Assembly: GCA_036268855.1 (NCBI GenBank)
Contig: DATATJ010000173.1
Location: 30,237 to 94,236, forward strand
Length of the DNA: 64,000 nt
Source: Vicinamibacterales bacterium
GTDB lineage: Bacteria; Acidobacteriota; Vicinamibacteria; Vicinamibacterales; CAVVIG01
Direction: 5' to 3'
Position numbers and translations under genes: made by a program
Notes under the pieces: generated by a model
The model's input: the letters and a program-made list of their open reading frames with translations, nothing else
Told to the model about the DNA's origin: nothing
The model's database searches: none
In this document: piece after piece, positions 1-64,000 of the stretch
How positions within the stretch are numbered: position 1 is the first letter of the stretch
Layout: each line of letters begins with the position of its first letter

Positions 1-1
1 T

Positions 2-733
2 CTGTTCGATGCGCCGCACAACCAGAAAATCAAGTGGGACGACCTGCTGCGGCAGACGAGCGATTGGCAGGGCACGCTATGGGGCAAGCCCGACTGGGCC
101 GATCGTCCGGAAGGGAAGACGTCCGCGGACTGGCCCAACCGCGAGCTGCACGACCCGGGCACGCACTACAAGTACAACGACGTTCGCGTGAACGCGATGG
201 CGCTCGCGGCGCTCGAGGTCTGGCGCCGTCCGCTGCCAGAAGTACTGCGGCAGGAAATCATGGAGCCGATCGGCGCCTCGTCCACCTGGCGGTGGTACGG
301 CTACGAGAACTCGTGGGTGGAGGTCGACGGCCAGAAGATGCAGTCGGTGACCGGCGGCGGACACTGGGGCGGCGGCATGTTCATCAACGCCTACGACATG
401 GCGCGCTTCGGTTACCTGTTTCTTCGCAACGGCACGTGGAACGACAAGCCGATCGTGTCCGAGAAATGGATCCAGATGGCGCGCACGCCGGGGCGCGCGA
501 ACCCGAACTACGGATTCGCGAACTGGTTCCTCAACACGGGCCGCACGCCGCTGACCAACGCGCCGGAAACGGCGGTGTACTTCGAGGGCAACGGTGCCAA
601 CATCATCTACGTCGACTGGGAGCACGACATCGTCGCCGTGGTGCGGTGGATTCGCGGGACGGGTCCGCTGAACGAATTCATCGGCAAGATGCTGAGCGCG
701 ATCAAGGCGCCGGCGTCGACGGACGGCCGCTGA
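2..733 (+). CDS. beta-lactamase-fold serine hydrolase, C-terminal part (5' end outside window)
   Basis: Frame 2 is open from the window edge (LFDAPHNQKIKWDDLLRQTSDW...) and continues into track ORF 188..733. The GGGHWGGGMFINAYDMARFGYLFLRNG block resembles esterase/beta-lactamase-family proteins. TGA at 731-733. Confidence 0.55.
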   Translation: MFDAPHNQKIKWDDLLRQTSDWQGTLWGKPDWADRPEGKTSADWPNRELHDPGTHYKYNDVRVNAMALAALEVWRRPLPEVLRQEIMEPIGASSTWRWYGYENSWVEVDGQKMQSVTGGGHWGGGMFINAYDMARFGYLFLRNGTWNDKPIVSEKWIQMARTPGRANPNYGFANWFLNTGRTPLTNAPETAVYFEGNGANIIYVDWEHDIVAVVRWIRGTGPLNEFIGKMLSAIKAPASTDGR

Positions 734-760
734 CGTGGCGCCGGCGGACGTCGACGTGCC

Positions 761-1648
761 TTATCCCGGCGTCGTCCCGCCGCCCATGACCGCGAGCACC
801 TCGCCGGTGATGTAGCTCGAATCGGCATCCGACGCGAAGAAGACATACGCGGGCGCGAGCTCCTCGGGCTGTGCGGGCCGTGCCAGCGGCGTCTTCTCTC
901 CGAACGACGCGATCTTGGCCGGGGGATTCCCCTCGTCTGCCAGATTGAGAGGCGTCCACACCGGGCCTGGCGCGACGCAGTTCACGCGGATGCCGCGCCC
1001 GGCCAGCATCTTCGCCATCGCTTTCGTCAGCGTGTGGATGGCCCCTTTGGAGGCCGCGTAGTCGGGCAGCATCTCGGGGCCTTCGAACCCCGTTTCCGAG
1101 CCGGTGACGATAATCGATGCGCCGGCGCGCAGGTGCGGCAGCGCCGCGCGCACGAGACGAAAATATGCGTACACGTTCGTCTTGAACGTGCGATCGAACT
1201 CCTCGTCGGTGACGTCCTCGATCTCCGCTTTCCGATTCTGGTGCGCTGCGTTGCTGACGAGAATGTCGAGCTGCCCAAGCTCGGCCATCGTCCTGTCGAT
1301 CACGCTGAGGCAGAAGCGTGCGTCCGTGAGATCGCCTTCGAGCGTGAGGCATCGGCGGCCTTCCGCTTCAATCACCCGCCGTGTCTCGATCGCGTCGCCG
1401 CGCTCCGCGGGAAGGAAGGCGATGGCGACGTCGGCGCCTTCACGTGCGTACATGACGGCAACGGCCCGGCCAATACCCGAGTCGCCGCCGGTAATCAGCG
1501 CAACTTTGCCTTCGAGCTTGCCGGCCGGCCGATAGCGTGGTGCCTGGTATTTCGGCCGCAGGGCCATCTCGTCTTCGAGCCCGGGCTTCTCGAGCTTTTG
1601 CGCGGGAAAGGGTGGTGTCGGTTCGGATTCGATCTGCGGCTTGGCCAT
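761..1648 (-). CDS. SDR-family oxidoreductase (YhdF/general-stress-protein-39-like)
   Basis: Track ORF of 295 aa. Rossmann motif ITGGDSGIGRA, NAA motif (VSNAA) and catalytic YAASK (YxxxK). Confidence 0.9.
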   Translation of the reverse strand: MAKPQIESEPTPPFPAQKLEKPGLEDEMALRPKYQAPRYRPAGKLEGKVALITGGDSGIGRAVAVMYAREGADVAIAFLPAERGDAIETRRVIEAEGRRCLTLEGDLTDARFCLSVIDRTMAELGQLDILVSNAAHQNRKAEIEDVTDEEFDRTFKTNVYAYFRLVRAALPHLRAGASIIVTGSETGFEGPEMLPDYAASKGAIHTLTKAMAKMLAGRGIRVNCVAPGPVWTPLNLADEGNPPAKIASFGEKTPLARPAQPEELAPAYVFFASDADSSYITGEVLAVMGGGTTPG

Positions 1649-1724
1649 GGTGCCTGGCGAAGCAACTTTCGATCCTGGGAGCCGCGACGCCGGGGTCTGC
1701 CGACGCTCGGCCGCAGTCCCGCGA

Positions 1725-2645
1725 TCAGTCGAGCGCGCCGTTGACGTGCGGCTGCAGAACGGTATTGATGAAGCGGTGAATGGGCGTGTGGACGCCGTAC
1801 GCGGCGCCGATGCGCACGACCGCGCCGCTCAGCCAGGGCAGTTCCAGACGCTTACCGCGCTCGAGATCCTCGAGCATCGACGACTTCGCGTTCGGCGGGA
1901 GCCCCTTCACCATGGCGGTCATCTCGTCGAGGAGATCGGCCGGCACCTGCACGCCGCTCGCGCGTGCGACGCTGATCGTTTCCATCGCGGCGGCCTGAAG
2001 CATCGCGAAGAGATCCGCATCCTCTCGGATGGGGCCGAGCGGGCAGCGCGTCACCGCGGTCATGCCGCTGAACACCGACAGCCGGACGAATTTTGCCCAG
2101 ATGTCGATCAGCACATGGTCGCTGAGTGTCGACTGAAACCCTGCCGGCTGGCACGCCGCGAGCAGCCGCTCGAGGCGCGGCGAGCGGACGCCGTCGAGCT
2201 CGCCGAAGATCAGATGATCCATCGCCGTGTGCCGAATCAGCCCTGGCTCGGCAATCACGGCGGCGACGTAGGCTGTCCCGCCCGCGACGTGCGCCTGCCC
2301 GACCGCACGCGTGAGCACGCCCACGCTGTCCACGCCGTTCTGAAACGGGATGACGACCGTGTCCGGGCCCAGCAGCGGCGGGAGAAGCTGCGTCGCCGGC
2401 TCCGTGTCGTACAGCTTCACGGCGAAGAGCACGATGTCCACGGGGCCGATCGTGGAAGGGTCGTCCGTGGCGGCGACCTTCGGCACGTGGAGAGGGCCCT
2501 TGGGACTCTCGATGCGGAGCCCCCGGCTGCGAAGCGCCGCCAGGTGGGCGCCGCGCGCGATGAAAGTGACGTCCACACCGGTGGCTGCCAGCCGCCCGCC
2601 GAAATACCCGCCGACGCCGCCGCTGCCGACAATCGCAATACGCAT
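1725..2645 (-). CDS. panE: 2-dehydropantoate 2-reductase (ApbA/PanE family)
   Basis: 306 aa. N-terminal MRIAIVGSGGVGGYFGG dinucleotide fold. Overall ketopantoate-reductase-like layout. Confidence 0.75.
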   Translation of the reverse strand: MRIAIVGSGGVGGYFGGRLAATGVDVTFIARGAHLAALRSRGLRIESPKGPLHVPKVAATDDPSTIGPVDIVLFAVKLYDTEPATQLLPPLLGPDTVVIPFQNGVDSVGVLTRAVGQAHVAGGTAYVAAVIAEPGLIRHTAMDHLIFGELDGVRSPRLERLLAACQPAGFQSTLSDHVLIDIWAKFVRLSVFSGMTAVTRCPLGPIREDADLFAMLQAAAMETISVARASGVQVPADLLDEMTAMVKGLPPNAKSSMLEDLERGKRLELPWLSGAVVRIGAAYGVHTPIHRFINTVLQPHVNGALD

Positions 2646-2682
2646 AAGACGACGATCGTAGCACTTCGACCGGCGGCTTCTT

Positions 2683-2717
2683 CACGAAGGCACGGAGCAC
2701 GCGAAGATCACGACGAG
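2683..2717 (+). repeat. degenerate copy of the CACGAAG-heptamer repeat family
   Basis: Intergenic CACGAAGGCACGGAGCACGCGAAGATCACGACGAG between the panE start and the permease stop. Same heptamer as the hairpin elements at 11721 and 44051. Confidence 0.45.
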
Positions 2718-2728
2718 CATCCTGGTCG

Positions 2729-5209
2729 CTATTCATACCGCAGCGCCAGCATCGGATCGACGCGCGTCGCCCGGCGGGCTGGAAGATAGCCCGCCACGAA
2801 GGCCACGGTCGCGAGCAACGCCGTGGCGACTGCGAGCGCAATCGGGTCGGTGGCGGAAAGGTCGAAGAGCTGCGACTGCACGACGCGTCCAAGGGCGATC
2901 GCCACCGGCACGCCGATGCCGACCCCGACCGCCACCAGCACCGCCACCTCGCGAAGCACCATCCACAGGACCGACGTGCGCTCCGCGCCGAGCGCCATGC
3001 GGATGCCGATTTCGCGTGTCCGTCGCGCGACCGAGTACGACATCACGCCGTACAGCCCGATGGCGGCGAGCAGCGTGGCCAGCGCACCGAAGGCGATCGA
3101 CAGGCCCGCCACCATCCGTTCGATGAACAGCGAATCGTCCACCTGCGTCGTCATCGTCTTCAGGCCGTAGATCGGAAGGTTTGCGTCCGCCTGACGCACG
3201 GCGGCACGCAGGGACGCGGAGGCCGCCGCGGCGTCGCCGCGGGCGCGGACGTAGAGCGTCATCTCGTTCAGCTCGTCGGTCTGCGCGTAGGGCAGGAACA
3301 CGAAGCGCTTTGGCTCCTCGCGAAGGTTCGTGTTCTTGAAATCCTTGACGACGCCGACGATTTCGGCATCGTTCGCGTTGCTCTTGCGCAAGCCGAGATG
3401 CCGCCCCAGCGGGTTGCCGTCGCCGAAGAAGTAGTGCGCCATCGCCTCGTTGACGATCGCGACCTTGGGCGCGCCGTCCACGTCGCGGTCGGTGAACTCG
3501 CGTCCGGCCACGAGCGGCTGGCGCATCGTTTCGAAGTACTGCGGACCGACCGAGTTGATGTCGGGATTCATGTCGGCGCCTTCCTTCGCCTGGTACCCTT
3601 CGACCGTCACTGACGATCGCCATTCGCTGTCGGACAGGAGCGGAATCACCGACGGGGAGACCGCACGCACCTCCGGGATTCCGGCGATGCGCTGCTGGAG
3701 GTCGTGAAACAGGCGGATCGTCCGCTCGCGCGAGTACCCGCTGAGCGAAGGGTCGACGGCGAAGGCGAGGAGGTGCTCCGTGTCGAAGCCGGGGTTCACG
3801 TTCTTCAGGTTGTAGAGGCTTCGCGCGAACAGCCCGGCGCCCGCCAGCAGCAGCACGGAAAGGCCGACCTGCGCGATCACCAGCGCCTGCCGGAATCGTG
3901 CGTGGCCGGTGCCGCCGACCACACCCGACGACTCGTCCTTCAGCGTCGTGGTCAGCGCCGGCCGCGTGGACTGCATCGCCGGCGCCAGGCCGAACAGCAC
4001 GGCCGTGATCAGCGACACGGCCACCGCGAAGAGGACGACGCGAAGGTCGGGCGCTGCGACGAACGTCTGCTCCGCGCTTTGCGACGGCAGCGTGTGGACC
4101 AGCAGAGCGGTCGCGCCCCACGCGAGCGGCAAGCCGATGCCCGCACCGGCGAGCGCGAGCAGCAAGCTCTCGACGAGGCGCTGGCGGACGATCGTACGGC
4201 GTCCGGCGCCGAGCGCCAGCCGAATCGCCACCTCCTTCTGCCGCGCCGCGCCGCGCGCGAGCAGCAGGTTCGCCACGTTCGCGCACGCGATCAGCAGCAC
4301 CAGGCCGACCATTCCCATCAGCACGACGATCGGCGTCGAGAACTCCTGCCGAAGATCGGAACGTCCCTTCGCGCCCGGCTTGACGAACAGGTGCTTCGCG
4401 AGAAACCGCTCGCGCGTCTTCGCCGATGCACCCTCGACCGACTTCACCTCGAGCTCGTTGATCTGGTGGTAGAGCACGTTCATGCCGGCTTCGGCCTGTG
4501 GCGCCGACAGGCCCGGCTTGAGCCTCGCCATCAGCACGAGCCAGCGGCTGCGGCGATTCTCCAAATCGTCCCACGTGGGCGTCATCTGCGCTTTCAGCGT
4601 CACCGGCACCAGCACGTCCGCCGACTGGCCGATCGAGATGCCGAAAAATCCCGGCGGGGTGATGCCGACGATGGTCATCGGATGGCCGTTCAGCCCGATC
4701 GCGCGGTTCAGGATGCTGCGATCGCCGGCGAACCGGCGCATCCAGTAGCCGTAGCTGATCATCGCCGCCTGACTCCCGTTCGCGACGCGGTCGTCGTCTG
4801 GCATCAGCACGCGGCCGGCAAACGGGCGGACGCCGAGCACGTCGAAGTAGTTGCCGCTGACGAGCTCGCCCATCACGCGTTCGGACTGGCCGTCGATCGT
4901 GAGCGTCAGGCTGGCGTTGAAGCTGGCGAGCACGCCGTCGAACACCGTGTTGCGGTCGCGGAAATCGCGATACATCGGGTACGAGAACGTGTTGCTGTTG
5001 TTCGTCCGTCCCTGAAAGGGACCTGGATTCTCGAACATGACGAGCTGCTCGGGGTGCTTCACAGGGAGCAGGCGCAGCAGCAGCTGATCGGTGAGCGAGA
5101 AGATCGCGGTGTTGGCGCCGATGCCGAGCGCCAGCGTGAGCACGACGACGATCGTGAACGCGGGGGCGTTCAGCAGCGTCCGGATCGCGTAGCGGATGTC
5201 CTGCGTCAT
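2729..5209 (-). CDS. ADOP-family duplicated FtsX/MacB-like ABC permease (orphan, no adjacent ATPase)
   Basis: 826 aa. N-terminus MTQDIRYAIRTLLNAPAFTIVVVLTLALGIGANTAIFS is typical of the family. Two FtsX-like 4-TM modules separated by large extracytoplasmic domains. Confidence 0.85.
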   Translation of the reverse strand: MTQDIRYAIRTLLNAPAFTIVVVLTLALGIGANTAIFSLTDQLLLRLLPVKHPEQLVMFENPGPFQGRTNNSNTFSYPMYRDFRDRNTVFDGVLASFNASLTLTIDGQSERVMGELVSGNYFDVLGVRPFAGRVLMPDDDRVANGSQAAMISYGYWMRRFAGDRSILNRAIGLNGHPMTIVGITPPGFFGISIGQSADVLVPVTLKAQMTPTWDDLENRRSRWLVLMARLKPGLSAPQAEAGMNVLYHQINELEVKSVEGASAKTRERFLAKHLFVKPGAKGRSDLRQEFSTPIVVLMGMVGLVLLIACANVANLLLARGAARQKEVAIRLALGAGRRTIVRQRLVESLLLALAGAGIGLPLAWGATALLVHTLPSQSAEQTFVAAPDLRVVLFAVAVSLITAVLFGLAPAMQSTRPALTTTLKDESSGVVGGTGHARFRQALVIAQVGLSVLLLAGAGLFARSLYNLKNVNPGFDTEHLLAFAVDPSLSGYSRERTIRLFHDLQQRIAGIPEVRAVSPSVIPLLSDSEWRSSVTVEGYQAKEGADMNPDINSVGPQYFETMRQPLVAGREFTDRDVDGAPKVAIVNEAMAHYFFGDGNPLGRHLGLRKSNANDAEIVGVVKDFKNTNLREEPKRFVFLPYAQTDELNEMTLYVRARGDAAAASASLRAAVRQADANLPIYGLKTMTTQVDDSLFIERMVAGLSIAFGALATLLAAIGLYGVMSYSVARRTREIGIRMALGAERTSVLWMVLREVAVLVAVGVGIGVPVAIALGRVVQSQLFDLSATDPIALAVATALLATVAFVAGYLPARRATRVDPMLALRYE

Positions 5210-5257
5210 GGTCGGAATCCCCGGCGCCGAGTATCCGCGACGCGCGGCCGTTTGTCA

Positions 5258-5271
5258 ACGAAGACCTTCGT
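5258..5271. repeat. single-unit ACGAAG-AC-CTTCGT palindrome in the divergent promoter region
   Basis: ACGAAGACCTTCGT read directly. It shares the ACGAAG/CTTCGT core with the REP-like family. Confidence 0.35.
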
Positions 5272-5383
5272 AGATTGGCGGCTCGGCTAATATGCCCGAT
5301 GGCTAACGGGCCCCGATCGGGATGCCACATCGAGCGCAAGCTGCGGATAGCGGCGGACGCCCTGGTCGCGTCAGACTCGCCGT

Positions 5384-6448
5384 ATGATGAAGATGACCGC
5401 CCGCCACTCTGTAGACGATTCACGATGGGATCTGGTTGTGCGCCACGATCGCGGCGCCGATGGGACCTTCGTGTACGCGGTGAGCTCGACCGGCGTGTTC
5501 TGCCGTCCGTCATGCCCGAGCCGCCGCCCTCGCCGCGATCGCGTCGCGTTCTTCGACACCGCCGCTGACGCCGTCCAGGCGGGGTATCGCGCCTGCCTGC
5601 GCTGCCGTCCCGATCGCGAGGCCGCGGCCGATCCCTGGGTGGACAAGATTCGGCGCGCCTGCGTGTATCTCGCGAACGTGAACAGCCACCCGTCGCTTGC
5701 GACGCTCGCGCGCCGGCTGGGCGGCAGCCCCTACCATCTGCAGCGGAACTTCAAGCGGATTGTCGGCGTCACGCCGCGGGAGTACGCCGAGGCGTGCCGG
5801 CTGCGCACGGTCAAGACGCGGCTGCGCGAGGGCGCGGGCGTCACCGGCGCGGTGTTCGAGGCCGGATACGGGTCGAGCAGCCGCTTCTACGAGCGCGCGG
5901 CGCCGAAGCTCGGCATGCGTCCGGCCACGTACCGGCAAGGCGGCGCCAACACGACGATCCGATATGCGATCGTCGCGTCGCCGCTCGGCCGCCTGCTCGT
6001 CGCCGCCACGCCGCGCGGGATCTGTTCGATCGCGATGGCGGCATCGGATCGCGAGCTCGAGACCGCGCTGGCACGCGAGTATCCCGCGGCAACGATTGCC
6101 GCCGATCAGGGTGGTCTGGCGCAGTGGACGACGCAAATCCTCTCGCACCTCGAGGGAGCGCGGCCGCGCCTCGACCTGCCGCTCGACGTGCGGGCGACGG
6201 CGTTCCAGTGGCAGGTGTGGCAGGCGCTCGCCGCGATCCCGTACGGCGAGACGCGCACCTACGGGGACGTCGCGGCGTCGATCGGCCGTCCGCGCGCCGT
6301 GCGCGCCGTCGCGCGCGCCTGCGCCACGAATCCCGTGGCGCTCGCCGTGCCGTGCCACCGCGTGGTCGCCGCTGGCGGCGCAGTCAGCGGCTACCGGTGG
6401 GGTGCCGCCCGGAAGAAGGCTCTGCTCCAACGCGAACGCCGCGCGTGA
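5384..6448 (+). CDS. ada: bifunctional Ada: methylphosphotriester-DNA methyltransferase/AraC-type activator plus O6-methylguanine-DNA methyltransferase
   Basis: 354 aa. N-terminal Zn-Cys region (FVYAVSSTGVFCRPSCPSRRP), central AraC HTH, C-terminal MGMT active site VPCHRVV. Confidence 0.85.
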   Translation: MMKMTARHSVDDSRWDLVVRHDRGADGTFVYAVSSTGVFCRPSCPSRRPRRDRVAFFDTAADAVQAGYRACLRCRPDREAAADPWVDKIRRACVYLANVNSHPSLATLARRLGGSPYHLQRNFKRIVGVTPREYAEACRLRTVKTRLREGAGVTGAVFEAGYGSSSRFYERAAPKLGMRPATYRQGGANTTIRYAIVASPLGRLLVAATPRGICSIAMAASDRELETALAREYPAATIAADQGGLAQWTTQILSHLEGARPRLDLPLDVRATAFQWQVWQALAAIPYGETRTYGDVAASIGRPRAVRAVARACATNPVALAVPCHRVVAAGGAVSGYRWGAARKKALLQRERRA

Positions 6449-6465
6449 GGCTACAATGTGCCTCC

Positions 6466-7359
6466 ATGAAGCGCGTAGCCGCGTGCATCCTTCTCGTGCT
6501 GCCGCTGTGCCTGCTGTCGCTCGACGCGCAGGCGCCGCGCGCACGCAAGGTGTTCATCTCGGTGGACATGGAAGGCATCACCGGAGTGGTCCAGCCGGCG
6601 CAACTCGGCCCCGAAGGGTTTGAGTATCAGCGCGCCCGGGAATGGATGACGGGCGAGGTCAACGCGGCGATCGACGGCGTCCGCTCCAGCGGACCTGCCG
6701 GCATCGTCATCGCCGACTCGCACGGCAACGGTCAAAGCCTGCTCATCGATCGCCTGCCGGACGATGTGCAGATCGTGCGTGGATTTCCCCGGCCGCTCGA
6801 GATGATGCAGGGGATCGACGACTCGTTCGCCGCGGCGATCTTCATCGGGTATCACGCCAGCGAGTGGACAGCCGGAGCCGTCCGGAGCCACACGATCTCC
6901 AGTGCGCGCCTGCTGGGCGTGAAGTTGAACGGCCAGGAAGTCTCCGAAGGCATCTACAACGCTGCCGTGGCGGGATCCTTCGGCGTGCCGGTCGCGTTCG
7001 TGTCCGGCGATCGCCTCGCGGTGACACAGCTCCAGGGCGCGATTCCGGCCGCCGGCGGCGCCATCGTGAAAGAGCCGCTCGGGTATCATTCGGCGATGAC
7101 GGTCACGCCGGCGCGCGGTCAGGCGATGATCCGCGAGGGCGTCACGCGCGCGATGGCCAGCCTGACGGCGATGCGCCCCTATCGCGTGACGATGCCGGTG
7201 ACGGTCGAAGTCGGCTTCAAGCTGACCATCGACGCCGAGCGCGCCGCGTTCGTGCCGGGGCTGACGCGGTCCGATGCGCACAGCGTGAAGGGGACCTTCG
7301 CGGACATGATCATCGTGACCAAACTCCTGCAGGTGCTGACGAGCCTGGAAGCGCCGTAA
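6466..7359 (+). CDS. M55 family metallopeptidase (DppA-like D-aminopeptidase), with signal peptide
   Basis: An internal ATG at 6466 gives MKRVAACILLVLPLCLLSLDAQA followed by VFISVDMEGITGV and ADSHGNG motifs. The upstream part of track ORF 5794..7359 overlaps ada and was trimmed. Confidence 0.8.
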   Translation: MKRVAACILLVLPLCLLSLDAQAPRARKVFISVDMEGITGVVQPAQLGPEGFEYQRAREWMTGEVNAAIDGVRSSGPAGIVIADSHGNGQSLLIDRLPDDVQIVRGFPRPLEMMQGIDDSFAAAIFIGYHASEWTAGAVRSHTISSARLLGVKLNGQEVSEGIYNAAVAGSFGVPVAFVSGDRLAVTQLQGAIPAAGGAIVKEPLGYHSAMTVTPARGQAMIREGVTRAMASLTAMRPYRVTMPVTVEVGFKLTIDAERAAFVPGLTRSDAHSVKGTFADMIIVTKLLQVLTSLEAP

Positions 7360-7417
7360 CTCGAGAGGCGCGGGGGCGAAGACACGTAGCGGGACAAAGC
7401 CAGGGAGCCACGACCGG

Positions 7418-8647
7418 ATGACGAAGTACGGGCGCTCGCCGTGGATCGAACAATTCCCGAAATCGCGCGTGCGGTCGTATCCGCGCTACCGTGGCGCTTC
7501 TCAGCGTGACGTCGTCATCGTCGGCGGCGGGCTGACCGGGTGTGCGGCCGCCTACGCGTGTGCCGCCGCGGGCGTGAACGCCACGCTGCTCGAAGCCGAT
7601 CGGGTCGGGCATGGCAGCACCGGCGGAGCGGGCGGCTGGATTTCTGACGAACTGGGCAGCGGGTTCGGCGTGCTCGAGAAAACAGTCGGCCGCCGTGCCG
7701 CGAGACAGGCGTGGCAGGCGTGGCACCGGGCCGCGCTCGACTTCTCCGCGCTCCTGCGGCGCCTCGACATCAAGTGCCAGTACGATCCGCACGGCGCGTT
7801 GACCGTGGCGATGACCCCGGAACAAGCGACCCGGCTGAAGCGCGAACAGAAAGCCCGCCGCGACGCTGGAGTGAGCGCGTCGATGGTGAACGCGCGCGCC
7901 GTCGTCTCCGAGTCCGGACTGGCGGCTTTCTCGGCGCTTCGCACCAGGGACGGCGCCACGCTTGATCCGTATCGTGCATGCGCCGGCATCGCGAGCGCCG
8001 CCGCGCAGCGCGGCGCGCAGATCTTCGAGAAGTCGCCAGTGGTCCGGATCGGATTCAATCGCAAGACGGCCGACGTCGTCACCGCCGACGGCGCGATTCG
8101 CACCCGTGCGGTCGTGATCGCCACCGGCGTTCCGACGAAACTGTGCGCATCGCTGGTGCGCCATTTCTGGTTTCGTTCGACGTATCTGGCGCTGACCGAG
8201 CCGGTGCCGGCCCGGGTGCGGCAGCGTCTTGGCGGTCGCGACGCCGTGATCCGCGACGCTGGCGATCCGGCGCATGTGGTCCGCTGGGTGAACGACGAGC
8301 GGTTGCTCGTGTCCGGCGCCGATGCCGCGATACCGGAGGCCAGGCTGCGCGACAAGGTCCTCGTGCAGCGGACCGGGCAGCTGATGTACGAGCTGTCCAC
8401 GATGTATCCCGACATTTCAGGGATTCAGCCTGCCTATGGCTGGGACGCGCCGTACGCCACGAGCGGCGACGGCTTGCCGCACATTGGACCGCACCGCAAT
8501 TTCCCCCATCATCTGTTTGCCTTCAGCGACGGCGCACACAGCCTGACGGGCGCTTACCTGGCCAGCCGTATCCTGCTGCGACACGTGGTGGGCAAACTCG
8601 AAGCGGCCGACGAGACCTTCGGATTCGCGCGAACGACCGCCCGCTGA
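7418..8647 (+). CDS. FAD-dependent oxidoreductase (DAO family)
   Basis: 409 aa. The VVIVGGGLTGCAAAYACAAAG dinucleotide-binding motif lies near the N-terminus. Confidence 0.8.
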   Translation: MTKYGRSPWIEQFPKSRVRSYPRYRGASQRDVVIVGGGLTGCAAAYACAAAGVNATLLEADRVGHGSTGGAGGWISDELGSGFGVLEKTVGRRAARQAWQAWHRAALDFSALLRRLDIKCQYDPHGALTVAMTPEQATRLKREQKARRDAGVSASMVNARAVVSESGLAAFSALRTRDGATLDPYRACAGIASAAAQRGAQIFEKSPVVRIGFNRKTADVVTADGAIRTRAVVIATGVPTKLCASLVRHFWFRSTYLALTEPVPARVRQRLGGRDAVIRDAGDPAHVVRWVNDERLLVSGADAAIPEARLRDKVLVQRTGQLMYELSTMYPDISGIQPAYGWDAPYATSGDGLPHIGPHRNFPHHLFAFSDGAHSLTGAYLASRILLRHVVGKLEAADETFGFARTTAR

Positions 8648-8771
8648 CCGGCGCTCCGGCCGGTTGGATCCCGGTCCGAAAGCGATCGAAACGGCGTGGA
8701 CACGCGTCAAACCACCGTGTAATGGCGGTGTATACTGCCACGGTTAGCCCATCTTTAAGGAGTTTGTGCAT

Positions 8772-11687
8772 ATGCTCCGCGCCTTGTGTGCTGCGCTCAT
8801 GTCAGTCGTGCTCGCCGGTCCTGCGTACGCGCAGTCCACGGCGACCAACGGTGCGATCGAAGGCACCGTCCTCGACGCGTCAGGTGGCGTGCTGCCCGGC
8901 GTGACCGTGACGATTACCAATACCCAGACCGGCGCCGAGCAGACGGTCGTCACGAATGAAAAGGGCTTGTACCGCGCGCCGCTACTGCCGCTGGGCACGT
9001 ACCGGGTGGTGGCGGAGCTGCAGGGATTCAAGAAGTTCGAGCAGACCGGCATCACCTTGTCGGTCGGCCAGACGGCGCTGATCAACGTCACACTGGGCGT
9101 CGGCACGTTGAACGAGACGATCACCGTCAACGCCGACAGCCCGCTGCTCGACGCTGCACGCATCGACATCGGGCACACGATGAGCGACCAGGAAGTGCAC
9201 AACCTGCCGCTGGTCGCGCGCAACCCGTACAACTTCGCGCTCGTGCAGCCCGGCGTCACCGGGTACGAGAACGTCGAGTTCGGCGTGCCGCACCTGGCGG
9301 CCAACGGCGCGTCGATGCGCATCAACTACGAGATCGACGGCAACACCAACACGGAGAAGGACCGCGCCGGGCTGCGCCTGCTGCCGATGTCGGAAGTGAT
9401 GATCCAGGAAGTGAAAGTCGTCACCACCGGTTTCGCCCCCGAGTTCGGCCAGACGATGGGCATGGTGTACAACGCGGTGACGCCGTCGGGCACGAACACC
9501 TTCCGTGGTGAAGGCAGCTACCTGTTCCGCCGCAATCCGTTCAGCGCGTTCCCGTTCTACTTCGGTTGCGGCAGCACGACGGCGACGGCGAGCTGCCCGG
9601 ACATCGCCGCGAATGCGGCGAAGCCGCAGACCCGCACCGACAGCGGCACGGCGCTGCTGGGCGGCCCGATCATCAAGAACAAGCTGTTCTTCTATGGCGG
9701 GTGGGAGCAGACGCGGCGCGATCTGTCGTCGGGCAGCCTCATCACGGTGGATCCGTCGATCGTGGCGGCGGTCGGTGTCAAAGCGCAGCCGGCGGCGGCG
9801 CCGAACGTCCAGACCGCGAAATTCCTGATCGCCAAGTCGGACTACCAGATCGGCGAGGGGAATCGCGCGACCGTCCGGTGGGTGCGCTTCCACAACGACG
9901 CGCCGTACAACAGCGGCGGCGGCACGTCGACGCTCGAACGTGCAACCAACTTCCTCGACGCGATGGACTCGCTCGCGGGCCAGCTCGTGACCTCCGTCGG
10001 ATCGAGCAAGCTCAACGAGCTGCGCCTGCAGTACGCCCATCGGCACCAGGGCTCCGTCGCCAACAGCGATTCGGGCATCGGCCCGGCGATCACCATCTCG
10101 TCGCCGGCGATCGGATTCGGCAGCCCCGAATCGGGGACCGGCCAGGGCAACGCGGGCTTCGACTTCAAGCAGAACATCACCGAGGTGATCGACAACTTCA
10201 CGTATCTTCGGGGTGCGCACAGCTTCAAAGCGGGCTTCGACCTGCAGCACATCTACGACGAGCGCACGGCCGCGCCGCAGTTCGTCTACACCTTCCCGAC
10301 GCTGGCGTCGTACCTGGCGGCGAAGAGCGGAGCGAATCCCTTCGGCTATTCCTCGATGACCCAGATCACCGGCGATCTGGGATTCAACATGTCGACGAAC
10401 CTGTTCAGCACGTTCGTGCAGGACGACTGGCAGGTCGCGCCGACGGTGAAGGTGCTCTACGGCGTCCGGTACGATCTCTACAAGTATCCCGCGGGCCTGG
10501 CGAACGCGCCGCTGGCGCAGACGGCGGCGTTCAACACCGACAAGAACAACTTCGGACCGCGCGTCGGTGTCGCGTGGTCGGCCGACACGAAGACCGTGGT
10601 GCGCGCGAGCACGGGCATCATGTACGACCAGGCGATTCTGGGCGGTTACGAGCAGGCGCTGCAGCTGTCGGGCTCGCCCCGCGCGCCCGCATACACGTTC
10701 AGCGGCACCAGCGCCGGTGCGCCGGCGTTTCCCGCGTCGGCCGGCACCGGTGTCCTGACGCAGCAGTCGCCTTGGGCGATCGATCCCGGGTTCAACGTCG
10801 CGCACACCTGGCAGAGCAACGTGCAGGTGGAGCGGGCGTTCGGCAACGATATGACGGCGTCCGCGGGCGTGATGTACGCAAAGGGCACGCAGCTGCCGGT
10901 CGTCACCGACATCAACCTGATCAACCCCATCGGCACCCTCGCCGACGGCCGTCCGATCTACAACACGACGGCGAGCGCCGCGACGCGCCTCGATCCGCGC
11001 TTCAATCACATCCTCGAAGTGCAGTCGATCGGCGACTCGACGTTCAAGGGGATGACGCTGCAGATGTCCAAGCGGTTTGCGAAAGGGCTGTCGTTCAACG
11101 TGCAGTACGCGCTCAGCAAGGGTGTGGACGACACGCCGCTGCTCACACAGCTGACGGTGCAGTCGGAATCGGGCCGGTCCGATCCGAGCAACCTCACGCG
11201 CGACGAGGGGCCGAACCCGCTCGACATGCGGCATAACTTCACGGGCAACATCATCTACACGTCGAGCAGCGAGTCGTCGAATCCGGTGGTCCGCGGCCTG
11301 CTGAACGGCAATGAGCTCGGCATCCTGCTGCAGTTCAACAGCGGCCTGCCGCTGAACCAGCAGTCGAACCTCGATCTCAACAAGGACGGGGTGACCAGCG
11401 ATCGCCCGTTGAACGTGTCGCGCAACGCGCTGTACCTGCCGGCGCGCAAGAACGTGGACTTGCGCTATACGCGCTCGTTCCCGCTCGGCGGCTCCGTCAA
11501 GGCGCAGCTCATCGCCGAGCTCAAGAACGTGTTCAACACGCCGCAGTTGATGAACGTCACGACGACGATCACCACCGACGCGCTGGGCAACCCTTTGAGC
11601 GCGATTCCGTCCGATCCGCTGCAGTATCCGAACCCGGTCGGCTTCGAACAGCGCAAGTTCCAGTTGGGCTTCAAGGTTCGCTTCTGA
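8772..11687 (+). CDS. TonB-dependent outer-membrane receptor, Oar-like (CarboxypepD_reg N-terminal domain)
   Basis: Signal peptide MLRALCAALMSVVLAGPAYAQ, then GAIEGTVLDASGGVLPGVTVTITN...GLYRAPLLPLGTYRV. Long beta-barrel ending in a terminal F. AAGGAG at 8757-8762 favours ATG 8772 over the track's GTG 8766. Confidence 0.85.
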   Translation: MLRALCAALMSVVLAGPAYAQSTATNGAIEGTVLDASGGVLPGVTVTITNTQTGAEQTVVTNEKGLYRAPLLPLGTYRVVAELQGFKKFEQTGITLSVGQTALINVTLGVGTLNETITVNADSPLLDAARIDIGHTMSDQEVHNLPLVARNPYNFALVQPGVTGYENVEFGVPHLAANGASMRINYEIDGNTNTEKDRAGLRLLPMSEVMIQEVKVVTTGFAPEFGQTMGMVYNAVTPSGTNTFRGEGSYLFRRNPFSAFPFYFGCGSTTATASCPDIAANAAKPQTRTDSGTALLGGPIIKNKLFFYGGWEQTRRDLSSGSLITVDPSIVAAVGVKAQPAAAPNVQTAKFLIAKSDYQIGEGNRATVRWVRFHNDAPYNSGGGTSTLERATNFLDAMDSLAGQLVTSVGSSKLNELRLQYAHRHQGSVANSDSGIGPAITISSPAIGFGSPESGTGQGNAGFDFKQNITEVIDNFTYLRGAHSFKAGFDLQHIYDERTAAPQFVYTFPTLASYLAAKSGANPFGYSSMTQITGDLGFNMSTNLFSTFVQDDWQVAPTVKVLYGVRYDLYKYPAGLANAPLAQTAAFNTDKNNFGPRVGVAWSADTKTVVRASTGIMYDQAILGGYEQALQLSGSPRAPAYTFSGTSAGAPAFPASAGTGVLTQQSPWAIDPGFNVAHTWQSNVQVERAFGNDMTASAGVMYAKGTQLPVVTDINLINPIGTLADGRPIYNTTASAATRLDPRFNHILEVQSIGDSTFKGMTLQMSKRFAKGLSFNVQYALSKGVDDTPLLTQLTVQSESGRSDPSNLTRDEGPNPLDMRHNFTGNIIYTSSSESSNPVVRGLLNGNELGILLQFNSGLPLNQQSNLDLNKDGVTSDRPLNVSRNALYLPARKNVDLRYTRSFPLGGSVKAQLIAELKNVFNTPQLMNVTTTITTDALGNPLSAIPSDPLQYPNPVGFEQRKFQLGFKVRF

Positions 11688-11720
11688 CAATGCGGTCGCG
11701 GTAAGATCGACCGTCTTGAA

Positions 11721-11793
11721 CCACGAAGGGCACGAAGAACACGAAGATCCATAATGGATTTTCGGAGTCTTCGTGCCTTTCGTGTGTTCGTGG
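11721..11793. repeat. REP-like hairpin: three CACGAAG units, loop, three (C/T/G)TTCGTG units
   Basis: Left arm CCACGAAGGGCACGAAGAACACGAAGATCC (11721-11750). Right arm TCTTCGTGCCTTTCGTGTGTTCGTGG (11768-11793). Intergenic between the receptor stop and the PIG-L gene start. Confidence 0.75.
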
Positions 11794-11801
11794 TGATCAA
11801 C

Positions 11802-14654
11802 ATGTCCAAGCCGCTCCGTCGTTTCGCCCTGGCCGCCAGCCTCATCGCGGCCGCGTCGCTCACCCTGCCCGCTCAGATGCGCGTCGTGCCGCTCGACGAC
11901 GAGCAGGGGCACGTCGCGCTCGGTCTGGCGCTGCGGCACCTCTCCAACGTCGGCATCTTCATGCACACCACCGCGCACCCCGACGACGAGAACAACGCGC
12001 TGCTGGTGATGCTCAACCGGGGACAGGGATTCCGCACGGCCCTGGCGACGGCCACGCGCGGGAACGGCGGCCAGAACGAGATCGGCCCGGAGATTTTCGA
12101 AGCGCTCGGCGTGCTGCGAACCGGCGAGCTCGCCGCGCTGCACCGCTTCGACGGCGCCGAGCAGTACTTCACTCGCGCGGTCGATTTCGGCTATTCGTTC
12201 GGCATCGACGAAACGTTTGAAAAGTGGGGCCGCACCGAGATCACCTCCGACTACGTGCGCTTGATCCGGATGATTCGCCCCGACGTCGTGATCGCCCTCC
12301 CGCCGACGGGCAACGCGGGCGGCCAGCATCACATGGCCTCGTCCGTGATCACGCACGATGCGGTGAAGCTGGCAGGCGACGCGACGAAGTTCCCCGAGCA
12401 GATCAAGGACGGCCTGCACGCGTGGCAGCCGAAGAAGTTCTACGAGAGCGCCGGCTTCGGCTTTCCGGGTGAGCCGCAGACGCCCGGTCCTCTGACGCGC
12501 GTCAACAGCTCCATCTACGACCCGCTGCTCGGCAAGACGTACACGGAAATCGGCATCGAGGCGCGCAGTATGCACAAGTGCCAGGGCATGGGCCAGCTGC
12601 TGGCGCTGCCCGGTACCACCGGCACCGCGAGCTACCGCCTCGTGGAATCGACCTTGCCCGCGCAGGCCGCGGAGGAGAAGTCGCTGTTCGACGGCATCGA
12701 CACCACCGTCGCGGGCCTGGCGAAGTTCGTTCCCGGCAAGCCGCCGAAGGAGCTGACGGAAGGCCTCACTGCTATCACCGGCGCCGTCCTCGCCTCGCAG
12801 AAGGCGTTCGACACGCAGAACGACGAAGCCACGTTGCCGCACCTGATCAACGGCCTCCGCGCCGTGCGGACGCTGCGCCGCCAGCTGCGCACCCTCAACA
12901 TCGACGACGCCGCGAAATTCGAGATCGATTTCCGTCTGCGCCAGAAGGAAGGCGAGTTCCAGAAGGCGGCGATTCTCGCCAATGGCATCACCGTGGACGT
13001 GCTGGCTGACGACGGGATCGTCGTGCCCGGGCAGCCGGTGAAGGTCAACGTCATCGTCGCCAACCACGGCGCCGCGGAGGTCGTGATCAAGCAGGTGAAG
13101 ATCGGCGGCTTCGAAGGCGACGCGACGTGCTCGATGGTGGCGTTCACGGCGAGCCCGTTCGGTTTCCCGGTCGGGCGCGGGCGCGGCGCCGAGGCGCCAG
13201 CCGCGGCGATGTCCACGTTGAGAAAAGATCAGACGGCCCACTGCGAGCCGGCGCTGACGATTCCCGCCGCCGAGCGGATTACAGAACCGTACTGGCACCG
13301 CAAGGATTTCGGGGGCCGCTACACGTTCGACGATGATGCGCCGTTCGGGCTGCCGTTCCGGCCGACGCCGTTTTATGCACAGGTGACGCTGGGCCTGCCG
13401 GGCGGCGAGGAGATCATCGACGGCCTGCCGGTGCAGCACCGCTATCAGGGCAACATCTTCAGCGGCGAAAAACGGACCGACCTGCTCGTGGTGCCGGCGC
13501 TGTCTGTGCGAGTCTCGCCGGAGATCGCCATCGTGCCGGCCGACGCCGTTCGGCCAGCGGCCGCGCCGACGACGACAAAGTCGACCCGCACGGCGGCTGG
13601 CCGCGGGCGCGGGGCCGCGGCTGCCGCCGCGTCGGCTCCGGCCAAGAACGCTCCGTCGCCGACGCGCGAGATCCGCGTCACCGTCGTCAACGACACGAAC
13701 GGCCCGAAGGAGAGTTCGGTGAAGCTCCAGATGCCGGCCGGGTGGACCGCGGCGCCGCCGCAGCAGTCCGTGAGCTTCACCCGCGCGGACGAGTCGCTGA
13801 CCGTGCGGTTCGTGGTCAAGCCGAGCCCCGTCGCGACGCCGGGCGCCTATCGGGTGCAGGCCGTCGCGACATCCGGATCGCAGTCCTTCGATCGCGGCTA
13901 CGAGGTGATCGAGTACCCGCACATCAGCCGCTATCACATCTACGACAGCGCGGACACCACGCTGAAGATTCTCGACGTCAAGACGGCCCCGAATCTGGTG
14001 GTGGGCTACGTGATGGGGGTTGGCGATCAGGTGCCGTCCGCCATCGAGCAGCTCGGCGCCAAAGTCGAGATGATCAGCGCGGACGACCTGGCGTGGGGCA
14101 ACCTGTCGCGCTTCGACGTGATCGTCACCGGCGTCCGCGCGTACGAGCGGCGCGAGGATCTGCGCGCGAACAACTCGCGCCTGCTGGACTATGTGAAGAA
14201 CGGCGGCTTGATGATCGTGCAGTACAACAAGTTCGAGTTCAACGACGCGCAGTACGGGCCGTACCCGGCGAAGGTGAGCGCGAATCGCATCACGGACGAG
14301 GGCGCGCCAGTCAAGGTGCTCGAGCCGGAGAACAAAGTGTTTACGCAGCCGAACCGGATCCAGCCGTCGGCCTGGAACGGCTGGGTGCAGGAGCGCGGAC
14401 TCTACTTCCTTGGCGAAAAAGATTCGCGCTACAAGGATCTGCTGGAGATGGAAGATCAGTTCCCGTACAACAAGGGCGTCAAGGACGGGGCGCTGGTGGA
14501 AGCGACCTACGGCAAGGGCAAGTGGATCTACGTCGGGCTGAACTTCTGGCGGCAGCTACCCGAGGGCACCGACGGCGCGTATCAACTGTTCGCGAATCTG
14601 CTGAGCGTGGGCAAGACGACGGCGCCGGTAGTGCCGGCGATCAAGGGAAAGTAG
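11802..14654 (+). CDS. large secreted PIG-L/LmbE-family deacetylase, multidomain
   Basis: Start chosen at MSKPLRRFALAASLIAAASLTLPAQ (signal peptide). LmbE signature HTTAHPDDENNALLVML. C-terminal block FDVIVTGVRAYE...GGLMIVQYN looks like a class-I glutamine-amidotransferase-like fold (inference). Confidence 0.75.
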   Translation: MSKPLRRFALAASLIAAASLTLPAQMRVVPLDDEQGHVALGLALRHLSNVGIFMHTTAHPDDENNALLVMLNRGQGFRTALATATRGNGGQNEIGPEIFEALGVLRTGELAALHRFDGAEQYFTRAVDFGYSFGIDETFEKWGRTEITSDYVRLIRMIRPDVVIALPPTGNAGGQHHMASSVITHDAVKLAGDATKFPEQIKDGLHAWQPKKFYESAGFGFPGEPQTPGPLTRVNSSIYDPLLGKTYTEIGIEARSMHKCQGMGQLLALPGTTGTASYRLVESTLPAQAAEEKSLFDGIDTTVAGLAKFVPGKPPKELTEGLTAITGAVLASQKAFDTQNDEATLPHLINGLRAVRTLRRQLRTLNIDDAAKFEIDFRLRQKEGEFQKAAILANGITVDVLADDGIVVPGQPVKVNVIVANHGAAEVVIKQVKIGGFEGDATCSMVAFTASPFGFPVGRGRGAEAPAAAMSTLRKDQTAHCEPALTIPAAERITEPYWHRKDFGGRYTFDDDAPFGLPFRPTPFYAQVTLGLPGGEEIIDGLPVQHRYQGNIFSGEKRTDLLVVPALSVRVSPEIAIVPADAVRPAAAPTTTKSTRTAAGRGRGAAAAAASAPAKNAPSPTREIRVTVVNDTNGPKESSVKLQMPAGWTAAPPQQSVSFTRADESLTVRFVVKPSPVATPGAYRVQAVATSGSQSFDRGYEVIEYPHISRYHIYDSADTTLKILDVKTAPNLVVGYVMGVGDQVPSAIEQLGAKVEMISADDLAWGNLSRFDVIVTGVRAYERREDLRANNSRLLDYVKNGGLMIVQYNKFEFNDAQYGPYPAKVSANRITDEGAPVKVLEPENKVFTQPNRIQPSAWNGWVQERGLYFLGEKDSRYKDLLEMEDQFPYNKGVKDGALVEATYGKGKWIYVGLNFWRQLPEGTDGAYQLFANLLSVGKTTAPVVPAIKGK

Positions 14655-14707
14655 GAATCGCGAATTGCTTATTGCAAATTGCCTATTGCAATTGTGCAAA
14701 TTGCCGA
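14655..14707. repeat. AT-rich array of (A/T)ATTGC heptamers with nested palindromes at a convergent gene junction; probable bidirectional terminator
   Basis: GAATCGCGAATTGCTTATTGCAAATTGCCTATTGCAATTGTGCAAATTGCCGATTA. AATTGC...GCAATT and TTGCA-ATTG-TGCAA pairings are possible. Confidence 0.5.
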
Positions 14708-15103
14708 TTACGGGCCCTTCTTGATGACCCGAACGCGCATCGTCCTGCGGCCGAAGTGGACGGCGCCGGCGCAGCTGGGCATGAAGATGTCGACCGTTCG
14801 CCCCTTCACTGCACTACCTGTATCCATCACCGTGTAAATTCCACCGTACTGTCGAGGTGGACCGATGATGCGGAGGACGGTGCCGAGGGGCAGGAAACGG
14901 GGGTCAGCCGCGACGATGCCTGGCTGGGCGTCGACGCCAGATTTCGTGGTGCCACGCTGGCAATAGGCCGTGGCGACCACCCGCATCGTGCCGTCTGATT
15001 GGGACTTGGGGGTTTCCGACGACTCTGCTGCCGTCGCCATCAAGCATGGGCTGAGGAGCAGGCAGAGAACGGATGAGCCGACAATCCGCGAGAGACTGGG
15101 CAC
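14708..15103 (-). CDS. 3D-domain (MltA/YabE-like) secreted protein
   Basis: 131 aa. Signal peptide, then VVATAYC...TKSGV...GIVAADPRFLPLGT...DTGSAVKGRTVDIF, which fits the 3D domain. Confidence 0.7.
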   Translation of the reverse strand: MPSLSRIVGSSVLCLLLSPCLMATAAESSETPKSQSDGTMRVVATAYCQRGTTKSGVDAQPGIVAADPRFLPLGTVLRIIGPPRQYGGIYTVMDTGSAVKGRTVDIFMPSCAGAVHFGRRTMRVRVIKKGP

Positions 15104-15115
15104 CCAAGGGACGGT

Positions 15116-15643
15116 TCAAGGCTCATGCCGGGGACGCGATGGCCGGCTCAGCCAGATGAAGAAGGCGATCAGGAACGCGGCTGGGATGAACGGCCCCCAC
15201 CATTCGCGCAGGCCGAACGCCGACAGCGCTCCCGACCCGAGCTTCACCAGCAGCATCAGCGCGCTCGCCCAGGCAAACGCGCTCAGCGTGTTGAGCGCGC
15301 TGAATTTCAGCGGACGCACGTTCGCGTACGCGCAGGCCACCGGGATTGCCGTCCGCAGACCGGGAAGAAATCGGCTGGCCAGGATGATCAGCCCTTCGTG
15401 CGCGTGCACATGTGCGCTGACGCGATCCCGGTATTTCGCGATCTTCGGATAGCGATTGAGCCATTCCACGCGGCCGCGCAGCACATAAAACCAGAGCTGA
15501 TCGCCGGTTGCGCCGCCGAGGGCGCCGGCAATCAGCACGGGGATCCAGTGGAGTCGGCCGCTGATCGCGAGCCCGCACGCGCTGATGTAGTAGATCTCGC
15601 CCTCGAGAATGGCGGCGATGTAGATCGGCAGGTAGACGAACAT
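15116..15643 (-). CDS. DedA/VTT-family membrane protein
   Basis: 175 aa, multi-TM. Contains the GDQLWFYVLRG and ASRFLPGLRT motifs of the DedA family. Its ATG overlaps the upstream TAA by 1 nt (TAATG). Confidence 0.8.
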   Translation of the reverse strand: MFVYLPIYIAAILEGEIYYISACGLAISGRLHWIPVLIAGALGGATGDQLWFYVLRGRVEWLNRYPKIAKYRDRVSAHVHAHEGLIILASRFLPGLRTAIPVACAYANVRPLKFSALNTLSAFAWASALMLLVKLGSGALSAFGLREWWGPFIPAAFLIAFFIWLSRPSRPRHEP

Positions 15644-16887
15644 TACGTGGCGAGCACGTCGCGCACGGTGGCGGCGACGCGATCGACCTGTTCGCGGGTC
15701 AATCCCGCGTAGATCGGAATCTGCATCGCCTGTGCCGCCCGGCGCGCGCCGTCTGCCTGTGCGGTGGCTCCCTGAAACAGCTCCATGTCCGGCGGCACGT
15801 CCACGTGCAGCGTCTCCACGTCGATACCGCGCCGGACGCAGCGGACGACGAGGTCGTCGCGCTTCGGGCCGTCCGGCCCGTACACGCAGTACTGGTAGTA
15901 GACGTGCGTGCGATCCGGCGGCACCTGCGGCACCTTGACGCCGGGAACCTCACCGAGCACGGCGTCCACGCGGCGCGCATTGTCCTGCACCTGCGCAGTC
16001 CATCCGTCGAGGCGCTTCAGCGCGGCGAGGCCGATGGCCGCCTGCACGTTCGGAAAGCGCTCCGTGTACTGATCCGGCAGCGGGTGCAGCGATCGGATCT
16101 TCTCCCAGAGGAACACGTCGGGGTTCGCGTCGATGAGCGCGGAGACCCAGAGCACCGGAAACAGCGAAATCGAAAAGACCCACGGCTTGATGAAGATGCG
16201 CTGCAGGCGCCCCGTCAGCAGGCGGTCGCGGACGCGCTTCTCGCTCGGCCATGGCCGCACGTCGACAATCGCGCGCACCTTCGCCGCGACGCCGGCGTCA
16301 TGTACCAGCGCCATCCCTCCGCCGTAGCAGTTGAGCGGCTTCAGGGTCTGAAAGCTGAACAGCGCGCCGGTGCCGAACGTACCGACGGGCCGGCCCTTGA
16401 ACGTGGCGCCGAGCGCGTGCGCACAATCCTCGATGACGACGAGATTGTGGCGCGCGGCGATGTCCAGGATGCGGTCCATGTCGCACGGCAGCCCGTACAG
16501 GTGCGTCGGCACGATCGCGCGGGTCTTGTCGGTGATCAGGCGCTCGACCGAGTCCGGATCCAGGTTGAACGTCGCCGGATCGACGTCGGCGAAGACGACC
16601 GTGAGGCCTGCGACGCGGGCCAGCTCGGGGACGACCCAGAACGTCAGGGAGGGAAAGATGATCTCGGACCCGGCCGGGAGATCCAGCGCCTTCAGGATGT
16701 AGTAGAACGCGATGCGCCCGTACGCCGCGGAGATCGCCGTGCCGCGGCCGGCGCGCTGCTCGAACGCGCGCTCGAACTCGGCAATCTCGGGTCCCTGGAT
16801 GAATTCGCCGCGCGCCTTGAGACGCGCGACGATCTCTTCGGTCTCGGGCAGGACTCGCGCGCCGTAGCGCGAGATGGCGGTCAGCAT
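15643..16887 (-). CDS. DegT/DnrJ/EryC1/StrS-family PLP aminotransferase
   Basis: 414 aa. Contains GSEIIFPSLTFWVVPE, VVIEDCAHALGA and FSFQTLKPLNCYGGG (candidate PLP lysine). Confidence 0.85.
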   Translation of the reverse strand: MLTAISRYGARVLPETEEIVARLKARGEFIQGPEIAEFERAFEQRAGRGTAISAAYGRIAFYYILKALDLPAGSEIIFPSLTFWVVPELARVAGLTVVFADVDPATFNLDPDSVERLITDKTRAIVPTHLYGLPCDMDRILDIAARHNLVVIEDCAHALGATFKGRPVGTFGTGALFSFQTLKPLNCYGGGMALVHDAGVAAKVRAIVDVRPWPSEKRVRDRLLTGRLQRIFIKPWVFSISLFPVLWVSALIDANPDVFLWEKIRSLHPLPDQYTERFPNVQAAIGLAALKRLDGWTAQVQDNARRVDAVLGEVPGVKVPQVPPDRTHVYYQYCVYGPDGPKRDDLVVRCVRRGIDVETLHVDVPPDMELFQGATAQADGARRAAQAMQIPIYAGLTREQVDRVAATVRDVLAT

Positions 16888-16986
16888 CGATCGAAGCGTA
16901 CTACGAGACCACGAATCACGCTCGACGCAGAAGCCGCGGATCGAACACCGCGCGCCGCGTGTTCCGCGTCGAGTGCCGCGCCGGTT

Positions 16987-18396
16987 TCAGCAGGCCACGG
17001 GGCGCGAGATGTCGGCGATCTCCTCGCGCGAATGGCGATCGTTCACGCGCCGGTCCATCCGGCTCACCCACTCGCGGACGCCGGTGTTCTGAATCTTGAG
17101 GAAGTTCGCCAGGTACGACGGCCGCATATAAAATCTCTTGTACGCGGCGCCGAGCAGGAATTTCAGCTCGTGATTCGTCAGGTTCGGGTGCTTGAACGTC
17201 GGGCTGAACCCATCGAACTGCTCCCAGTCGGTCTCGGTGAGCAGCGGTTCGATCTGCTTGAACATCGGCGTGCCCGGATACGGCGTCAGCATCTTGAACT
17301 GCGCGAACGTCGATCCGAGATCGGTCGCGTAATCGATGGTCGCCGCGATCGAGCTCCAGTCGTCCTGCAGGAAGCCGAGCACATAGAAGGCCGCCGTGAC
17401 GATGCCGAGCTTGCGGCAGTGGCCGATGATCTCGCGCTGGTGCGCCTGCGGAATCGGGCGCCGTCCCGACTTCTTGAGAATCGCCGGGTCGAGCGATTCG
17501 ACGCCGAAGCTCATCGCGCGGAAGCCCGCTTTGTAGAGCATGTCGAGCAGCTCCACGTCGAGCCGATCCAGCCGCGTTTCGGCCTCGAACGTCAGCGAGA
17601 GGCCGCGCCGGCCAATCTCTTCGCACAACTCCACGACGCGATCGCGCTGCTCGGTGAAGAGCGGGTCGCGGAAGATCACGTACGGCCGCTTGACCTGGTC
17701 GCAGAGCCGCTCCATCTCGTCCACGATGTTCGTGATCGACCGCACGCGGTAGCCGGCGAGAATGCGATGGGGGCAGTACGTGCAGAACTCCGGGCAGCCG
17801 CGGCTCGCCAGCAGCGGATACCCGCCGCCGATGGGGCGCGACGACCACTTGATGCCGGTCTTGAACGCGCGCCCTTCGGTGACCAGGTCCCACCGCGGAA
17901 ACGGCAGCGAGTCGAGATCGTTGATCTGCTCGCTGACGACGATGCCCGACGGGATTTCGCCCTGCGCCAGGCGCATCACCGCGCCTTCGGGCTCGCCGTT
18001 GAGGATGAAATCGCAGTGGCCGGCAAACAGCTCCGGCATCTTCGAGGCCGTGATGCCGATGAAGCCGACTTTCACGCCGCGGGCGCGCATCATGTCGGCC
18101 CACGCCGTTTCGGCCTTGTAGTCCACCAGCGACGACAGGACAAGGGCGACGTCGCCGTCCACGGCCTCGCCGCGCGTCCACTTCACCTCGTGGTTGGCGC
18201 GCGCGAGAATCGCCGCGATGTACGCCATGTGGACGCTGGGCACGTCGTGATATTTTTTCTTGAGATACGCCATCACGGCGGTGACGCGCGAGAACGGATT
18301 GAGCCGCGACCCGTATCCGCCGACCACCGTGTCTTTACTGACGAATCCTCGATCCGACTTCAAATCTGCGAGCACGACTCGCATGGGCCACCTCAA
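16987..18396 (-). CDS. B12-binding-domain radical SAM protein (class B)
   Basis: 469 aa. N-terminal flavodoxin-like/B12-like region. CxxxCxxC cluster motif in ASRGCPEFCTYCPH. The start may instead be ATG 18384 (MRVVLADLK). Confidence 0.85.
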   Translation of the reverse strand: MRWPMRVVLADLKSDRGFVSKDTVVGGYGSRLNPFSRVTAVMAYLKKKYHDVPSVHMAYIAAILARANHEVKWTRGEAVDGDVALVLSSLVDYKAETAWADMMRARGVKVGFIGITASKMPELFAGHCDFILNGEPEGAVMRLAQGEIPSGIVVSEQINDLDSLPFPRWDLVTEGRAFKTGIKWSSRPIGGGYPLLASRGCPEFCTYCPHRILAGYRVRSITNIVDEMERLCDQVKRPYVIFRDPLFTEQRDRVVELCEEIGRRGLSLTFEAETRLDRLDVELLDMLYKAGFRAMSFGVESLDPAILKKSGRRPIPQAHQREIIGHCRKLGIVTAAFYVLGFLQDDWSSIAATIDYATDLGSTFAQFKMLTPYPGTPMFKQIEPLLTETDWEQFDGFSPTFKHPNLTNHELKFLLGAAYKRFYMRPSYLANFLKIQNTGVREWVSRMDRRVNDRHSREEIADISRPVAC

Positions 18397-18429
18397 TCTG
18401 CGGAACCGGAACCTGCGTGAACGCCGGCA

Positions 18430-18870
18430 TCAGCCGGCGACAGGCGGCCCCCGGGGCGATCGCGGCGAGAAGTCGTGGGCTTTCGGCTGGCGAACGCAGG
18501 CGCGGGCGAGCACCCCGATCGGTTCGAGCGCAAACGCGACGCTGGTGTCGGCGTCCACGAAGGCCGCCGGCGCGTCGTTCTGAATCACCGCGTCGTCGTC
18601 GTCGATAGACGTGTGAGGGGCGTGCTGCAGCCGCAAACCTTCGTCGATGAGGCCCGCCGGCCCGCGCGAGTACGGATGGGCGACCGGCCCGCTGAGCGAT
18701 TTCGTGACACGTACGAGCTTGTGAAGCGTGAGGCCGGCCTGCGGGTCGCACACCCTCCCTCGGCTGACACCTGCCTGGGCTGCCAGCGCGATCGAGGGGA
18801 CGAGCAGCCACAACAACACGAGGCCGCCGCCCTTCACCAGGCTCCGAACGAGGGATGAAGAGGAACGCAT
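18430..18870 (-). CDS. hypothetical secreted protein (first gene of the radical-SAM operon)
   Basis: The internal ATG at 18870 gives MRSSSSLVRSLVKGGGLVLLWLLVPSIALAAQA (signal-like). GC-rich third codon positions. No recognisable domain. Confidence 0.5.
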   Translation of the reverse strand: MRSSSSLVRSLVKGGGLVLLWLLVPSIALAAQAGVSRGRVCDPQAGLTLHKLVRVTKSLSGPVAHPYSRGPAGLIDEGLRLQHAPHTSIDDDDAVIQNDAPAAFVDADTSVAFALEPIGVLARACVRQPKAHDFSPRSPRGPPVAG

Positions 18871-18919
18871 CAAAAAACGGATTAGGTGCGCGGGAAAAGC
18901 GATATCACTATCCCACAGC

Positions 18920-18933
18920 GCGCACGCGTGCGC
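18920..18933. promoter_or_regulatory. perfect 14-bp palindrome GCGCACGCGTGCGC upstream of the radical-SAM operon (possible operator)
   Basis: Read directly. Lies 50-63 nt upstream of the 18870 start. Confidence 0.3.
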
Positions 18934-19002
18934 AACAACAGAACCCCGCAAAGATCGTAGGCGATCGGGCACTGATTCGCCTAATTTTCGCCGCGATCTC
19001 TC

Positions 19003-19158
19003 TTATTTCGCCGGCGGAGGTCGAAGCGGGAGGCTGAACTGGTAGTGGCACCGGTTACAGATGAACCATCGCTGCGAGCTGCCTGATTGCTCCTCTTCCT
19101 CCACCTGGTCGGCGCGCTGGCATCGCGGGCACGAGGGGATCGGACGAGGGGCCGGCAT
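19003..19158 (-). CDS. candidate 51-aa zinc-ribbon protein (below the track cutoff)
   Basis: Hand translation: MPAPRPIPSCPRCQRADQVEEEEQSGSSQRWFICNRCHYQFSLPLRPPPAK, TAA stop. CPRC-x20-CNRC. GC-rich third positions. No clear SD. Confidence 0.35.
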   Translation of the reverse strand: MPAPRPIPSCPRCQRADQVEEEEQSGSSQRWFICNRCHYQFSLPLRPPPAK

Positions 19159-19213
19159 GAGGCGCGAAGTCTAGCACGCGCGACCGATCTGCACGGTGCA
19201 ATAGACTGGAAGC

Positions 19214-20197
19214 ATGCCGCCCATCAAGCGGACGAAGTTCAAGCTCTCGTCGGAACAGCTGCTCGAGATGTTTCAGTGGCTCAAGCTGATTCGCGCGTTC
19301 GATGAGCGGCTCAGCATTCTCGTCAAGCAGGGCCAGGTCCGCAGCGGCGTCTATACCGGCATCGGCCAGGAAGCGGTGATCGTCGGTACCGGGTTCGGGC
19401 TGCGCACGGACGACTACATCTGCCCGCTCCATCGCGATCTCGGGTCCTTCCTCATGAAGGGGGTGGAGCCCCGCGTGATGATGTCGCAGATGTTCGGCAA
19501 ACCAACGGGCCTGTCCAAGGGCCGCGACTCGGCGCTGCACAGCGGCGTGTCCGAGCTGGGGATTTTCGGCAACACGAGCATGCTCGGCGCGAATCTGCCG
19601 GTGGCGGCGGGCCTCGCGCTCACCTTCAAGATGGAGCAGACCGACCGCGTCGTCGTCGCGTACTTCGGCGAGGGCGCGAGCAACGTCGGCGACTTCCACG
19701 AAGCGCTGAATTTCGCAGGCGTCCAGCGGCTTCCCGTCGTTTTCGTCTGCGAAAACAACCAGTACGCCTACTCCGTTCCGCTCGAGAAGAGCATGGCGAT
19801 CGACGACGTCGCCGATCGCGCGGAGAGCTATGGGTTCGAGGGCGTGTCGATCAACGGCAACGACGTGCTGGCGGTCTACCAGTCCACGGTCGGCGCCATC
19901 GCGCACGCCCGCAGCGGCGAGGGGCCGACGCTCATCGAGTGCAAGACCTACCGCTGGCACGGCCACTCGGAGCACGACAAGGCGTTTTATCGATCCGACG
20001 AAGAGCTCGCGATGTGGAAGAGCCGCGACCCGATTCCGACATTCACCACCTACCTCCAGGCGCGCCACGTGCTGGACGATGCGAAGCTGAAGGAGATTGA
20101 AGCGCGCGTCAAGGACACGATCGACGATGCGGTGGAGTACGCGGCGAACGCGCCGGAGCCGCGACTCGAAGATGCCGTGACGGATCTCTATGCGTAG
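19214..20197 (+). CDS. TPP-dependent 2-oxoacid dehydrogenase E1 component, alpha subunit
   Basis: 327 aa. TPP-binding block GEGASNVGDFHEALNFAGVQRLPVVFVCENNQYA. Confidence 0.9.
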   Translation: MPPIKRTKFKLSSEQLLEMFQWLKLIRAFDERLSILVKQGQVRSGVYTGIGQEAVIVGTGFGLRTDDYICPLHRDLGSFLMKGVEPRVMMSQMFGKPTGLSKGRDSALHSGVSELGIFGNTSMLGANLPVAAGLALTFKMEQTDRVVVAYFGEGASNVGDFHEALNFAGVQRLPVVFVCENNQYAYSVPLEKSMAIDDVADRAESYGFEGVSINGNDVLAVYQSTVGAIAHARSGEGPTLIECKTYRWHGHSEHDKAFYRSDEELAMWKSRDPIPTFTTYLQARHVLDDAKLKEIEARVKDTIDDAVEYAANAPEPRLEDAVTDLYA

Positions 20198-20242
20198 CAC
20201 ACCTGTCGGATGTTCAGGCCTTCGACGTTCGGGCGGGCGGTC

Positions 20243-21226
20243 ATGAGCCGGGAGCTGTCGTATCTCGAAGCGATCCGCGAGGCGATGGTCGAGGAGATGC
20301 GCCGCGATCCGAAGGTGTTCGTCCTCGGCGAGGATGTCGGCGCCTATGGCGGCGCATTCGGCGTCACGCAGGGCATGCACGAGGAATTCGGCGACCTGCG
20401 CGTCGTGGACACGCCGATCTCGGAGTCCGCGATCGTCGGCATCAGCATCGGCGCGGCGCTGCGCGGATATCGTCCGATTGCCGAGATGCAGTTCGCCGAC
20501 TTCATCTCGTGCGCGTTCGATCAGATCGTGAACCAGGCCGCGACACTGCGCTATCGCTATGGCGGCCGCGCGGCGGTGCCGATGGTCATCCGCGCGCCAA
20601 GCGGCGGCAACGTCGGCGGCGGCCTCTATCACTCGCAGAATCCCGAAGCCTGGTTCGTGCACCGTCCGGGGCTGAAAGTGGTGGCGCCGTCCACGGCGTA
20701 CGACGCGAAGGGGCTGCTCAAGGCCGCGATTCGCGACGACAACCCCGTCGTCTACTTCGAGCACAAGTATCTCTACCGCCGGGCGAAGGGGCCCGTGCCC
20801 GAAGGCGACGAGGTGGTGCCGATCGGTGTCGCCGCCACGCGCCGGGAGGGCCGCGACGCGACGCTGCTGACGTACGGCGCGATGGTCCAGCCGTCGCTCG
20901 ACGCGGCCGATCGCCTCGCGAAGGAGGGCGTCGAGGTGGAGGTGATCGACCTGCGAACGCTGCTGCCGCTCGACAAGGAAGCGATCTTCACCTCGATCGA
21001 GAAGACGAACCGTGCGCTCATCGTCCATGAGGACGTGAAGACGCTCGGCGTCGGCGCCGAGATATCGGCGGTGATCATGGAGGAGAAGTTCGAAGCCCTC
21101 GACGCTCCCGTGATGCGGTTGACGTACCCCGACACGTACACGCCGTTTGCGCAGATCCTCGAAGCCGCCAATCTTCCGAACGCCGACACGATCGCGGACG
21201 CTCTCCGAAGGCTGGCCAGTTACTGA
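20243..21226 (+). CDS. 2-oxoacid dehydrogenase E1 component, beta subunit
   Basis: Start at MSRELSYLEAIREAM. Typical transketolase-like pyrimidine-binding and C-terminal domains. No E2 or E3 gene adjacent. Confidence 0.9.
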   Translation: MSRELSYLEAIREAMVEEMRRDPKVFVLGEDVGAYGGAFGVTQGMHEEFGDLRVVDTPISESAIVGISIGAALRGYRPIAEMQFADFISCAFDQIVNQAATLRYRYGGRAAVPMVIRAPSGGNVGGGLYHSQNPEAWFVHRPGLKVVAPSTAYDAKGLLKAAIRDDNPVVYFEHKYLYRRAKGPVPEGDEVVPIGVAATRREGRDATLLTYGAMVQPSLDAADRLAKEGVEVEVIDLRTLLPLDKEAIFTSIEKTNRALIVHEDVKTLGVGAEISAVIMEEKFEALDAPVMRLTYPDTYTPFAQILEAANLPNADTIADALRRLASY

Positions 21227-21278
21227 CGGTACGCGGGAATTGGATGGACGCGGCGCTTCGGCCGTCGAATCTTTGCGG

Positions 21279-22199
21279 CTACTTCCCAGCAGGACGTTTG
21301 AAGAGCGCGTCCAGCGCCCGCCCGACATCCTCGAAGCGGAACGCGTACTCCTGCTGCGCCCGTGCGGGAATGGCGCGCTGGCCCGAGAGCAGCAGCGCGT
21401 CCGCCATCTCGCCAAGCAGGAGCCGCAGTGCGAATGCGGGCGCCGGCATGAGGGCCGGCCGGTGCATCGCGCGGCCGAGCGCGGCGGCGAATGCCTTGTT
21501 GGTGACCGGGTTCGGCGCCGTCGCATTCACCGCTCCCGAGACGCTGCTCTGGCCGATCGCCCAGCGAACAATCCCGATCCAGTCGTCGCGGTGAATCCAC
21601 GGCCAGTACTGACGGCCCGAGCCGACCGGGCCGCCCGCGAGCAGCCAGAAGGGCGGCAGCATCCGGGGCAGCGCGCCGCCGTCGCGCGCCAGCACCAGCC
21701 CCGTGCGAATGCAGACGACGCGCGTGCGGTCCGAAGCGGCGCGATTGGCCTCCGCTTCCCACGCCACGCACACACGCCCCAGAAAGTCCGATCCGGGCGC
21801 CGAGCTCTCGGTGACGATGTCGTCGCCGCACGGGCCGTAGTAACCGACGGCGGAGCCGCTCACGAGTACCGCCGGCGGTGCGCTGGCGCGTGCGATCGCG
21901 TCGGCGAGGCTGCGCGTGGCATTGACGCGGCTGTCGAGGATTTGCTGTTTTCGCGGAACCGACCATCGACCCGCGGCGATCGACTCGCCCGCCAGGTTGA
22001 CCACGGCGTCGGCGCCATCGATCTCGCGCGCGGCGGCGCCGGCGCGGCCGTCGGGCGCCCACGGCGCGAGGCGGACGCCGCCGGGGCGGATGGCGGCTGC
22101 CGCGCGGGTGAGGACGACGACGGTGTGTCCGTCGGCGGCGAGGGCGTCGGCGAGCGGGCGTCCGAGGAATCCGGTGCCGCCGGCGATGACGATTTTCAT
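21279..22199 (-). CDS. TIGR01777/YfcH-like NAD-dependent epimerase-family protein (C-terminal DUF1731)
   Basis: 306 aa. N-terminus MKIVIAGGTGFLGRPLADAL. C-terminal LLLGEMADALLLSGQRAIPARA block. Confidence 0.85.
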   Translation of the reverse strand: MKIVIAGGTGFLGRPLADALAADGHTVVVLTRAAAAIRPGGVRLAPWAPDGRAGAAAREIDGADAVVNLAGESIAAGRWSVPRKQQILDSRVNATRSLADAIARASAPPAVLVSGSAVGYYGPCGDDIVTESSAPGSDFLGRVCVAWEAEANRAASDRTRVVCIRTGLVLARDGGALPRMLPPFWLLAGGPVGSGRQYWPWIHRDDWIGIVRWAIGQSSVSGAVNATAPNPVTNKAFAAALGRAMHRPALMPAPAFALRLLLGEMADALLLSGQRAIPARAQQEYAFRFEDVGRALDALFKRPAGK

Positions 22200-22242
22200 G
22201 CGCGAGGTCTAGTGTAGGCGGCGGGGCGGCCGGCGGCTCGTG

Positions 22243-22283
22243 TTGACAATGCAGGCGTATTTTTGTTAACTAACCAGTTAGTT
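22243..22283 (+). promoter_or_regulatory. sigma70-like promoter (TTGACA-17-TTAACT) overlapped by the AACTAAC-CA-GTTAGTT operator-like palindrome
   Basis: TTGACA at 22243-22248, TTAACT at 22266-22271, 7-bp inverted repeat at 22268-22283, directly upstream of the TetR gene ATG at 22291. Confidence 0.5.
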
Positions 22284-22290
22284 TTAATTT

Positions 22291-22926
22291 ATGACCCGCG
22301 CCGCCCGCGTCTCCCCCGACCAGATCCTCGCCGCCGCCGCCGACGAGTTCGCCGAGCGCGGTTTCGCCGGCGCCCGCGTCGACCGCATCGCCCGCCGCGC
22401 GCACGTGAACAAGGCGATGCTCTACTACCACTTCAAGAGCAAGCAGCACCTCTACCGTACCCTCCTGCGCCGCAGCTTCACGCTGGCGGGCGGCCGCCTT
22501 CAGGCGATCGCCGCGGGCAACCGTCCGCCGGCCGACAAGGTCCAGGATGCCATCGTGGCGCTCGGATCGCTCATCCGCGAGCACGCGCAGCTGCCGTCGA
22601 TGATGCTTCGCGAAGTCGCCGACGGCGGCGCACACCTCGACCGCGAGACGCTGGCCGCACTCGCCAGCGTGCCGCGCGCGTTTGCCGAAATCGTCACCGA
22701 AGGGGTCGCGGCGGGGGCGTTCCGCGATCTCGATCCGCTCGCCGCCTACTTCACGATCATCGCGCCCGTACTGTTCTTTCACGCGTCGGCACCCATCCGC
22801 CGGCAGCTCACCGCGATGCACCTGATGCCGCACTTCGCCGCCTCCGACGACTTCGTACGCCACGTCCAGGACAGCGTGCGTCTGGCGTTCGCGCCGGATC
22901 GTTCGCGGAAGAGGACCACACGATGA
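22291..22926 (+). CDS. TetR/AcrR-family transcriptional regulator (CecR/YbiH-like position)
   Basis: 211 aa. HTH block ILAAAADEFAERGFAGARVDRIARRAHVNKAMLYYHFKSK. Confidence 0.9.
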   Translation: MTRAARVSPDQILAAAADEFAERGFAGARVDRIARRAHVNKAMLYYHFKSKQHLYRTLLRRSFTLAGGRLQAIAAGNRPPADKVQDAIVALGSLIREHAQLPSMMLREVADGGAHLDRETLAALASVPRAFAEIVTEGVAAGAFRDLDPLAAYFTIIAPVLFFHASAPIRRQLTAMHLMPHFAASDDFVRHVQDSVRLAFAPDRSRKRTTR

Positions 22927-23969
22927 CGCCTCGCGTCCTTCCCCCGCCGCCCCGATGGCGCGCGGCGCTGCTCGCCAGCGCGGCGCTCGCGGCGTTGGCT
23001 GTCGCCGCCGCCTGCAAGCCGAAGCCACCGGCCGATCGCATCCGCGTGTCGGGACAGGTTGAAACAACAGACGTCCACGTGGCGGCCACCGTCGGCGGGC
23101 GTCTGCTGGATCTCCGCGTCAAGGAAGGCGACCGCGTTTCGGACGGCGACGTCGTCGCGAAGCTGGACACGGCCGACGCCGAGCTCCAGCTCGCGCGCGC
23201 CGTGGCAGACCGCGATCAGGCCGGCGCGCAGCTGCGGCTGCTCGAGGCCGGCGCCCGCCCCGAGGACGTGCGTCAGGCGCAAGCGCAGGCCGCGACGGCG
23301 CGGTCCGACGTGGGCGCTGCCGACGCCGAGCTGTCGTCGGCCCAGGCGGACGTCGACCGATTCGAGTCGCTCCTCGCCTCCAAGTCGGGCTCGCGCAAAC
23401 AGCGCGACGATGCGGTGACGAAGCGGGATGTGGCGCGCGCGCACGTCCAGGGCACGCGCGATCGCGTGCGCGCGGCCGACGAAAGCGTCGCGCGCCTGCG
23501 CGCCGGATCCCGGAAGGAAGAGATCGCCGCCGCGCGCGCTCGCGTGGCTTCTGCCGACGCGCAGTTGGCGACGCTTCGCAAAGCCATTGCCGACGCCACG
23601 GTCGTCGCGCCGATCGGCGGGATCGTCACCGAGAAGCTGGCGGATCCCGGAGAGATTGTTCAGCCTCTCGGGCCGATCGTGGTCGTGTCCGATCTCGATC
23701 ATGCGTGGGCGAACGTGTATGTCGGCGAGCCCGACGTGCCGCAGCTGCGCGTCGGCCGGCCGGCCACCGTCTTCACCGATGCCGGCGGCGCCGGCATCGC
23801 CGGCACCGTGAGCTACGTCTCGGCGAAAGCCGAGTTCACGCCGCGAAATGTGCAGACGGCCGAGGATCGATCGAAGCTCGTGTACCGCGTGAAGATCGCC
23901 GTGGACAACCGCAACGGCGTGCTCAAGGCCGGCATGCCGGTGGAAGCGGAGATTCCCATTGCCCGCTGA
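22923..23969 (+). CDS. HlyD-family periplasmic adaptor (YbhG-like), lipoprotein-like N-terminus
   Basis: ATG 22923 overlaps the TetR stop (ATGA). LAVAAAC lipobox-like sequence, coiled-coil region, beta-barrel C-terminus. Confidence 0.85.
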   Translation: MTPRVLPPPPRWRAALLASAALAALAVAAACKPKPPADRIRVSGQVETTDVHVAATVGGRLLDLRVKEGDRVSDGDVVAKLDTADAELQLARAVADRDQAGAQLRLLEAGARPEDVRQAQAQAATARSDVGAADAELSSAQADVDRFESLLASKSGSRKQRDDAVTKRDVARAHVQGTRDRVRAADESVARLRAGSRKEEIAAARARVASADAQLATLRKAIADATVVAPIGGIVTEKLADPGEIVQPLGPIVVVSDLDHAWANVYVGEPDVPQLRVGRPATVFTDAGGAGIAGTVSYVSAKAEFTPRNVQTAEDRSKLVYRVKIAVDNRNGVLKAGMPVEAEIPIAR

Positions 23970-24885
23970 CAGCATCGTCCTCGACGGTGTGACGAAGCGC
24001 TACGGCGCGACCACCGCGGTGCGCGAGCTCTCGCTCGCGGTCGCGCAAGGCGAAATGTTCGGCCTCATCGGTCCAGATGGGGCCGGCAAGACCACGACGA
24101 TTCGCATTATCTGCGGCCTGCTCAAAGCGGATGCCGGCCATGCGCGCGTGCTCGGCCTCGATCCCGTGCGGGATCACCGGCAGCTCACCGCTTCGGTGGG
24201 ATATCTGTCGCAGCGCTTCAGCCTGTATGGCGACTTGAGCGTGGACGAGAACATCGCGTTCTTCGCCGAGATCCACGGTTTGCGCGACTACCGGGCGCGC
24301 CGCGATCGGCTGCTCGAGATGACGCAGCTGGCGGCGTTCCGCACACGGCTCGCCGACCGGCTGTCGGGCGGGATGAAGCAGAAGCTCGCGCTGGCATGCA
24401 CGCTGATCCACGAGCCGGCCCTGATCGTTCTCGACGAGCCGACCACCGGCGTGGACCCGGTGTCGCGGCGCGAATTCTGGAAGCTGCTCTCGGAATTCCT
24501 GTCTCAGGGCATCACGATCGTCATGGCGACGCCGTATCTGGACGAAGCCGAGCGCTGCGCGCGGGTCGCACTCCTGCACGGCGGCCAACTGCTGGCGCTC
24601 GACCGGCCGGACGCGTTGCGGGCGTCGCTGCCCGGCGCCCTGTTCGAAGTGATCGTCGCCGATCACCGCCGCGCGCAAGAGGCCTTGGCGCTTGTACCAG
24701 GCGTCTCCGACGTGCAGTTCTTCGGCGAGCGGGCCCATGTGCGCATGAGCGCGTCCGATGCCACGGCGTCCGCAGCGCTGCGGTCCCGGCTCGAAGCGTC
24801 CGGACTGACGGTAGACGCCATCAGGCCGATTCGGACGTCGCTCGAAGACGTTTTCATCGCTCGACTGAGCGAGGCCGGATCATGA
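23959..24885 (+). CDS. ABC transporter ATP-binding protein (YbhF N-half-like)
   Basis: 308 aa, TTG start. Walker A GPDGAGKTT, signature LSGGMKQKL, Walker B LIVLDEPTTG. Confidence 0.9.
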   Translation: MPADSIVLDGVTKRYGATTAVRELSLAVAQGEMFGLIGPDGAGKTTTIRIICGLLKADAGHARVLGLDPVRDHRQLTASVGYLSQRFSLYGDLSVDENIAFFAEIHGLRDYRARRDRLLEMTQLAAFRTRLADRLSGGMKQKLALACTLIHEPALIVLDEPTTGVDPVSRREFWKLLSEFLSQGITIVMATPYLDEAERCARVALLHGGQLLALDRPDALRASLPGALFEVIVADHRRAQEALALVPGVSDVQFFGERAHVRMSASDATASAALRSRLEASGLTVDAIRPIRTSLEDVFIARLSEAGS

Positions 24886-26216
24886 GGGGCGTCACCGCGA
24901 TCGCGACGGCCCTCTATCTGATGTCCGGCTCCGCCTGGGCGCAGACGCGAGGAGACACGGCCGCGCCGCCGGTGTCGATCACCGTGGACGACGCGATTGC
25001 GCGCGGGCTGGCGGCCAGCCATCGTCTCGCCGAAGCCATCGCCCGTGGCGACGCCGCACAGGCCGCCGTGGCGCAGCGCCGCGCGGCAGCGCTGCCGCAG
25101 ATTGCGGCGCAGGCGGGCTACACGCGGACGAATCACGTCGAGGCCTTCGGCCTGGCGCTCCCGAATGGCCGTCTGCAGATCATCTATCCAGACGTTCCGG
25201 ACAACTATCGAACCCGCCTGGATTTGCAGTGGCCGATTTACACCGGCGGGCGCACGGACGCCCTCGAACGCGCGGCGCGCGGCGAGATGGCAGCCGCCGG
25301 GCAGGACGTGGCGGCCGCACGCGCCGATCTCCGCCTCGAGCTCACGCGCGCGTACTGGGCGCTCGTCACCGCGACCGAATCGCAGCGCGTCGTGGACGAA
25401 TCCGTGGAGCGCGTGGACGCGCAGCTGGCTGACGTTCGCCACCAGCTCGATGCGGGGTTGATTCCGCCCAACGACGTGCTGACGGTCGAGGCGCAGGCGT
25501 CGCACCAGCGCATGCTGAGCGTCCAGGCGCATTCGCTCCGGGAGGTCGCCGAGTCGCTGCTCGCCTATCTCATCGGCGCCGAGCCGGGCACGGCGCTCGC
25601 CGCGACGTCGCCCCTCGAACCCGTTCCAGTGCCCGCGCCGTCGGCCGACACACTCGCGGAGACCGCGCGACGCCAGCGGCCGGAGCGAGCGGCGCTCGAC
25701 GCACGCCTGGGGGCAGCCGGCGACCGGACGCGTGCGGCGCGTGCGGAGGCGAAGCCGACGATCGCGATCGGCGGCGGCGGCGACTACGCGCGGCCGAATC
25801 CGCGGATTTTTCCCCGCGACGATGTCTGGAGCTCGTCGTGGGACGCCAGCGTCAACGTCAGCTGGCCGATCTTCGACGGCGGACGCACGCGCGCGGACAT
25901 CGCGGAGGCCGAGGCCGGAAGGCGCGCCGCCCAGGAGCGGCTCCGGGAGTTCGATGCCGCGCTCCCGTTCGAACTGCAGCAGCGGACCAGCGAAGTCGTC
26001 TCGAGCCGGGCGGCCATCGCCGCCGCGGAAGACGGCGTCCGCGCCGCCACCGAGGCGCGCCGGGTCGTCGGCGATCGATTCGCGGCCGGGGTGGCGACGA
26101 GCACCGACGTGCTCAACGCGCAAGTGGCGCTGCTGCAGGCGGCACTCGACCGCACGCAGGCGCTGGCGTCCGCCCGGCTCGCGGAAGCGCGCCTCTCGAG
26201 GGCGCTCGGACAATGA
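24882..26216 (+). CDS. TolC-family outer-membrane efflux protein
   Basis: An ATGA overlap at 24882 gives MRGVTAIATALYLMSGSAWAQ. Two OEP repeats (e.g. TNHVEAFGLALP... and DYARPNPRIFP...). Confidence 0.85.
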   Translation: MRGVTAIATALYLMSGSAWAQTRGDTAAPPVSITVDDAIARGLAASHRLAEAIARGDAAQAAVAQRRAAALPQIAAQAGYTRTNHVEAFGLALPNGRLQIIYPDVPDNYRTRLDLQWPIYTGGRTDALERAARGEMAAAGQDVAAARADLRLELTRAYWALVTATESQRVVDESVERVDAQLADVRHQLDAGLIPPNDVLTVEAQASHQRMLSVQAHSLREVAESLLAYLIGAEPGTALAATSPLEPVPVPAPSADTLAETARRQRPERAALDARLGAAGDRTRAARAEAKPTIAIGGGGDYARPNPRIFPRDDVWSSSWDASVNVSWPIFDGGRTRADIAEAEAGRRAAQERLREFDAALPFELQQRTSEVVSSRAAIAAAEDGVRAATEARRVVGDRFAAGVATSTDVLNAQVALLQAALDRTQALASARLAEARLSRALGQ

Positions 26217-27148
26217 ACGCCATCAGCGTCCGGGATCTCTCGCGCCGGTTCGGTGACTTCGTCGCCGTGGACGGCCTCACCTTCGACGTCCGTCAGGGCG
26301 AAATCTTCGGCTTCCTCGGCAGCAACGGCGCGGGCAAATCCACGACGATCCGTATGCTCTGCGGCCTGCTGGCGCCCACGAGCGGCACGGCGACGGTGGA
26401 CGAAGTGGACGTGACACGGGATCCGGAGGGCGTGAAGCGCCGCATCGGCTACATGTCGCAGCGCTTCTCGCTCTACGAACAGCTCACGGTCGATCAGAAC
26501 ATCCGGTTCTTCGCGGGCATCTACGGCCTGACCGGCGCGCGGCTCGCCGAGCGCCGCCGCTTCGCGATCGAGATGGCCGGGCTCGAGGATCGTCAGCAGG
26601 CGCGCGCCGCAGACCTCGCTGGCGGGTGGCGCCAGCGACTGGCGCTCGGCTGCGCCATCCTTCACGAGCCGGCGATCGTGTTTCTCGACGAGCCCACGGG
26701 CGGAGTGGACCCGATCTCCCGCCGGCAATTCTGGCGGCTCATCGACCAGCTCTCGGCGTCGGGCGTCACGGTGCTGGTGACCACGCACTATCTCGACGAG
26801 GCCGAGCACTGCCATCGCCTCGCGATCATTCACGCCGGCCGGCTCGCGGCGATCGGGACGACCGACGAGCTCAAGCACGTATTTGCCGGCCGCGCCATCG
26901 TCGAAATCCAGGCGGCGAATCCGGTCGAGACGATGCGTACGCTCGATCGCCTGCCGGACGTCGAGAAGACGAGCCTCTTCGGCACGGCGGTCCACGCGGT
27001 GCTGAAATCGGCGCATGCGGACGCCGTCGATCGCCTGCACCAGGAGCTCGCCGCCGCGCGCGTTCCGGTGCAGGCCGTCTCGCTCGTGGAGCCGTCGCTC
27101 GAGGACGTCTTTCTGGATGTCGTGGACGGACGGGCGGTCCATGCGTAA
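26213..27148 (+). CDS. ABC transporter ATP-binding protein (YbhF C-half-like)
   Basis: An ATGA overlap with the TolC gene stop gives MNAISVRDLSRRFGDFVAVDGL. Walker A GSNGAGKST, signature LAGGWRQRL, Walker B IVFLDEPTGG. Confidence 0.9.
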   Translation: MNAISVRDLSRRFGDFVAVDGLTFDVRQGEIFGFLGSNGAGKSTTIRMLCGLLAPTSGTATVDEVDVTRDPEGVKRRIGYMSQRFSLYEQLTVDQNIRFFAGIYGLTGARLAERRRFAIEMAGLEDRQQARAADLAGGWRQRLALGCAILHEPAIVFLDEPTGGVDPISRRQFWRLIDQLSASGVTVLVTTHYLDEAEHCHRLAIIHAGRLAAIGTTDELKHVFAGRAIVEIQAANPVETMRTLDRLPDVEKTSLFGTAVHAVLKSAHADAVDRLHQELAAARVPVQAVSLVEPSLEDVFLDVVDGRAVHA

Positions 27149-28253
27149 GGCGCTCGCCGTAGCGCGCAAGGAGTTCCGGCAGATCGTGCGGGACACGCGC
27201 ACGCTGATGACGCTGCTGTTCGTGCCGGCCTTCTTCCTGCTCCTGTATGGCTATGCGCTCAATTTCGACATCCGCCACGTGCGGCTTGGCGTGGACGACC
27301 GCGACCACACCACCGAGAGCCGCTCGATCGTGTCGGCGTTCGTCAACTCCGGCTATTTCGATCTCGTCGCGAGCGTGGACGATGCGTCTACGACGCCGCT
27401 GATGAACCGCAACGAGGTTGGCGCGGTGGTCGTGATTCCGAGCGGCCTCGGCCGCGCGCTCCTCACACGCCGGACCGTGCCCGTGCAGGTGCTGATCAAC
27501 GGCGACAACGCCAACACCGCGACGACGGTGATGAGCTATGCGCTGACGATCCTGGACAGCCAGTCAGCGAAGTATCAGACCGACGACGGCGGCGCGGCGG
27601 CAGGGCCGCTCCTGACGGTCGAACCGCGCGTCTGGTACAACCCGCAGCTGCGCAGCACGCTGTTCCTCGTGCCCGGGCTCATTGCCTATATCGCCATGAT
27701 CACAGCCGTGGTCTCGACAGCGCTGTCCGTCGCGCGCGAAAAGGAACGCGGCACGATGGAGCAGGTGCGCATGGCGCCGCTGGACGCGGCCTCCTTCGTG
27801 GTCGGCAAGAGCATTCCGTACTTCGTCGTGTCGCTCGTCTCCGCGTTCGGGATCATCGTCGTGGCGATGGCGCTGTTCGAGCTGCCGATGCGCGGGTCGT
27901 GGGCGGCGCTGCTGCTGGCGCTGTCGCTATTCCTGGTTGGCGCGCTGGCGCTCGGACTGTTCATCTCGAGCGTTTCGGAGTCGCAGCAGGTCGCGTTTCA
28001 GCTGGCGCTGCTGGCGTCGTTCCTCCCGACGCTGATGTTGTCGGGCTTCATCTTTCCGATTGCCAGCATGCCGGCAGCGCTGCGTCTGGTCACCTACGCC
28101 GTGCCGGCGCGCTATTTCCTCATCGCGCTGCGCGGCATCGTGCTGAAAGGGGCCGGCGTGCAGACGTTCTGGATCGAGCTGGTGGCGCTCGCCCTGTACG
28201 CGGCGCTGATGCTTGCGCTCGCATCCGTCCGGCTCCGCCGGCAGTGGACCTGA
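27141..28253 (+). CDS. ABC-2 type permease (YbhS/YbhR-like)
   Basis: Start at MRKALAVARKEFRQIVRDTRTL. Large loop after TM1, then 5 C-terminal TM segments. Overlaps the upstream gene by 8 nt. Confidence 0.85.
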   Translation: MRKALAVARKEFRQIVRDTRTLMTLLFVPAFFLLLYGYALNFDIRHVRLGVDDRDHTTESRSIVSAFVNSGYFDLVASVDDASTTPLMNRNEVGAVVVIPSGLGRALLTRRTVPVQVLINGDNANTATTVMSYALTILDSQSAKYQTDDGGAAAGPLLTVEPRVWYNPQLRSTLFLVPGLIAYIAMITAVVSTALSVAREKERGTMEQVRMAPLDAASFVVGKSIPYFVVSLVSAFGIIVVAMALFELPMRGSWAALLLALSLFLVGALALGLFISSVSESQQVAFQLALLASFLPTLMLSGFIFPIASMPAALRLVTYAVPARYFLIALRGIVLKGAGVQTFWIELVALALYAALMLALASVRLRRQWT

Positions 28254-28254
28254 T

Positions 28255-29373
28255 ATGCGGCGCATTGGATTCCTCGTCTGGAAGGAGCTGCTGGAGCTCA
28301 AAGCCGACCCTCGCCTGGTCGGCATCGTCGTCGTCGCGCCGCTGCTGCAGCTCTTCATGCTCGGTTACGCCGCGACCACCGACATCCGCAATGTGCCCGT
28401 CGTCGTCGCCGACGCGGATCGATCGGTTGCGAGCCGCGAGCTGATCGCGCGCTTCCAGGCGTCGCCGAGCTTTTCGATCGTGTCGGTGGTGGGCGGCCTG
28501 AACGACGCGGACTTCTATCTCGAGCGGGGCACCGCGTGGATGGCGCTGGCGATTCCTTCGGGTTTCGGCGCCGGCATCGAGGATCGACGCCCGCAGACGC
28601 TGCAGATCGTCGCCGACGGCAGCGACGCGAACTCCGCGACGGTGTCGCTCGGCTACGCGGGCAGTCTGATCGCGGCGTATGGCCGGGACAGAGCGGTGTC
28701 GATGCACGCGTTGCCGGCCGTCCGCGCCGGCATCGAGCCGCGGGTGCGCGTGTGGTACAACGCCAGGCTCGAAAGCCGCGACTTCATGATCCCCGGCGTC
28801 GTGGCGCTGCTCCTGCTGGTCATCACCACGAACCTGTCGTCGATGGGCATCGTGCGCGAGAAGGAGCTCGGGACACTCGAGCAGTTGAATGTGACGCCGC
28901 TGCGCCGGTGGGAACTGATCGTCGGCAAGCTCCTGCCGTACGCGCTCGTCGGCATGCTGGACGTCCTGCTCGTGATTGGCGTGGCGCTGTTGTGGTTCCA
29001 GATTCCGCTGCGCGGCAGCTTCTGGCTGCTCATCGCGCTCACCGGCGTCTACCTGTTGAGCACGCTCGGCCTCGGCCTGTTCGTGTCCACGATCTCGTCC
29101 ACTCAGCAGCAGGCGATGATGACGACGATGTTCTTCTTTCTGACGCCGATGATCTACCTCTCGGGCTTCATCTTTCCGATCGAGAACATGCCGGCGGTCA
29201 TCCAGCCGCTGACCTACCTGATCCCGCTGCGGTATTTCCTGGTGATCGTGCGATCGATCTTTCTCAAGGGCGTCGGCCTCGAGACGCTGTGGCCCCAGGC
29301 GCTGGCGCTGGCCGGCTGGGGTGTCGCGATTCTGGGACTCGCCATCGCACGCTCGAGCAAGCGAACGGCGTGA
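28255..29373 (+). CDS. ABC-2 type permease (YbhS/YbhR-like), paralog of the preceding gene
   Basis: Start at MRRIGFLVWKELLELKADPRL, 1 nt after the previous stop. Same architecture as the preceding gene. Confidence 0.85.
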   Translation: MRRIGFLVWKELLELKADPRLVGIVVVAPLLQLFMLGYAATTDIRNVPVVVADADRSVASRELIARFQASPSFSIVSVVGGLNDADFYLERGTAWMALAIPSGFGAGIEDRRPQTLQIVADGSDANSATVSLGYAGSLIAAYGRDRAVSMHALPAVRAGIEPRVRVWYNARLESRDFMIPGVVALLLLVITTNLSSMGIVREKELGTLEQLNVTPLRRWELIVGKLLPYALVGMLDVLLVIGVALLWFQIPLRGSFWLLIALTGVYLLSTLGLGLFVSTISSTQQQAMMTTMFFFLTPMIYLSGFIFPIENMPAVIQPLTYLIPLRYFLVIVRSIFLKGVGLETLWPQALALAGWGVAILGLAIARSSKRTA

Positions 29374-29398
29374 TGCGGAAGGTGCGATAATCGCGCGA

Positions 29399-30337
29399 AT
29401 GTCTCGAAGGAGCCTGGCGTCGCGGGCGGCTGTCGTCGCCGTCGGTCTGTTCGCTCTCTGGGCGTCACTCGCCTTTGCGCAAACCGCGGCGCCCGATCCG
29501 GCGGCGCTCGTCAGGCAGGCGCGCAAGTTGAACCTCGAAGGGAAGCAGGACGAGGCGATCGCGACGTACCGCGAGGCACTGATGCGCGCGCCCGATCTGT
29601 ACGACGCCCACTACGGGCTCGGCATCGCGCTCGATCTCACGGGCGCGTACGGGCAGGCGCGGCAGTCGTTCATGAAGGCGATTCAACTGGCGCCCGACGA
29701 GAGCAAGGAGCAGGCGCTGAGCGCCATGGCCGTCTCCTACGCCTTCAGCGGCGACGGGCGGGAGGCGTCGTCGTTCTACCGGCAGGTGTTCGATCGCCAG
29801 ACCGCGGCCGACAATTTTTCCGCCGCGGCCGAGACCGCGAACGCGCTCGGTCGGGTGTATCTCGAGACGGGCGATCTCGACAACGCGGCCAAGTGGTATC
29901 AGACCGGATACGAGACCACGCGGCGCCAGAAGGCGATGTCGAGCGCGCAGATCGACCTGGCGGATCTGCGGTGGGCGCACGCGCAGGCCCGGATCGCCGC
30001 GCGGCGGGGGAACGCGGCGACCGCGCGCGCGCAGGTCGCCGAGGTGACGCGTCTGCTCGACAAAGGCACGAACGAGGAGCAGCGGATTCAGCTCCCGTAT
30101 CTGCTGGGATACGTCGGTCTGTTTCTCAAGGACTACGCCGGCGCGGTCACCGCGCTGCGGCAGGCGGACCAGCAGGATCCGTTCGTCCTGTTCCTGCTGG
30201 CACAAGCCCAGGAGAAATCGGGCGACGCCGCCGGCGCGCGCGAGCTGTACGAGAAGGTGCTCGCCTCGAACGCGCACAGCCTCAACAACGCGTTCGCCCG
30301 CCGGACGGCCCGGAGCAAGCTGGCGGCAACGCGCTAG
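29399..30337 (+). CDS. secreted tetratricopeptide-repeat protein
   Basis: Start at MSRRSLASRAAVVAVGLFALWASLAFAQ. TPR units such as EGKQDEAIATYREALMRAPDLYDAHYGLGIAL. Confidence 0.8.
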   Translation: MSRRSLASRAAVVAVGLFALWASLAFAQTAAPDPAALVRQARKLNLEGKQDEAIATYREALMRAPDLYDAHYGLGIALDLTGAYGQARQSFMKAIQLAPDESKEQALSAMAVSYAFSGDGREASSFYRQVFDRQTAADNFSAAAETANALGRVYLETGDLDNAAKWYQTGYETTRRQKAMSSAQIDLADLRWAHAQARIAARRGNAATARAQVAEVTRLLDKGTNEEQRIQLPYLLGYVGLFLKDYAGAVTALRQADQQDPFVLFLLAQAQEKSGDAAGARELYEKVLASNAHSLNNAFARRTARSKLAATR

Positions 30338-30353
30338 TCTTCAACGCATCGGG

Positions 30354-30414
30354 CCCAAATCCTCAAATCCCCAAATCCCCAAATCCCCAAATCCCAAATC
30401 CTCAAATTTCCCCT
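30354..30414 (+). repeat. tandem C(3-4)AAAT(C) repeat (about 7 units); G-free on the + strand, G-quadruplex-capable on the - strand
   Basis: CCCAAATCCTCAAATCCCCAAATCCCCAAATCCCCAAATCCCAAATCCTCAAATTTCCCCTC. No G from 30354 to 30419. Confidence 0.9.
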
Positions 30415-30418
30415 CTAT

Positions 30419-30530
30419 TGCGGTTTCGACATCAGCGTAGACGTAGCGCGACGGCTTTATCCGAGCGTTTCTGGCGCCGCGCGGCGCGCGGCTAAAGCCG
30501 TCGCGCTACATCGAATCGAAAACCGCGCTA
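30419..30530. terminator. long nested inverted repeat at a convergent junction (probable bidirectional terminator or structured RNA)
   Basis: Perfect 17-bp arms GTAGCGCGACGGCTTTA (30443-30459) and TAAAGCCGTCGCGCTAC (30493-30509). Outer arms GCGGTTTCGA/TCGAAAACCGC. The loop contains the palindrome GCGCCGCGCGGCGC. Confidence 0.55.
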
Positions 30531-31283
30531 AGGGTATTCATAAATAATATGCACCCGCACCGGCTTATCTTTGTCGTCCAGCAGGTTGGACGGCCCGGCG
30601 AACTCGAGCAGGCGCCCGGACGCGAGATCGATCGTGACGTCGCTCGGCGTCGAGAAGAAGCGAAAGGCCGCCGAGCTCATTTCGAGCCGGACGGTCAGCA
30701 GGTTGCCCTGGACCGCGCGCTTGTAGATGCGCACGCCGTATGACGTCATCCGCGACGGCACGATCGACTGCGCGTACAGCGATTGCCCACGCTCGAGCGC
30801 GGCGCGCTGGTCGATGATGTACAGCATGATGCCCTGGAACGTCATCAGATCGTCGCGCAGCGCGAGCGTCCGGTGCTCTTCCGCGCCGTGTGCCAGCTGC
30901 TGGGTGATGAGCACGCCGTGACGATCGATCTGCGGCTCGATCGCGTACCGGTAGTTATCGCGATGATCGATCATCCGCGTCGTCGGCAGATATCGCCGGC
31001 TGCCGACGTCCGCCGACAGCTCGGCGATCGGCGCGCCGCTGGCGGCGACATAGCGTGTGTTGATGTCGGTGCGGCCCTTGGCGGTCCGCAGCGTGTGATA
31101 TTCGGTGTACCAGAACGTGCCGGCATCGGTGACGGCGCGTCCGAAGAATGAGGAGTACGCCGGGTCGCCGGGCGCCCGCCCTGTAGAGATGACCTGCCGG
31201 CGGTCGGGCAGCGTCGCGCCGCGAAGGACCGCCGCCGCAGCCGTCATCACGACCAGCCCCCAGCAGACACGCCGCAGCGTCAT
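30528..31283 (-). CDS. hypothetical secreted protein
   Basis: Start at MTLRRVCWGLVVMTAAAAVLRG, sharing 1 nt with the upstream stop (TGATG). No recognisable domain. Confidence 0.6.
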   Translation of the reverse strand: MTLRRVCWGLVVMTAAAAVLRGATLPDRRQVISTGRAPGDPAYSSFFGRAVTDAGTFWYTEYHTLRTAKGRTDINTRYVAASGAPIAELSADVGSRRYLPTTRMIDHRDNYRYAIEPQIDRHGVLITQQLAHGAEEHRTLALRDDLMTFQGIMLYIIDQRAALERGQSLYAQSIVPSRMTSYGVRIYKRAVQGNLLTVRLEMSSAAFRFFSTPSDVTIDLASGRLLEFAGPSNLLDDKDKPVRVHIIYEYP

Positions 31284-32428
31284 CAGAACGTCCGCCTCGC
31301 CACCCACTCTCGCAGCAGGGAGTCCACCACGACGTACCGGTCGGCGTCGCGGGCGATCACATCGTCTCGCACCAGTGCGGCGAGCGAGGCCTGGACCGTC
31401 GATGGTCCGCCGAGGCGATAGCGCGTCCGTGCATCGCCCGACAGGAGCTCGCGTCCCTCCTCCAGCACGACGGCGCGCAGCGCGGCGCGCTGCGCCAGCG
31501 TCAGCCGCTGCCAGAGGGCCTCGTACATGGTCTGCTGTTCCGTCAGCAGGCGGCGGAGCGCGCGATGCAGATCATCGAGCGTCGCCCGACGACGGCCGCT
31601 GGCGCGCAGATGGTCCCACGTTTCGTGGGCGAGCCGCTGCACGTCGTAGGGCAGATTGCCGGCCAGCTCGACCACCGCGTCGCCGAAGCCAGGCTCCGGC
31701 CGCAGGCCCGACCGCGCGAAGCGCGCGTCGATGAACGCCGCGAACTCGTCGGCGGGAATCTTCTCGAGGCGCATGACCGGGCCGGCCTTGTAGAACGGAC
31801 GTTTCGGTCCGAGCATCCGCTCCATCAGGCTCGGCTCGGAGCCGGCGAACACGTATCCGACGTCGCGCTGATGCTGCACCGCCGCGCGCATCGCGTGCTC
31901 GACCGAGCCGCCGTTGAAACCGCCAATCGCCTGGAATTCGTCGAGCGCGACGACCACCTGGCGGCGTCGCGCCTCGGCCAGACGCGCCGGCAGGGCGAAG
32001 ACGTCCTGCGCGAGTCGGGAGACGTCGCGATCCGATCGAACGCTGGGAAACGAGACGGCGAGCGCGCCCGGAGGGGAGCCGTCCGGCGCGTACCGGATCT
32101 CTACGCGTGCGGAGCCGACCGCCTCGCGGAGCCACGTGCGCGCGCGATCCCATTTGGTCTCGGCGGCCATCACGGCCCGGGCGTAGCCTTCGAGGAATGC
32201 GACGTACGAGCTGAAGCTGCTGACGGTCACCTCGACGGTGAGCGCCCCGTGCCTCGCCATCGCGGACAGGGCGTGGCGGATGAGCGACGACTTGCCGTAC
32301 CGCCGGGGTGAGATCAGGAAAATCTTCTGACCGGCCCCGAGATCGGCGACGAGGCGATCGAGCTCGACGACGCGGTTGACGAACGCCGCCACGGGAACGA
32401 CCTCGCCGTAGACGAAAGGATTCTGCAT
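31283..32428 (-). CDS. P-loop ATPase of the Arch_ATPase/ATPase_2 type with C-terminal winged-helix-like region
   Basis: 381 aa. Walker A SPRRYGKSS, Walker B VVVALDEFQ. C-terminal LTLAQRAALRAVV...STVQASLAALVRDDVI. Confidence 0.75.
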   Translation of the reverse strand: MQNPFVYGEVVPVAAFVNRVVELDRLVADLGAGQKIFLISPRRYGKSSLIRHALSAMARHGALTVEVTVSSFSSYVAFLEGYARAVMAAETKWDRARTWLREAVGSARVEIRYAPDGSPPGALAVSFPSVRSDRDVSRLAQDVFALPARLAEARRRQVVVALDEFQAIGGFNGGSVEHAMRAAVQHQRDVGYVFAGSEPSLMERMLGPKRPFYKAGPVMRLEKIPADEFAAFIDARFARSGLRPEPGFGDAVVELAGNLPYDVQRLAHETWDHLRASGRRRATLDDLHRALRRLLTEQQTMYEALWQRLTLAQRAALRAVVLEEGRELLSGDARTRYRLGGPSTVQASLAALVRDDVIARDADRYVVVDSLLREWVARRTF

Positions 32429-32466
32429 TACGGCGCCATGCGTAATGATTACGTTATATCACGTAA
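32428..32466. promoter_or_regulatory. two tandem TTACG-N8-CGTAA inverted repeats, centres 21 bp apart, overlapping the ATPase start codon
   Basis: + strand: TTACG 32428-32432, CGTAA 32441-32445, TTACG 32449-32453, CGTAA 32462-32466. Confidence 0.6.
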
Positions 32467-32489
32467 GAGGCCACGCGGCCGCCGGCGTG

Positions 32490-33737
32490 TCAGTAGTACC
32501 TCAGCGGCAGGTCGATCACGACGCGCCGCCGCACCAGGTCGGCCAGCAGGGGGGACAGCGTGCCCGCCGGCAGCGACTCGAGCGCGGCTCGAGGAACCGT
32601 CAGGTCGGCCGGCAGATACTCGCGGCACGCACCGTACTCCTGCTCGTAGTCCTCGGACGGAAAGCGCAGCGTGAGCCGGACGCCGCCGCCCTCTGGCGCC
32701 GTCGCATACAGTGGGTTGACCCGAAACTCGCCGCGCGCTCCAGCCGGCGGGCGAAGCGAATGCGCGGCGAACACGCCGGGGCAGGAGGACGCGACGATCG
32801 TCAGCGCCAGCTCGCCGTGCAACGTCTCCGGCGGCTCGTGCCGCGAGAGATCCAGCGGCCCCTCCCGCACGACGTCCCGAAGCAGCGCCGTCTCGCCAAA
32901 CAGGCGAGGCGACAAATCCTCGAAGAGATCGCGGTACGCCTCGGGCGGCAGCGGCATGCCCGCCGACGGATTCCACTGATGGGCGTTGTGCGTGTGGCTG
33001 ATCACGACGGCCCGGCGTGCGTCGCCCGTGTCCGTGAGCCGGATCATCTCCGACGCGAACAGGCGCTTCGTCCAGATGTAGTGATACGCATCCGAGCAGA
33101 CCGCCACGCGAAATGCGCCGCGCGCGAACGGCAGCGGTGCGTTGCCGTCGCAGCAGACGCCGGCGCAGCCGGGCGCCGTGAACCGCCGGCCGAGCCAGAC
33201 CTTCGAGTAATACAGGTCGGCCAGCACGGGCGGCGGCGTCGAGACGTCGAGCAGCGTGCGCGTCAGGTGACCGGATCCGCCGCAGACGTCGATGGCGCGT
33301 CCGCCGCCTGCCAGCACCGTTTCGGCAACCGCCCGCACGACGGCCTGCGAGACGAGATAGGTCGGATCCGTGAAGCGATAGAGGAAGTAGCCCCCCTCGA
33401 AGTGCGGACCCAGCGCGACGACAATGTCCTTGTAGGTGGCCGTCGGCGAGGCCGCGACCTCGGCGAAGCGCCGCACGCCGTCCTCTTCCTCGATCCCGAG
33501 CATCGCCAACAGCGCCAGATCGGCGCGCCCCGCGTCCAGGTGCTCGCGCGCGGCCACCGCGGAAGGCTCGAGATGGATGACCGGAATGCCGTCCACGACG
33601 GGGTACGCGCAGCAGTGGCAGCCGAGAATGCCGTCGATGACCTCGTCGCCGCGGCGATGGACCCGGCCCGATTCGACGACGCCGAGGCGTCCGCCGCAAA
33701 AAGGACAGCGGAGGATGTCGAGGAGATCGGGCCGCAT
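32490..33737 (-). CDS. class I SAM-dependent methyltransferase with N-terminal Trm112-like zinc ribbon
   Basis: 415 aa. LLDILRCPFCGGRL...GILGCHCCAYPVVDGIPV, then motif-I-like IDVCGGSGHLTRTLL. Confidence 0.75.
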   Translation of the reverse strand: MRPDLLDILRCPFCGGRLGVVESGRVHRRGDEVIDGILGCHCCAYPVVDGIPVIHLEPSAVAAREHLDAGRADLALLAMLGIEEEDGVRRFAEVAASPTATYKDIVVALGPHFEGGYFLYRFTDPTYLVSQAVVRAVAETVLAGGGRAIDVCGGSGHLTRTLLDVSTPPPVLADLYYSKVWLGRRFTAPGCAGVCCDGNAPLPFARGAFRVAVCSDAYHYIWTKRLFASEMIRLTDTGDARRAVVISHTHNAHQWNPSAGMPLPPEAYRDLFEDLSPRLFGETALLRDVVREGPLDLSRHEPPETLHGELALTIVASSCPGVFAAHSLRPPAGARGEFRVNPLYATAPEGGGVRLTLRFPSEDYEQEYGACREYLPADLTVPRAALESLPAGTLSPLLADLVRRRVVIDLPLRYY

Positions 33738-33740
33738 CGA

Positions 33741-34559
33741 TCAGCGTGCCTCTTCAGACGACGACGCCGGCATCGGATCCCCAAGCCATTCGAGCACGGA
33801 CGGCCCGCCGGCGACGGTCGCGGCTCGCCGGAAGTGCTCGGCGCCAAGCCACCGGCGCATGCCGGCCACGTCCACCCATGCGATCGGATTGCGCACGCCG
33901 AGCTGCGTTCGATGGCAGCGCAGCGCGGCGAGCTTGGCTTCGGCCCATGGCCGGACATCGACGACCAGCGTGCACGGTTGGGCGGAGTCGCCGAACGCGT
34001 CGGGCTCGATCCCCCAGAAGCTCGCGTCGGGTGCGCCGCCCTTCGCGCGCGCCTCGTCCACCATCGCGCGGATCGCCCCCTTGGGCATCGTGACGTAATA
34101 AAGCGGCGGGGCCTCCGTGCCGAGCGACCGCAAGGCCGTGTACGTGCGCTCGTGCACGCCGATGTGATCGAGATGCCAGTACAGCCCGTCTTCGCCGAAC
34201 GTGATCACGGCGTCGGGGCGGAACCGGCGGAGCGCGACGACGATTTCGCCGTGCAGCTCGGGCACGTCCGCCCACCGCACGTCGCCATCGGGATGACGGC
34301 AGACGATCAGGTCGCTGATGCCGAGCGCTTCGGCGGCCGTGCGCAGCTCCGCGACGCGTGCGCGCCCCAGATCGCCGTCGGCCACGAGCGCCGGGTCGCT
34401 CACCGATCCCTTCTCGCCGCGGGTCGCGCAGATCAGGACGACGCGCGCGCCCGCGCTGGCTGCGCGGGCGAGCGTCCCGCCGCAGGCAATCGACTCGTCG
34501 TCGGGGTGCGCGAAGATCGCCAGGATGGTGCGGCCCGAGAGGGAGCGATCACCCGGCAC
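33741..34559 (-). CDS. PIG-L/LmbE-family N-acetylglucosaminyl deacetylase
   Basis: 272 aa, GTG start. Signature ILAIFAHPDDESIACGGTLA and HxDH-type block WHLDHIGVHE. Confidence 0.85.
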   Translation of the reverse strand: MPGDRSLSGRTILAIFAHPDDESIACGGTLARAASAGARVVLICATRGEKGSVSDPALVADGDLGRARVAELRTAAEALGISDLIVCRHPDGDVRWADVPELHGEIVVALRRFRPDAVITFGEDGLYWHLDHIGVHERTYTALRSLGTEAPPLYYVTMPKGAIRAMVDEARAKGGAPDASFWGIEPDAFGDSAQPCTLVVDVRPWAEAKLAALRCHRTQLGVRNPIAWVDVAGMRRWLGAEHFRRAATVAGGPSVLEWLGDPMPASSSEEAR

Positions 34560-35586
34560 GATGGGTCTCGACCAGGCGGTGATAGACGGCGATGTACTCC
34601 CGCACCATCCGGTCGATCCCGAAGCGCTCGACGGCGCGGTCCCGGACGCGCCGGCGGTCCAGGTCGAAGACGCGCGGCAGCTGGTTCACCATCTCTTCGA
34701 GGTGCTCGAACACCAGGCCGGTCACGCCGTCGTCCACGATTTCCCGCACGGCGCCGCGATCGAGCGCGGCGACCGGTGTCCCGCAGGCCATCGCCTCGGC
34801 CAGCACGAGCCCGAACGGCTCGCGCGCCTGGATTGGGTAGAGCAGCGCCCGCGCCCCGCCGTACAGCTTCACTTTCGACGGGTAGTCGGCTTCGCCGTAG
34901 TACACGACGTCGGTGCCGTCGACGAGCGGAGCCACTTTCTCGCGATAGTACTCGTCCTCGGCCGCCGCGAGCATCAGCCGGATGCCCAGCCGCTTCGCGA
35001 TCTCGATCGCCTGCAGCACGCCTTTGCCGTCGGTGAAGCGGCCGAGGAAGAGCAGGTAGTCGTCCGGTTTCTCGCGGAACGTGAAGTTGGCGGTGTCGAT
35101 GCCGTGCAGCACGATGTCCACGACGTTCAGGCCGTGCAGGAGGCGTCCCTGCTCTTGCGAGATGGCGACGAATGGCGCCTCAGGATAGCGCGACCAGAGC
35201 TTGATTTCCGCCTCGCTCGGCGAATGATGCAGGGTCTGGACGATCGGCGTCGGCGAGAGCCGCGCGAACGCCAGCGACATCGGGTAGTACGCCGCCTCGT
35301 AGTGGATGATGTCGAATTCGCGCGCGCGCTCGACGGCGGCGGCGAGGTTCAGCATCTCGTAGAGCTCCCACGGCCACATGTTCTCGTCGTGCCAGTAGCC
35401 GTGCGGATACGTGGCGGAGAGCTTCGCGTCCGTCTGCGAGTCGCCGGTGGCGAAGAGTGTGACGTCGTGACCGTGCGCGACGAGCCCCTCGGTGAGCAGC
35501 GACGTCATCAGCTCGACGGAGCCCGATTTCTGCGGCGGAATCGTCGTGGCGACCGGCGCGATGTGCGCGATGCGCAACGGCGTCAT
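34549..35586 (-). CDS. GT4-family (GT-B) glycosyltransferase
   Basis: Start at MTPLRIAHIAPVATTIPPQKSGSVE (ATGA overlap at 35583-35586). C-terminal EPFGLVLAEAMACGTPVAALDRGAVREIV (E-x7-E). Confidence 0.85.
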   Translation of the reverse strand: MTPLRIAHIAPVATTIPPQKSGSVELMTSLLTEGLVAHGHDVTLFATGDSQTDAKLSATYPHGYWHDENMWPWELYEMLNLAAAVERAREFDIIHYEAAYYPMSLAFARLSPTPIVQTLHHSPSEAEIKLWSRYPEAPFVAISQEQGRLLHGLNVVDIVLHGIDTANFTFREKPDDYLLFLGRFTDGKGVLQAIEIAKRLGIRLMLAAAEDEYYREKVAPLVDGTDVVYYGEADYPSKVKLYGGARALLYPIQAREPFGLVLAEAMACGTPVAALDRGAVREIVDDGVTGLVFEHLEEMVNQLPRVFDLDRRRVRDRAVERFGIDRMVREYIAVYHRLVETHRAG

Positions 35587-36701
35587 GACAGCGCGTCCTC
35601 GAGCAGCCGCGGGAGCACGACGTTGGCGTCGAAGTGCTCGCGGGCGATCTCTGCGGCGCGGCGCGCGTGCGCCGGATAGTCGCTGTTGAGGCGATCGATG
35701 CCGGCAAGCGCTTCGTCGGGGCTCGAGAAGGCGAGGAGACCGCAGTCTGACGGCAGATGCGCTGTCCAGCCGGTGTCCTGCACGAGCGCAGGGCGTCCAG
35801 CGGCCAGGTAGCACTCGGTGCGATCGCTGAACCAGCCGCTGCGCGTGGACACGTACGTGTGCTTGGCGACGCCGAATTCCGCGCGCGACCGCAGAATGAA
35901 TTCGCGGTAGTCCCACAGCGTCCGGGAGACTCCCATGGCCGCCACCGTGTCCCAGCCGTGCTCGCGCAGCATCGTCTGCGGACCATTGATCGCCAGCTCG
36001 AACGGCTGCGTCGTGCGCGCCGGCAGATCGATGTACTTCACGAACTCCTGATCCTTGTTGCCGCCGACGTCGGTGAAGCTCTCGATCTGCCAGGTCATCA
36101 CGGTCGTCATGCGATCGCGCGGCGTGAGCGTCGTCGTCCACTGATCGAGCGTGATCGGCTGCCAGGTCTTGCGCCACGTGAAATCCCCGACGGGGATGGT
36201 CGACGCTGCGGTTCCGACGTTCGATCCGAACGTGAACAGGCGGTCGAAGGTTTTGAAGAATGCCACATACCACGGCTCCGCCTTCGCGATCGCGAGCTGG
36301 GTGAACGCTGGGTCCGAATCGATGAAGATCTTACGCGGGATCCGGACGTACTCGTCGCGCCAGAACCACGAGCCGCCCGACAGGTTGATGAACAGGTCTG
36401 CGGTCGCGGCATAGCGCCGGACGGCGTCGGCGCTTTGTCCATGATACGTGCCGTCGTAATTGACGAACGACCAGCGATCGCCGAGCCCGAACGAATCGAG
36501 CGCCTGGTGAATGTACGACGTGCCATAGGAGGGATCGGTGGCCCGCGTGTTGAGCACGGGATCGTACACGCACTCGCCCGTGTCCTCGATGTAGAAGACT
36601 TCGTGGCCGAGCGCCCGCAGGCCCAGGAGGTACATGAGGGAGCACCACGTCACGCCGCCGAAGGGATAACGCGCGATGATGCCGGCGAACAAGATCCTCA
36701 T
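35583..36701 (-). CDS. putative GT-B glycosyltransferase (CgeB/Glyco_trans_1_2-like C-terminus)
   Basis: 372 aa. N-terminus MRILFAGIIARYPFGGVTWCSLMYLLGLRALGHEVFYIED. C-terminus ECYLAAGRPALVQDTGW...GLLAFSSPDEA. The assignment is tentative. Confidence 0.5.
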   Translation of the reverse strand: MRILFAGIIARYPFGGVTWCSLMYLLGLRALGHEVFYIEDTGECVYDPVLNTRATDPSYGTSYIHQALDSFGLGDRWSFVNYDGTYHGQSADAVRRYAATADLFINLSGGSWFWRDEYVRIPRKIFIDSDPAFTQLAIAKAEPWYVAFFKTFDRLFTFGSNVGTAASTIPVGDFTWRKTWQPITLDQWTTTLTPRDRMTTVMTWQIESFTDVGGNKDQEFVKYIDLPARTTQPFELAINGPQTMLREHGWDTVAAMGVSRTLWDYREFILRSRAEFGVAKHTYVSTRSGWFSDRTECYLAAGRPALVQDTGWTAHLPSDCGLLAFSSPDEALAGIDRLNSDYPAHARRAAEIAREHFDANVVLPRLLEDALS

Positions 36702-36729
36702 AAAGAGTTAAGAGTGCAGAGTTCAAATG

Positions 36730-38574
36730 TCACCGCTTCGCCGCCTCGATGAGCTCGTCCACCGTCTCGGGATCATCGAGCGACTTGCCGACCGACAGGC
36801 GGGCGCACATGCGCCGGTACAGATTGCTCGTCGTCAGCAGCTCTTCGTGGCGCCCCTTGGCAGCGATGCGGCCGCCGTCGAGCACGAGGATGCAATCCGC
36901 GTCGCGCACGGTCGAGAGCCGATGGGCGATCACGATCGTCGTGCGGCCGTCGCGCAGACGCCGCAGCGCGGCGAAGACGATCTCCTCCGAGATCGCGTCG
37001 AGCGACGAGGTCGGTTCGTCGAGAATCAGGATCGGCGCATCCTTCAGGATGGCGCGGGCCACGCTCAGCCGCTGACGTTCCCCGCCCGACAGCCCGCCGC
37101 CCGCTTCGGCGATCTCCGTCTCGTAGCCCTTGGGCAGCCGCACGATGAAGTCGTGGGCATGCGCCGCGCGCGCCGCCTGCTCGATCTGATCCTGCGTGGC
37201 GTCGAGGCGCCCGTAGCGCAGGTTGTCGGCGATGGTTCCCGAAAAGAGCACCGGATCCTGCAGCACGATCGCGATCCGATCGCGCAGCGCGCGCACGCGG
37301 TAGCGCTGCACGTCCACGCCGTCGATCAGCACGCGGCCGGTGGTGGCCGTGAAGAACCGCGGAATGAGGCTGACGAGCGTCGTCTTGCCCGCGCCCGTGA
37401 GCCCGACGAGCGCCACGACCTGGCCGGGCTTCGCCTCGAACGCGATGTCGTGCAGCACCTGCGTGCCGTCGGGATACGAGAATCCGACGTTGTCGAACGT
37501 GATCTCGCCGGTGATTCGCGTAGCGTCGATCGCGTCGGGCGCCTCGGCGGTTTCCGGCATGAGCGCGAACATCGCCCGCACCCGCTTGGTGCCCGCGAGC
37601 GCACCCTGGAGTTGTCCGGTGGTGTGCGCGATGGCCGCCAGCGGCCCGTACACCGCCGCGAGATAGCCGATGACCACAGTGAGCTGCCCGATGGTGAGCC
37701 GTCCGCTCATGACGAACCGGCCGCCGACGATCAGCACGAGCGCGGTGCCGAGAATGGTGATGGTGCTCACGACCACGCCGAAGACCGATTGCTGCCACGT
37801 GATCGCGATCCGCGCGGTCATCGTCCGATCGCCCGCGACGCCGTAGCGCATCAGCTCGTGCGGCTCGCGCGCAAAGCTCTTGACGAGGCGCATGGCCCCG
37901 AACGTCTCGTACAGGCGCTGCAGGAGCTTCGATTCGAGCTCCTTCACGCGCTCTTCACGGTTGACGAGCGTGGACGTGTAGTAGCGCAAGCACAAGTACA
38001 GGAACGGCACGACCGTGAGCGACAGCAGCGCGATCGTGACGTTGAGGTACAGCAGCACGCCGAACATCACCGTCAGCGCCGCGATCGATGTGGCGAGCGG
38101 AAAGATGCCGCTCATCACCAGGTTCTCGATCGCGTACGCGTCCACGTCGACGCGGTACACGGCATCGGCCGTACTCGTCGTGATGTGATGATGCAGGCCG
38201 AGCGCCGTCAGGTGCTCGAACAGGCGCTTACGCAGGTCGTACACCAGGCGCTGACCGGTATCGACCTGAACCTGCGTGCCGTACGCCGACACGAGCTGGT
38301 TGACGATCTGCAGTACCACGCCGCCCACCACCACGAGGACGAGCAGGCTGGTCCGGTTGCCCTGCGTGAGATCGTTCACCCAGACCGCGAGGCGTCCGGG
38401 AAACGCTTTGGTGCCGAGCACGTAGTCGATCACGACGGCCAGAGGCCACGGCTGCAGCGCACCGAGGCCGATCTCCGACGCGAGCAGCACGGCGAGCAGT
38501 CCGACACTGCGGCGGTACGGGCGCAGGAACGACAGCGTCCACGGCAGGAGCGGTTGCTGAGCCGGCTCGGTCAT
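36730..38574 (-). CDS. MsbA-like ABC exporter (fused 6-TM domain plus NBD)
   Basis: Start at MTEPAQQPLLPWTLSFLRPYRR (ATGA overlap with the upstream gene). Walker A GLTGAGKTT, signature LSGGERQRL, Walker B ILILDEPTS. Confidence 0.9.
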   Translation of the reverse strand: MTEPAQQPLLPWTLSFLRPYRRSVGLLAVLLASEIGLGALQPWPLAVVIDYVLGTKAFPGRLAVWVNDLTQGNRTSLLVLVVVGGVVLQIVNQLVSAYGTQVQVDTGQRLVYDLRKRLFEHLTALGLHHHITTSTADAVYRVDVDAYAIENLVMSGIFPLATSIAALTVMFGVLLYLNVTIALLSLTVVPFLYLCLRYYTSTLVNREERVKELESKLLQRLYETFGAMRLVKSFAREPHELMRYGVAGDRTMTARIAITWQQSVFGVVVSTITILGTALVLIVGGRFVMSGRLTIGQLTVVIGYLAAVYGPLAAIAHTTGQLQGALAGTKRVRAMFALMPETAEAPDAIDATRITGEITFDNVGFSYPDGTQVLHDIAFEAKPGQVVALVGLTGAGKTTLVSLIPRFFTATTGRVLIDGVDVQRYRVRALRDRIAIVLQDPVLFSGTIADNLRYGRLDATQDQIEQAARAAHAHDFIVRLPKGYETEIAEAGGGLSGGERQRLSVARAILKDAPILILDEPTSSLDAISEEIVFAALRRLRDGRTTIVIAHRLSTVRDADCILVLDGGRIAAKGRHEELLTTSNLYRRMCARLSVGKSLDDPETVDELIEAAKR

Positions 38575-41500
38575 GCGCCGGGCCTCTTCAACGGGACCGG
38601 CACGAACGGCCGCGGGACCAGAATCGGGCCGGACGACGTCTTGGGGATGTTGACGGCGACCACGTTGTCGTTGCTCGAATCGGTGACGTACAACCAGCCC
38701 CGCCGCGGCCCGCTCGCGGCGAACGCGACGCGCGACGGCGCGCCGAACGCCACGCGCCCCTCGTCGCTGACGTTGCGCATGATGCCGTCGGGCCCAACGG
38801 CGCGCACCTGCCCGTTGTAGTAGTCGGCGATGAAAATGGTGACCGCGCCTCCCGACTCCGGCACGATGGCGATTCCGGCCGGGCCGGCGAGGTTCGCAGC
38901 AATCGCCGGACCGTCGTCGCCGCCCGGCCCGAACGTGCCGCTGCCGGCGACCGTCATGATCAGGTGCGACAGCGGATTCACCTTTCGGATGCGCTGGTGG
39001 TGCATGTCGGCGATGTAGATGTCGCCGTTCGGCGCCAGCTGCACGTCGGCCGGCATGTTGAGGTGGGCGGCGGGCGCCGGACCATAGTCGCCGACGTTGT
39101 TGTTGTCGCCAGGCTTGCCGTCGCCGGCGACGGTGTGAATCAGCCCCGTTCGCGAATCGACGACGCGGACGCGGTAGTTCAGGGTGTCCGCGATGTAGAT
39201 GTCGCCGTTCGGGGCGCACGCGACCGCGCTCGGCGTGTTCAATGCCGCTTCGGTCGCCGGCTTGTCGTCGCCGTCGTAGCCGTTGGCGCCCGACCCGGCG
39301 ACGGTGGTGATGATGCGCGTCGGCTTGTCGATGCGGCGAATGCGATCGTTGTGCGAGTCGGCGACGACGAGGTCGCCGTCAGGCGCGATGCAGACGCCGT
39401 CAGGCGTGTCGAGCTGCGCCTTGAGCGCCGGTCCGTTGTCTCCAGAGAAACCAGTCTTGCGGCTGATGCCGACCACAGCGACCGGCGGGCTCGCCTTGCC
39501 GAGCGTGTTCGCCGCGGCGCGGACGATGACGTCGTTGTTGGAGTCGGCGACGTAGAGATCGCCGTTCAGGTCGACCACGATGCCGCCCGGCGCGTCCAGC
39601 CACGCCGACATGGTCGGCCCGTTGGGCCCCGCGGGTCCGCCGGCCTTGGCGCCGATGACGACCTCGGCGATCGCCGCCTGGCGCAGCATCACGGCGCCGG
39701 CGCCGAGCGCGAGAATCATCACGACGAAGATGATCGCGCTGCGCAGGCCGTACACGCGCAGGATCGACGGCGCGATCAGCGGCACGCGCGCCGGGCCCGA
39801 CTTCAGCACCATCATGCCGCCGTCGACCGCGACGCGCTCGATGCCACGGCGCAGAATCGCGGTCACCTGGGCCGTCCGCCACGACGCGAACGCGATGACC
39901 ACGAGCATCAGCGTCGCGGCGATCGCGGCGCCGAGCGGCTGATTCAGCGCAAAGCCGCGGAACGCGGCGACCAGCAGCGCCACGCCGAGCGCGACGGCCG
40001 TGACTACGCCGAAGGTGGTGGGCCGCAGGTGCGTGCTGACGCGCACCAGCGCCTTGCCGCCGGCATGCTCTTCGACGAGCGCACGCACGTCGAGCCAGGC
40101 CCAGCGGCCGACGAAGACGCTGACGTCCCGGTCGTTGGACCATCCCTCGTCGACCTCGACCGAGCGGACTGCCCGTGAACGGCGCAGCCAGTCGGTGAGC
40201 TGCGTGAGGACGCGGTCGGCCGACGTCCACGTCTCGCTCCAGAAGCGATCTTCGGTGACCGTGCCCGAGAGCAGCAGCAGCGCGCGCCCGGCTTCGCGCA
40301 GCGACGGGCTCGGCATGCGGCTGGTCTGCGGCTCGGTCGGGGGCAGCGCGATCTCGGGCGGCGCGAGCACTCCGCGAATGCGGCCGCGGATGCGTGCAAG
40401 CGGCTGGATGAAATGGAGGTACGAGACCATCGCGCGATACCAGAGCCGTCCGCCGGGCAGCGAGGCGACGTCCGATCGCTTCGCATACGCAACGTTCTTC
40501 GCGATGGTGAACGCCATGCCGAGAATGCCGCAGCCCAGGAGCAGGTAGGACGCCCAGAGATGCGCGCGGGTGGCCGCGACGCCGGCGCCCGTGAGCGTCA
40601 GGACGAACGACAGCACCTGCCAGCGGATCGAATGCGGCAGGAATGCAAACGGGTGCACGTCGGTGCGGTACACCGAGGGAAACGCCGCCGTGCCCCAGAC
40701 GCCCGCGTTGATGCGCGTGCCCCAGAGCGATCGCACGAAGGGCAGCGGACTGTAGATGCGCCCGCGCCACAACATGCGCCCGTCGAGAAACTTCTCGGGA
40801 TGGTGCGCCATCAGCCACGTTTCGCCTTCGCCGTAGCCGACCTGCTGACGCCAGTAGGCCTTCACCGAGGAGCGATGGTGGTGCCAGACCAGCGCCGACG
40901 AGGCGAAGCCGATTTTCCAGCCGCGTGCCTGCAGCCGCCAGCACACATCCACATCGTCGCCCGCGCGCAGATAGATGGGGTTGAAGCCGCCGATGGCGAG
41001 GAGGGCCTCGCGGCGGAACGCCATGTTGCAGCCCGGCACGTGCTCGGCGATGCGGTCGTCGAGCAGCACGTGCGTCGGGCCGCCGGGAGCGCGCGCGATG
41101 CACTGCGCGATCGGCGGATCGTCGGGCGGCACGACGTTCGGTCCGCCGGAGCCGACCACGTCGAGCGTCAGGAACGGCTGAATCAGAAATGTGAGCCAGT
41201 CGCGATCCACACGCGTATCGGCGTCCGTATAAGCGACGATGTCGCCGGTCGCCTCCGCGAGGCCCACGTTGCGCGCCGCGCTGAGGCCGCCGTTCGGGAT
41301 GTCGATGACGTGGACGCGCGGATGCGCGCGCCCGATCTCGCCGGTGCGATCCTTCGAGCCGTCGTTGACGAGGATGATCTCGTAGTCGGGATACGTCAGC
41401 TTCTCGAGCGAGGTGAGGTTGTCTTCGAGCGTGTCCGCCGCGTTGTAGGCGCAGACGACGACCGAGACGCGCGGCCAGGTGGCGCGCCGGCCGGCGGGAA

Positions 41501-42428
41501 ACGGCGCATCGGCGAAGGCGGCCGCCACGGCGCGCGCGGCCGGCTTCAGCCGGCGCTCGCGGTCCACGAGGCCGAAGTTCCAGTCCTCGACGGTATTTCC
41601 GCCGCGCCACCATGCGTCGGTCCACGCGAACGCGACGGCGCCGCACGCGCCTTCCTCGAACGCCGCACGGATGTGCATCGAGGTGATAGCGGCCTGTCCG
41701 TCCTCGCCCTCGCGGATCGAGTCGGCGCCCGCCTCCGCCAGCAGGAGCGGCTTGTGCGCGGCGACATGCTGGAGGCGCGCGAGATACGCGCGCAGCTCCG
41801 ACTCGCGATGGAGATAGACGTTGAAGGCGCAGACGTCCAGGAACGAGAGATCCAGAAACTCGGTCGGAGGGAAATTGACGTACGTGAACAGACTCTGCGG
41901 CAGCGCGCCTTTCGCGTCTTCGTACAGCCCGCGGATGAAACGCTCGACCCGCACGCTGCCATGCCAGCGAACCACGCCCGGCGGAATCTCGTTGCCCAGC
42001 GCGAACATCAGGATCGCCGGGTGGTCGCCCAGCGCGCGGACCCGCTCGGTGACGTCGCGGCGGATCTCCTGCTGCAGGCGGCGGTCGTCGAGGAACGCGA
42101 CGTGCTGCGACCACGGCAGGCCGACCATCACACGCAGCCCGTGCTTCGCGGCCTCGTCCAGCAGGTCGTGGCGCGGCGCCGTGTACGTGCGAACGGTGTT
42201 GATGCCGAGGCCCGCCATGAGGCGGAAGTCTTCGGCGATCTGGGGCGGCGACGGAAACTGATAGCCGTCCGCGTCGGGCGCGAAGGTCCCGTACGTCACG
42301 CCCTTGACGAGAAAGCGCGCGTCGCCAAGGCGCAGAAATTTCCCGTCGGCGCTGACGCGCTCGGCTGAGGCCGGCGCCGCCGTGTCGGGGCGCACCTCGG
42401 GGTCGGCCTGAAGAGCAGTAGGGCTCAC
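38571..42428 (-). CDS. 1285-aa fusion protein: clan GH-A-like TIM-barrel hydrolase, GT2 glycosyltransferase, multi-TM region, six NHL repeats
   Basis: GTG start. aa 27-305 has KGVTYG...GINTVRTY...LGNEIP...LLLAEAG. aa 318-545 has VVVCAYN...ILVNDGSKD...YTDAD...GDDVDVCWRL...YWRQQVGYGEG. About 6 hydrophobic segments lie in aa 575-915. aa 945-1260 has the repeats DLYVADSNNDVIVR, DLVVADSHNDRIRRI, DIYIADTLNYRVRVV, DIYIADMHHQRIRKV, IFIADYYNGQVRAV and WLYVTDSSNDNVVAV. Confidence 0.8.
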   Translation of the reverse strand: MSPTALQADPEVRPDTAAPASAERVSADGKFLRLGDARFLVKGVTYGTFAPDADGYQFPSPPQIAEDFRLMAGLGINTVRTYTAPRHDLLDEAAKHGLRVMVGLPWSQHVAFLDDRRLQQEIRRDVTERVRALGDHPAILMFALGNEIPPGVVRWHGSVRVERFIRGLYEDAKGALPQSLFTYVNFPPTEFLDLSFLDVCAFNVYLHRESELRAYLARLQHVAAHKPLLLAEAGADSIREGEDGQAAITSMHIRAAFEEGACGAVAFAWTDAWWRGGNTVEDWNFGLVDRERRLKPAARAVAAAFADAPFPAGRRATWPRVSVVVCAYNAADTLEDNLTSLEKLTYPDYEIILVNDGSKDRTGEIGRAHPRVHVIDIPNGGLSAARNVGLAEATGDIVAYTDADTRVDRDWLTFLIQPFLTLDVVGSGGPNVVPPDDPPIAQCIARAPGGPTHVLLDDRIAEHVPGCNMAFRREALLAIGGFNPIYLRAGDDVDVCWRLQARGWKIGFASSALVWHHHRSSVKAYWRQQVGYGEGETWLMAHHPEKFLDGRMLWRGRIYSPLPFVRSLWGTRINAGVWGTAAFPSVYRTDVHPFAFLPHSIRWQVLSFVLTLTGAGVAATRAHLWASYLLLGCGILGMAFTIAKNVAYAKRSDVASLPGGRLWYRAMVSYLHFIQPLARIRGRIRGVLAPPEIALPPTEPQTSRMPSPSLREAGRALLLLSGTVTEDRFWSETWTSADRVLTQLTDWLRRSRAVRSVEVDEGWSNDRDVSVFVGRWAWLDVRALVEEHAGGKALVRVSTHLRPTTFGVVTAVALGVALLVAAFRGFALNQPLGAAIAATLMLVVIAFASWRTAQVTAILRRGIERVAVDGGMMVLKSGPARVPLIAPSILRVYGLRSAIIFVVMILALGAGAVMLRQAAIAEVVIGAKAGGPAGPNGPTMSAWLDAPGGIVVDLNGDLYVADSNNDVIVRAAANTLGKASPPVAVVGISRKTGFSGDNGPALKAQLDTPDGVCIAPDGDLVVADSHNDRIRRIDKPTRIITTVAGSGANGYDGDDKPATEAALNTPSAVACAPNGDIYIADTLNYRVRVVDSRTGLIHTVAGDGKPGDNNNVGDYGPAPAAHLNMPADVQLAPNGDIYIADMHHQRIRKVNPLSHLIMTVAGSGTFGPGGDDGPAIAANLAGPAGIAIVPESGGAVTIFIADYYNGQVRAVGPDGIMRNVSDEGRVAFGAPSRVAFAASGPRRGWLYVTDSSNDNVVAVNIPKTSSGPILVPRPFVPVPLKRPGA

Positions 42429-42467
42429 GGTATATAGTGCGCCACGCTACGCCGGACGCAACTACTT

Positions 42468-42476
42468 ATTGTATCA
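42468..42476 (-). promoter_or_regulatory. candidate extended -10 element (TGATACAAT on the - strand) upstream of the giant gene
   Basis: The + strand reads attgtatca. Lies about 40 nt upstream of the GTG at 42428. No good -35 element. Confidence 0.3.
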
Positions 42477-42531
42477 AGAGGTTGGAGCGGATGTTGCCCT
42501 GACCGGCAGGTTGAGCTGGGTCCCAGGTTCC

Positions 42532-43296
42532 CTACTGAGAAATCCTAAGACTCCCGCTGAACGTCTTGACGCGCAGCTCCCCCGACCCCGATCCACGCGT
42601 GCCGAGCGTCGCGCGGACACTTCGCCGGCTGCTGCTGTTGAACGTGAGCGGCAGGTCGGAATTCAGCTGCCCGCTGAAGGAGTTGAAGGCCACATCCGCC
42701 TGAGCCGAGGCGGGAACCGCGACCTCGACATTGCCGCTGAACGTGTTGACGTCGATCCGCTGGTCGGGCTGCCAGCGGTGCTCGCGAATGGCGATGGCTC
42801 CACTGAAGGAGTGCGCCTCGATCGAGCCTGCGGCATCGGTCGTCTCCAGGCGCGCCGAAAAACTGTGGATCTTCTGCGTGCCTTCGACTGCGCTGATATT
42901 GACCGGCGCGCTGAACACGGAGATGTCGAGGTTCGCGTGCCGCGGCACCTGGATGTCGAAGTCGGTTTCGACGACGTTGTTGCGCCCGGAGAACTCGTAC
43001 CACGAGCGCTCCCGATGGTTCGCGTCGACGACCACATTCGACCCTTCGGTGTGGATGTCGAGCTTGATCGCGTCGAGCCGGTCGCGCGGCCCCCGGCGGA
43101 CGGCGTCGATTGCCACGTCGCGCCGATCGGCGGCCCTGATGGTCACGCGGCCAGAAAAGCTCTTGAGCCGCAGCGTGCCGCCCGCCTCGAGCGCAACGGT
43201 CCGGCTGATGTGCTCGGTCTCGTCAGCGGCGCGCGCCGCGGGAGCGCTCAGCGTCGTGACGGCGGCGACAGCGACGGCAAAGGCCAGGTACCGCAT
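42532..43296 (-). CDS. DUF4097-like beta-strand-repeat secreted protein
   Basis: Start at MRYLAFAVAVAAVTTLSAPAARA. Repeated FSGRVTI / FSGAIAI / FSGNVEV / FSGQLNS / FSGSLRI strands. Confidence 0.6.
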   Translation of the reverse strand: MRYLAFAVAVAAVTTLSAPAARAADETEHISRTVALEAGGTLRLKSFSGRVTIRAADRRDVAIDAVRRGPRDRLDAIKLDIHTEGSNVVVDANHRERSWYEFSGRNNVVETDFDIQVPRHANLDISVFSAPVNISAVEGTQKIHSFSARLETTDAAGSIEAHSFSGAIAIREHRWQPDQRIDVNTFSGNVEVAVPASAQADVAFNSFSGQLNSDLPLTFNSSSRRSVRATLGTRGSGSGELRVKTFSGSLRISQ

Positions 43297-43338
43297 GGCC
43301 TCTTTGACGGGAAGGCCCGGCAAAGAGTTCGCCAGACG

Positions 43339-44025
43339 TCAATCAGGGGTGTCGAGCTTCAAGGCTCCGGTATAGATCGCCATGCCGACGACGGCGTCCA
43401 CGCCGCGAGCGTCGAGATCGTCGATTTCCTGCTGGGTGGTGATGCCGCCGGCGGCGGTCACCCGGCGCGTGGTCGCGTCGCGAACGGCCAGAATCGCCGC
43501 CAGGTTCGTCCCGCCCATGAGCCCCTCGGCGTCCACGTGCGTGTAGAGAAACTCGCCGCAGTACGGCTCCAGGGCGCGGACGGCCTCGACAGCGGTCAGC
43601 GACAGTTGCGTCTTCCAGCCGTGGATCACGACGCGGCCGCCGCGGCTGTCGACCGCGGCGATCACGCGGTCGCCGCCGACGGCATCGGCGAGTCCTTTCG
43701 CGAACGTCAGATCGGGCTGGCCGTCTTTGAAGAGCGCGGACCCCGCGATGATCTGCTGCGCGCCGGCTGCCAGCACGTCCCGCGCGCGCGCGAACGTGCG
43801 GATGCCACCGCCGACGCGGCACGACAAGGCAGCTGCGATCTCGCGAACGAGCGGGAGATTGTCGCCCGCGCCCATCGCCGCGTCGAGGTCGATCACCTGC
43901 ACCTTGGGAAACCGCGCGAAGCGCCGCACCCAGCGATGAACATCCGCGTCCCTGATCGCCAGCCGCTCGCCCTGGACGAGCTGCACGACGGCGCCGCTCT
44001 GAAGATCGATTGACGGAATCAGCAT
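43339..44025 (-). CDS. hisA: ProFAR isomerase HisA
   Basis: MLIPSIDLQSGAVVQLVQGE...VGGGIRT...GGITTQQEIDDL. ATG 44025 is preferred over the track's TTG at 44037. Confidence 0.8.
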   Translation of the reverse strand: MLIPSIDLQSGAVVQLVQGERLAIRDADVHRWVRRFARFPKVQVIDLDAAMGAGDNLPLVREIAAALSCRVGGGIRTFARARDVLAAGAQQIIAGSALFKDGQPDLTFAKGLADAVGGDRVIAAVDSRGGRVVIHGWKTQLSLTAVEAVRALEPYCGEFLYTHVDAEGLMGGTNLAAILAVRDATTRRVTAAGGITTQQEIDDLDARGVDAVVGMAIYTGALKLDTPD

Positions 44026-44050
44026 CTCGTTATCCAACGATCATGTGCGA

Positions 44051-44120
44051 ACCATGAAGGACACGAAGGCACGAAACGATTCTTGTACGCGATTCCTTCG
44101 TGAGCTTCGTGACTTCGTGG
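44051..44120. repeat. REP-like hairpin of the CACGAAG family, between hisF and hisA
   Basis: Left arm ACCATGAAGGACACGAAGGCACGAAACG. Right arm CCTTCGTGAGCTTCGTGACTTCGTGG. It fills the hisF-hisA intercistronic gap. Confidence 0.75.
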
Positions 44121-44900
44121 TTAAAGACGCACGGGAATGCCGCGCTGCCGCAGGTACTGCTTCAGCGATCGCACGCTCGTCTCGGCATAGTGGAAAATCG
44201 AGGCGGCGAGCGCCGCGTCGGCGCGGCCGGCGGTAAACACGTCGACGAAGTGGTCGAACCCTCCCGCGCCGCCGGAGGCAATGACGGGAATCGAGACAGC
44301 TGCGCTCACAGCCGCCGTCATCACCTCGTCGAAGCCCGCCTTGGTGCCGTCGCGATCGATCGACGTGAGCAGGACTTCTCCGGCGCCATGCGCCTCGGCA
44401 TCTCGGGCCCACTCCGTCGCGTCGCGACCTGTGCCGGCCTGGCCGCTGCGCGAGTACACGAGGAAGCGCTCTTCGTCACGGCCTGCCATCGCGTGCGCCG
44501 GCCGTTTCGCATCGATGGCGACGATCACCGCTTGACTGCCGTAGCGCCTGGCCAGCGCGGTAATCAGCGCCGGGCGCTCGAGCGCCGCGGTGTTGAGGCT
44601 CACCTTGTCGGCTCCCGCGTCGAACGCGGTCGCCGCATCATCCTCGGTGCGAATGCCTCCGCCGACCGTGAGCGGGATGAACAGCTCGCGCGCCACAGCG
44701 CGAATCGTCTCGGCCATGGCGCGGCGCCCCTCGAGGGTCGCGGTCACGTCCAGGATGACGAGCTCGTCGATCCCTTCGTCGTTGTAGCGGCGCGCCAGGG
44801 CCGCCGGATCTCCCGCCGTGCGCAGCCCCTCGAAGTTCACGCCCTTGACGACGTGGCCGTCGCGCACGTCGAGGCAGGCGATGATGCGCTTAGACAGCAT
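44121..44900 (-). CDS. hisF: imidazole glycerol phosphate synthase cyclase subunit HisF
   Basis: Start at [27 protein letters not shown]. Contains [11 protein letters not shown] and IASGGAG motifs. Confidence 0.95.
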
Positions 44901-44938
44901 CGGAAGCTCCGCGGCGCCTGGGTCCCTGTTGCGGCACG

Positions 44939-45535
44939 TCAGCCAGCGAGCTGCACGAAGTTGCGCAGGATGCGGAGGCCGGCCTCGCCCGACTTTTCCG
45001 GATGGAACTGCACGCCCGCGACCTGGCCGCGCTGCACGACAGCCGCAAACGGCTCGCCGTGTACCGTGACCGCGACGGTGTCGCCGGTCACGGGCGCGGC
45101 GTAACTGTGCGTGAAGTACATCTGCGTGTCCTGGGGGACGCCGTCCACGATGGAGGTCTCCAACCGCAGATTGAGCGAGTTCCATCCTACGTGCGGAATC
45201 TTCACGCCGGCCGACGGCAGCCGGATGCACGAGCCGCCCAGCAGTCCGAGGCCGGGAAGGTCGGGCGCTTCTTCACTCCCCTCGAACAGCCACTGCATCC
45301 CGAGGCAGATGCCGAGGATCGGCCGCCCTTCGCCGAGGCGGGCCACAATCGCCTCGGTCCAGGCCCCCTGGAGCGCGCGCGTGGCTTCGAAGTTGCCGAC
45401 GCCCGGTACGACGATCGCCGTCGCCTGCTCGAGATCCGCCGGGTCCGACGGCACGAGCACGTCCGCGCCGATGGCGGCGAACGCCTTGCGCACCGACGTC
45501 AGATTGCCCGCGCCGTAGTCGATCAGCGCAATCAC
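44939..45535 (-). CDS. hisH: imidazole glycerol phosphate synthase glutaminase subunit HisH
   Basis: 198 aa. [15 protein letters not shown]...GICLGMQ (catalytic Cys). Confidence 0.95.
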
Positions 45536-46107
45536 AACAGGCCCTTGGTGGACGGGAGCATCTTCGCGAGCCGTTTGTCCCGCGCGCAGGCGACGCGAAG
45601 CGCGCGCGCGAAGGCCTTGAACACCGCTTCGATTCGATGATGGCTCGATCGCCCGTACATCACCTTGACGTGTACATTCGCCCGGGCGCCGATCGCGAAG
45701 CCCTCGAAGAAGTCGTGCACCAGCTCGGTCTGCAGATCGCCGACGCGCGCCGCGCGGACCTTCAGATCGACGACCGCGTGCGGGCGGCCGCCGAGGTCCA
45801 CCGCCGCAATCGCGAGCGTCTCGTCCATCGGCATCAGGAAGTAGCCCGCCCGGTTGATGCCGCGCCGCGTGCCGAGCGCTGCCGAGACGCCTTCGCCGAG
45901 CGCGATGCCGAGATCCTCCACGGTATGGTGCTGATCGACGTCGAGATCACCTGCCGCCTGCACCACGAGGTCGAACGCTCCGTGGCGGGCGAATAGCTCG
46001 AGCATGTGGTCGAGAAACCGGATGCCCGTGCGGACGTCGTAGCGGCCGGTGCCGTCGAGCCGGATCGTCAGCGCGATCTGCGTCTCGGTCGTCCGCCGAT
46101 CGATCAC
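45532..46107 (-). CDS. hisB: imidazoleglycerol-phosphate dehydratase HisB (monofunctional)
   Basis: GTG start at 46107 overlaps the hisC stop (GTGA). [10 protein letters not shown]...[13 protein letters not shown]...[14 protein letters not shown]. Confidence 0.9.
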
Positions 46108-47147
46108 CGCGCGGCGCACAGCACCTCGTCCATCGCGGCGATGCAGCGCTGCGTGTGCGAGACGATGCCGGTGCCGATGCGGATGCAGCCGTCGCAGCCG
46201 GGCTCCGTCGAGCGATCGCGGATGTAGACGCCGCGCGCCCGGGCGCCTTCCACGAGGTCGGCGGTCCGATCGCCAGCGTGCACGAGCACGAAGTTCGAGC
46301 CGCTGGTCCAGTATCGGAGCCCGAGCCGATCGCACGCCGCGTACATCAACGCCTTGGACGCTTTCACTTGCTCGAGGTACTGAGCGAGAAATTCCGTATC
46401 GGCGAGTGCGGCCTGCACCGCCGCGACCGCGGCGATGTTGACGCTGTAGACCGGAATGGCGTGCCGGATCGGATCGAGCGCGGCCGGCGCGCCCACCAGG
46501 CAGCCGATGCGCAGGCCCGCCAGGCCGTACGCCTTTGAGAAGGTGCGCCCGACGATCACGTTGGGATGCGACGCGAGCTGCGGCAGGAACGTGACGCCAG
46601 AAAACTCCGCATACGCTTCGTCCACGAAGACGACCGCCTCTTTCGGCAGACGGGTGGCGATCGTGTGGATCGCGTCGAGCGGCATCATCACGCCGGTGGG
46701 GTTGTTCGGATTCGTCAGGAAGACGACGCGCGTGTTCGGCGTGATCGCGGCCAGCACCTGGTCGAGCGGAAAGCGGAACTCCGGCCGCGGCGGAATCTGC
46801 ACGAGCCGTCCGCCCGCCACGGCGGTGTCGAACCGGTAAATCTCGAAGGCCGGTTCGGGCACGATGGCTTCGGGTACCGGGCCGTTCCTCGAGGGCCGGA
46901 GGTACGACACGGCCAGCGCCATGATGCCCTCGTCGAGGCCGTTGGTCAGCGCGAGGCGATCCGCGTCCACGCCGAAGTGGCGCGCGATCATCTCGGTGGC
47001 CGCCGCGTACGGCGGATAGAAGCCGATTTGATCCGGCCGCAGGCGTGCGAGCGCCTCGATCACCTTGGGCGAGCAGCCCCCGGTGTTTTCGTTCTGGTGG
47101 AGGCGGAGGCCGTCGTAGAGCTCAGCGGGTTTCTGATATTGCGTCAT
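46104..47147 (-). CDS. hisC: histidinol-phosphate aminotransferase HisC
   Basis: Start at [21 protein letters not shown] (ATGA overlap with hisD). [14 protein letters not shown] contains the PLP lysine. Confidence 0.9.
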
Positions 47148-48403
47148 GGCTGGGACCGAACGGTTGTTGAGGGCTGCATCCGGATCTCGATCGATTCCGC
47201 GTGCGCGGCGAGCCCTTCGGCGCGCGCGAGCGGGAGGATCGTTGGCGCGAGGCGCGCCAGGCCCGTGCGCGTCACGCGCTGCACGGACATCACGCGCACG
47301 AAGTCGGCGGCGCCGAGCCCGCCGCGAAACCGCGCGGCGCCCCCTGTCGGCAGCACGTGGTTCGAGCCGATCGCGTAGTCGCCGGCGGCCTGCGCGCTGA
47401 ACGGGCCCACGAACACCGATCCGGCAGTGAGCGGACGCCGCGTCAGCGTTTCGCGATCGACGACGAGATGCTCCGGCGCCATGCGGTTGGCGAGCGCCAT
47501 CGCTTCGTCTGCCGTGCCGGTGACGACGATCGCGCCGTGGGCGGCGAGCGAGCGTTCGGCGATCTCGCCGCGGTCGTGCGACGCCACCGCCTCCGCCACG
47601 CGCGTCGCCAGCGACCGGTTCCACGTGATGAACACCGCGCGCGCGTCGGGATCGTGCTCGGCCTGCGCGGCCAGATCCGCGGCGATCCAGCTGGCGCGGC
47701 CGGCGCCCGCCACGACGACGATTTCGGTCGGCCCGGCGTAGAAGTCGATCGCGCAGTCGGCGGCGACGATCGCCTTGGCGACGGCGACGTAGCGGTTGCC
47801 GGGGCCGACGATTTTATCCACCCGCGGCACGGTGGCCGTGCCGTAGGCCAGCGCCGCGATCGCGTGCGCGCCTCCCACACGGAAGAGCCGCGACACTCCC
47901 GCCTCGAGGGCGGCCGCCATCACGGCCGGCTCCGGCCGGGGGCAGACGACGACGATGTCGCGCACGCCGGCCACACGCGCGGGGACGACCGTCATCAGCA
48001 AAGACGAGGGCAGCGGAAACCGTCCGCCCGGCACGTAGCAGCCGACGCTGGCGATCGGCTCGATGCGCTGCTCGACGGTCACCCCCGGCGCGATCGGCAG
48101 GTCGAAGTGCTTCGGCATCTGGCGCGCCGCCACGCGCGCGATATTCCGCGCGGCCGTGCGCAGCGCGCGGCAGACTTCGGCCCCCGCCAGCGACGCCTGC
48201 TGCCGCATCTCCGCTTGCGTCACCTCGAGCGGCGGTGTCACGTTGTCGAAGCGCTGGGCGAATCCGGCCAGCGCCGCGTCGCCGCCGACGCGCACGCGGT
48301 CCACGATGCCGCGGACGCGCCGCTCGAACGTGCGGTCCACGTCGGCGCCGTGCGCCAGGAGATCGGCAATCGCGCGTCGATTGTTCGCCTCGATGATCTT
48401 CAC
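47144..48403 (-). CDS. hisD: histidinol dehydrogenase HisD
   Basis: 419 aa, typical HisD blocks (e.g. YVPGGRFPLPSSLLM, DFYAGPTEI). Confidence 0.95.
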   Translation of the reverse strand: MKIIEANNRRAIADLLAHGADVDRTFERRVRGIVDRVRVGGDAALAGFAQRFDNVTPPLEVTQAEMRQQASLAGAEVCRALRTAARNIARVAARQMPKHFDLPIAPGVTVEQRIEPIASVGCYVPGGRFPLPSSLLMTVVPARVAGVRDIVVVCPRPEPAVMAAALEAGVSRLFRVGGAHAIAALAYGTATVPRVDKIVGPGNRYVAVAKAIVAADCAIDFYAGPTEIVVVAGAGRASWIAADLAAQAEHDPDARAVFITWNRSLATRVAEAVASHDRGEIAERSLAAHGAIVVTGTADEAMALANRMAPEHLVVDRETLTRRPLTAGSVFVGPFSAQAAGDYAIGSNHVLPTGGAARFRGGLGAADFVRVMSVQRVTRTGLARLAPTILPLARAEGLAAHAESIEIRMQPSTTVRSQP

Positions 48404-48454
48404 ATTCAGCCTGTCTGCCTGCCTGCCCGCGGTTCCGTCGGCCCCACGCCGCCG

Positions 48455-49342
48455 CTACAGCACAATCTTGTTCAGCGGGTATTCGACGATGCCCTCGGCC
48501 TGCGCCGCCTTGAGCCGCGGAATCAGATCGCGGACGGTCCGTTCCTCGATGATCGTGTTGACGGCCACCCATTCCTCGTCGCTGAGCGCCGAAATCGTCG
48601 GCCGCTGCAGCGCCGGGAGCAGGGCGAGGACGTTCGCCAGGTCGGCCCGGCGGACGTTCAGCATCATACCGACGCGTCCCTGCGCTTCGATGGCGGCCTT
48701 GAGCAGCAGCGCGATGTTCTCGATCTTCGTGCGCTTCCACTCGTCGGCCAGCGCATCGTGATTGGCCACCAGCTGGGTGTTCGACTCCATCACCGTGTCC
48801 AGGATGCGCAGGCGGTTGGCGCGCAGCGACGAGCCCGTTTCGGTCACCTCCACGATGGCATCGGCGAGCGTCGGCGGCTTCACTTCGGTCGCGCCCCAGG
48901 AGAACTCCACGTTGACGCCCACGCCGTGCGATGCGAAGTACGCCTTCGCGACCCGTACGAGCTCGGTCGCCACCGTTTTGCCGTCGAGATCAGCCGCCGA
49001 GCGGATCGGCGAGTCTTCCGGGGCGGCGAGCACCCAGCGCACCTTGCCGAAGCTCTGCTTCGCGTACACCAGATCGGCAACGCTCGTGAGTACCCCCGTG
49101 CGGCCGTCGCCCAGTTCGTGCTCGGCAATCCAGTCCTGGCCGGTGAGCCCCGCATCGAGCACGCCATCGGAGACGTAGCGCGCCATCTCCTGTGCGCGAA
49201 TCAGCATGCACTCGACCTCGGGGTCGTCGATGGCGGGGAAATACGAGCGCGAGCTCACGTAGATGTTGAACCCGGCGCGTGCGAACAGATGGACGGTCGC
49301 CTCCTGCAGCGAGCCTTTCGGGATGCCGAGCTTGAGTTTCAT
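48455..49342 (-). CDS. hisG: ATP phosphoribosyltransferase HisG, long form with regulatory domain
   Basis: Start at [20 protein letters not shown]. About 295 aa. Confidence 0.9.
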
Positions 49343-49376
49343 GCGTGACGAACGCTCTCCACCACCGAAGTGGCCG

Positions 49377-49697
49377 CTAGTTGGTGTCCTCGAGCGCTCG
49401 ATAGAAACACGTGCGCTGCCCGGTGTGACAGACATTCCCGTCGCCATGCCGCTTCACCTTGAGCAGCACGGTATCTTCGTCGCAATCGACGAGCGCCTCG
49501 ATCACTTCGAGCCTGTTGCCCGAGGTCTCGCCCTTCGTCCACAGCGTGTTGCGCGTGCGGCTGAAAAAGGTCGCGAAGCCGGTGCGCCGCGTCTCGGCGA
49601 GCGCCACCTCGTTCATGAAGCCGACCATCAGGACCTCGCTGGTGTCTGCGTCCTGAATCACGGCGGGAATCAAGCCGTCGAGCTTTGAATAGTCCAT
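49377..49697 (-). CDS. hisI: phosphoribosyl-AMP cyclohydrolase HisI (monofunctional, no HisE fusion)
   Basis: 106 aa. [21 protein letters not shown]...WTKGETSGN...[11 protein letters not shown]...CHTG. Confidence 0.95.
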
Positions 49698-49728
49698 AAA
49701 ATAAAAAACCCCGCCATCCGGGGCGGGG
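49698..49728 (-). terminator. intrinsic terminator hairpin of the his attenuator (CCCCGCC-CCGGAT-GGCGGGG followed by TTTTTTATTTT)
   Basis: 7-bp GC stem (49722-49728 with 49709-49715) plus a U-tract (49698-49708) that abuts the hisI ATG. Confidence 0.75.
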
Positions 49729-49758
49729 TTGCTGGTCGTTCGGGTTTCGCGTCAGACC

Positions 49759-49833
49759 CTAGATTGCGTGCAACTCCGCCGGCTCGCAGCCGCGGCTGAA
49801 ATGGTGGAGCACGTGATGGTGGCGCGGAAACAT
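49759..49833 (-). CDS. putative his-operon leader peptide, 24 aa (MFPRHHHVLHHFSRGCEPAELHAI)
   Basis: Hand translation: ATG TTT CCG CGC CAC CAT CAC GTG CTC CAC CAT TTC ... ATC TAG. Five His in seven consecutive codons. Located between the promoter-like hexamers and the terminator. Confidence 0.6.
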   Translation of the reverse strand: MFPRHHHVLHHFSRGCEPAELHAI

Positions 49834-49843
49834 GTCGCTGAAG

Positions 49844-49873
49844 AGCCTACCTGTACACGTTCGGCCGCGTCAA
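49844..49873 (-). promoter_or_regulatory. candidate his promoter (TTGACG-18 nt-TAGGCT on the - strand)
   Basis: TTGACG at 49873-49868, immediately after the MFS TAG stop. TAGGCT at 49849-49844, 10 nt before the leader ATG. Confidence 0.4.
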
Positions 49874-51157
49874 CTAGGCCGGCAGCGCCTGCCCTCGTGT
49901 TTCTTCGCCGAATGGCAGCAGCGCCAGGCCGATCAGGAACGCGATCGACGTGAAGGCGACCGGCGTACCGATCGTGTGGTAGTACGCCACGCCCGCGCCG
50001 ACCAGAAACGTGATGCCCGCTCCCGCAAAGCGGCCGACCGACGTCGCGAACGCGAACGCGCTCGCCCGGCACTCGGTCGAGTACTGCTCCGGCAGCCACA
50101 GCGTGTACATCGCGAAGTTCGCCCCGCCGACGCCGAGGAAAAACAGGCAGACCATGAACCACGACAGCGCGTTGGCGTCGAGATAGAAGACGTAGCCGAA
50201 GCCGAGCGCGATCGACACGAACATCAGGACGAAGTACAGGCCGAGCGTCACGCGCCGGCCAACCGATTCGGCGATCGGCGGCAGCACCACGCAGCCGAGG
50301 ATCGTGCCAATCGAGAGGACGATCGTGCCATACGACGCGAGCCTCGCGGCGTCCGGAGCCGACCGCCCGCCGCGCAGGGCGAGCTGCGTGACCGAGGTCG
50401 GCACGTACACCGATCCAGCCCAGAGACCGACGATCGAGACGAGCAGGTACACGGAGTTCAGCACGGTCCGCCGCGCATATCGCGGCGAGAACAACGCCAT
50501 GAACGCCGCGCCCATCGTCGGCCGCTGCCGCCGCTCCTCGACGCGCGTCCGCCATGCGGCCGATTCGTGCACGCCGTACCGAATGAAGGTGACGAGCAGC
50601 GCCGGAGCGCCCCCGATGGCGAACATCACGCGCCAGCCGTACCGGGCGCCGACGACGTAGTTGGCGATCGCGGCGAGGAAAAAGCCGAAATAGTAGCCGG
50701 TGTGCATGTAGCCGGCGCCGGCGGCGCGGCGATCTTCCGGCCATTCCTCGGCGACGAAGGTGCCGCCCATCGACCATTCGCCGCCGATGCCGATGCCGGC
50801 GAACAGGCGCAGCACGGCCAGCTGCCAGACGGTGGAGACCACGGCACACAGGAACGTGAACAGCGAGTAGCAGAGGATCGTGAACGTCAGCGTGCGGACG
50901 CGGCCGAAGCGATCGGCGATCGGTCCCCACACCATCGAGAGGCCCCAGCCGACGAGGAACAGGGCGAACAGGACGCTGCCGTAGTAGCCGATGTTGCCTG
51001 GCGTCGCCGCCAGCCCGGACTTCGGCAGCAGCTCGGTGAGCGCCGGGGCGAGGACCAGCGCGTAGATGAAGGAGTCCATGCCGTCGAGCGCCCAGCCGGC
51101 CCACGCCGCCCAGAACCCGCGTACCTGATTTCGTGTGAGCTGCGACCGTGTCGTCAT
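49874..51157 (-). CDS. MFS transporter
   Basis: 427 aa, 12 predicted TM segments. Contains the GPIADRFGRVRT motif typical of MFS loop 2-3. Confidence 0.85.
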   Translation of the reverse strand: MTTRSQLTRNQVRGFWAAWAGWALDGMDSFIYALVLAPALTELLPKSGLAATPGNIGYYGSVLFALFLVGWGLSMVWGPIADRFGRVRTLTFTILCYSLFTFLCAVVSTVWQLAVLRLFAGIGIGGEWSMGGTFVAEEWPEDRRAAGAGYMHTGYYFGFFLAAIANYVVGARYGWRVMFAIGGAPALLVTFIRYGVHESAAWRTRVEERRQRPTMGAAFMALFSPRYARRTVLNSVYLLVSIVGLWAGSVYVPTSVTQLALRGGRSAPDAARLASYGTIVLSIGTILGCVVLPPIAESVGRRVTLGLYFVLMFVSIALGFGYVFYLDANALSWFMVCLFFLGVGGANFAMYTLWLPEQYSTECRASAFAFATSVGRFAGAGITFLVGAGVAYYHTIGTPVAFTSIAFLIGLALLPFGEETRGQALPA

Positions 51158-51206
51158 CGGGCGTGATTATCGTCTAGAAGGCGCGGCGCTCGGCTACACT
51201 GCGGCC

Positions 51207-53354
51207 ATGCGCCCATCTTTCTCGACCGAGAGGCTCGTGTGCTCGCCCGGAATCAGACGGCGCCTCACGCTTGCACGCGCCTGCCAGGCCGGTGTGATCG
51301 CCGCAGTCGCGGTCGCGGTCATTGCGCCGCTCGGGGCGCAGCGGGCTCCGACGCTCCCGGCCGAGACCCTGCTCGATCGCGCGGTGCTCGACGCGCTCGA
51401 TCAAGAGCTGTCGGGCGTGGCGGCAAAGGACCATGTGTCGCACCTGGCGCAGATGCATCGGGTTCCGGCGTCTCCGGGCTTTCACGAAGCGATCGAATAT
51501 GTGATGGGCCGGGCCAAGACGTTTGGCCTCCACGACGTCCACATCGAGACGTTTCCGGGCGACGGCGAAACCTGGTTCGGCACGCTCCACGGCAACCGCG
51601 GCTGGCGCGTCGACGGGGGCACGCTCGATGAAGTGCAGCCGCAGCCGCGGCGCATCATCTCGTTCGACGACGTGCGGCTGGCGGTGGCGGACAACAGCGA
51701 GAGCGGCGATGTCACGGCAGAGCTCGTGGACGCGGGTAGCGGCGCCCGGGCCGCCGACTACGAGGGCAAAGACGTGCGCGGCAAGCTGGTACTGTGCGAT
51801 GCCACGCCTGGCGTGTGCCATCGGCTGGCGGTGGAGGAGCGCGGCGCCAAGGGGCTCGTCAGCTACAACTCGAATCAGCCGAGCGCCTGGTGGCGCGACG
51901 ACCAGGACCTGATTCGCTGGGGTCACCTGGATGCGCGGGGGCGGAGGAACACCTTCGCGATCATGATCTCGCTGCGCGACGCACGCGCTCTTCAGCAGCG
52001 GCTTGCCCGCGGCGAGCACATCACGCTGCACGCCGTCGTCAAGGCGCACAACGACGATGCGTCGCCGTACGAGACGCTCGTGGCGACGATTCCCGGCTCC
52101 GACCCCGCCGCAGGCGACATCGTCTTCAGCTGCCACCTCGATCACCAGAAACCGGGGGCGAACGACAACGCGAGCGGATGCTCGGCGAACCTCGAGATCG
52201 CGCGGACGTTGCAGACACTGATCGACGCGAAGCGCATCCCGCCGCCCGCGCGGACGATCCGCTTCATCTGGCCGTCGGAAATGACGGGGACGATCGCCTA
52301 CCTGACGAAGTATCCGGAGATCGCCGGCCGCATCCGCGCAGCGGTGCACCTGGACATGGTGGGCGGCGATCCGTTCATCACCAAATCGGTTCTCCACGTC
52401 ACACGATCCCCGTGGTCGATCGCGACGGTCACCGACGACGTGGAGGAAGTGTTCGGGCGATACGTGATCGACGGCGCGTTCCGCGCGGCGGGCGACGGCG
52501 ACATGACGCACGCGATTCGATCGCAGTCTGGCTCCAAAGATGCGTTCTGGGCCGACATTACGCCGTACGAGAGCGGCAGCGATCACTGGATCTACCAGGA
52601 GGGGGGCTTCGCGATTCCGTCGATCTACCTGCGCGATCACCCGGACATCTACATCCACACGAACAAGGATCTCCCGGACAACATCGAGCCGACCAAGATC
52701 AAGCGCTCGGCGTTCATCGCCGCCGCCAGTGGCTACTACCTGGCGACGATGCCGGATCGCGGAGCGTCGCTCATCGCCTTGAGCTACGCGAACGCCCAGC
52801 AGCGGCTTGCCGAGGACGGACGCCGCGCCGTGGCGCTGGCGGCGGATGCCACGCAGACGCGCGAGGCGACCAACATCGTCGCGCAGGGCGTGCTGCGCGA
52901 GCAGCGGCGGCTGGCGTCCGTGTCGCGGTTCGTGGCGGGAGGCGCGCCTCCGCGCGTGGCGACATTGAGTGCGTCGCTGGCCGAGACGGGGAAGGGCTTG
53001 CTGCTCACGTTTCTTCCGGGAGCGGAGGCGCAGCGCGTGCAGTCGGCGGGCTTCCACTTGCCGTCGAGCGATCCGCGCGTGCCTGTGCGGAACGGATCGA
53101 TCAAAGGTCCGTTGGCGCCGGAAGGCGACTGGGTGATCGCCAACGCCGGGCCAGACGCGGGGAAGGTGGCGATCGCGCGCGTGCCGGGCAGCGACGACGT
53201 CACCTACGAGCTCGTCAACTTCATCGACGGCGTCCGCACCGTCGGCGAGATCCGCGATGCCGTCAGCGCAGAGCTCGGTCCGGTCGAGCTGAAGGCGGTC
53301 GCCGAATACTTTGACGTGCTGGCGAAGGCGGGCGCTGTTACGTTCAGGAGATGA
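51207..53354 (+). CDS. M28-family metallopeptidase, multidomain
   Basis: Start at MRPSFSTERL. Zn-ligand region CHLDHQKPGANDNASGCSANLEIARTL and HLDMVGG. TACACT lies 6 nt upstream of the ATG. Confidence 0.8.
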   Translation: MRPSFSTERLVCSPGIRRRLTLARACQAGVIAAVAVAVIAPLGAQRAPTLPAETLLDRAVLDALDQELSGVAAKDHVSHLAQMHRVPASPGFHEAIEYVMGRAKTFGLHDVHIETFPGDGETWFGTLHGNRGWRVDGGTLDEVQPQPRRIISFDDVRLAVADNSESGDVTAELVDAGSGARAADYEGKDVRGKLVLCDATPGVCHRLAVEERGAKGLVSYNSNQPSAWWRDDQDLIRWGHLDARGRRNTFAIMISLRDARALQQRLARGEHITLHAVVKAHNDDASPYETLVATIPGSDPAAGDIVFSCHLDHQKPGANDNASGCSANLEIARTLQTLIDAKRIPPPARTIRFIWPSEMTGTIAYLTKYPEIAGRIRAAVHLDMVGGDPFITKSVLHVTRSPWSIATVTDDVEEVFGRYVIDGAFRAAGDGDMTHAIRSQSGSKDAFWADITPYESGSDHWIYQEGGFAIPSIYLRDHPDIYIHTNKDLPDNIEPTKIKRSAFIAAASGYYLATMPDRGASLIALSYANAQQRLAEDGRRAVALAADATQTREATNIVAQGVLREQRRLASVSRFVAGGAPPRVATLSASLAETGKGLLLTFLPGAEAQRVQSAGFHLPSSDPRVPVRNGSIKGPLAPEGDWVIANAGPDAGKVAIARVPGSDDVTYELVNFIDGVRTVGEIRDAVSAELGPVELKAVAEYFDVLAKAGAVTFRR

Positions 53355-54367
53355 CCTGGCGTAGACGCGCAGCGGTCGCGCTGCTGTGCGGGGCAGCGGC
53401 CGCGACGCCGCGAGCGGCGGACCCCGCGGCGAAGCTTCAGACGATCCTGACGCGCGACCTGCAATTTTCAGCTGGCGAGCTGGCCGACCTGGAGCGCGGA
53501 CGAACGGTGCGGCACTCGCTGAAAGCGAGCAGCCCCGGAGAGATCGGCGTGGCCGGCGCCACGCGCGTGAACACGTCCAAATCGCGCCTGCTCGATCGGG
53601 TGCGCGATGTCGCCACGTTCAAGCGGGGACCGGATGTGCTGCAGATCGGCACGTTCAGCACGCCGCCGGTAGAGGCGGATCTCGCGGCGCTCACCGTCGA
53701 CGCCGAAGACTTCGATGCGAGCGACTGCCGCGTCCACGATTGCGACGTGCGCCTGCCTGCGGACGCGATCGGGCGCTTCGCCGCCATCGATCCGAACGCC
53801 GCGGACGCACAGGCGCGGGGCGCCGCGCTATTGAAGCACCTGATCTTCGAGCAGGTCTCGGCGTATGTGTCGGGCCGGCCCGGGCGCTTCACGCAGTACG
53901 ACGATGGCGAGCGTCCGATTCGGCCGCTCGATGCGTTCGCCGATCTGCTGTCGCACGAGCGCGCCCTCGACGACCTGGTGCCGGGCCTGCGCGATCATCT
54001 GCGCGAGTTTCCCGCCGCGAGGCTCGCCGGCGCTCAGGAAGTGCTGTACTGGTCGAAGGAGAAGTTCGGATTCGACCCGTTCATCACCGTGACGCACATG
54101 ACGATCGTCTGCCCGGAGCCCGCGCTCTGCGTCGTGGCGTCGAAGGACGTGTACTCGACGCGCTACATCGACGCGTCGCTCTCGCTGACGATCGCCCACG
54201 ATGCGCCGGAGCCGGCCCGCGCGTTCGATCTGGTGTACGTGAATCGCACGCGCGCCAGCGCCCTCACCGGGTTCTTCAGCGGGCTGCGCCGATCGATTGC
54301 CGAACGGCGTGCCCGGAGCGGTCTGGAAGAGCGGTTGAAGGCGACCCGCGCGATGCTCGAACGCTAG
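53351..54367 (+). CDS. hypothetical secreted protein, translationally coupled to the M28 peptidase
   Basis: 338 aa. ATGA overlap at 53351-53354. Signal-like MTWRRRAAVALLCGAAAATPRAA. No recognisable domain. Confidence 0.6.
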   Translation: MTWRRRAAVALLCGAAAATPRAADPAAKLQTILTRDLQFSAGELADLERGRTVRHSLKASSPGEIGVAGATRVNTSKSRLLDRVRDVATFKRGPDVLQIGTFSTPPVEADLAALTVDAEDFDASDCRVHDCDVRLPADAIGRFAAIDPNAADAQARGAALLKHLIFEQVSAYVSGRPGRFTQYDDGERPIRPLDAFADLLSHERALDDLVPGLRDHLREFPAARLAGAQEVLYWSKEKFGFDPFITVTHMTIVCPEPALCVVASKDVYSTRYIDASLSLTIAHDAPEPARAFDLVYVNRTRASALTGFFSGLRRSIAERRARSGLEERLKATRAMLER

Positions 54368-54413
54368 CGTCGCCGCGCTCGCCTGAAGCCTTCGCGCTAC
54401 TTCCGAAGCGCCA

Positions 54414-56426
54414 TCAGCGGCCAGCGGTGGACGATTTCGCCGCCGGCTGGAACAGGTACTGGTCGAACCACTCGACGTTGTGGTCCATCGTCGCCCGATG
54501 GCTCTTGGGCTTGGATGGGCCGTGGCCGATGCCGCCGAAGCCCTGATACACGATCAGCTTCACGGGCACGTGCTGGTCCTGCAGACCTTGGTACAGCTCG
54601 AACGCATCGGGCAGCGGCACGCGCTGATCGGCGGCGCCGTGCTGAATCAATGTCGGCGTCTTCGCCTGCTTGATGTAGGTGATCGGCGACGTCTTCGCGT
54701 AGATCGCCGGGTCGTCCCACGGCGTGCTCTTCAAGTACTGACGCGTGAACGGGTGGATGTCGGTGCTCACGTAGTAGGTCATCCAGTCGGAGATGCCGGC
54801 GCCGACCGAGATCGCCTTGAATCGCGTGCTGTCGTGCGTCGCAAGGAACGCCGAGATGTAACCGCCCTGGCTCCAGCCCATCGTGCCGACACGCACGGGA
54901 TCGACGAAGCCTTTTGCAATCAGCGCGTCGATACCCGACAGCACGTCCCAGGCGTCGCCGATTCCGAGATTCCGCACGTTGAGCGCGCGGAATTTCTCGC
55001 CGTAGCCGGCGCTGCCGCGATAGTTTGGCTCGAGGACCAGCACGCCGCGCGGCACCCAGACGTCGATCGGATAGGTCGCGCTGGTGAACGGCACCGCGCG
55101 CGAGACGCCGGTCGGTCCGCCATGAATCACCACCAGCAGCGGATATTTGCGCGAGGCATTGAAGTCCGCCGGCTTGTGCAGCACGCCTTCGATCGTCGTG
55201 CCGTCCTGGCTCTTCCACGAAACGATCTCGAGCGAGGACGTCACCCAGGCGGCGGCCTGCGCACTCACGTCGGTCAGCTTCTTCGGCGACGTCATCGCCA
55301 CCGGGGCGACGAAGACATCGGCCATGCTCGTCGCGTCCGCGCGAAGGAAGGCGACGGCCGACCCGTCCTTCGAGAGCGAAAAGCTCGAGTCCACTGCCTG
55401 CGGCGTCGGCGCGAGCTTCGTGATTGCCCTCGACGCCGGATCCAGACGATACAGGTGCGACCAGGTACGCTCGGACGCCGCGAAATACAGCCCTCCCGGC
55501 TTCCACGCGACGATGGACGGATCCTCGTCGAACGCCGCGGTGAGCACAGCCGGGGTGCCACCGGAGGCGGGCACCGTCGCGATCACCGCGTTGGTGTACA
55601 TGTATGCCGGATTCGCCATCGCCGACTGAAACGCGATCTGCGATCCGTCCGGCGACCACACGGGATGACGGTCCGGACCCTCCTGCGAGACCAGCTCGCG
55701 CACTGTTCCATCGGCGGCGGTGACGATGGCGATGTCGGCGGTGCCGGAATTGGCAGGGTCGCTGTTGACGACATGGTCGAACGCGATGGCGCGCCCATCG
55801 GGCGACCACTCGAAGCTGCCGACGACGAACGCCTCGGTGGTGAGCGTCCGCGTCGTATGCGTCGCCAGATCGACGACGAAGAGGTGCGTCATGCGCGCGT
55901 CCTGATCGACCACCTCGAATTCGCCGTATCTCTTCTCGCGGTCCTTCACCCGCTGCAGCTTCGCCTCGGTGGCCGTGTAAGCGATCCGCGTCCCGTCAGG
56001 CGACCAGGCGAAGGCGCTGACGCCGTCTTCGACCGCGGTCAACGCCTCAGCTTCTCCCGCCTGCGGGTTGATGAGGTAGATCTGCCGCTTGTCCGTGCGA
56101 TCGGACACGAAGGCGAGCTTCGCGCCGTCCGGCGACCACGCCGGCGCCGAGCTCGATTTCTTGCCGGCGGTCAGCTGACGTGTTGTCCCGTTCCGAACGT
56201 CAGCGATCCAGATTTCCGTTTCGTACGCGTTGTCGTCCCAGTTGGTCACGCGCATCGTGTACGCCACGTGCTGGCCATCCGGCGAAATCTCGGGCGATCC
56301 CGCGCGTTTCAGCGACAGGATCTGGTCCACCGTCGGCGCGATGTGGGGCAGCGCGATCGGCGCCTGGGCCTGCGGCCCGGCAACAGCCAACGCGGCAAGG
56401 CAGGCGACGGTCAGGATGTGCTTCAT
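54414..56426 (-). CDS. S9-family serine peptidase with N-terminal beta-propeller (TolB/WD40-like repeats)
   Basis: Start at MKHILTVACLAALAVAGPQAQA, with GAGGTGA upstream. Repeated SPDG motifs. Nucleophile elbow GWSQGGY. Confidence 0.85.
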   Translation of the reverse strand: MKHILTVACLAALAVAGPQAQAPIALPHIAPTVDQILSLKRAGSPEISPDGQHVAYTMRVTNWDDNAYETEIWIADVRNGTTRQLTAGKKSSSAPAWSPDGAKLAFVSDRTDKRQIYLINPQAGEAEALTAVEDGVSAFAWSPDGTRIAYTATEAKLQRVKDREKRYGEFEVVDQDARMTHLFVVDLATHTTRTLTTEAFVVGSFEWSPDGRAIAFDHVVNSDPANSGTADIAIVTAADGTVRELVSQEGPDRHPVWSPDGSQIAFQSAMANPAYMYTNAVIATVPASGGTPAVLTAAFDEDPSIVAWKPGGLYFAASERTWSHLYRLDPASRAITKLAPTPQAVDSSFSLSKDGSAVAFLRADATSMADVFVAPVAMTSPKKLTDVSAQAAAWVTSSLEIVSWKSQDGTTIEGVLHKPADFNASRKYPLLVVIHGGPTGVSRAVPFTSATYPIDVWVPRGVLVLEPNYRGSAGYGEKFRALNVRNLGIGDAWDVLSGIDALIAKGFVDPVRVGTMGWSQGGYISAFLATHDSTRFKAISVGAGISDWMTYYVSTDIHPFTRQYLKSTPWDDPAIYAKTSPITYIKQAKTPTLIQHGAADQRVPLPDAFELYQGLQDQHVPVKLIVYQGFGGIGHGPSKPKSHRATMDHNVEWFDQYLFQPAAKSSTAGR

Positions 56427-56546
56427 GGACGGCTCACCTCGGACTGGAGGAGTATAGGGGAATCCGTTCGGCAGTGTTGGCCGTAGATAATCATAAGGAC
56501 GGACGTGAACCGAAATTGCAGTGACCAGCATCTAATCGGCCGGATG

Positions 56547-56576
56547 TTGACACCATCCAGCGCGAAGGGATATAAG
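56547..56576 (+). promoter_or_regulatory. sigma70-like promoter TTGACA-18-TATAAG
   Basis: TTGACA at 56547-56552, TATAAG at 56571-56576. AGGAGG SD at 56607-56612, 7 nt before the ATG at 56620. Confidence 0.55.
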
Positions 56577-56619
56577 CGGGAGGCTTATTTCCCCAGGTTC
56601 TTCTACAGGAGGCTTCAGC

Positions 56620-56982
56620 ATGCGTAAGTTCTTTGCCGGTATGTCGGTCGCGGCGTTCGTCGTGGCTCTCGGTGTTCCCGCGTTCGCGAAGACCGAAACG
56701 ATCAAGGGCGAGCTCGTGGACCAGACCTGCTACACGAAGGATCACAAGAACATGGGCGAGGCGCACAAGGAATGCGCGGTCACCTGTGCGAAGAAGGGGC
56801 AGACGGTGGCGCTCGTCACCGCAGACGGCAAGATGTACGAAGTGATGGGCGATCTGGCCGCCGACAAGAACGCCAAGATGGTGGCCCACATGTCGCACAC
56901 CGTGGAAATCACGGGCGACGTCAGCGAGAAAGACGGCAAGATGATGATCATGGCCGACTCGCTGAAGATGGCCAAGAAGTAG
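56620..56982 (+). CDS. small secreted Met/His/Lys-rich protein with 3 Cys (possible periplasmic metal-binding protein)
   Basis: 120 aa. Signal peptide MRKFFAGMSVAAFVVALGVPAFA. The mature part has 9 Met, 4 His and 3 Cys (e.g. KMVAHMSH, GKMMIMAD). Confidence 0.7.
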   Translation: MRKFFAGMSVAAFVVALGVPAFAKTETIKGELVDQTCYTKDHKNMGEAHKECAVTCAKKGQTVALVTADGKMYEVMGDLAADKNAKMVAHMSHTVEITGDVSEKDGKMMIMADSLKMAKK

Positions 56983-57042
56983 CGCGCGCCGCTGGCGGTC
57001 GAGCGGGCACGAGCCCGAACGCCCGCAGCCGGCTTTCAGAAA

Positions 57043-57072
57043 ACCCCGGGTTTGCGACCCGGGGTTTTTGTT
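57043..57072 (+). terminator. rho-independent terminator
   Basis: ACCCCGGGT-TTGCG-ACCCGGGGT (9-bp stem) followed by TTTTGTT. Confidence 0.85.
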
Positions 57073-57074
57073 GG

Positions 57075-57102
57075 TTGAATTGTACTAAAAAACTAGTATA
57101 AT
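57075..57102 (+). promoter_or_regulatory. promoter TTGAAT-16-TATAAT with an embedded TACTA-N6-TAGTA inverted repeat
   Basis: TTGAAT at 57075-57080, TATAAT at 57097-57102, inverted repeat at 57083-57098. The GntR-family gene's GTG start at 57109 lies 6 nt after the -10 element. Confidence 0.55.
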
Positions 57103-57108
57103 AATTCA

Positions 57109-57492
57109 GTGGCTCTGGTCTCGATCGATCCGCGCGACGCCACCCCGCTCTACGCGCAGCTCGAACGCGCGCTGCGCGCCGCCATCGCCGCCGGCCGTCT
57201 CCGGCCAGGCGACCAGCTGCCCACCGTGCGCGAGCTCGCCGTCGAGCTCCAGATCAACGCCAACACCGTCGCCCGCGTCTACGCCGAGCTCGAGCGCGCC
57301 GACGTCCTCGAAACCCGCCGCGGCGTCGGGTCGTTCGTCGCTGCGACACCCGCTCACGCACGACCCCCTGTAGAGCACCAACGGCGGCTGCGCGCCTTCA
57401 TCACGCGTTTGATCGGCGACGCGGCAGCCGCTGGGTTCACCATCGACGATGTGCTGGCCGAACTGGGCAGCCATCGCCGGAAAGGAGCATGA
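57109..57492 (+). CDS. GntR-family transcriptional regulator (short, YtrA-like)
   Basis: 127 aa. PLYAQLERALRAAIAAGRLRPGDQLPTVRELAVELQINANTVARVYAELE. Confidence 0.85.
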   Translation: MALVSIDPRDATPLYAQLERALRAAIAAGRLRPGDQLPTVRELAVELQINANTVARVYAELERADVLETRRGVGSFVAATPAHARPPVEHQRRLRAFITRLIGDAAAAGFTIDDVLAELGSHRRKGA

Positions 57493-57494
57493 CC

Positions 57495-58427
57495 ATGGCC
57501 CTCATCGTCCGTCCGCGCAGCGCCGAGAGCAGCTTCACGCGTCCGCACCCGAACGTCGTCGCCGCCGCCCTTCTGTTGCTGTCGATCGCCAGCGGCGCAG
57601 CCTTGAGCGTGGCCGCCGGCAACCCGGTGCCAGTTATCGTGTTCGTCGCGATCGGCCTGATCGTCATGCGGGCGCCGCAGATCGCGCAGCAATGGGAGCA
57701 GGCGGTGGTGCTCCGCCTCGGGCGCTTTCGCGCGATGCGGGGCCCCGGCCTGTTCTGGATCGTCCCGTTCGTCGATTCGGTGGCGTCGTGGATCGATCAG
57801 CGCACCATCACGACGAGCTTTGCCGCGGAGCAGACGCTGACGTCGGACACCGTGCCGGTGAGCGTGGACGCCGTGCTGTTCTGGATGGTGCACGACGTGC
57901 AGAAAGCGGCGCTCGAAGTGCAGGACTTTTCGCAGGCGGTGAGTTGGGCGGCGCAGACGGCGCTGCGCGACATCATCGGACGGACCGAGCTGACGGTGCT
58001 CCTGCGCGGACGCGAGAAGATCGAGCAGGAGCTGCAGCTGCTGATCGACGCGCGGTCCAACCCGTGGGGCGTCACCGTGCAGTCGGTCGAGATGCGCGAC
58101 GTGGTGATTCCGGTCGCCCTGCAGGATGCGATGTCGCGCGAAGCGCAGGCGGCGCGCGAAAAGCAGGCGCGCATCATCCTCGGACAGGCCGAGCAGGAAA
58201 TCGCGCACTCGTTCGAGGAGGCCGCGCGGTCGTACCACAACAACCCGACGGCGCTCCATCTCCGGGCGATGAACATGCTCTACGAGGGCCTGAAGGAGAA
58301 GGGCGCGCTGATGCTGATCCCGAGCAGCGCGGTGGAGTCGATGGGCATGGGCGGCCTGATGGGCGCCGCGGCGCTGCAGCAGCAACAGCTGACGGGCAAC
58401 AGCGGGTCGAAGCCCGAGCCCGAGTGA
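57495..58427 (+). CDS. SPFH/band-7 (stomatin-like) membrane protein
   Basis: AAAGGAG at 57481-57487 favours ATG 57495 over the track's 57489. N-terminal TM segments, then the SPFH core QWEQAVVLRLGRF...TLTSDTVPVSVDAVLFW... Confidence 0.85.
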   Translation: MALIVRPRSAESSFTRPHPNVVAAALLLLSIASGAALSVAAGNPVPVIVFVAIGLIVMRAPQIAQQWEQAVVLRLGRFRAMRGPGLFWIVPFVDSVASWIDQRTITTSFAAEQTLTSDTVPVSVDAVLFWMVHDVQKAALEVQDFSQAVSWAAQTALRDIIGRTELTVLLRGREKIEQELQLLIDARSNPWGVTVQSVEMRDVVIPVALQDAMSREAQAAREKQARIILGQAEQEIAHSFEEAARSYHNNPTALHLRAMNMLYEGLKEKGALMLIPSSAVESMGMGGLMGAAALQQQQLTGNSGSKPEPE

Positions 58428-58454
58428 CAGGCGTGGAGAGAAGGGAGGCGAATC

Positions 58455-58562
58455 GTGGCGCTGGTGAATGTCGATCGCGAGGCGCAGGTGATTCGGCTGA
58501 TTCTGGTGATTCTCGGTGCGGCGCTCGCCATCGTCGGCTGGTTACGATGGCTGAATGGATAG
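58455..58562 (+). CDS. candidate 35-aa single-TM protein (below the track cutoff)
   Basis: GGGAGG SD at 58443-58448, 6-nt spacer, GTG start. MALVNVDREAQVIRLILVILGAALAIVGWLRWLNG, TAG stop. Confidence 0.4.
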   Translation: MALVNVDREAQVIRLILVILGAALAIVGWLRWLNG

Positions 58563-58614
58563 AACGCCAGACGACCGAGCAAGGCCGCGAGCGCCCGGTG
58601 GCGCCCGCGGCTCC

Positions 58615-58638
58615 AATCTGAAATCTGAAATCTGAAAT

Positions 58639-58641
<3 letters not shown>
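58615..58641. repeat. AATCTGA heptamer x3.9; the last unit contains the ahcY stop codon
   Basis: AATCTGAAATCTGAAATCTGAAATCTA, read directly at the convergent junction. Confidence 0.85.
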
Positions 58642-60138
<1,497 letters not shown>

Positions 60139-60207
60139 TATTCTCCCTCCAAAACCGTGGGCGTATCCGTGTGGACCGCCCGTCGCGCCGGGCCTCGAGG
60201 CTCCGGC

Positions 60208-61209
60208 TTACGCAGCGAGCGACCGTCGCGCGGTCGCGACAAACAATCCCGGGCCTTTGGACCGGGAATCGGGCGGCAGCGGCACCACCCGGAGATCCGA
60301 GAAGCCGGCATCGGTCAGCATCTCGCGGAGATGGTCTTCGGAGAATCCGAGCCAGACGTGGCCCATCTGCTGACGATACCGTTCGCGATCGTGCGGCAGC
60401 ATGTCGACGATCAGCAGGCGCCCGCCGGGCGTGAGCGCGCGCGCCACGTCGGCGAGTGCGCGGCCGGGCTCCGGGACGTGATGCAGCACGAGCATCAGCG
60501 TCGCCGCGTCGAGCCGCGCATCGTCGATCGGCAGCGCTTCGAGATCGCCGCGCCGGAGATCGACGTTGGCGGTGCCGTGCAGCCGCTTCTTCGCCGCCTG
60601 CAGCATCGCGGCGGATGCGTCCACCGCGATCACGCGCGCGACGAACGGCGCGAGCGCCGCGGTCGTCTGCCCGGTGCCGCAGCCGAGGTCGCCGACCACC
60701 CAGCTCGCGTCCGCGAATGCCGCGAGTGCGGCGAGATGGAACCGGTCGCCGAACAGATCGTCGCGCATTCGATCCCACTGGCCGGCAGACGAGGAGAAGA
60801 ACTCCTGCGACGCCGTGCGCCGCGCGGCCAGGGCTGCCTGCAGCCGCCGCTGATCCTGCGAGGCCGCGGGTGCGCTGCCCACCTGCTCGCGCACGAGCAG
60901 CCAGAGGCGGCGTGCGGCGGCATCGAGCTCGTCGCGCCCGTCCCGCCCGTCGCCGTTTTCGTTCCGCCCTGCGCCCGCGAAGCGGGACATCGTGTAGAGG
61001 TGGCTCGTGCCCTCCGCGCGCGCGGCGATCCAGCCGCTGTCGGCCAGCGCCTTCAGATGCCGGCTCACGGTGGACTGCGGCAGCTGGACGATGCCGCAGA
61101 GCTCGGAGACCGTCAGCTCGTGGCGGTCGAGCAGCAGCAGAATGCGGCTCCGCGTCGCGTCAGAGAGCGCGGTGAGATGATCGAGGATGGCCGGGGCGCG
61201 TCCATTCAT
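60208..61209 (-). CDS. ArsR-family HTH fused to a class I SAM-dependent methyltransferase
   Basis: Start at MNGRAPAILDHLTALSDATRSRILLLLDRHELTVSELCGIVQLPQSTVSRHLKAL. Methyltransferase motif I VGDLGCGTG. Confidence 0.8.
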   Translation of the reverse strand: MNGRAPAILDHLTALSDATRSRILLLLDRHELTVSELCGIVQLPQSTVSRHLKALADSGWIAARAEGTSHLYTMSRFAGAGRNENGDGRDGRDELDAAARRLWLLVREQVGSAPAASQDQRRLQAALAARRTASQEFFSSSAGQWDRMRDDLFGDRFHLAALAAFADASWVVGDLGCGTGQTTAALAPFVARVIAVDASAAMLQAAKKRLHGTANVDLRRGDLEALPIDDARLDAATLMLVLHHVPEPGRALADVARALTPGGRLLIVDMLPHDRERYRQQMGHVWLGFSEDHLREMLTDAGFSDLRVVPLPPDSRSKGPGLFVATARRSLAA

Positions 61210-61301
61210 CCGTGTAACCGGATGGAAGGATATATCGGCTCGGGGGTTCGCGTCAAGCCAGGGCCGCGAAACGGGGCGATCGCCGCGACTCGCACGGCGG
61301 G

Positions 61302-61817
61302 CTATTTCCCGCAGATCGCGATCCCGGCGCCCCCGTCCGGCTGGTCCGCGCAATAGGCGTCGATGGCGCGACGCACGTCCTCGCGCGCGGCGGCCGCCGA
61401 ATGCGCCGCGTGCGCATGCGCGATGCCCCGCCCGATGGCGATCAGATCCACGAGAAAGAGCGGCTGTGGCTGCGTCAGGCCGCTGCGCTGGAGCTGCTCG
61501 TACGCGTACAACCCGCCCGGCGGCACCGGCCCGCTCCGATAGTCCACCGGCGGCACGAGCTTGTCGAATCGCTCGCGCTCGTCGATATGAACGGAGAAGT
61601 CGGCGGCGATGGGCTGAAGCGTCAGACGATCGGGCCTTGCCAGCCCCGCACGCACGCGGTCGAGCGATACCGGCAGATCGAGCGGCGGCGGTGCATCGGG
61701 CGGCGGCTGCGTCTCTTGGGGCTGTTGTGCCGGCTGCGCGTGTTGCGGCGGCTGCGCCTCCGGCGCCTGCTGCGCGTACAGCATCAAGCTTGCAACCAGG
61801 AGTCCGGCGAGGATCAT
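61302..61817 (-). CDS. hypothetical secreted protein, paralog B of a tandem pair
   Basis: ATGA overlap with paralog A. MILAGLLVASLMLYAQQ, then a Pro/Gln-rich linker. Blocks shared with paralog A: LPVSLDRVRAGL and SGPVPPGGLYAYE. Confidence 0.6.
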   Translation of the reverse strand: MILAGLLVASLMLYAQQAPEAQPPQHAQPAQQPQETQPPPDAPPPLDLPVSLDRVRAGLARPDRLTLQPIAADFSVHIDERERFDKLVPPVDYRSGPVPPGGLYAYEQLQRSGLTQPQPLFLVDLIAIGRGIAHAHAAHSAAAAREDVRRAIDAYCADQPDGGAGIAICGK

Positions 61818-62389
61818 CGTGATGACAGGCCGTTCAGCGTTGCCACGGCGCGATCGCTCGCGCCCGCGAGGTGCGCGGCGAGCGCCTTCTGCACCTCGTC
61901 GCGTGCCGCCTGCTCGGCCGCCGCGCGCTCGGCGCTGCTGACTGCGTTCAGCGCCCGGCCGCCCAGATAGTGCGCCTCGAGATTTTCGATCGCGATCGTC
62001 AGCAGCTCCGCCTGCCTGAAGGCCGCGTACGGTTGAACCCGCGGATTGTCCACCGACGGGAAGGCCTGCTGGCTCACCTCGTAGCCATACAGACCACCCG
62101 GCGCCGGCGGACCGCTCGTGAAATCCAGGCTCGCGATCAGGTCGTCGATCCGCCGCCTCTCGCTGACGCCGATCTTGAAACGCGGCTGTTCGTCCAGGCC
62201 CCGCAGCGGCGTCGCAGGCATCTGGGCCAGCGCGTCTCGAATCTTGTCGATTGATACCGGCAAGGACCCGGCGTCCTGTGCCGGGGACGCTGCCTGCGTC
62301 CCTGAGGGCGCGTGGCCGGTTGGAGTTTGGGCTGCCGCCGGGGCGGCAGCCGCCACGGTCGCGGCAAGTACCAGAGCCATCAGGCACAT
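61814..62389 (-). CDS. hypothetical secreted protein, paralog A of a tandem pair
   Basis: 191 aa. MCLMALVLAATVAAAAPAAAQ. Blocks LPVSIDKIRDAL and SGPPAPGGLYGYE. Confidence 0.6.
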   Translation of the reverse strand: MCLMALVLAATVAAAAPAAAQTPTGHAPSGTQAASPAQDAGSLPVSIDKIRDALAQMPATPLRGLDEQPRFKIGVSERRRIDDLIASLDFTSGPPAPGGLYGYEVSQQAFPSVDNPRVQPYAAFRQAELLTIAIENLEAHYLGGRALNAVSSAERAAAEQAARDEVQKALAAHLAGASDRAVATLNGLSSR

Positions 62390-62538
62390 TGTCTTGTTAG
62401 ACGCTCGGCGTCATACCTCAGCTCGTTCCGACTTCACACCCCTATCGTGCAGGACTCGCGCCAGTGGGACGGCGTCCGAATCTGAACAGATGTCACGAGC
62501 CCCGCCGAGGCGTAGAATGCGCATCAGGGAGGCCTCGC

Positions 62539-62871
62539 ATGCATCAGGTCCCGCGCGAAGATCAGCTCGAGCTCGCCGATGCGATCGCCCTGGGCGCCCG
62601 ACGCCGCCCGCAGGCGTTCGGCGAGTATTTCGACGAGCACGGCGGCTCCTGCGCGCTCGGCGCCGCATACGAAGGTGCCTACTCGCTGCCTGACGATGCC
62701 CACGCCATCCGTCCGCGGATGGACCGCCTCTTCGACTGCCTGGAAAACGTCCGGCGCAAATGTCCGGAGGGCTGCCACAAGCGCCTGCCGCTCAACGCGA
62801 TCATCCTGCACTTGAACGACGATCATCACTGGACGCGGGAGCAGATCGTCGCCTGGCTGAAGACAGGCTGA
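62539..62871 (+). CDS. hypothetical small protein
   Basis: GGGAGG SD 6 nt upstream of ATG 62539. 110 aa (MHQVPREDQLELADAIALG...WTREQIVAWLKTG). TAGAAT -10-like hexamer upstream. Confidence 0.55.
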   Translation: MHQVPREDQLELADAIALGARRRPQAFGEYFDEHGGSCALGAAYEGAYSLPDDAHAIRPRMDRLFDCLENVRRKCPEGCHKRLPLNAIILHLNDDHHWTREQIVAWLKTG

Positions 62872-62959
62872 CGCGCTCGCGCCGCCGGCCGCGCCAATCG
62901 AACCCCACGCGGACACGACATGCATCCGGCGAGTGCGACGTGTGTGACGGGACGAACAC

Positions 62960-63850
62960 ATGCCGGAGCTCCCCGACGTTGTCGTCTACACCGAAGCGCT
63001 GACGCGATACGTCGCTGGTCAGCGGCTCGACCGCGTGCGGCTGTTCAGTCCGTTCGTGCTTCGCACCGTCGATCCGCCGCTCGACGCGATTGCCGGCCGG
63101 GCCGTGCGCGACGTGAGCCGCGTCGGCAAACGTCTCGTCATCGCCTTCGACGACGACCTGTTCCTCGTGATCCACCTGATGATCGCCGGCCGGCTGCGAT
63201 GGCGCGAGCCCGGCCGGAAGCCCGGCATGGGCCCGAAGATGATCCTCGCGTCGTTCGATTTTCCTGCGGGGACGCTTTTTTTCACGGAGGCGAGCACGAA
63301 GAAGCGCGCGTCCCTCCGGCTGGTGCGCGGCCGCTCGGGCGTCGCCGCGCTCGATCCCGGAGGGCTCGAACCGCTCGACGCGACGATCGATCAATTTTAC
63401 GAGGCGCTGACGCGCGAGCAGCACACGCTGAAGCGCGCGCTCACCGACCCGCACCTGTTCAGCGGCATCGGCAACGCGTACTCTGACGAAATCCTGCATG
63501 CGGCCCGGCTCTCGCCGCTGGCGTTGACGCGGTCGCTCTCGCACGAGGAGACGGTGCGCCTGTTCGAAGCCACTCCGGCAACGCTCACGCGGTGGATCGA
63601 TCGGCTGCGCGCGGAAACCGGCGGAGGGTTCCCGGAGAAAGTCACCGCGTTCCATTCCGACATGGCCGTTCACGGCCGGTTCAGGCAGCCCTGTCCCGTC
63701 TGCGGCTCACCCGTGCAGCACATCGTCTACGCGGCGAACGAGTGCAACTACTGCGCGACGTGCCAGACCGGCGGACGCCTCCTGGCGGACCGGGCGCTGT
63801 CGCGCCTGCTGCGAGAGGACTGGCCCAGGCGCCTCGACGAGAACCGGTGA
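62960..63850 (+). CDS. Fpg/Nei-family DNA glycosylase/AP lyase
   Basis: 296 aa. N-terminal MPELPDV (catalytic Pro2/Glu3), H2TH region, C-terminal zinc finger CPVCGSPV...CNYCATCQ. Confidence 0.9.
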   Translation: MPELPDVVVYTEALTRYVAGQRLDRVRLFSPFVLRTVDPPLDAIAGRAVRDVSRVGKRLVIAFDDDLFLVIHLMIAGRLRWREPGRKPGMGPKMILASFDFPAGTLFFTEASTKKRASLRLVRGRSGVAALDPGGLEPLDATIDQFYEALTREQHTLKRALTDPHLFSGIGNAYSDEILHAARLSPLALTRSLSHEETVRLFEATPATLTRWIDRLRAETGGGFPEKVTAFHSDMAVHGRFRQPCPVCGSPVQHIVYAANECNYCATCQTGGRLLADRALSRLLREDWPRRLDENR

Positions 63851-63867
63851 ACCTCCAGCCCGGCTTG

Positions 63868-63894
63868 CATCCGTAAATCTACGGATGTAGATTT
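63868..63894. promoter_or_regulatory. two overlapping 8-4-8 palindromes upstream of the ArsR-family gene (operator and/or fpg terminator)
   Basis: CATCCGTA-AATC-TACGGATG (63868-63887) and AAATCTAC-GGAT-GTAGATTT (63875-63894). Both arm pairs are perfect. Confidence 0.5.
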
Positions 63895-63900
63895 ATAGAT

Positions 63901-64000
63901 ATGAAGCAGGCCTCCGCCGTGTATCGGCTGCTCGGCGACGAGGCGCGCCTGCGCCTGCTGCGCGTGCTGGCGAACGAGCGGCTGAACGTGACGGAGCTGA
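63901..64000 (+). CDS. ArsR/SmtB-family transcriptional regulator, N-terminal part (3' end outside window)
   Basis: ATG at 63901. MKQASAVYRLLGDEARLRLLRVLANERLNVTEL matches the ArsR HTH start. Confidence 0.7.
   Translation, partial: MKQASAVYRLLGDEARLRLLRVLANERLNVTEL

Follow-up and report, generated by a model that had tools for sequence, protein, structure and literature searches.

A candidate translation-arrest leader preceding a radical SAM, DegT and DedA operon with a possible role in membrane-associated amino-sugar modification in Vicinamibacteria

Organization of the locus

The 64-kb window, i.e. the whole stretch of DNA analyzed from a soil acidobacterium, carries four co-directional genes on its minus strand, running from 18870 to 15116. 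All four open reading frames described in an earlier note on this DNA were recovered. The features of the locus are as follows.

18430..18870, minus strand: leader ORF ("exported protein"), 146 aa, from ORF and translation; N-terminal hydrophobic signal-like segment
18442..18453, minus strand: codons of the putative arrest motif R140-G141-P142-P143 (CGG GGG CCG CCT), followed by V-A-G and the stop codon at 18432..18430
18385..18394, minus strand: Shine-Dalgarno sequence of the radical SAM gene, GAGGTG (18394..18389), plus spacer, read directly from the sequence
16987..18384, minus strand: radical SAM (rSAM) gene, 465 aa; Pfam Radical_SAM 55 bits
15643..16887, minus strand: DegT-family PLP aminotransferase, 414 aa; PF01041 252 bits
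16069..16266, minus strand: DegT subfamily-specific insertion, approximately residues 208-273, lacking a counterpart in perosamine synthase (pairwise alignment)
15116..15643, minus strand: DedA/VTT-domain membrane protein, 175 aa; PF09335 46.9 bits
14708..15103, minus strand: 3D-domain (MltA/RlpA-like) exported protein, accessory; PF06725 46.7 bits

The DegT and DedA genes share the TAATG sequence noticed before, which gives a 1-nt overlap at nt 15643. The high GC3 of 0.88 supports the rSAM and DegT reading frames, and public gene calls on a near-identical JGI contig agree for all four genes. The DedA stop codon is followed after 13 nt by the start of the 3D-domain gene, a fifth co-directional gene on the same strand that is probably co-transcribed with the operon here. 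Since this gene was found at only 11 of 80 related loci, it is an accessory gene outside the operon core. The profile search confirmed the DedA-family assignment, and none of the four proteins reached an NCBIfam equivalog cutoff, in agreement with the earlier remark that the genes match no described pathway.

Conservation of the gene neighborhood

The gene neighborhood, which the earlier note had singled out for a conservation check, was compared in 80 loci from Vicinamibacteria genomes with rSAM identities of 61-95%. DegT adjoins the rSAM gene in 74 of the 80 loci (6 are without an adjoining DegT) and DedA lies beside it in 68, counts that are not independent because the loci share phylogeny; the co-conservation observed is far beyond chance and the genes form a conserved functional unit. 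The rSAM-DegT-DedA trio is also kept at 55% and 45% rSAM identity, with altered gene order and strand; one of these occurrences is in an organism of 38% GC. Some other lineages have the trio without a leader-type small ORF.

In HR10/Blastocatellia-type contigs the operon is extended by an FtsX permease, a YdjC/HpnK-type deacetylase that passes the HpnK cutoff (238 bits, cutoff 232.6) and an ArnC-like polyprenyl-phosphate GT2 (196 bits). A YdjC and GT2 pair was found 6 kb upstream in one Vicinamibacterales genome. Genes of the GT2, YdjC and GT-C type adjoin the operon in few lineages only, and in the 64-kb window no GT2, YdjC or GT-C transferase was found. NaxD, a member of the YdjC family, deacetylates undecaprenyl-phosphate-GalNAc (PMC11279074). 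Because the operon of relatives runs into FtsX, YdjC/HpnK-type and ArnC-like genes, an envelope or lipid-carrier setting appears likely from gene content. The earlier idea of an envelope modification built on a C-alkylated sugar or lipid thus keeps its envelope part, while the C-alkylation was not sustained by the analysis of the rSAM enzyme given below.

The leader ORF and its C-terminal motif

The first gene had been interpreted as encoding a secreted component of the pathway. Its product, hydrophobic at residues 10-36, gave no match to Pfam or NCBIfam, and a 46-nt gap separates the ORF from the rSAM start. Of the 77 loci that could be tested, 66 have a homologue in this position, immediately 5' of the rSAM gene, with R[GA]PP at its C-terminal end; the other 11 are without the leader. 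The motif is located 2-8 residues from the stop codon, most commonly 3, and the R[GA]PP leaders are always 41-150 nt away from the rSAM start. The background frequency of C-terminal R[GA]PP is ca. 0.2% of ORFs, and just 1 of the 287 six-frame ORFs of the window has the C-terminal motif.

The leader homologues have signal-peptide-like N-termini throughout and a median length of ca. 157 aa. Their bodies are 31-67% identical at loci where the rSAM proteins are 82-95% identical, and the only conserved feature is the C-terminal RGPP/RAPP motif, which here ends the tail SPRSPRGPP. In deeper Vicinamibacteria, homologues with FG-GAP repeats end in RAPP, and in Blastocatellia-type loci FG-GAP-repeat homologues end in GRSPP; the repeats of these deep-branching leaders exceed the Pfam cutoff. 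Across loci, the first two positions of the motif codons are fixed, whereas the entropy of the third position is close to its maximum. Codon choice in the motif deviates strongly from background (CCU 55% vs. 4.8%, UCA 32% vs. 1.4%, GGU/GGA 79% vs. 16%) and yields an anti-Shine-Dalgarno sequence.

RAPP and RGPP cause robust, EF-P-refractory arrest and are enriched near the C-termini of small secretory proteins encoded upstream of functionally diverse genes; seven peptides of this kind from Streptomyces lividans have been recognized as arrest peptides (PMC12992588). With a motif typical of arrest leaders as its sole conserved feature, the small exported ORF is poorly explained as a pathway component and by analogy is most likely a translation-arrest leader, a candidate RGPP-type "monitoring substrate".

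The same conservation pattern, with a small ORF strictly beside the rSAM gene and conserved in its C-terminal motif only, could also be expected if the rSAM enzyme, possibly with DegT, modified the SPRSPRGPP tail of the exported protein before export, as in RiPP-like systems. Weak rSAM matches to the peptide or protein modifiers ApyD, rSAM_ocin_1 and the MCR glutamine methylase MgmA point the same way. However, the motif is precisely the one known from RAPP/RGPP/RSPP arrest peptides and lies as far from the stop as in those (PMC12992588, PMC10987492), the leaderless trios of other lineages do not fit such a substrate, selection on the codons at the nucleotide level indicates a role of the mRNA, and DegT is a sugar-type aminotransferase. 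We regard peptide modification as most improbable.

Pairing of the Shine-Dalgarno sequence with the leader

Sequestration of a Shine-Dalgarno (SD) sequence as in SecM is an established mechanism (PMC10987492, PMC10951233). The rSAM SD and spacer are complementary to the G-P-P codons of the leader, GGGCCGCCT (18450..18442). With the reservation that the duplex statistics are inflated because Pro-Pro codons by nature resemble an anti-SD sequence, the predicted duplex between the SD and arrest regions had an energy of -25.4 kcal/mol (control windows -11 to -19), the arrest window came out as the best partner of the SD at 32 of 67 loci against 13 expected, and in the 29 short-spacer loci UCACCUCG pairs with CGAGGUGA, with 88.8% of cells paired versus 31-55% in slid registers. 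Both sides of the SD helix are constrained, so no covariation is demonstrable. Ensemble folding with the footprint blocked gave a modest gain in SD accessibility from 0.14 to 0.24, and RNAalifold found no strong consensus structure. Because the full-length fold of the window's own sequence pairs the SD mostly outside the footprint with a different partner, SD pairing with the leader arrest codons in this sequence is tentative.

The weak thermodynamic modeling of SD release and the missing consensus structure would be in line with an ordinary periplasmic leader protein in which RGPP has no regulatory role, the operon being constitutive or transcriptionally controlled; the genuine FG-GAP repeats of the deep leaders, above the Pfam cutoff, would allow these proteins a separate function. 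Nevertheless, the motif does not change although the remainder of the protein diverges, and it always keeps its position, with 2-8 codons left before the stop and 41-150 nt to the rSAM start. This makes a leader protein without a regulatory role very doubtful.

The radical SAM enzyme

AprD4 is a radical SAM 1,2-diol dehydratase acting on a glucosamine ring. The rSAM enzyme of the operon has the cluster motif C197-PEF-C201-TY-C204 (CxxxCxxC), the CPEFCTYC at residues 197-204 that had been recognized before, and a Rossmann-like N-terminal domain (AlphaFold model, pLDDT 91.5). Fold comparison gave AprD4 as best PDB match (6fd2, TM 0.77-0.79, E = 1e-25), and AprD4 was also the best sequence match at 22% identity. 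The score on the AprD4 model was 103 bits (cutoff 500), and since the scores on HpnJ (112-114, top NCBIfam match) and BchE (96) are about equal to this, the reaction type is not fixed. The subfamily HMM search suggested by the earlier note gave no equivalog assignment, the top HpnJ score being far under its cutoff of 577.6. In homologues with 36-41% identity an extended SDR (RmlD/epimerase type) is encoded directly 3' of the rSAM gene inside glycosyltransferase clusters, which follows the AprD4/AprD3 logic of a dehydratase plus a ketoreductase.

The enzyme had been classified as a class B, B12-domain rSAM. A B12 domain was undetectable (PF02310 12 bits, E = 0.19, cutoff 32) and the best match AprD4 is cobalamin-free and binds no cobalamin (PMC12931638); from sequence, the enzyme is not demonstrably B12-dependent and the classification was abandoned. 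The accompanying proposal was that a cobalamin-dependent enzyme C-methylates or rearranges a DegT-made amino sugar or lipid, with the small protein as a secreted pathway component. The Rossmann-like domain, weak NCBIfam matches to many B12-rSAM families (among them HpnR, PhpK, the ladderane enzyme, BzaD and GenK-like methylases), and fold matches to TsrM, TokK, CysS and OxsB at TM 0.57-0.65 agree with this, but besides the poor PF02310 score and the clearly better match to AprD4, a methylase would make no carbonyl for the aminotransferase, homologues are paired with ketoreductase-type SDRs, and the arrest motif is all that is conserved in the small protein. This proposal thus has a small chance of being correct.

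The DegT aminotransferase

The assignment as a DegT/EryC1-type sugar aminotransferase was corroborated by the PF01041 score and an intact catalytic lysine, Lys183; K183, D154 and E153 do not vary among 55 homologues. The best folds for the model (pLDDT 88) are GDP-perosamine synthase and ArnB, and the best matches are the C4 aminotransferases perosamine synthase, PseC, DesI and ArnB, with scyllo-inosose aminotransferases matching less well. The subfamily-specific insertion is predicted to be helical, with residues 216-233 as a basic helix of net charge +4 and residues 235-252 as a helix-Pro-helix that is hydrophobic and uncharged. It is kept down to 42% identity, low-GC relatives included, with F238, P244 and W261 invariant. 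We know of no ArnB-type enzyme with such a hydrophobic insertion, and from its hydrophobicity we propose that it may be a monotopic membrane anchor.

The match to inosose aminotransferases is also relevant to HpnJ-like chemistry, in which ring contraction of a lipid-linked glucosamine by the rSAM enzyme would give a keto-cyclitol for DegT to aminate, so that the lipid would carry an aminocyclitol head group. Among the NCBIfam models HpnJ scores highest, the extended operon of relatives contains the above-cutoff HpnK-type YdjC deacetylase and GT2, and HpnI, HpnK and HpnJ cooperate in hopanoid cyclitol ether synthesis (PMC5462960). Against this, the HpnJ score is far too low, the fold match favors AprD4, and DegT is nearer to C4 nucleotide-sugar aminotransferases. 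Moreover, Acidobacteria of subdivisions 4 and 6 are without shc and hopanoids, except C. thermophilum in subdivision 4 (PMC5462960), so that the acceptor would need to be another lipid. We consider ring contraction quite unlikely.

Relation to known systems

The leader resembles the RAPP/RGPP arrest peptides (ApdA, ApdP, SecM-related "monitoring substrates", CruR and the S. lividans peptides; Fujiwara et al. 2025, PMC12992588) in being a small exported protein with a signal peptide, a variable body and a conserved C-terminal core, with R-G-P-P three codons before the stop and a co-directional downstream gene with a strong SD 46 nt away. In contrast to these systems, the downstream genes are rSAM, DegT and DedA instead of Sec/YidC components, TonB receptors, copper proteins or thioredoxins, deep-branching leaders have FG-GAP repeats, and stalling is predicted from sequence. 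The rSAM, DegT and DedA gene types and Vicinamibacteria are unmentioned in PMC12992588 or its text-form supplements.

The rSAM enzyme shares a Rossmann-like N-terminal domain and the lack of a detectable B12 domain with AprD4, which together with the NADPH reductase AprD3 carries out the C3' deoxygenation of apramycin; the substrate ring of AprD4 is a glucosamine glycoside, and the reductase-type SDRs following distant relatives extend the likeness. The low identity and sub-cutoff score set it apart, as do the partner, which is an aminotransferase and not a reductase, and the primary-metabolism or envelope setting in Acidobacteriota instead of an aminoglycoside cluster. In DesI/DesII/DesV (desosamine) and BtrN/BtrS (butirosin) an rSAM enzyme likewise makes or relocates a sugar or cyclitol carbonyl and a DegT-family enzyme aminates, but these systems act on soluble nucleotide sugars or cyclitols, and a DedA protein is not part of them. 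DesII and BtrN come from rSAM subfamilies other than that of the operon's enzyme, for which no matches to them were found.

The Arn, NaxD-FlmF2-FlmK and LgmABC pathways transfer a cationic amino sugar to lipid A via undecaprenyl-phosphate. The ArnB-like DegT, DedA, and the ArnC-like GT2 and YdjC deacetylase of relatives are comparable, as is the expected outcome of a cationic sugar on a lipid carrier. To our knowledge these pathways have no radical SAM step, and ArnA, ArnD, ArnT and ArnE/F were not found in the 64-kb window. The control proposed here is by an arrest peptide instead of PhoPQ/PmrAB.

Proposed model

A translationally regulated operon for membrane-associated amino-sugar modification, combining arrest-leader control with rSAM/DegT/DedA chemistry, is our tentative reading, to which we give somewhat less than an even chance. 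We infer the regulation scheme from the gene anatomy and published analogues. The nascent chain of the exported leader would stall the ribosome at R-G-P|P, three codons short of the stop. As long as the leader is being drawn through the Sec translocon, or undergoes folding or ligand binding on the outside, the stall would be short and the rSAM SD would remain paired to the 3' coding region of the leader. Under poor export or envelope conditions the stalled ribosome would cover this region and free the SD, allowing translation of rSAM, DegT and DedA.

The three enzymes probably turn a membrane-bound sugar into a deoxy-amino sugar. The AprD4-like rSAM enzyme would take a hydrogen from the vicinal diol of a hexosamine-type sugar, and dehydration would give a keto-deoxy sugar. 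DegT, which the hydrophobic insertion would keep at the membrane, would transaminate the ketone, most likely at C4, and so give a deoxy-diamino sugar bound to a lipid carrier (polyprenyl-phosphate). DedA may flip the loaded carrier or recycle the free one, so that the cationic sugar could be attached to an envelope component. If this model is true, the gene of the small "secreted protein" would be a sensor that turns on the operon by stalling the ribosome.

Organization of the operon

The operon lies on the minus strand of the window, which has a GC content of about 67% and originates from a member of the Vicinamibacterales (Acidobacteriota subdivision 6). ORF reading confirmed the four co-directional genes described in the earlier note, and the Pfam assignments agreed with its identification of a CPEFCTYC-containing radical SAM protein, a DegT aminotransferase and a DedA protein. 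A JGI metagenome contig is essentially identical to the window and carries the same genes. The relevant features are:

18870..18430, minus strand, leader ORF of 146 aa with a signal-like N-terminus (ORF reading)
18384..16987, minus strand, radical SAM protein of 465 aa with CPEFCTYC (Pfam Radical_SAM)
16887..15643, minus strand, DegT-family aminotransferase of 414 aa (Pfam DegT_DnrJ_EryC1)
15643..15116, minus strand, DedA/VTT protein of 175 aa (Pfam VTT_dom)
15103..14708, minus strand, fifth gene, 13 nt after DedA, exported 3D-domain protein
11754-14654, plus strand, PIG-L (GlcNAc-PI de-N-acetylase family) and NPCBM_assoc protein of 966 aa

The DegT and DedA genes overlap in TAATG. Opposite-strand genes form the edges of the operon: the convergent PIG-L-family gene ends at 14654, and divergent genes for the alpha and beta subunits of a 2-oxoacid dehydrogenase E1 start at 19214. 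A scan for sigma-70 promoters and intrinsic terminators yielded nothing useful, and an Rfam search of the window gave no match.

The public gene call for the 3D-domain protein uses an internal ATG, giving 110 aa without a signal peptide. Translation from the upstream GTG at 15103 would yield 131 aa, with a hydrophobic N-terminus, and is a better fit to a peptidoglycan-acting exported protein. The 966-aa PIG-L protein is syntenic in many Vicinamibacterales loci with 58-82% identity; it may be a deacetylase with a part in the pathway, or it may degrade glycans independently of it.

Conservation of the radical SAM-DegT-DedA trio

Related loci were collected by a genome scan with one genome per species, from which the best 80 loci were kept. 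All are Vicinamibacteria-like, the nearest to the window being from Vicinamibacteria MAGs, and their radical SAM proteins range from 95% down to 61% identity. Searching these 80 loci by tblastn with the window proteins placed DegT next to the radical SAM gene in 74 and DedA in 68, and the 3D-domain gene was found in only 11. The trio is co-conserved, in line with the earlier reading of these genes as a unit. The flanking PIG-L, E1, epimerase and TetR genes occur in the closer clade only and at varying distances, which is synteny and not linkage; being on the opposite strand as well, they were rejected as operon members.

The trio is also present in Blastocatellia/HR10-type Acidobacteriota, and a radical SAM-DegT pair occurs in a cluster that includes a Chloroflexota (Limnocylindrales) label. 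In a relative with 55% radical SAM identity (contig of protein P0121) the order is radical SAM, DegT, second radical SAM, with DedA on the opposite strand. In an organism with 38% GC and 45% radical SAM identity, DedA follows the radical SAM gene and DegT is on the opposite strand; related aminotransferases carry the label 'bacterium ADurb.Bin363'. That the trio is kept despite altered gene order and strand argues for a functional module.

Several loci deviate from this arrangement. In six (L029, L036, L056, L060, L078 and L079) DedA comes straight after the radical SAM gene and DegT is absent within 8 kb; DegT may be encoded elsewhere in these genomes, or the radical SAM-DedA pair may work alone. 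In L056 and L060, which are among these six, the leader is missing too and its place upstream is taken by a DUF72-like gene. Four deep-branching loci without DedA (L062, L065, L067 and L075) encode a 315-aa GalE/WbpP-type NAD-dependent epimerase/dehydratase after DegT, at about 10700-11680, which would agree with the pathway having a nucleotide-sugar stage. The cluster of the 55%-identity relative includes two genes that the window lacks, one for a Cupin_8/JmjC-type protein and one for a second radical SAM protein that is shorter than the first (362 aa). On contig L092 (45% GC), which has radical SAM-DegT and no adjacent DedA, the neighbors at 5165-7782 encode an MprF-type LPG_synthase_C protein and a VirJ/AcvB-like hydrolase, another membrane-charge modification system. 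Three loci with Vicinamibacteria-type synteny, L014 and P0067 (radical SAM 83-86% identical) and L069 (65%), carry the labels Bifidobacteriaceae, Bifidobacterium or Rokuibacteriota in public databases, probably due to binning errors.

The leader ORF as a candidate arrest peptide

The earlier note took the first gene to encode a secreted component of the pathway. Its conservation pattern points elsewhere, since the body of the protein drifts and an R-[G/A]-P-P motif near the C-terminus is kept. Among the best 80 loci, leader identity is 31-67% where that of the radical SAM protein is 82-95% (tblastn). In deeper loci the leader was not recovered by tblastn and an ORF is still present at that position almost everywhere.

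The motif is R140-G141-P142-P143 in the 146-aa leader of the window. R-[G/A]-P-P followed by 2-8 residues and the stop codon occurs in the window and in 66 of the 77 testable related loci among the best 80, a match that is partly circular with the search pattern; the position and frequency of the motif are not circular. The distance from motif to stop is three residues in 45 of 67 leaders. A C-terminal R-[G/A]-P-P is present in 1 of 287 six-frame ORFs of the window and in 77 of 5316 ORFs of the best 80 loci, about 66 of these being the leader itself. Across loci, the motif codons do not vary at positions 1 and 2 and approach maximum entropy at position 3, indicating that the constraint acts on the peptide.

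The window leader starts with a hydrophobic segment followed by ALAAQA. A signal-like segment was recognized in 49 of 67 leaders by a crude criterion and in most others by eye; the median leader length is about 157 aa. The leader matched no named family in Pfam or NCBIfam. Leaders from deeper Vicinamibacteria and HR10/Blastocatellia-type contigs contain FG-GAP repeats scoring above the Pfam cutoff and end in RAPP or GRSPP plus 3-6 residues.

Arrest peptides of the RAPP/RGPP class stall the ribosome with peptidyl-tRNA at RGP and Pro-tRNA in the A site, and a pulling force releases the stall. RAPP and RGPP cause the most robust, EF-P-refractory arrest. Proteomes as a whole are depleted of these motifs, but small secretory proteins whose genes precede co-directional genes of varied function are enriched in them close to the C-terminus, and seven such peptides of Streptomyces lividans were identified as arrest peptides (PMC12992588). 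RSPP variants group with RAPP leaders (PMC10987492). The leader described here shares with the SecM/ApdA/ApdP-type peptides the core motif near the C-terminus of a small (<300 aa) protein and the N-terminal signal-like hydrophobic segment. It differs in the class of downstream genes: the text and text supplements of PMC12992588 make no mention of radical SAM, DedA, DegT or Vicinamibacter.

Judged by motif, position and architecture, the supposed secreted protein is most likely an arrest-peptide leader, and most likely one of the RAPP/RGPP type with a new class of regulated genes. That it regulates the operon by arrest we regard as likely. A RiPP core peptide in the leader tail was considered and rejected because the motif is a published arrest motif and the trio occurs without the ORF in other lineages.

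In three Blastocatellia/HR10-type contigs the operon is preceded, within a few genes, by a TatA gene of the same orientation (L088 4845-5087, L090 4205-4447 and L091 4337-4576); in the 55%-identity relative TatA comes directly before the radical SAM gene. This neighborhood might tie the module to protein export, and that would agree with regulation by an arrest peptide that senses export.

Possible translational control at the leader-radical SAM junction

In SecM-type systems a stem-loop hides the downstream Shine-Dalgarno (SD) sequence and is opened by the stalled ribosome (PMC10987492). The leader stop and the radical SAM start are 46 nt apart in the window and 41-150 nt apart in related loci. 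The radical SAM gene has a strong SD, GAGGTG, four nt before the ATG. In 29 loci with 41-56-nt spacers, the S-P-R codons just before the stall site read UCA/G-CCU-CGN, complementary to (U/C)GAGGUGA; 88.8% of cells are paired, compared to 31-55% when the register is slid, a result to be read with the caveat that Pro codons are intrinsically anti-SD-like. The codons used in this pairing are otherwise rare in the genome: CCU at the Pro of S-P-R reaches 55% against a background of 4.8%, UCA at the Ser 32% against 1.4%, GGU/GGA at the motif Gly 79% against 16%, and CCU/CCA at the first Pro of the P-P pair 58% against 9%. Of five candidate SD partners, the arrest region ranked first in 32 of 67 loci, against an expectation of 13. 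Since the loci are related, these SD and motif statistics overstate independence. In the window the G-P-P codons, GGGCCGCCU, complement AGGUGGCCC, which comprises the SD and spacer.

Folding calculations gave a less clear picture. RNAalifold analysis of the 29 leader-radical SAM junctions produced no convincing consensus (-1.4 kcal/mol, one compensatory pair), and no covariation is possible in the SD helix because both sides are constrained. The single-sequence fold of the window junction was no more stable than shuffled sequences (z = -0.69). In an ensemble model, blocking the ribosome footprint increased SD accessibility from 0.14 to 0.24 only, and the window SD, whose partner is ambiguous, was predicted to pair mostly just outside the footprint. 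A geometry in which the SD would be sequestered at this junction is plausible but tentative.

The window also contains a perfect 7-bp GC hairpin, CGCCGGC-UGAU-GCCGGCG, at 18422-18439 on the minus strand, only a few nt past the stall site. Its loop includes the stop codon of the leader (18432..18430). A ribosome stalled at the motif would melt the 5' arm of this hairpin.

The radical SAM enzyme

The radical SAM protein belongs to the superfamily by its PF04055 score (55 bits) and by the CxxxCxxC cysteines C197, C201 and C204, which are invariant in 70 homologues. No NCBIfam equivalog cutoff was reached, and the protein belongs to none of the characterized subfamilies; the best scores were 112 bits for HpnJ (TIGR03471, cutoff 577.6), 103.4 bits for the AprD4 family model (NF033070, cutoff 500) and 96 bits for BchE. 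The only strong PDB sequence match was AprD4 (E=1.7e-25). With the AlphaFold model (pLDDT 91.5), AprD4 was also the best fold of all PDB entries (TM 0.77-0.79, E about 1e-25), the top match being its complex with paromamine, whereas the cobalamin enzymes MgmA, CysS, TsrM, OxsB and TokK gave TM values of 0.57-0.65. AprD4 is a radical SAM 1,2-diol dehydratase that acts on a glucosamine ring and forms a 4'-oxo-3'-deoxy product. Based on the structural model, we propose that the protein works like AprD4 without being a member of the AprD4 family.

The B12-dependent C-alkylation suggested in the earlier note was not borne out. The PF02310 B12-binding domain scored 12 bits (E=0.19, cutoff 32.1) and did not appear among matches at E<=0.01, and the best relative, AprD4, does not bind cobalamin despite clustering with B12-radical SAM enzymes (PMC12931638).

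The wider family comprises 657 clusters at E<1e-30. Members with 36-41% identity occur in glycan clusters with GT4, GT2, PMT_2-type GT-C, polysaccharide deacetylase and methyltransferase genes, each followed by an extended SDR of the RmlD/epimerase type with overlapping or nearly overlapping coordinates. These distant pairs share the dehydratase-ketoreductase arrangement of AprD4/AprD3, while the operon described here has an aminotransferase in place of the reductase. Family domains were also seen inside very large multidomain proteins, including P0186 (2633 aa), P0210 (1826 aa), P0259 (2331 aa), P0266 (1879 aa), P0258, P0234 and P0220.

The DegT aminotransferase

The DegT protein scored 252 bits on PF01041 (cutoff 19.8). 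Its best matches are C4 aminotransferases, i.e. GDP-perosamine synthase, PseC, DesI and ArnB, and the NCBIfam models for ArnB, PseC and DesI gave 152, 156 and 156 bits, which is below their cutoffs of 631, 423.5 and 650. K183 aligns with the lysine of perosamine synthase and, like D154, is invariant.

Compared to perosamine synthase, the nearest solved relative, the protein has an insertion of roughly 60 residues (208-273); solved relatives are about 50 residues shorter. The insertion persists in homologues of only 42% identity, those of the low-GC clade among them, and its residues F238, P244 and W261 are invariant. In a structure model built with database homologues it is predicted to be helical, with a basic helix (216-233; net charge +4) preceding a hydrophobic helix-Pro-helix segment of 18 uncharged residues (235-252). 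From these sequence properties we infer that the insertion is a monotopic membrane anchor, which would imply a membrane-bound substrate.

DedA and a probable lipid-carrier context

The DedA protein scored 46.9 bits on PF09335 (cutoff 33.9) and matched the equivalog of the undecaprenyl-phosphate transporter UptA only weakly (26.8 bits vs 250). Further context came from relatives. The HR10/Blastocatellia-type contigs L090 and L091 have the order leader, radical SAM, DegT, DedA, FtsX-type permease, YdjC deacetylase and ArnC-like GT2. The YdjC protein scored 238 bits on the HpnK model (cutoff 232.6) and the GT2 196 bits on the model for the undecaprenyl-phosphate Ara4FN transferase (ArnC). In the Vicinamibacterales locus L006 a YdjC-GT2 pair lies 6 kb upstream of the operon on the same strand. 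In lipid A modification, undecaprenyl-phosphate-hexosamine is produced by a GT2 together with a YdjC deacetylase, of which NaxD is an example (PMC11279074). The earlier proposal of a gene unit with a likely role in envelope amino-sugar modification stands.

The 64-kb window encodes neither GT2 nor YdjC, and no enzyme was identified that would transfer the sugar to a final acceptor. No GT-C adjoining the trio was found, a PMT_2 GT-C being present only in the distant radical SAM-SDR cluster L085. A hopanoid (HpnI/J/K) role was rejected: the HpnJ score was 112 against 577.6, and Acidobacteria of subdivisions 4 and 6, Chloracidobacterium excepted, lack shc and hopanoids (PMC5462960), which excludes this role for these hosts.

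Proposed pathway and implications

The most economical reading is a five-step pathway on a lipid carrier. A lipid-phosphate-HexNAc would be formed and deacetylated, after which dehydration by the radical SAM enzyme would give a keto-deoxy sugar. Transamination by DegT would then yield a deoxy-diamino sugar, and DedA would translocate the product or recycle the carrier. The more general idea, amination of a carbonyl that radical chemistry has created on a membrane-associated sugar, has, in our estimate, close to an even chance of being correct. The assignment of a lipid-phosphate hexosamine as substrate is a good deal more tentative because GT2 and YdjC are absent from the window and an acceptor transferase was not identified.

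The pairing of a radical SAM enzyme with a DegT aminotransferase follows the logic of DesI/DesII/DesV and BtrN/BtrS, and the use of a lipid carrier for amino sugars that of Arn/NaxD. To these logics and that of AprD4/AprD3 the operon adds a DegT subfamily with a hydrophobic insertion. A literature search on radical SAM with DegT and DedA and on Vicinamibacter lipids found no description of the operon; the enzymes of the module bring known logics together in a way that we did not find described.

In its fullest form, the reading is that an arrest peptide sensing Sec export, or perhaps periplasmic divalent cations by way of the FG-GAP/DxDxDG repeats of deeper-branching leaders, acts as a purely translational switch for remodeling of envelope charge. 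The stall would turn on a cobalamin-free radical SAM dehydratase and a membrane-embedded monotopic DegT enzyme, which would convert a polyprenyl-phosphate-linked hexosamine to a 2,4-diamino-2,3,4-trideoxy-hexose donor to be flipped by DedA. As a whole this is unlikely to be right in every part. If true, the operon would be a functional analogue, made of unrelated parts, of the PhoPQ/PmrAB control of Arn.

Arrest-peptide control of this operon would carry RAPP/RGPP regulation beyond genes for protein localization and metals to envelope biosynthesis. The case is clean, widely conserved and accessible to experiment, in an abundant but little-studied soil phylum.

The conserved radical SAM-DegT-DedA module extends over several classes of Acidobacteriota and is found in at least two further lineages. 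The module points to a combination of steps that would be new, AprD4-type radical dehydration with subsequent transamination, and to a DegT enzyme that would be the first of its family to have adapted to a substrate in the membrane. It also places DedA in a defined biosynthetic context, which bears on the question of what DedA proteins transport.

What the first reader, a model, noticed from the sequence alone, without database searches (positions are those of the whole stretch)
32428..32466. Two TTACG-N8-CGTAA operators spaced exactly 21 bp apart over the ATPase start codon
Four AT-rich pentamers alternate in orientation at 32428, 32441, 32449 and 32462. They form two identical 18-bp inverted repeats whose centres are 21 bp, or two helical turns, apart. 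The proximal half-site contains the ATG of the P-loop ATPase gene, and CGTAATG occurs twice. Such phasing in a GC-rich background is unlikely to be chance. It suggests cooperative binding of two dimers that would repress the ATPase / secreted-protein unit, possibly by the ATPase's own C-terminal winged helix. It also argues that 30528-32428 is regulated separately from the glycan operon upstream.
Basis: seen in the sequence. Interest (0 to 1): 0.55.

Follow-up and report, generated by a model that had tools for sequence, protein, structure and literature searches.

The report
Self-operator of a DNA-binding ATPase gene
The two 18-bp palindromes are real and are a deeply conserved protein-binding site over the promoter and start codon of an uncharacterised ATPase gene, most likely read by that ATPase's own winged-helix domain, which gives a widespread orphan protein family in bacteria and archaea a testable DNA target.

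Summary
TTACG-N8-CGTAA occurs at 32428-32445 and 32449-32466 and nowhere else in the window (about 0 expected). It is not chance. Of 155 orthologous ATPase genes from Vicinamibacteria (65-93% protein identity), 149 carry the same four half-sites (R-TTACG / CGTAA-Y). The spacing is exactly 21 bp in 139 of 151 site pairs, while the flanking DNA is unconserved. A -10-like hexamer sits in the distal spacer, and the proximal site covers the predicted transcription start and the ATG. In 1.09 Mb of fetched DNA the motif occurs only upstream of this gene. Neighbouring genes vary: the 'secreted protein' is adjacent in only 5 of 133 loci. Eleven of eleven distant homologs (31-39% identity, including archaea, Chloroflexota and Bacteroidota) carry TTAYR-N8-YRTAA sites over their own promoters. 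The protein is an AAA+ ATPase with a MarR/LexA-like C-terminal winged helix and an Orc1/Cdc6-like fold. The best reading is an autoregulatory double operator bound by the ATPase itself, with the same geometry as the E. coli lexA promoter. Binding and repression are inferred, not shown.

The parts
32449..32466 (-). Distal operator unit. On the minus strand it reads TTACG-TGATATAA-CGTAA, a near-perfect 18-bp palindrome whose spacer holds the -10-like element.
   Evidence: The half-sites are almost invariant in 134 distinct ortholog sequences (1.4-2.0 bits per position). The unit lies 21 bp from the proximal unit in 139 of 151 site pairs.
32453..32461 (-). Predicted extended -10 promoter element, TG-A-TATAAC on the minus strand (TG at 32461-32460, hexamer at 32458-32453). 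It lies inside the distal operator.
   Evidence: A TAnnnT/C hexamer sits at offset 7 (61 of 127) or offset 9 (33 of 127, the window's class TGATATAA/TGCTATAA) of the distal unit. No -35 is conserved, and the simple two-hexamer scan finds no full sigma-70 consensus. Its role as a promoter element is inferred, because the transcription start site is not mapped.
32446..32448 (-). 3-bp linker between the two units (TCA on the minus strand). The predicted transcription start is about 32446, 7 nt after the -10.
   Evidence: The position is inferred from the -10 element. The linker consensus is C/T-C/G-R.
32428..32445 (-). Proximal operator unit. On the minus strand it reads TTACG-CATGGCGC-CGTAA. It covers the predicted 18-nt leader, which has no Shine-Dalgarno sequence, and its last A is the A of the ATG.
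   Evidence: In 110 of 149 orthologs the unit ends 1 nt into the start codon. In the others it lies 2-67 bp upstream, and in three loci 142-197 bp upstream.
31283..32428 (-). Regulated gene and candidate binder: a 381-aa AAA+ ATPase (PF01637 ATPase_2) with a C-terminal winged helix.
   Evidence: Pfam PF01637 scores 34.4 bits against a cut-off of 33.2. There are over 6,400 homologs and 3,909 clusters at 50% identity. The AF2 model has pLDDT 92.4. The fold matches SSO1545/PABY2304 and then Orc1/Cdc6.
32285..32308 (-). Walker A / P-loop coding segment (residues 41-48, PRRYGKSS).
   Evidence: R42, G45 and K46 are invariant across the wide family, as is D163 of Walker B.
31286..31519 (-). Coding region of the C-terminal winged helix-turn-helix (residues 304-381). 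The predicted recognition helix is residues 342-354 (G-P-S-T-V-Q-A-S...).
   Evidence: The secondary structure is H-H-H-beta-beta-H with pLDDT 91-97, falling to 72 in the last block. MarR_2 hits 7 and LexA_DNA_bind hits 3 of 59 family members. The profile's best PDB matches are wHTH regulators such as AdcR, ZitR, MarR, SarA and LexA. The L-G-x-x-S-x-V/I-Q motif is conserved across phyla.
30528..31283 (-). 251-aa signal-peptide protein whose ATG overlaps the ATPase stop codon (TGATG). It is probably co-transcribed here, but it is a local passenger and not part of the conserved module.
   Evidence: gene calls overlap by 1 nt. It is adjacent in only 5 of 133 eligible ortholog loci. It has no Pfam, NCBIfam or PADLOC match.

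Best explanation
The 39-bp element is a double operator that sits on the ATPase gene's own promoter. Each 18-20-bp unit (R-TTACG-N8-CGTAA-Y) is a binding site for a dimer of a winged-helix protein. That protein is most likely the product of the gene itself, a 381-aa AAA+ ATPase with a MarR/LexA-like C-terminal wHTH. The distal unit encloses the -10 hexamer. The proximal unit covers the transcription start, the short leader and the ATG. Occupancy of the two units, whose centres are two helical turns apart on the same DNA face, would therefore block RNA polymerase and give negative autoregulation. The nucleotide state of the ATPase plausibly sets its affinity or oligomerisation. What is shown: the sites exist, they are under strong purifying selection, they are tied to this gene across bacteria and archaea, and the protein has a wHTH fold. 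What is inferred: the promoter assignment, the identity of the binder, the dimer stoichiometry, cooperativity, repression rather than activation, and any role of ATP.
For: (a) Phylogenetic footprint. 149 of 155 ortholog upstream regions match at least 15 of 20 specified bases. Half-site positions carry 1.4-2.0 bits, against about 0.1 bit in the 45 bp upstream. (b) Geometry. 139 of 151 successive sites are exactly 21 bp apart, 124 of 145 regions have exactly two units, and 13 have three or four. (c) Promoter overlap. A -10-like hexamer lies in the distal spacer in 94 of 127 operators. In distant lineages the half-site or spacer coincides with TATAAT, a Bacteroidota-type ..TTTG box or an archaeal TATA-like run (the promoter readings are mine). 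(d) Exclusivity. 138 perfect and 175 degenerate sites in 1.09 Mb all lie upstream of the ATPase gene, with none elsewhere, and the 64-kb window has only these two. (e) The gene is the only constant partner. There are 69 neighbour families among 254 flanking genes, the downstream protein is adjacent in 5 of 133 loci, and the upstream gene in 47 of 111. The distant loci have unrelated neighbours. (f) Family-wide signal. 11 of 11 distant homologs (31-39% identity; Methanophagales, another archaeon, Elusimicrobia, Chloroflexota, Bacteroidota, Margulisiibacteriota and unnamed) carry tiled TTAYR-N8-YRTAA sites, 10 within 130 bp of the start and one (L167) at 114-129 bp and further. Nine have a perfect site against 0.09 expected. 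Still more distant plasmid-borne members have different palindromes over their promoters, as expected if regulator and operator co-evolve. (g) The protein can plausibly bind DNA. The AF2 model has pLDDT 92.4 with a C-terminal H-H-H-beta-beta wHTH. There are MarR_2 and LexA_DNA_bind Pfam hits in the family and wHTH-regulator PDB hits. The whole-chain fold matches DNA-bound Orc1/Cdc6. (h) The same cis-geometry works in a proven autorepressor. E. coli lexA has two x-N8-x boxes 21 bp apart just before its ATG.
Against: There is no binding or expression data. The wHTH matches are individually weak (best PDB E 0.002), and the window protein itself shows only a sub-threshold GMT-wHTH hit. In some AAA+/STAND proteins the winged helix is an intramolecular module rather than a DNA reader. 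Three orthologs without any site (L029, L030, L040) keep an intact wHTH, so the domain is not maintained only for this operator. No recognition-helix residue could be linked to the C-G versus T-A/T-G half-site variants (only 10 sequences). Only about 4 kb of flank per locus was available, so a wider regulon, and therefore an unlinked regulator, cannot be excluded. The exact composite motif also occurs in six viral contigs with no family member in the held DNA. No -35 is conserved, and the generic promoter scan finds nothing.
Confidence: 0.62

Rival explanations
1. The element is a genuine operator, but it is read by a different, unlinked transcription factor. The ATPase gene would be one member of that factor's regulon, and the ATPase does not bind its own promoter.
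For: The operator evidence does not identify the binder. Only about 1 Mb of DNA, all around this gene, could be scanned. Three operator-less orthologs keep the wHTH. The same composite motif occurs in six viral contigs without a family member nearby.
Against: The same 5-N8-5 site recurs upstream of homologs in at least six phyla, including two archaea, where the only shared component is the ATPase gene. A separate factor would have to be co-inherited across both domains of life and target only this gene. No conserved regulator gene lies next to the site. There are no other sites in 1.09 Mb plus the 64-kb window.
Confidence: 0.15
2. The ATPase does bind these sites, but their main role is not autorepression. 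They would be a nucleation or loading site where the AAA+ protein assembles in an ATP-dependent way, as Orc1/Cdc6 does at ORB elements or DnaA at DnaA boxes. That assembly could remodel DNA, or activate or insulate transcription, with autoregulation as a by-product.
For: The whole-chain fold is closest, after SSO1545 and PABY2304, to Orc1/Cdc6 and RuvB. Some loci carry 3-4 phased units. Tiling at 15 bp in other lineages suggests filament-like packing. Archaeal orc1 genes also sit next to their own binding sites (my knowledge).
Against: In every lineage examined the sites coincide with core promoter elements and the transcription start, which is the classical position for repression. There is no AT-rich unwinding element or second site cluster nearby. 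The genomic context is variable and not origin-like. Most loci have exactly two units.
Confidence: 0.12
3. The inverted repeats act at the RNA level. They would form small hairpins in the leader or in a read-through transcript and control translation or termination, for example by sequestering the AUG.
For: The proximal repeat (CAUUACG-N8-CGUAAUG) could pair and would include the AUG. No Shine-Dalgarno sequence is present. Alternating arms could in principle form alternative hairpins.
Against: The fold energy of the region is no better than shuffles (z = -0.55). There is no Rfam family and no terminator. Departures from the consensus arms are one-sided in 165 cells and compensatory in only 8, so base identity rather than pairing is conserved. 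The predicted -10 lies inside the distal repeat, so that repeat would not be fully transcribed. In many orthologs the sites do not touch the start codon. The element is conserved between bacteria and archaea, which have different translation signals.
Confidence: 0.03
4. The element is chance, or an intrinsic promoter or compositional feature such as an AT-rich promoter that happens to be palindromic, with no dedicated binding protein.
For: The region is the most AT-rich 60 bp in its neighbourhood (GC 0.47 against about 0.70), and it contains a -10-like hexamer.
Against: About 0 matches are expected by chance. The G and C positions of the half-sites are as conserved as the A and T positions. 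The 21-bp spacing is invariant. The proximal spacer is not -10-like yet its arms are conserved. Bacteria and archaea, which use different transcription machineries, carry the same motif.
Confidence: 0.02

Closest known systems
E. coli lexA autoregulatory promoter (two SOS boxes)
   Same: It has two palindromic units with an 8-bp spacer (CTGT-N8-ACAG and CTGT-N8-CCAG) whose starts are exactly 21 bp apart. They lie immediately before the ATG of the gene that encodes the binder, and this was verified in 5,426 of 5,426 E. coli genomes. LexA reads its boxes with a winged-helix domain as a dimer (my knowledge). LexA_DNA_bind is among the Pfam and PDB matches of this family's C-terminal domain.
   Different: The half-site sequence differs (TTACG rather than CTGT). 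The binder here carries an AAA+ ATPase module instead of LexA's self-cleaving S24 peptidase domain. No regulon beyond the gene itself was seen. There is no evidence of a link to DNA damage.
Archaeal Orc1/Cdc6 initiators and their ORB sites
   Same: The protein has the same architecture, an AAA+ base and lid with a C-terminal winged helix. It matches by fold at E 1e-9 to 1e-10 and TM about 0.5, including DNA-bound structures 2QBY and 2V1U. Their binding sites with dyad symmetry lie next to the protein's own gene (my knowledge).
   Different: Sequence identity is 12-17%. This protein occurs in bacteria with DnaA-type replication. There is no AT-rich unwinding element, the genomic context is variable, and the sites coincide with promoter elements. 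It is not a member of that family.
SSO1545 (PDB 2FNA) and PABY2304 (PDB 2QEN), the 'archaeal ATPase' family PF01637
   Same: These are the best structural matches (TM 0.62-0.68, E 1e-13 to 1e-14). The Pfam family is the same. Both are structural-genomics proteins with no assigned function in the literature I could search.
   Different: Identity is only 15-16%. I did not examine their promoters, and no DNA target has been reported for them in the papers I could reach.
NrdR and its tandem NrdR boxes (from my own knowledge)
   Same: It is a nucleotide-sensing repressor that binds two phased palindromic boxes overlapping promoters. The box motif is conserved across many bacterial phyla.
   Different: NrdR is a zinc-ribbon plus ATP-cone protein, not an AAA+ protein with a wHTH. 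It controls ribonucleotide reductase genes rather than its own gene. Its boxes are about 31-32 bp apart.
STAND-type ATPase transcription factors (MalT; IniR, PMC5760070)
   Same: They combine a P-loop ATPase module with a DNA-binding domain. The ATPase domain of IniR was modelled on SSO1545. nSTAND1 Pfam matches occur in 19 of 59 family members.
   Different: Those proteins are 800-1,000 aa with sensor repeat domains and LuxR-type HTH domains, and they act as activators. This protein is 381 aa with no sensor domain and a MarR-like wHTH, and its sites are in a repressor position.

Membership tests
PF01637 (ATPase_2, 'archaeal ATPase') AAA+ family | Match to the Pfam model above its gathering threshold | tested here: met
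   The score is 34.4 bits against a cut-off of 33.2, over residues 16-263. 58 of 59 wider-family members match, with a best E of 5e-18.
PF01637 (ATPase_2, 'archaeal ATPase') AAA+ family | Walker A (GKS/T) and Walker B (hhhhDE) motifs | tested here: met
   PRRYGKSS at residues 41-48 and VVALDEFQ at 158-165. R42, G45, K46, D163 and F165 are invariant in the family alignments.
PF01637 (ATPase_2, 'archaeal ATPase') AAA+ family | Fold similarity to the solved members SSO1545 and PABY2304 | tested here: met
   Foldseek ranks 1 and 2, E 7.5e-14 and 4.9e-13, TM 0.62-0.68, using a model with pLDDT 92.4.
Autoregulatory palindromic operator of a winged-helix repressor (LexA/MarR type) | Dyad-symmetric sites conserved upstream of orthologs | tested here: met
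   149 of 155 orthologs carry them, with half-sites at 1.4-2.0 bits and flanks at about 0.1 bit. 11 of 11 distant homologs also carry them.
Autoregulatory palindromic operator of a winged-helix repressor (LexA/MarR type) | Sites overlap the core promoter or the transcription start | tested here: inconclusive
   A -10-like hexamer lies inside the distal unit in 94 of 127 operators. However, the transcription start is not mapped, no -35 is conserved, and the generic scan is negative.
Autoregulatory palindromic operator of a winged-helix repressor (LexA/MarR type) | The regulated gene encodes a protein with a DNA-binding wHTH | tested here: met
   The C-terminal H-H-H-beta-beta fold is modelled with high confidence. 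MarR_2 and LexA_DNA_bind hit family members. The profile's best PDB matches are wHTH regulators, though weakly (E at least 0.002).
Autoregulatory palindromic operator of a winged-helix repressor (LexA/MarR type) | That protein binds the sites and represses its own transcription | not testable with these tools
   This needs EMSA or footprinting and reporter or knock-out data. At present it is supported only by exclusive gene-site linkage across phyla.
Orc1/Cdc6 replication initiators | AAA+ module plus C-terminal winged helix | tested here: met
   Fold matches to 1W5T, 2QBY, 1FNN and 2V1U at E about 1e-9 and TM 0.44-0.53.
Orc1/Cdc6 replication initiators | Sites flank an AT-rich unwinding element at a replication origin, in a conserved origin context | tested here: not met
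   The AT-rich stretch is only the 8-bp spacer. Neighbours are highly variable. No further sites occur within about 4 kb. The host is a bacterium.
STAND ATPase transcription factors (MalT/IniR type) | ATPase module followed by sensor repeat domains and a C-terminal HTH effector | tested here: not met
   The protein is only 381 aa. The model shows ATPase, lid and wHTH with no extra domain, and no TPR or sensor Pfam domains are found.
Structured RNA leader or riboswitch | Stable, covarying secondary structure or an Rfam match | tested here: not met
   No Rfam hit at E up to 1. The fold z-score is -0.55. There are 8 compensatory against 165 one-sided arm changes.
Known anti-phage defence system component | Match to a PADLOC model | tested here: not met
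   No PADLOC family matches the ATPase or the downstream protein.

The most novel reading that the evidence does not exclude
The ~380-aa AAA+-wHTH proteins of this PF01637 branch form thousands of clusters in bacteria and archaea, and the solved relatives have no assigned function. On this reading they are an ancient class of nucleotide-switched, sequence-specific DNA-binding proteins. They would share a recognition code (TTAYR-N8-YRTAA) retained across both prokaryotic domains, and each would sit on its own promoter. If so, this is a minimal Orc1/Cdc6-like ATPase used as a transcriptional autoregulator. The operator would be one of the few cis-elements conserved between archaea and bacteria, and the phage copies of the site could be decoys or hijacked inputs.
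Probability: 0.4. Interest if true: 0.8.

Novelty: new variant of a known kind. Interest (0 to 1): 0.66.

Why it matters
Autorepression through phased palindromes is textbook logic, so the mechanism class is not new. What is new is the pairing. An orphan AAA+ ATPase family was solved twice by structural genomics, has 3,909 clusters at 50% identity, and has no function in the literature I could search. It now has a precise, testable DNA ligand and a predicted regulatory role. The site is conserved from Acidobacteriota to Methanophagales archaea, which is unusually deep for an operator. It implies that the protein, and not a lineage-specific factor, reads it. This makes gel-shift, DAP-seq and structural experiments immediately designable for uncultured Vicinamibacteria, which are abundant soil bacteria. 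It also offers a compact system for asking how an ATPase cycle gates a winged-helix DNA reader. For annotation, it shows that the ATPase gene in this window has its own promoter, separate from the glycan cluster upstream.

Tried and rejected
1. RNA structure: no Rfam hit, no terminator, fold z = -0.55, and almost no compensatory changes. Rejected.

2. A full sigma-70 promoter: the two-hexamer scan was negative and no -35 is conserved. Only a -10 or extended -10 can be proposed.

3. An 'ATPase + secreted protein' operon as the conserved unit: rejected, since the partner is adjacent in only 5 of 133 loci.

4. A conserved neighbouring regulator gene: none found, with 69 neighbour families.

5. 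A defence-system or curated-family name for the ATPase: no PADLOC or NCBIfam match.

6. A regulon in the available DNA: no further sites in the window or in 1.09 Mb of loci.

7. First AF2 run with 81-98%-identical sequences: pLDDT 59, unusable. It was replaced by a deeper alignment.

8. Natural experiment on operator-less orthologs: their wHTH is intact, so the test was uninformative.

9. Specificity-residue correlation between half-site variants and the recognition helix: no signal with 10 sequences.

10. Transposon-end, integron attC or origin readings: no second site cluster, no transposase or integrase, and no unwinding element near the gene.

11. Viral contigs with the same composite site: no family member nearby. 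Left unexplained.

12. Literature searches for PF01637, COG1672, DUF234, SSO1545, PABY2304 and AAA+/wHTH autoregulators found no functional study. The SSO1545 structure paper is not held.
Full report
**Observation.** At 32428-32466 the + strand reads TTACG-GCGCCATG-CGTAA-TGA-TTACG-TTATATCA-CGTAA. TTACG-N8-CGTAA matches only these two places in 64 kb, with 0.00 expected from dinucleotide shuffles. Allowing two mismatches adds only chance-level hits (9 found, 9.4 expected). The window has 67.6% GC. GC3 analysis shows that the element lies in a 61-bp gap between two co-directional minus-strand genes. These are a 415-aa protein with a Trm112-like N-terminus (32490-33737) and a 381-aa PF01637 ATPase. 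This gap is the local GC minimum (0.47).

**Source and relatives.** The ATPase is found on a JGI soil-metagenome contig. Its relatives are very numerous: more than 6,400 proteins at E ≤ 1e-10, with the top 120 clusters 81-98% identical. Scans of named genomes and metagenomes returned 160 orthologous loci. Almost all are Acidobacteriota of the class Vicinamibacteria, at 65-93% protein identity.

**Phylogenetic footprint.**
- I aligned 155 upstream regions on the start codon. Of these, 149 match at least 15 of the 20 specified bases of TTACG-N8-CGTAA-N3-TTACG-N8-CGTAA, and 94 match 19 or 20.
- In 134 distinct sequences the half-site positions carry 1.4-2.0 bits. The half-site extends by one base to R-TTACG / CGTAA-Y. 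This explains how an ATG (Y = T, then G) can be accommodated.
- The 45 bp upstream carry about 0.1 bit per position, and no -35 is conserved.
- Three of the six apparent exceptions have the double site 142-197 bp upstream. Only L029, L030 and L040 lack it.
- Successive units are exactly 21 bp apart in 139 of 151 cases. Of 145 distinct regions, 124 have two units and 13 have three or four, all in phase.
- The distance to the start codon varies from -1 (110 loci) to +67 and beyond. So the element is independent of the ATG.

**Promoter relationship.**
- The distal spacer is 75% A+T. It contains a TAnnnT/C hexamer at one of two registers in 94 of 127 distinct operators: yTATAATm, or TG-n-TATAAC as in the window.
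- In the window this predicts an extended -10 at 32461-32453 on the minus strand and a transcription start near 32446. The 18-nt leader would consist of the proximal unit and has no Shine-Dalgarno sequence. All of this is inferred.
- The generic two-hexamer scan finds no promoter and no terminator.

**Not RNA.** No Rfam family matches. The fold energy of the region is ordinary (z = -0.55). Across 127 operators, departures from the consensus arms are one-sided in 165 cells and compensatory in 8. Base identity is conserved, not pairing.

**What the site is linked to.**
- In 1.09 Mb of fetched DNA, all 138 perfect sites and all 175 sites of the degenerate form lie upstream of the ATPase gene, with none elsewhere.
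- The neighbours are not conserved. The 251-aa signal-peptide protein, whose ATG overlaps the ATPase stop codon in the window, is adjacent in 5 of 133 loci. The 415-aa upstream gene is adjacent in 47 of 111.
- The 254 flanking genes fall into 69 families. The ATPase gene with its operator is therefore a self-contained module.

**The protein.**
- It has no NCBIfam or PADLOC match.
- An exhaustive HMMER search finds 3,909 clusters at 50% identity. Many are full-length ~375-385-aa proteins at 28-43% identity. They come from archaea and many bacterial phyla.
- With these in the alignment, AF2 gives a confident model (pLDDT 92.4, pTM 0.87). It shows an AAA+ core, a helical lid and a C-terminal H-H-H-beta-beta-H domain. 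An earlier shallow alignment had failed.
- Foldseek ranks SSO1545 (2FNA) and PABY2304 (2QEN) first (TM 0.62-0.68). Archaeal Orc1/Cdc6 follows, including DNA-bound complexes, and then RuvB.
- MarR_2 matches 7 and LexA_DNA_bind matches 3 of 59 family members.
- A profile of the last 90 residues finds mostly wHTH regulators in the PDB (a putative regulator 3R0A, AdcR, ZitR, MarR, HosA, SarA, LexA), aligned over the HTH and wing. Statistics are weak (E 0.002-1.5).
- The motif L-G-x-x-S-x-V/I-Q-R/K in the predicted recognition helix is conserved across phyla.

**The discriminating test.** I looked up the genomic context of 11 distant homologs at 31-39% identity.
- Every one has tiled TTAYR-N8-YRTAA sites upstream of its start. 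Ten lie within 130 bp; in L167 the sites are at 114-129 bp and further.
- Examples: TTATG-N8-CATAA in a Methanophagales archaeon, TTATA-N8-TATAA in Elusimicrobia, Margulisiibacteriota and another archaeon, TTATA-N8-CATAA inside a 39-bp perfect palindrome in Chloroflexota, and TTACG-N8-CGTAA in a Bacteroidota genome.
- Nine have a perfect site, against 0.09 expected from shuffles of the same upstream DNA.
- Their neighbours are unrelated to one another.
- In these lineages the units are tiled every 15 bp and share 3 bp, rather than every 21 bp. They again coincide with TATAAT-like or TATA-like sequences (my reading).
- Three still more distant, plasmid-borne members from cultured Bacteroides, Vibrio and Geobacter are full-length by profile (E 1e-76 to 1e-85). 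Each has its own, different repeated palindrome over the promoter region.
- A gene-linked palindrome that is retained across domains of life, and that drifts in sequence only at large protein distances, is what an autoregulator and its operator would produce.

**Comparison with known systems.**
- The cis-architecture is that of the E. coli lexA promoter. I verified in all 5,426 complete E. coli genomes that lexA is preceded by CTGT-N8-ACAG and CTGT-N8-CCAG, with starts 21 bp apart just before the ATG.
- The protein architecture is Orc1/Cdc6-like, but the origin-type features are absent.
- The element is not a member of the STAND regulators, of known defence systems or of any RNA family.

**Caveats.**
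- No binding, start-site or expression data exist.
- The wHTH assignments are weak for the window protein itself.
- The three operator-less orthologs keep an intact wHTH.
- No specificity residue tracks the half-site variants.
- Whole genomes could not be scanned for a regulon.
- The exact 39-bp composite also occurs in six IMG/VR contigs with no family member in the held DNA. This is unexplained.

**Verdict.** The conserved unit is the ATPase gene alone. Overlap with the ATG is incidental. The 21-bp phasing is lineage-specific, while the 5-N8-5 unit is universal in the family. I put about 0.85 on 'protein-binding operator on the ATPase promoter'. I put about 0.62 on the full statement that the ATPase's own winged helix binds it to autorepress.

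Noticed in passing
L171 10643-10681, L172 1280-1318, L176 11281-11319, L173 3431-3469, L175 10592-10630, L174 3367-3405: The exact composite TTACG-N8-CGTAA-N3-TTACG-N8-CGTAA occurs in six IMG/VR viral contigs (about 0.1-0.2 expected by my rough estimate). No ATPase-wHTH family member lies in the held DNA. One site type follows a 773-aa tail-fibre-like gene, and one lies near a 401-aa P-loop (GAGKST) protein. These could be phage sites read by a host ATPase-wHTH, an unrelated protein with the same specificity, or chance driven by duplication.
   Followed up: partly
Loci L006, L010, L016, L034, L078, L121, L130 and others, 5-50 bp upstream of the distal operator: 29 of 137 Vicinamibacteria loci have at least 3 (up to 8) tandem copies of a 5-10-nt unit directly upstream of the operator, for example GGAACCT x6, ACATCCTC x8 and CCTACCCGA x4. 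The unit differs between loci. The window itself has none, because a coding gene ends there.
   Followed up: partly
L009, L014, L016, L018, L103, L106, L113 and similar loci, at the position equivalent to window 32426-32428: A large subgroup of orthologs has CGTAAC-G/A instead of CGTAATG, so it lacks the canonical ATG. An in-frame GTG inside the proximal spacer (ACG-GTG-TTT-GAC-GTA-ACG-CAG...) would add 5 residues and place the start codon inside the operator, giving a leader of only about 6-8 nt.
   Followed up: partly
window 32428-32439 (minus strand), versus L001: The window's proximal spacer creates a three-codon upstream ORF (ATG GCG CCG TAA) whose stop overlaps the ATPase ATG (TAATG). 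Similar mini-ORFs occur in L022, L108, L109, L101 and L122. L001, from the same sample and encoding an identical ATPase, differs at 3 operator bases (CGTAG, and spacer CAGAGCGC) and lacks it. The mini-ORF is probably incidental.
   Followed up: no
L177 (Bacteroides sp. CACC 737 plasmid), L179 (Vibrio coralliilyticus plasmid), L178 (Geobacter anodireducens pSD), 20-130 bp upstream of the ATPase genes: Distant family members on plasmids of cultured bacteria carry different repeated palindromes upstream. Bacteroides has ATAATCAT/ATGATTAT x4, with one copy abutting the ATG. Vibrio has TAGTATTTA-N3-TAAATACTA plus two further direct copies of TAAATACT, next to a TTGACA. Geobacter has TTACGATA-C-TATCGTTA. 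These are possible experimental handles.
   Followed up: partly
window 38571-42446 (minus strand): A 1,291-aa multidomain protein combines a glycoside hydrolase family 2 TIM barrel, a GT2 glycosyltransferase and C-terminal NHL / teneurin-like beta-propeller repeats. It belongs to the glycan cluster upstream, together with the PIG-L deacetylase at 33741-34559 and the glycosyltransferase-like protein at 35583-36701.
   Followed up: no
window 32490-33737 (minus strand): A 415-aa protein has a Trm112-like zinc-ribbon N-terminus (residues 1-52) and no other recognisable domain. It ends in ...RYY* and is the commonest upstream neighbour of the ATPase (47 of 111 loci), so it is partly syntenic with the module.
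   Followed up: partly
L029 3865-3880, L017 and L040 upstream regions: Two of the three loci without the operator, plus L017, share a CACTATA(C/G)CACCAA-like sequence 60-130 bp upstream of the ATPase start. Its meaning is unknown.
   Followed up: no
L181 2937-3383: In one distant locus a HicB-like antitoxin / HicA toxin pair lies immediately downstream of the ATPase-wHTH gene. This is a single case with no general association.
   Followed up: no

Follow-up and report, generated by a model that had tools for sequence, protein, structure and literature searches.

A GT4 glycosyltransferase and an LmbE-family deacetylase in a putative glycoconjugate operon of Vicinamibacterales (Acidobacteriota)

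The GT4 and LmbE genes considered here adjoin each other on the minus strand of a 64,000-nucleotide stretch of Vicinamibacterales DNA, which was analysed as a whole and is called the window below. We believe, with moderate confidence, that they are the central genes of an operon of six that is chromosomal and conserved in this order of Acidobacteriota, arranged as GH-like/GT2/NHL synthase, ABC exporter, P372, GT4, LmbE, and methyltransferase-like protein. The features of the locus, including an ATPase gene downstream, are as follows.

38571..42428, minus strand: fusion protein, 1285 aa, putative synthase (GH-like, GT2, TM, and NHL parts)
36730..38574, minus strand: ABC exporter half-transporter, 614 aa, MsbA/glucan-exporter type
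35583..36701, minus strand: P372, 372 aa, soluble, divergent GT-B fold, CgeB/Glyco_trans_1_2-like
34549..35586, minus strand: GT4, 345 aa, retaining, TeGSS-like short-GT4 family, "SGS" subclade
34549..34559, minus strand: GT4–LmbE overlap, 11 nt, GTGCCGGGTGA, between the GT4 3' end and the LmbE GTG start
33741..34559, minus strand: predicted LmbE/PIG-L (CE14) zinc-dependent de-N-acetylase, 272 aa, soluble
32490..33737, minus strand: MT415, 415 aa, Trm112-like zinc ribbon at the N-terminus and, probably, the core of a class I SAM-methyltransferase (motif I IDVCGGSGH)
31283..32428, minus strand: ATPase_2/AAA-family ATPase, 381 aa (Pfam ATPase_2, 2.5e-08)

Open reading frames and Pfam matches confirm the pair as given by the first-pass annotation, with its 11-nt overlap and AHPDDE signature; in orthologous loci the overlap measures 17 nt (L001) and 4 nt (L003). 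The GT4 start codon and the stop codon of the gene before it share an ATGA junction, the ATG of the ABC exporter overlaps the stop of the gene upstream of it in the same way, and MT415 starts 3 nt past the LmbE stop. Membership in the operon is judged from spacing and from synteny in fairly close relatives, and that of the core also from a single distant cluster (Rubrobacter). By the same spacing and synteny, the GT4–LmbE pair would be co-transcribed, and it is probably translationally coupled. The co-expression proposed earlier for the pair is thus probable; a self-contained module converting GlcNAc-X to GlcN-X it is not, as two more glycosyltransferases of the operon could supply the LmbE substrate. 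The promoter scan of positions 30000–43500 yielded no promoters, and the terminator scan of the same interval yielded two terminator-like sites, both intragenic, vs. 4.8 expected by chance, which is uninformative. The GC content of the flanks is close to that of the operon. No transmembrane segments are found in GT4, LmbE, P372, and MT415.

Read from the ATG at 35586, the GT4 gene encodes 345 aa, and its N-terminus MTPLRIAHIAPV agrees with the family consensus. Both Pfam domains exceed the cut-off (Glycos_transf_1, 1.1e-19; Glyco_transf_4, 5.2e-11), and these domains, together with the EX7E motif (EPFGLVLAE, nearly invariant across the family), place the protein in CAZy family 4 (retaining GT-B). 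Its closest characterised homologue is TeGSS of Thermosynechococcus elongatus (tll1591; PDB 7FG9/8X3Q; PMC9909042), which has the same short (~345 aa) architecture and 44% identity over the full length (BLASTP, 275 bits, E 8e-81); BGluT, a UDP-Glc:tetrahydrobiopterin glucosyltransferase, scores 70 bits. These two are the only characterised family members found, and both use UDP-glucose, which speaks against the initial view of GT4 as a GlcNAc transferase like MshA, BshA, or PIG-A. BshA and MshA match at 27–42 bits, in the generic, nucleotide-binding C-terminal half alone, and the PDB BshA chains at 29–41 bits. The NCBIfam equivalog models give 31.1 bits vs. a cut-off of 462.5 for MshA (residues 239–295 only), 41.6 vs. 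273.7 for BshA (C-terminal residues 248–339 only), and 46.8 vs. 480 for GpgS (NF053787), a GpgS-type model being among the top three NCBIfam matches. The PIGA domain PF08288 has no Pfam match in GT4 at E <= 0.01. Judged by these scores, GT4 is not MshA, BshA, PIG-A, or GpgS.

The "SGS" subclade carries PPQKSGSVE in place of the family consensus PPxxYGG, and both the NJ tree and this N-terminal motif place the window GT4 and the Rubrobacter GT4 in a clade without the Tyr of the family. By its best characterised relatives, GT4 groups with non-GlcNAc transferases, the outcome named earlier as a refutation, though its own subclade is separate from the characterised members and has a remodelled acceptor rim with the catalytic Tyr replaced by Ser. 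The UDP-binding Arg179, Lys184, and Glu256 of TeGSS are kept; at the acceptor positions, Trp10 is replaced by Ala, Tyr18 by Ser, Arg117 by Ser, Asn122 by Glu, and Trp254 by Ala, and therefore the substrates of the subclade should differ from those of the glucose-transferring relative. TeGSS is a UDP-Glc:sucrose alpha-1,2-glucosyltransferase (glucosylsucrose synthase) whose gene adjoins that of sucrose-phosphate synthase, whereas the window GT4 belongs to another subclade and lies in a GT2/ABC operon, with no sucrose-phosphate synthase gene as a neighbour. The Chlorobium pteridine GlcNAc-transferase CtPGT was not used as evidence for a GlcNAc donor in the BGluT family, since it forms a beta linkage and resembles known glycosyltransferases only at low identity, so that its homology to BGluT is not established.

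In LmbE, the GTG is the sole canonical start 5' of the conserved motif, and no signal peptide is found. The protein matches Pfam PIG-L (PF02585) at 2.2e-30 (106.2 bits vs. a gathering cut-off of 28.2; domain positions 1–128/129) and has AHPDDE at residues 17–22 and HLDH at residues 129–132. Residues H18, D20, D21, Y127, H129, D131, and H132 correspond to His13, Asp15, Asp16, Tyr142, His144, Asp146, and His147 of MshB, and R68 and D91 align to its GlcNAc-contacting Arg68 and Asp95. All nine are invariant in 33 orthologues; the metal-binding His and Asp, on which the identification as a deacetylase had been made to depend, are thus all present. As far as sequence can tell, LmbE is catalytically intact, the zinc and catalytic site of the MshB type being complete. 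The best PDB match is MshB (1Q74, 6e-16), and diacetylchitobiose deacetylase is also among the matches. The NCBIfam equivalogs score below their cut-offs: MshB 98.8 bits vs. 224.35, Mca 83.5 vs. 277.15, BshB2 79.1 vs. 195.25, and BshB1 68.5 vs. 182.5. Some orthologues are labelled "N-acetylglucosamine malate deacetylase 2" or MshB in the source annotations; being mutually contradictory, these labels are automatic transfers.

The putative synthase combines, from N- to C-terminus, a TIM barrel that is cytoplasmic and resembles clan-A glycoside hydrolases, a GT2 domain, about 4–5 TM helices (approximately residues 624–915), and an NHL-repeat beta-propeller. Pfam matches are Glycos_transf_2 (1.4e-30), Glyco_hydro_2_C (1.4e-06), and NHL/TEN_NHL; the top NCBIfam matches, MftF (best, 154 bits) and PgaC (108 bits), are all below cut-off; in the PDB, the N-terminus weakly resembles GH158/GH2 and the C-terminus teneurin-type NHL. 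The protein is kept in loci L001–L006, L008, L087, and L091, and the Rubrobacter version (L050) has no NHL part. The exporter reported earlier near the pair is the MsbA-like half-transporter, with Pfam ABC_membrane (3.1e-33) and ABC_tran (2.8e-31) and with NCBIfam matches to MsbA_rel (404 bits) and glucan-exporter models (369 bits for the glucan ABC transporter, and 295 bits), all under the equivalog cut-offs; in every locus with the cluster, that of Rubrobacter among them, it adjoins the synthase.

P372 is probably a second GT-B glycosyltransferase, as suggested by modelling: Pfam gives a sub-threshold Glyco_trans_1_2 match alone (22 bits) and sequence and profile searches of the PDB nothing significant, while the AF2 model (pLDDT 69) resembles GT-B enzymes of families GT4/GT1, for example PimA, MshA, BGluT, and BshA (Foldseek E about 1e-8). 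Its identity is 79–90% across >120 clusters and 39% for the Rubrobacter homologue. The nearby methyltransferase of the first-pass annotation is MT415, a probable class I SAM-methyltransferase by its motif and a sub-cut-off Pfam match (Methyltransf_25, E 0.016). The zinc ribbon is matched by Pfam Trm112p (1.2e-4) and NCBIfam Trm112_arch (39 bits); the PDB profile search returned weak class I methyltransferase matches, none significant, and the single-sequence AF2 model has a pLDDT of 33. MT415 is syntenic in L001–L004, L006, L008, L086, L087, L089, L091, and L150, and absent from L005 and the Rubrobacter cluster. The ATPase gene is syntenic downstream in L001–L003, L008, and L086, but its membership in the system is doubtful, because a 61-nt AT-rich spacer with inverted repeats sets it apart from MT415.

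The neighbourhood survey shows PIG-L adjoining GT4, with overlapping or tightly spaced genes, in 15 loci (L001–L006, L008, L085–L089, L091, L118, and L150), all with a Vicinamibacterales-type GT4 and with identity down to 55% for GT4 and 48% for LmbE. As the adjacency recurs in these 15 independent loci and once more in the more divergent lineage of P0264, it is not due to chance. No PIG-L lies within 10 kb in the 76 other family loci of the genome collection, and none neighbours the 72 metagenome family loci, many of whose contigs are too short for absence to count; family loci without PIG-L total about 145, spread over many phyla. A scan of metagenomes for the sister clade resembling that of Rubrobacter (alignment A6) returned mostly family members of the Vicinamibacterales and YGG/YGPWE types, and the gene contexts of that clade are sampled by one locus. 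GT4 is 83–93% identical across >120 clusters, and on contigs from Vicinamibacterales, the longest of 582 kb, the whole operon is found in synteny next to the his operon. On one Vicinamibacterales chromosome (L007), a 63%-identical GT4 stands alone among DNA-repair genes, with LmbE 9.4 kb off. P0264 and P0244 were considered as GT4–LmbE fusions (Rosetta-stone evidence) and rejected, because the Arg/Pro/Ser-rich stretch in the middle of each is translated out of frame, which makes them frameshift chimeras of overlapping genes. Literature searches for the gene cluster in Acidobacteria or Vicinamibacter found nothing.

The cluster of Rubrobacter taiwanensis (L050) comprises a GH/GT2 protein of 844 aa, the ABC exporter, a kinase of the APH type, GT4 at 45% identity, a homologue of P372, and a sulfotransferase, and both LmbE and the methyltransferase are missing from it. 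The core common to Vicinamibacterales and Rubrobacter is therefore the synthase, ABC, GT4, and P372, with differing tailoring genes. GT4 and LmbE had been taken as the founding pair of a pathway, and this sister cluster, with the same GT4 clade and no LmbE, argues otherwise. Since PIG-L adjacency is limited to Vicinamibacterales-type loci and the Rubrobacter core swaps its tailoring genes, LmbE would be a lineage-specific tailoring deacetylase; LmbE and the methyltransferase together are best read as lineage-specific add-ons rather than founding steps.

Several known systems share parts of this arrangement. MshA/MshB and BshA/BshB likewise consist of a GT4 enzyme followed by an LmbE-family zinc deacetylase, and the LmbE active site is MshB-like; here, however, the scores remain below the equivalog cut-offs, and the pair lies within a glycan-export operon, with no cysteine ligase found among the window genes scanned. 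PIG-A/PIG-L also combines a GT4-type transferase with a PIG-L deacetylase, and action on a membrane-associated acceptor at the cytoplasmic face before flipping is possibly shared too; the present system, however, lacks a PF08288 match, belongs to a bacterium, and includes a GT2 synthase along with an ABC exporter. In BtrM/BtrD, NeoM/NeoL, and KanF/KanN, found in actinobacterial and Bacillus secondary-metabolite clusters with 2-deoxystreptamine (2-DOS) genes, a GT4 enzyme moves GlcNAc to 2-DOS and an LmbE-family enzyme deacetylates the product. We take these aminoglycoside enzymes to be a fourth known GT4–LmbE pair, beyond the three named by the first-pass annotation; 2-DOS genes are not present here. 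Cyclic beta-glucan synthases of the NdvB type join a cytoplasmic GH-like domain to a membrane GT2 in one protein and are served by the MsbA-like exporter NdvA/ChvA, to which the core of this operon is presumably analogous. NdvB has a GH17 domain, whereas here the GH part is GH2/GH72/GH158-like, and an NHL propeller, a pair of GT-B enzymes, and genes for tailoring come in addition. A precedent on a lipid is gpgSDF of Pseudomonas aeruginosa, whose product, GlcN-phosphatidylglycerol, is a cationic amino-sugar lipid (PMC12713373); this GT4, cytoplasmic deacetylase, and flippase operon shares with HexSDF of C. difficile the logic of a GlcNAc-transferring GT4, then deacetylase, then membrane translocator. 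GpgD, however, is a COG3233 deacetylase and the flippase is of the AglD2/YbhN type, in place of LmbE and ABC here, and gpgSDF has neither the GT2 synthase nor the second GT-B protein.

Most likely, the operon serves to assemble a glycoconjugate (oligo-/polysaccharide or glycolipid) at the cytoplasmic face and then to export it; as a whole, we find this explanation moderately convincing. One of the three glycosyltransferases would install a terminal HexNAc on a cytoplasmic intermediate, the soluble LmbE would strip its N-acetyl group, the adjacent methyltransferase-like protein may methylate the freed amine, and the ABC transporter would export the product. The lipid or polymer acceptor preferred earlier over a thiol suits an operon of three glycosyltransferases and an ABC exporter. 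As for the enzyme installing HexNAc, the translationally coupled GT4 is tentatively the leading candidate, followed by P372 and the GT2 domain. It counts against GT4 that LmbE could not act on glucose, the sugar transferred by the characterised relatives.

The strictest form of such a pathway, in which GT4 uses UDP-GlcNAc to place GlcNAc on an intermediate X, either lipid or glycan, and LmbE deacetylates this direct product, we regard as possible though not favoured. The 11-nt overlap, the strict adjacency in all 15 Vicinamibacterales-type loci, the retained GlcNAc-binding Arg and Asp of MshB, and the five replaced TeGSS residues are all in its favour, as is the fact that, for most LmbE enzymes that have been characterised, the substrate is a terminal GlcNAc placed by the preceding GT-B enzyme. 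In related pteridine glycosyltransferases, few substitutions shift donor specificity (PMC4133829). However, GT4 lies far under the BshA, MshA, and GpgS cut-offs and has no PIGA domain, its nearest characterised homologues use UDP-Glc, the same clade works without LmbE in Rubrobacter and GT4 lacks an adjacent LmbE in L007, and the operon holds two further glycosyltransferases.

It is unlikely that LmbE instead acts on a HexNAc chain whose maker is P372 or the GT2 domain (in the latter case a chain like PNAG or chito-oligosaccharides), with GT4 adding an alpha-glucosyl or other non-amino branch and adjacency reflecting the shared operon only. This would agree with the sub-cut-off GT2 matches, which include the poly-GlcNAc synthase PgaC/IcaA (108 bits) and NodC, with the GT-B fold of P372, with the glucosyltransferase relatives of GT4, and with the deacetylation of chito-oligosaccharides by some LmbE-family enzymes (such as the diacetylchitobiose deacetylase among the PDB matches); but the top GT2 match is MftF, a glucosyltransferase by annotation, and this LmbE is cytoplasmic, unlike the known polymer deacetylases of PNAG-type systems, which are periplasmic CE4 enzymes. 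Synthesis of bacillithiol, N-methyl-bacillithiol, or a mycothiol-type thiol with a ligase encoded elsewhere is very unlikely and was rejected in view of the equivalog scores from NCBIfam and the setting in the operon: Acidobacteria are predicted to have pathways for BSH and N-Me-BSH, made up of bshA-C and the methyltransferase gene nmbA (PMC6282198), GT4, LmbE, and the methyltransferase superficially resemble bshA, bshB, and nmbA, and some LmbE orthologues bear the labels quoted above, but every equivalog model (BshA, MshA, BshB1, BshB2, MshB) is missed widely, those labels contradict one another, the operon also encodes an ABC exporter, a GT2 synthase, and another GT-B protein, and, in line with the reported lack of a cysteine ligase nearby, no BshC-, MshC-, or MshD-like gene was found by Pfam among the about 38 genes scanned in the window, small ORFs being left out.

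Under the preferred reading of a glycoconjugate made and exported by the operon, a wider proposal may be made, which we consider somewhat unlikely in its entirety: the operon would be one instance of an undescribed modular platform of a GH-GT2 synthase, an MsbA-like exporter, and two GT-B enzymes, with swappable tailoring cassettes setting the charge of the glycan or glycolipid. If so, LmbE and the N-methyltransferase of Vicinamibacterales would yield a cationic product with free or N-methylated glucosamine, the kinase and sulfotransferase of Rubrobacter an anionic one, and the "SGS" subclade would be a new specificity group in the TeGSS/BGluT family, possibly switched to UDP-GlcNAc.

Generally, a GT4 gene next to an LmbE gene is no safe guide to the donor sugar or the pathway: here the nearest characterised relatives of GT4 transfer glucose, and the deacetylase already bears the wrong names BshB2 or MshB in automatic annotations. 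Few Acidobacteria are as abundant in soil as Vicinamibacterales, yet knowledge of the glycans that they secrete or carry in their envelope is close to nil. Being very highly conserved and part of the core genome beside the histidine operon, the operon probably makes a product important to these bacteria; if the product bears an amino sugar, whether free or methylated at the amine, it would influence the charge of the cell surface, how the cells adhere to soil particles, and how well they resist cationic antimicrobials.

Both open reading frames of the overlapping GT4/LmbE pair proposed in the first-pass annotation are present, with their Pfam families and an 11-nt overlap, GTGCCGGGTGA. The two genes lie midway along a longer operon.

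Genes of the operon, from the most upstream
38571–42428, minus strand: synthase, 1285 aa; TIM barrel resembling glycoside hydrolases, fused to GT2, TM helices, and an NHL propeller
36730–38574, minus strand: ABC exporter, 614 aa, MsbA-like; ATGA overlap with the synthase gene
35583–36701, minus strand: P372, a 372-aa soluble protein, between the ABC exporter and GT4
34549–35586, minus strand: GT4, 345 aa; Glyco_transf_4 and Glycos_transf_1 (Pfam)
33741–34559, minus strand: LmbE, 272 aa, GTG start; full PIG-L/LmbE domain (Pfam PF02585, 2.2e-30)
32490–33737, minus strand: MT415, 415 aa; Trm112-like zinc ribbon and probable SAM-methyltransferase core

The GT4 N-terminus, read from the ATG at 35586, is MTPLRIAHIAPV, in agreement with the family consensus; the LmbE motifs AHPDDE and HLDH occupy residues 17–22 and 129–132. 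The ABC exporter and P372 genes are separated by 28 nt, P372 and GT4 share an ATGA overlap, and MT415 follows LmbE after 3 nt. No TM segment or signal peptide is seen in GT4, LmbE, P372, or MT415. P372 has no significant sequence match; its AF2 model (pLDDT 69) resembles GT-B glycosyltransferases (Foldseek E ~1e-8), by which the operon would encode three GT-type proteins. The probable methyltransferase core of MT415 is assigned from motif I (IDVCGGSGH) and a Methyltransf_25 match only at E 0.016. The operon is flanked by ordinary housekeeping genes, with DUF4097 and the his operon on the upstream side. LmbE is 100% identical to P0121, an NCBI entry derived from a Vicinamibacterales MAG, and the GT4 orthologues are annotated as Acidobacteria/Vicinamibacterales. 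These matches assign the window to an acidobacterium of soil, with a GC content of ~68%.

The MT415 stop is separated from the start of an ATPase_2 gene by an AT-rich spacer (32426–32489, 61 nt) with several CGTAAT/ATTACG inverted repeats, e.g., 32426–32432/32441–32447 and 32449–32466. The spacer may act as an operator or promoter, suggesting a transcription unit of its own for the ATPase gene. Elsewhere in the window, a TonB-dependent-receptor-like outer-membrane protein (8748–11687, plus strand) directly precedes a second, unrelated PIG-L protein (11688–14654, plus strand, 988 aa; PIG-L at residues 94–225, E 3.5e-12, and an NPCBM_assoc domain), and the two look like a pair for glycan utilisation, secreted or linked to the outer membrane. 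A DegT/DnrJ/EryC1-type sugar aminotransferase (15643–16986, minus strand) adjoins a radical-SAM protein (16987–18429, minus strand), possibly another sugar-modification pair.

The best solved relative of LmbE is MshB (1Q74, 6e-16). Residues H18, D20, D21, R68, D91, Y127, H129, D131, and H132 align to functional MshB residues (metal ligands, general base, oxyanion residues, and the sugar-contacting Arg and Asp), and all nine are invariant in 33 of 33 orthologues (48–84% identity). With the metal-binding residues in place, the deacetylase assignment holds, and LmbE appears to be a functional deacetylase of the GlcNAc type. Orthology to a named enzyme is ruled out, as all scores are below the cut-offs (score/cut-off, bits: MshB 99/224, Mca 84/277, BshB2 79/195, BshB1 69/183). 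The orthologues are labelled BshB2, MshB, or generic LmbE, depending on the source; these labels are automatic and mutually contradictory.

The closest characterised relative of GT4 is by far TeGSS (tll1591; PDB 7FG9/8X3Q; 275 bits, E 8e-81, 44% identity over the whole protein), a UDP-glucose:sucrose alpha-1,2-glucosyltransferase (PMC9909042), followed by BGluT, a UDP-glucose:tetrahydrobiopterin glucosyltransferase (70 bits). Grouping with these UDP-glucose enzymes undermines, on the annotation's own terms, the premise of a GlcNAc transferase. MshA-, BshA-, PIG-A-, and GpgS-type identities are ruled out by the scores (score/cut-off, bits: BshA 42/274, MshA 31/462, GpgS-type 47/480; all over the generic C-terminal half) and by the absence of a Pfam match to the PIGA domain. 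The family comprises 1395 clusters (50% identity, E <= 1e-30); tandem GT4-GT4 fusions of 700–1060 aa also occur in it (P0266, P0268, P0271, P0291, P0298).

Tyr18 of TeGSS makes contact with the acceptor as well as with the UDP phosphate, and very little activity is left in the Y18F mutant (PMC9909042). This is the Tyr of the family consensus PPxxYGG, whereas the window GT4 reads PPQKSGSVE, and all cluster-linked relatives have Ser, Gly, or Ala here. The window GT4 also has other residues in place of Trp10, Arg117, Asn122, and Trp254 of the TeGSS acceptor rim, and it retains those that bind UDP (Arg179, Lys184, and Glu256). The two enzymes certainly use different acceptors, and their donors could differ too. 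An NJ tree separates the cyanobacterial TeGSS group and the other phyla from a distinct, uncharacterised subclade that holds the window GT4, its orthologues from Vicinamibacterales, the homologue from Rubrobacter, and some of the metagenomic representatives.

Gene neighbourhoods were compared at 84 loci, obtained by looking up exact proteins and by scanning a genome collection with a family alignment, and at 80 more from a metagenome scan; six-frame ORFs of all loci were searched by phmmer with each window protein, and those of the 84 also for the HPDD motif. A PIG-L gene lies directly downstream of GT4 in 15 loci (L001–L006, L008, L085–L089, L091, L118, L150), all with a Vicinamibacterales-type GT4. 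In the 76 other genome loci, from Cyanobacteria, Alpha-, Beta-, and Deltaproteobacteria, Chloroflexota, Patescibacteria, Verrucomicrobiota, Bacteroidota, Actinomycetota, and one archaeon, no PIG-L gene turned up within 10 kb, not even with the phmmer threshold relaxed to E <= 1; the 72 other metagenome loci, many on short contigs, likewise had none. The complete Vicinamibacterales-type cluster of L006 (VFZL01000004.1, labelled Acidimicrobiia MAG; 57–79% protein identity) reflects either a mis-binned contig or transfer of the operon between phyla. On a Vicinamibacterales chromosome (L007, OZ241898.1), a 63%-identical GT4 of the 'SGS' type (10001–11005) lies on its own among genes for SbcCD-like proteins and SNF2 helicases, and an LmbE homologue (20414–21004, 51% identity) follows 9.4 kb further downstream, where the examined DNA ends; this GT4 may be a paralogue or part of a broken cluster.

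A related cluster in Rubrobacter taiwanensis (L050, NZ_SKBU01000001.1, 4728–13176) consists of a GH/GT2 synthase (44% identity, 844 aa, no NHL), ABC exporter (42%), APH-family kinase, GT4 (45%, motif APETGSSIE), P372 homologue (39%), and sulfotransferase, in this order; LmbE and MT415 are absent, with the kinase and sulfotransferase in their place. Therefore, the conserved core is the synthase, exporter, GT4, and P372, while tailoring enzymes vary by lineage. Modular tailoring is again indicated in a more divergent Vicinamibacterales locus (L005), where a 420-aa polytopic membrane protein without a Pfam match (12054–13313) follows LmbE in place of MT415. This modularity makes LmbE an accessory step of a glycoconjugate pathway, not the second reaction of a founding module of two enzymes. 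In Alphaproteobacteria and Burkholderiaceae, genes for YGG-type GT4s (41–42% identity) are divergently oriented beside that of an MsbA-like ABC exporter (30–33% identity to that of the window; L048, L057, L067, L069, L070, L075, L076), hence the association of the GT4 family with ABC exporters reaches beyond the Vicinamibacterales-type cluster.

The protein families, the intact active site, the structure of the operon, and its conservation and modularity are established; the pathway that follows is proposed. Characterised LmbE enzymes usually come after a GT-B GlcNAc transferase. The soluble LmbE would remove the acetyl group from the terminal HexNAc of an intermediate in the cytoplasm, and one of the three GTs of the operon would have installed this sugar; given that precedent and strict adjacency, the translationally coupled GT4 is tentatively ranked first, P372 next, and the GT2 domain third. 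The freed amine may be methylated by MT415, and the product would be exported by the ABC transporter. In cyclic-glucan systems, a cytoplasmic GH-like domain is fused to GT2 and accompanied by an MsbA/ChvA-like exporter; the window synthase and exporter recall these systems, although the product need not be a glucan. A recent experimental precedent for the operon logic, on a lipid, is the P. aeruginosa operon gpgSDF, whose products, a GlcNAc-transferring GT4, a deacetylase in the cytoplasm, and a flippase, yield GlcN-phosphatidylglycerol (PMC12713373). The GT4, LmbE, and methyltransferase trio could mislead, since bacillithiol (BSH) and N-Me-BSH pathways with bshA, bshB, bshC, and the methyltransferase nmbA are predicted in Acidobacteria (PMC6282198); however, such a thiol pathway is very unlikely here, given the failed equivalog scores, the other genes of the operon, and a window in which no ligase gene was found.

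Thus, of the initial interpretation, the deacetylase, the coupling, and the preference for a lipid or polymer over a thiol stand, while a GlcNAc transferase mirroring MshA/BshA/PIG-A does not. No literature on this gene cluster was found. The cluster is a variant of the known glycosyltransferase-plus-LmbE logic in a highly conserved, uncharacterised glycan-export operon, and its significance is mainly for acidobacterial envelope biology.
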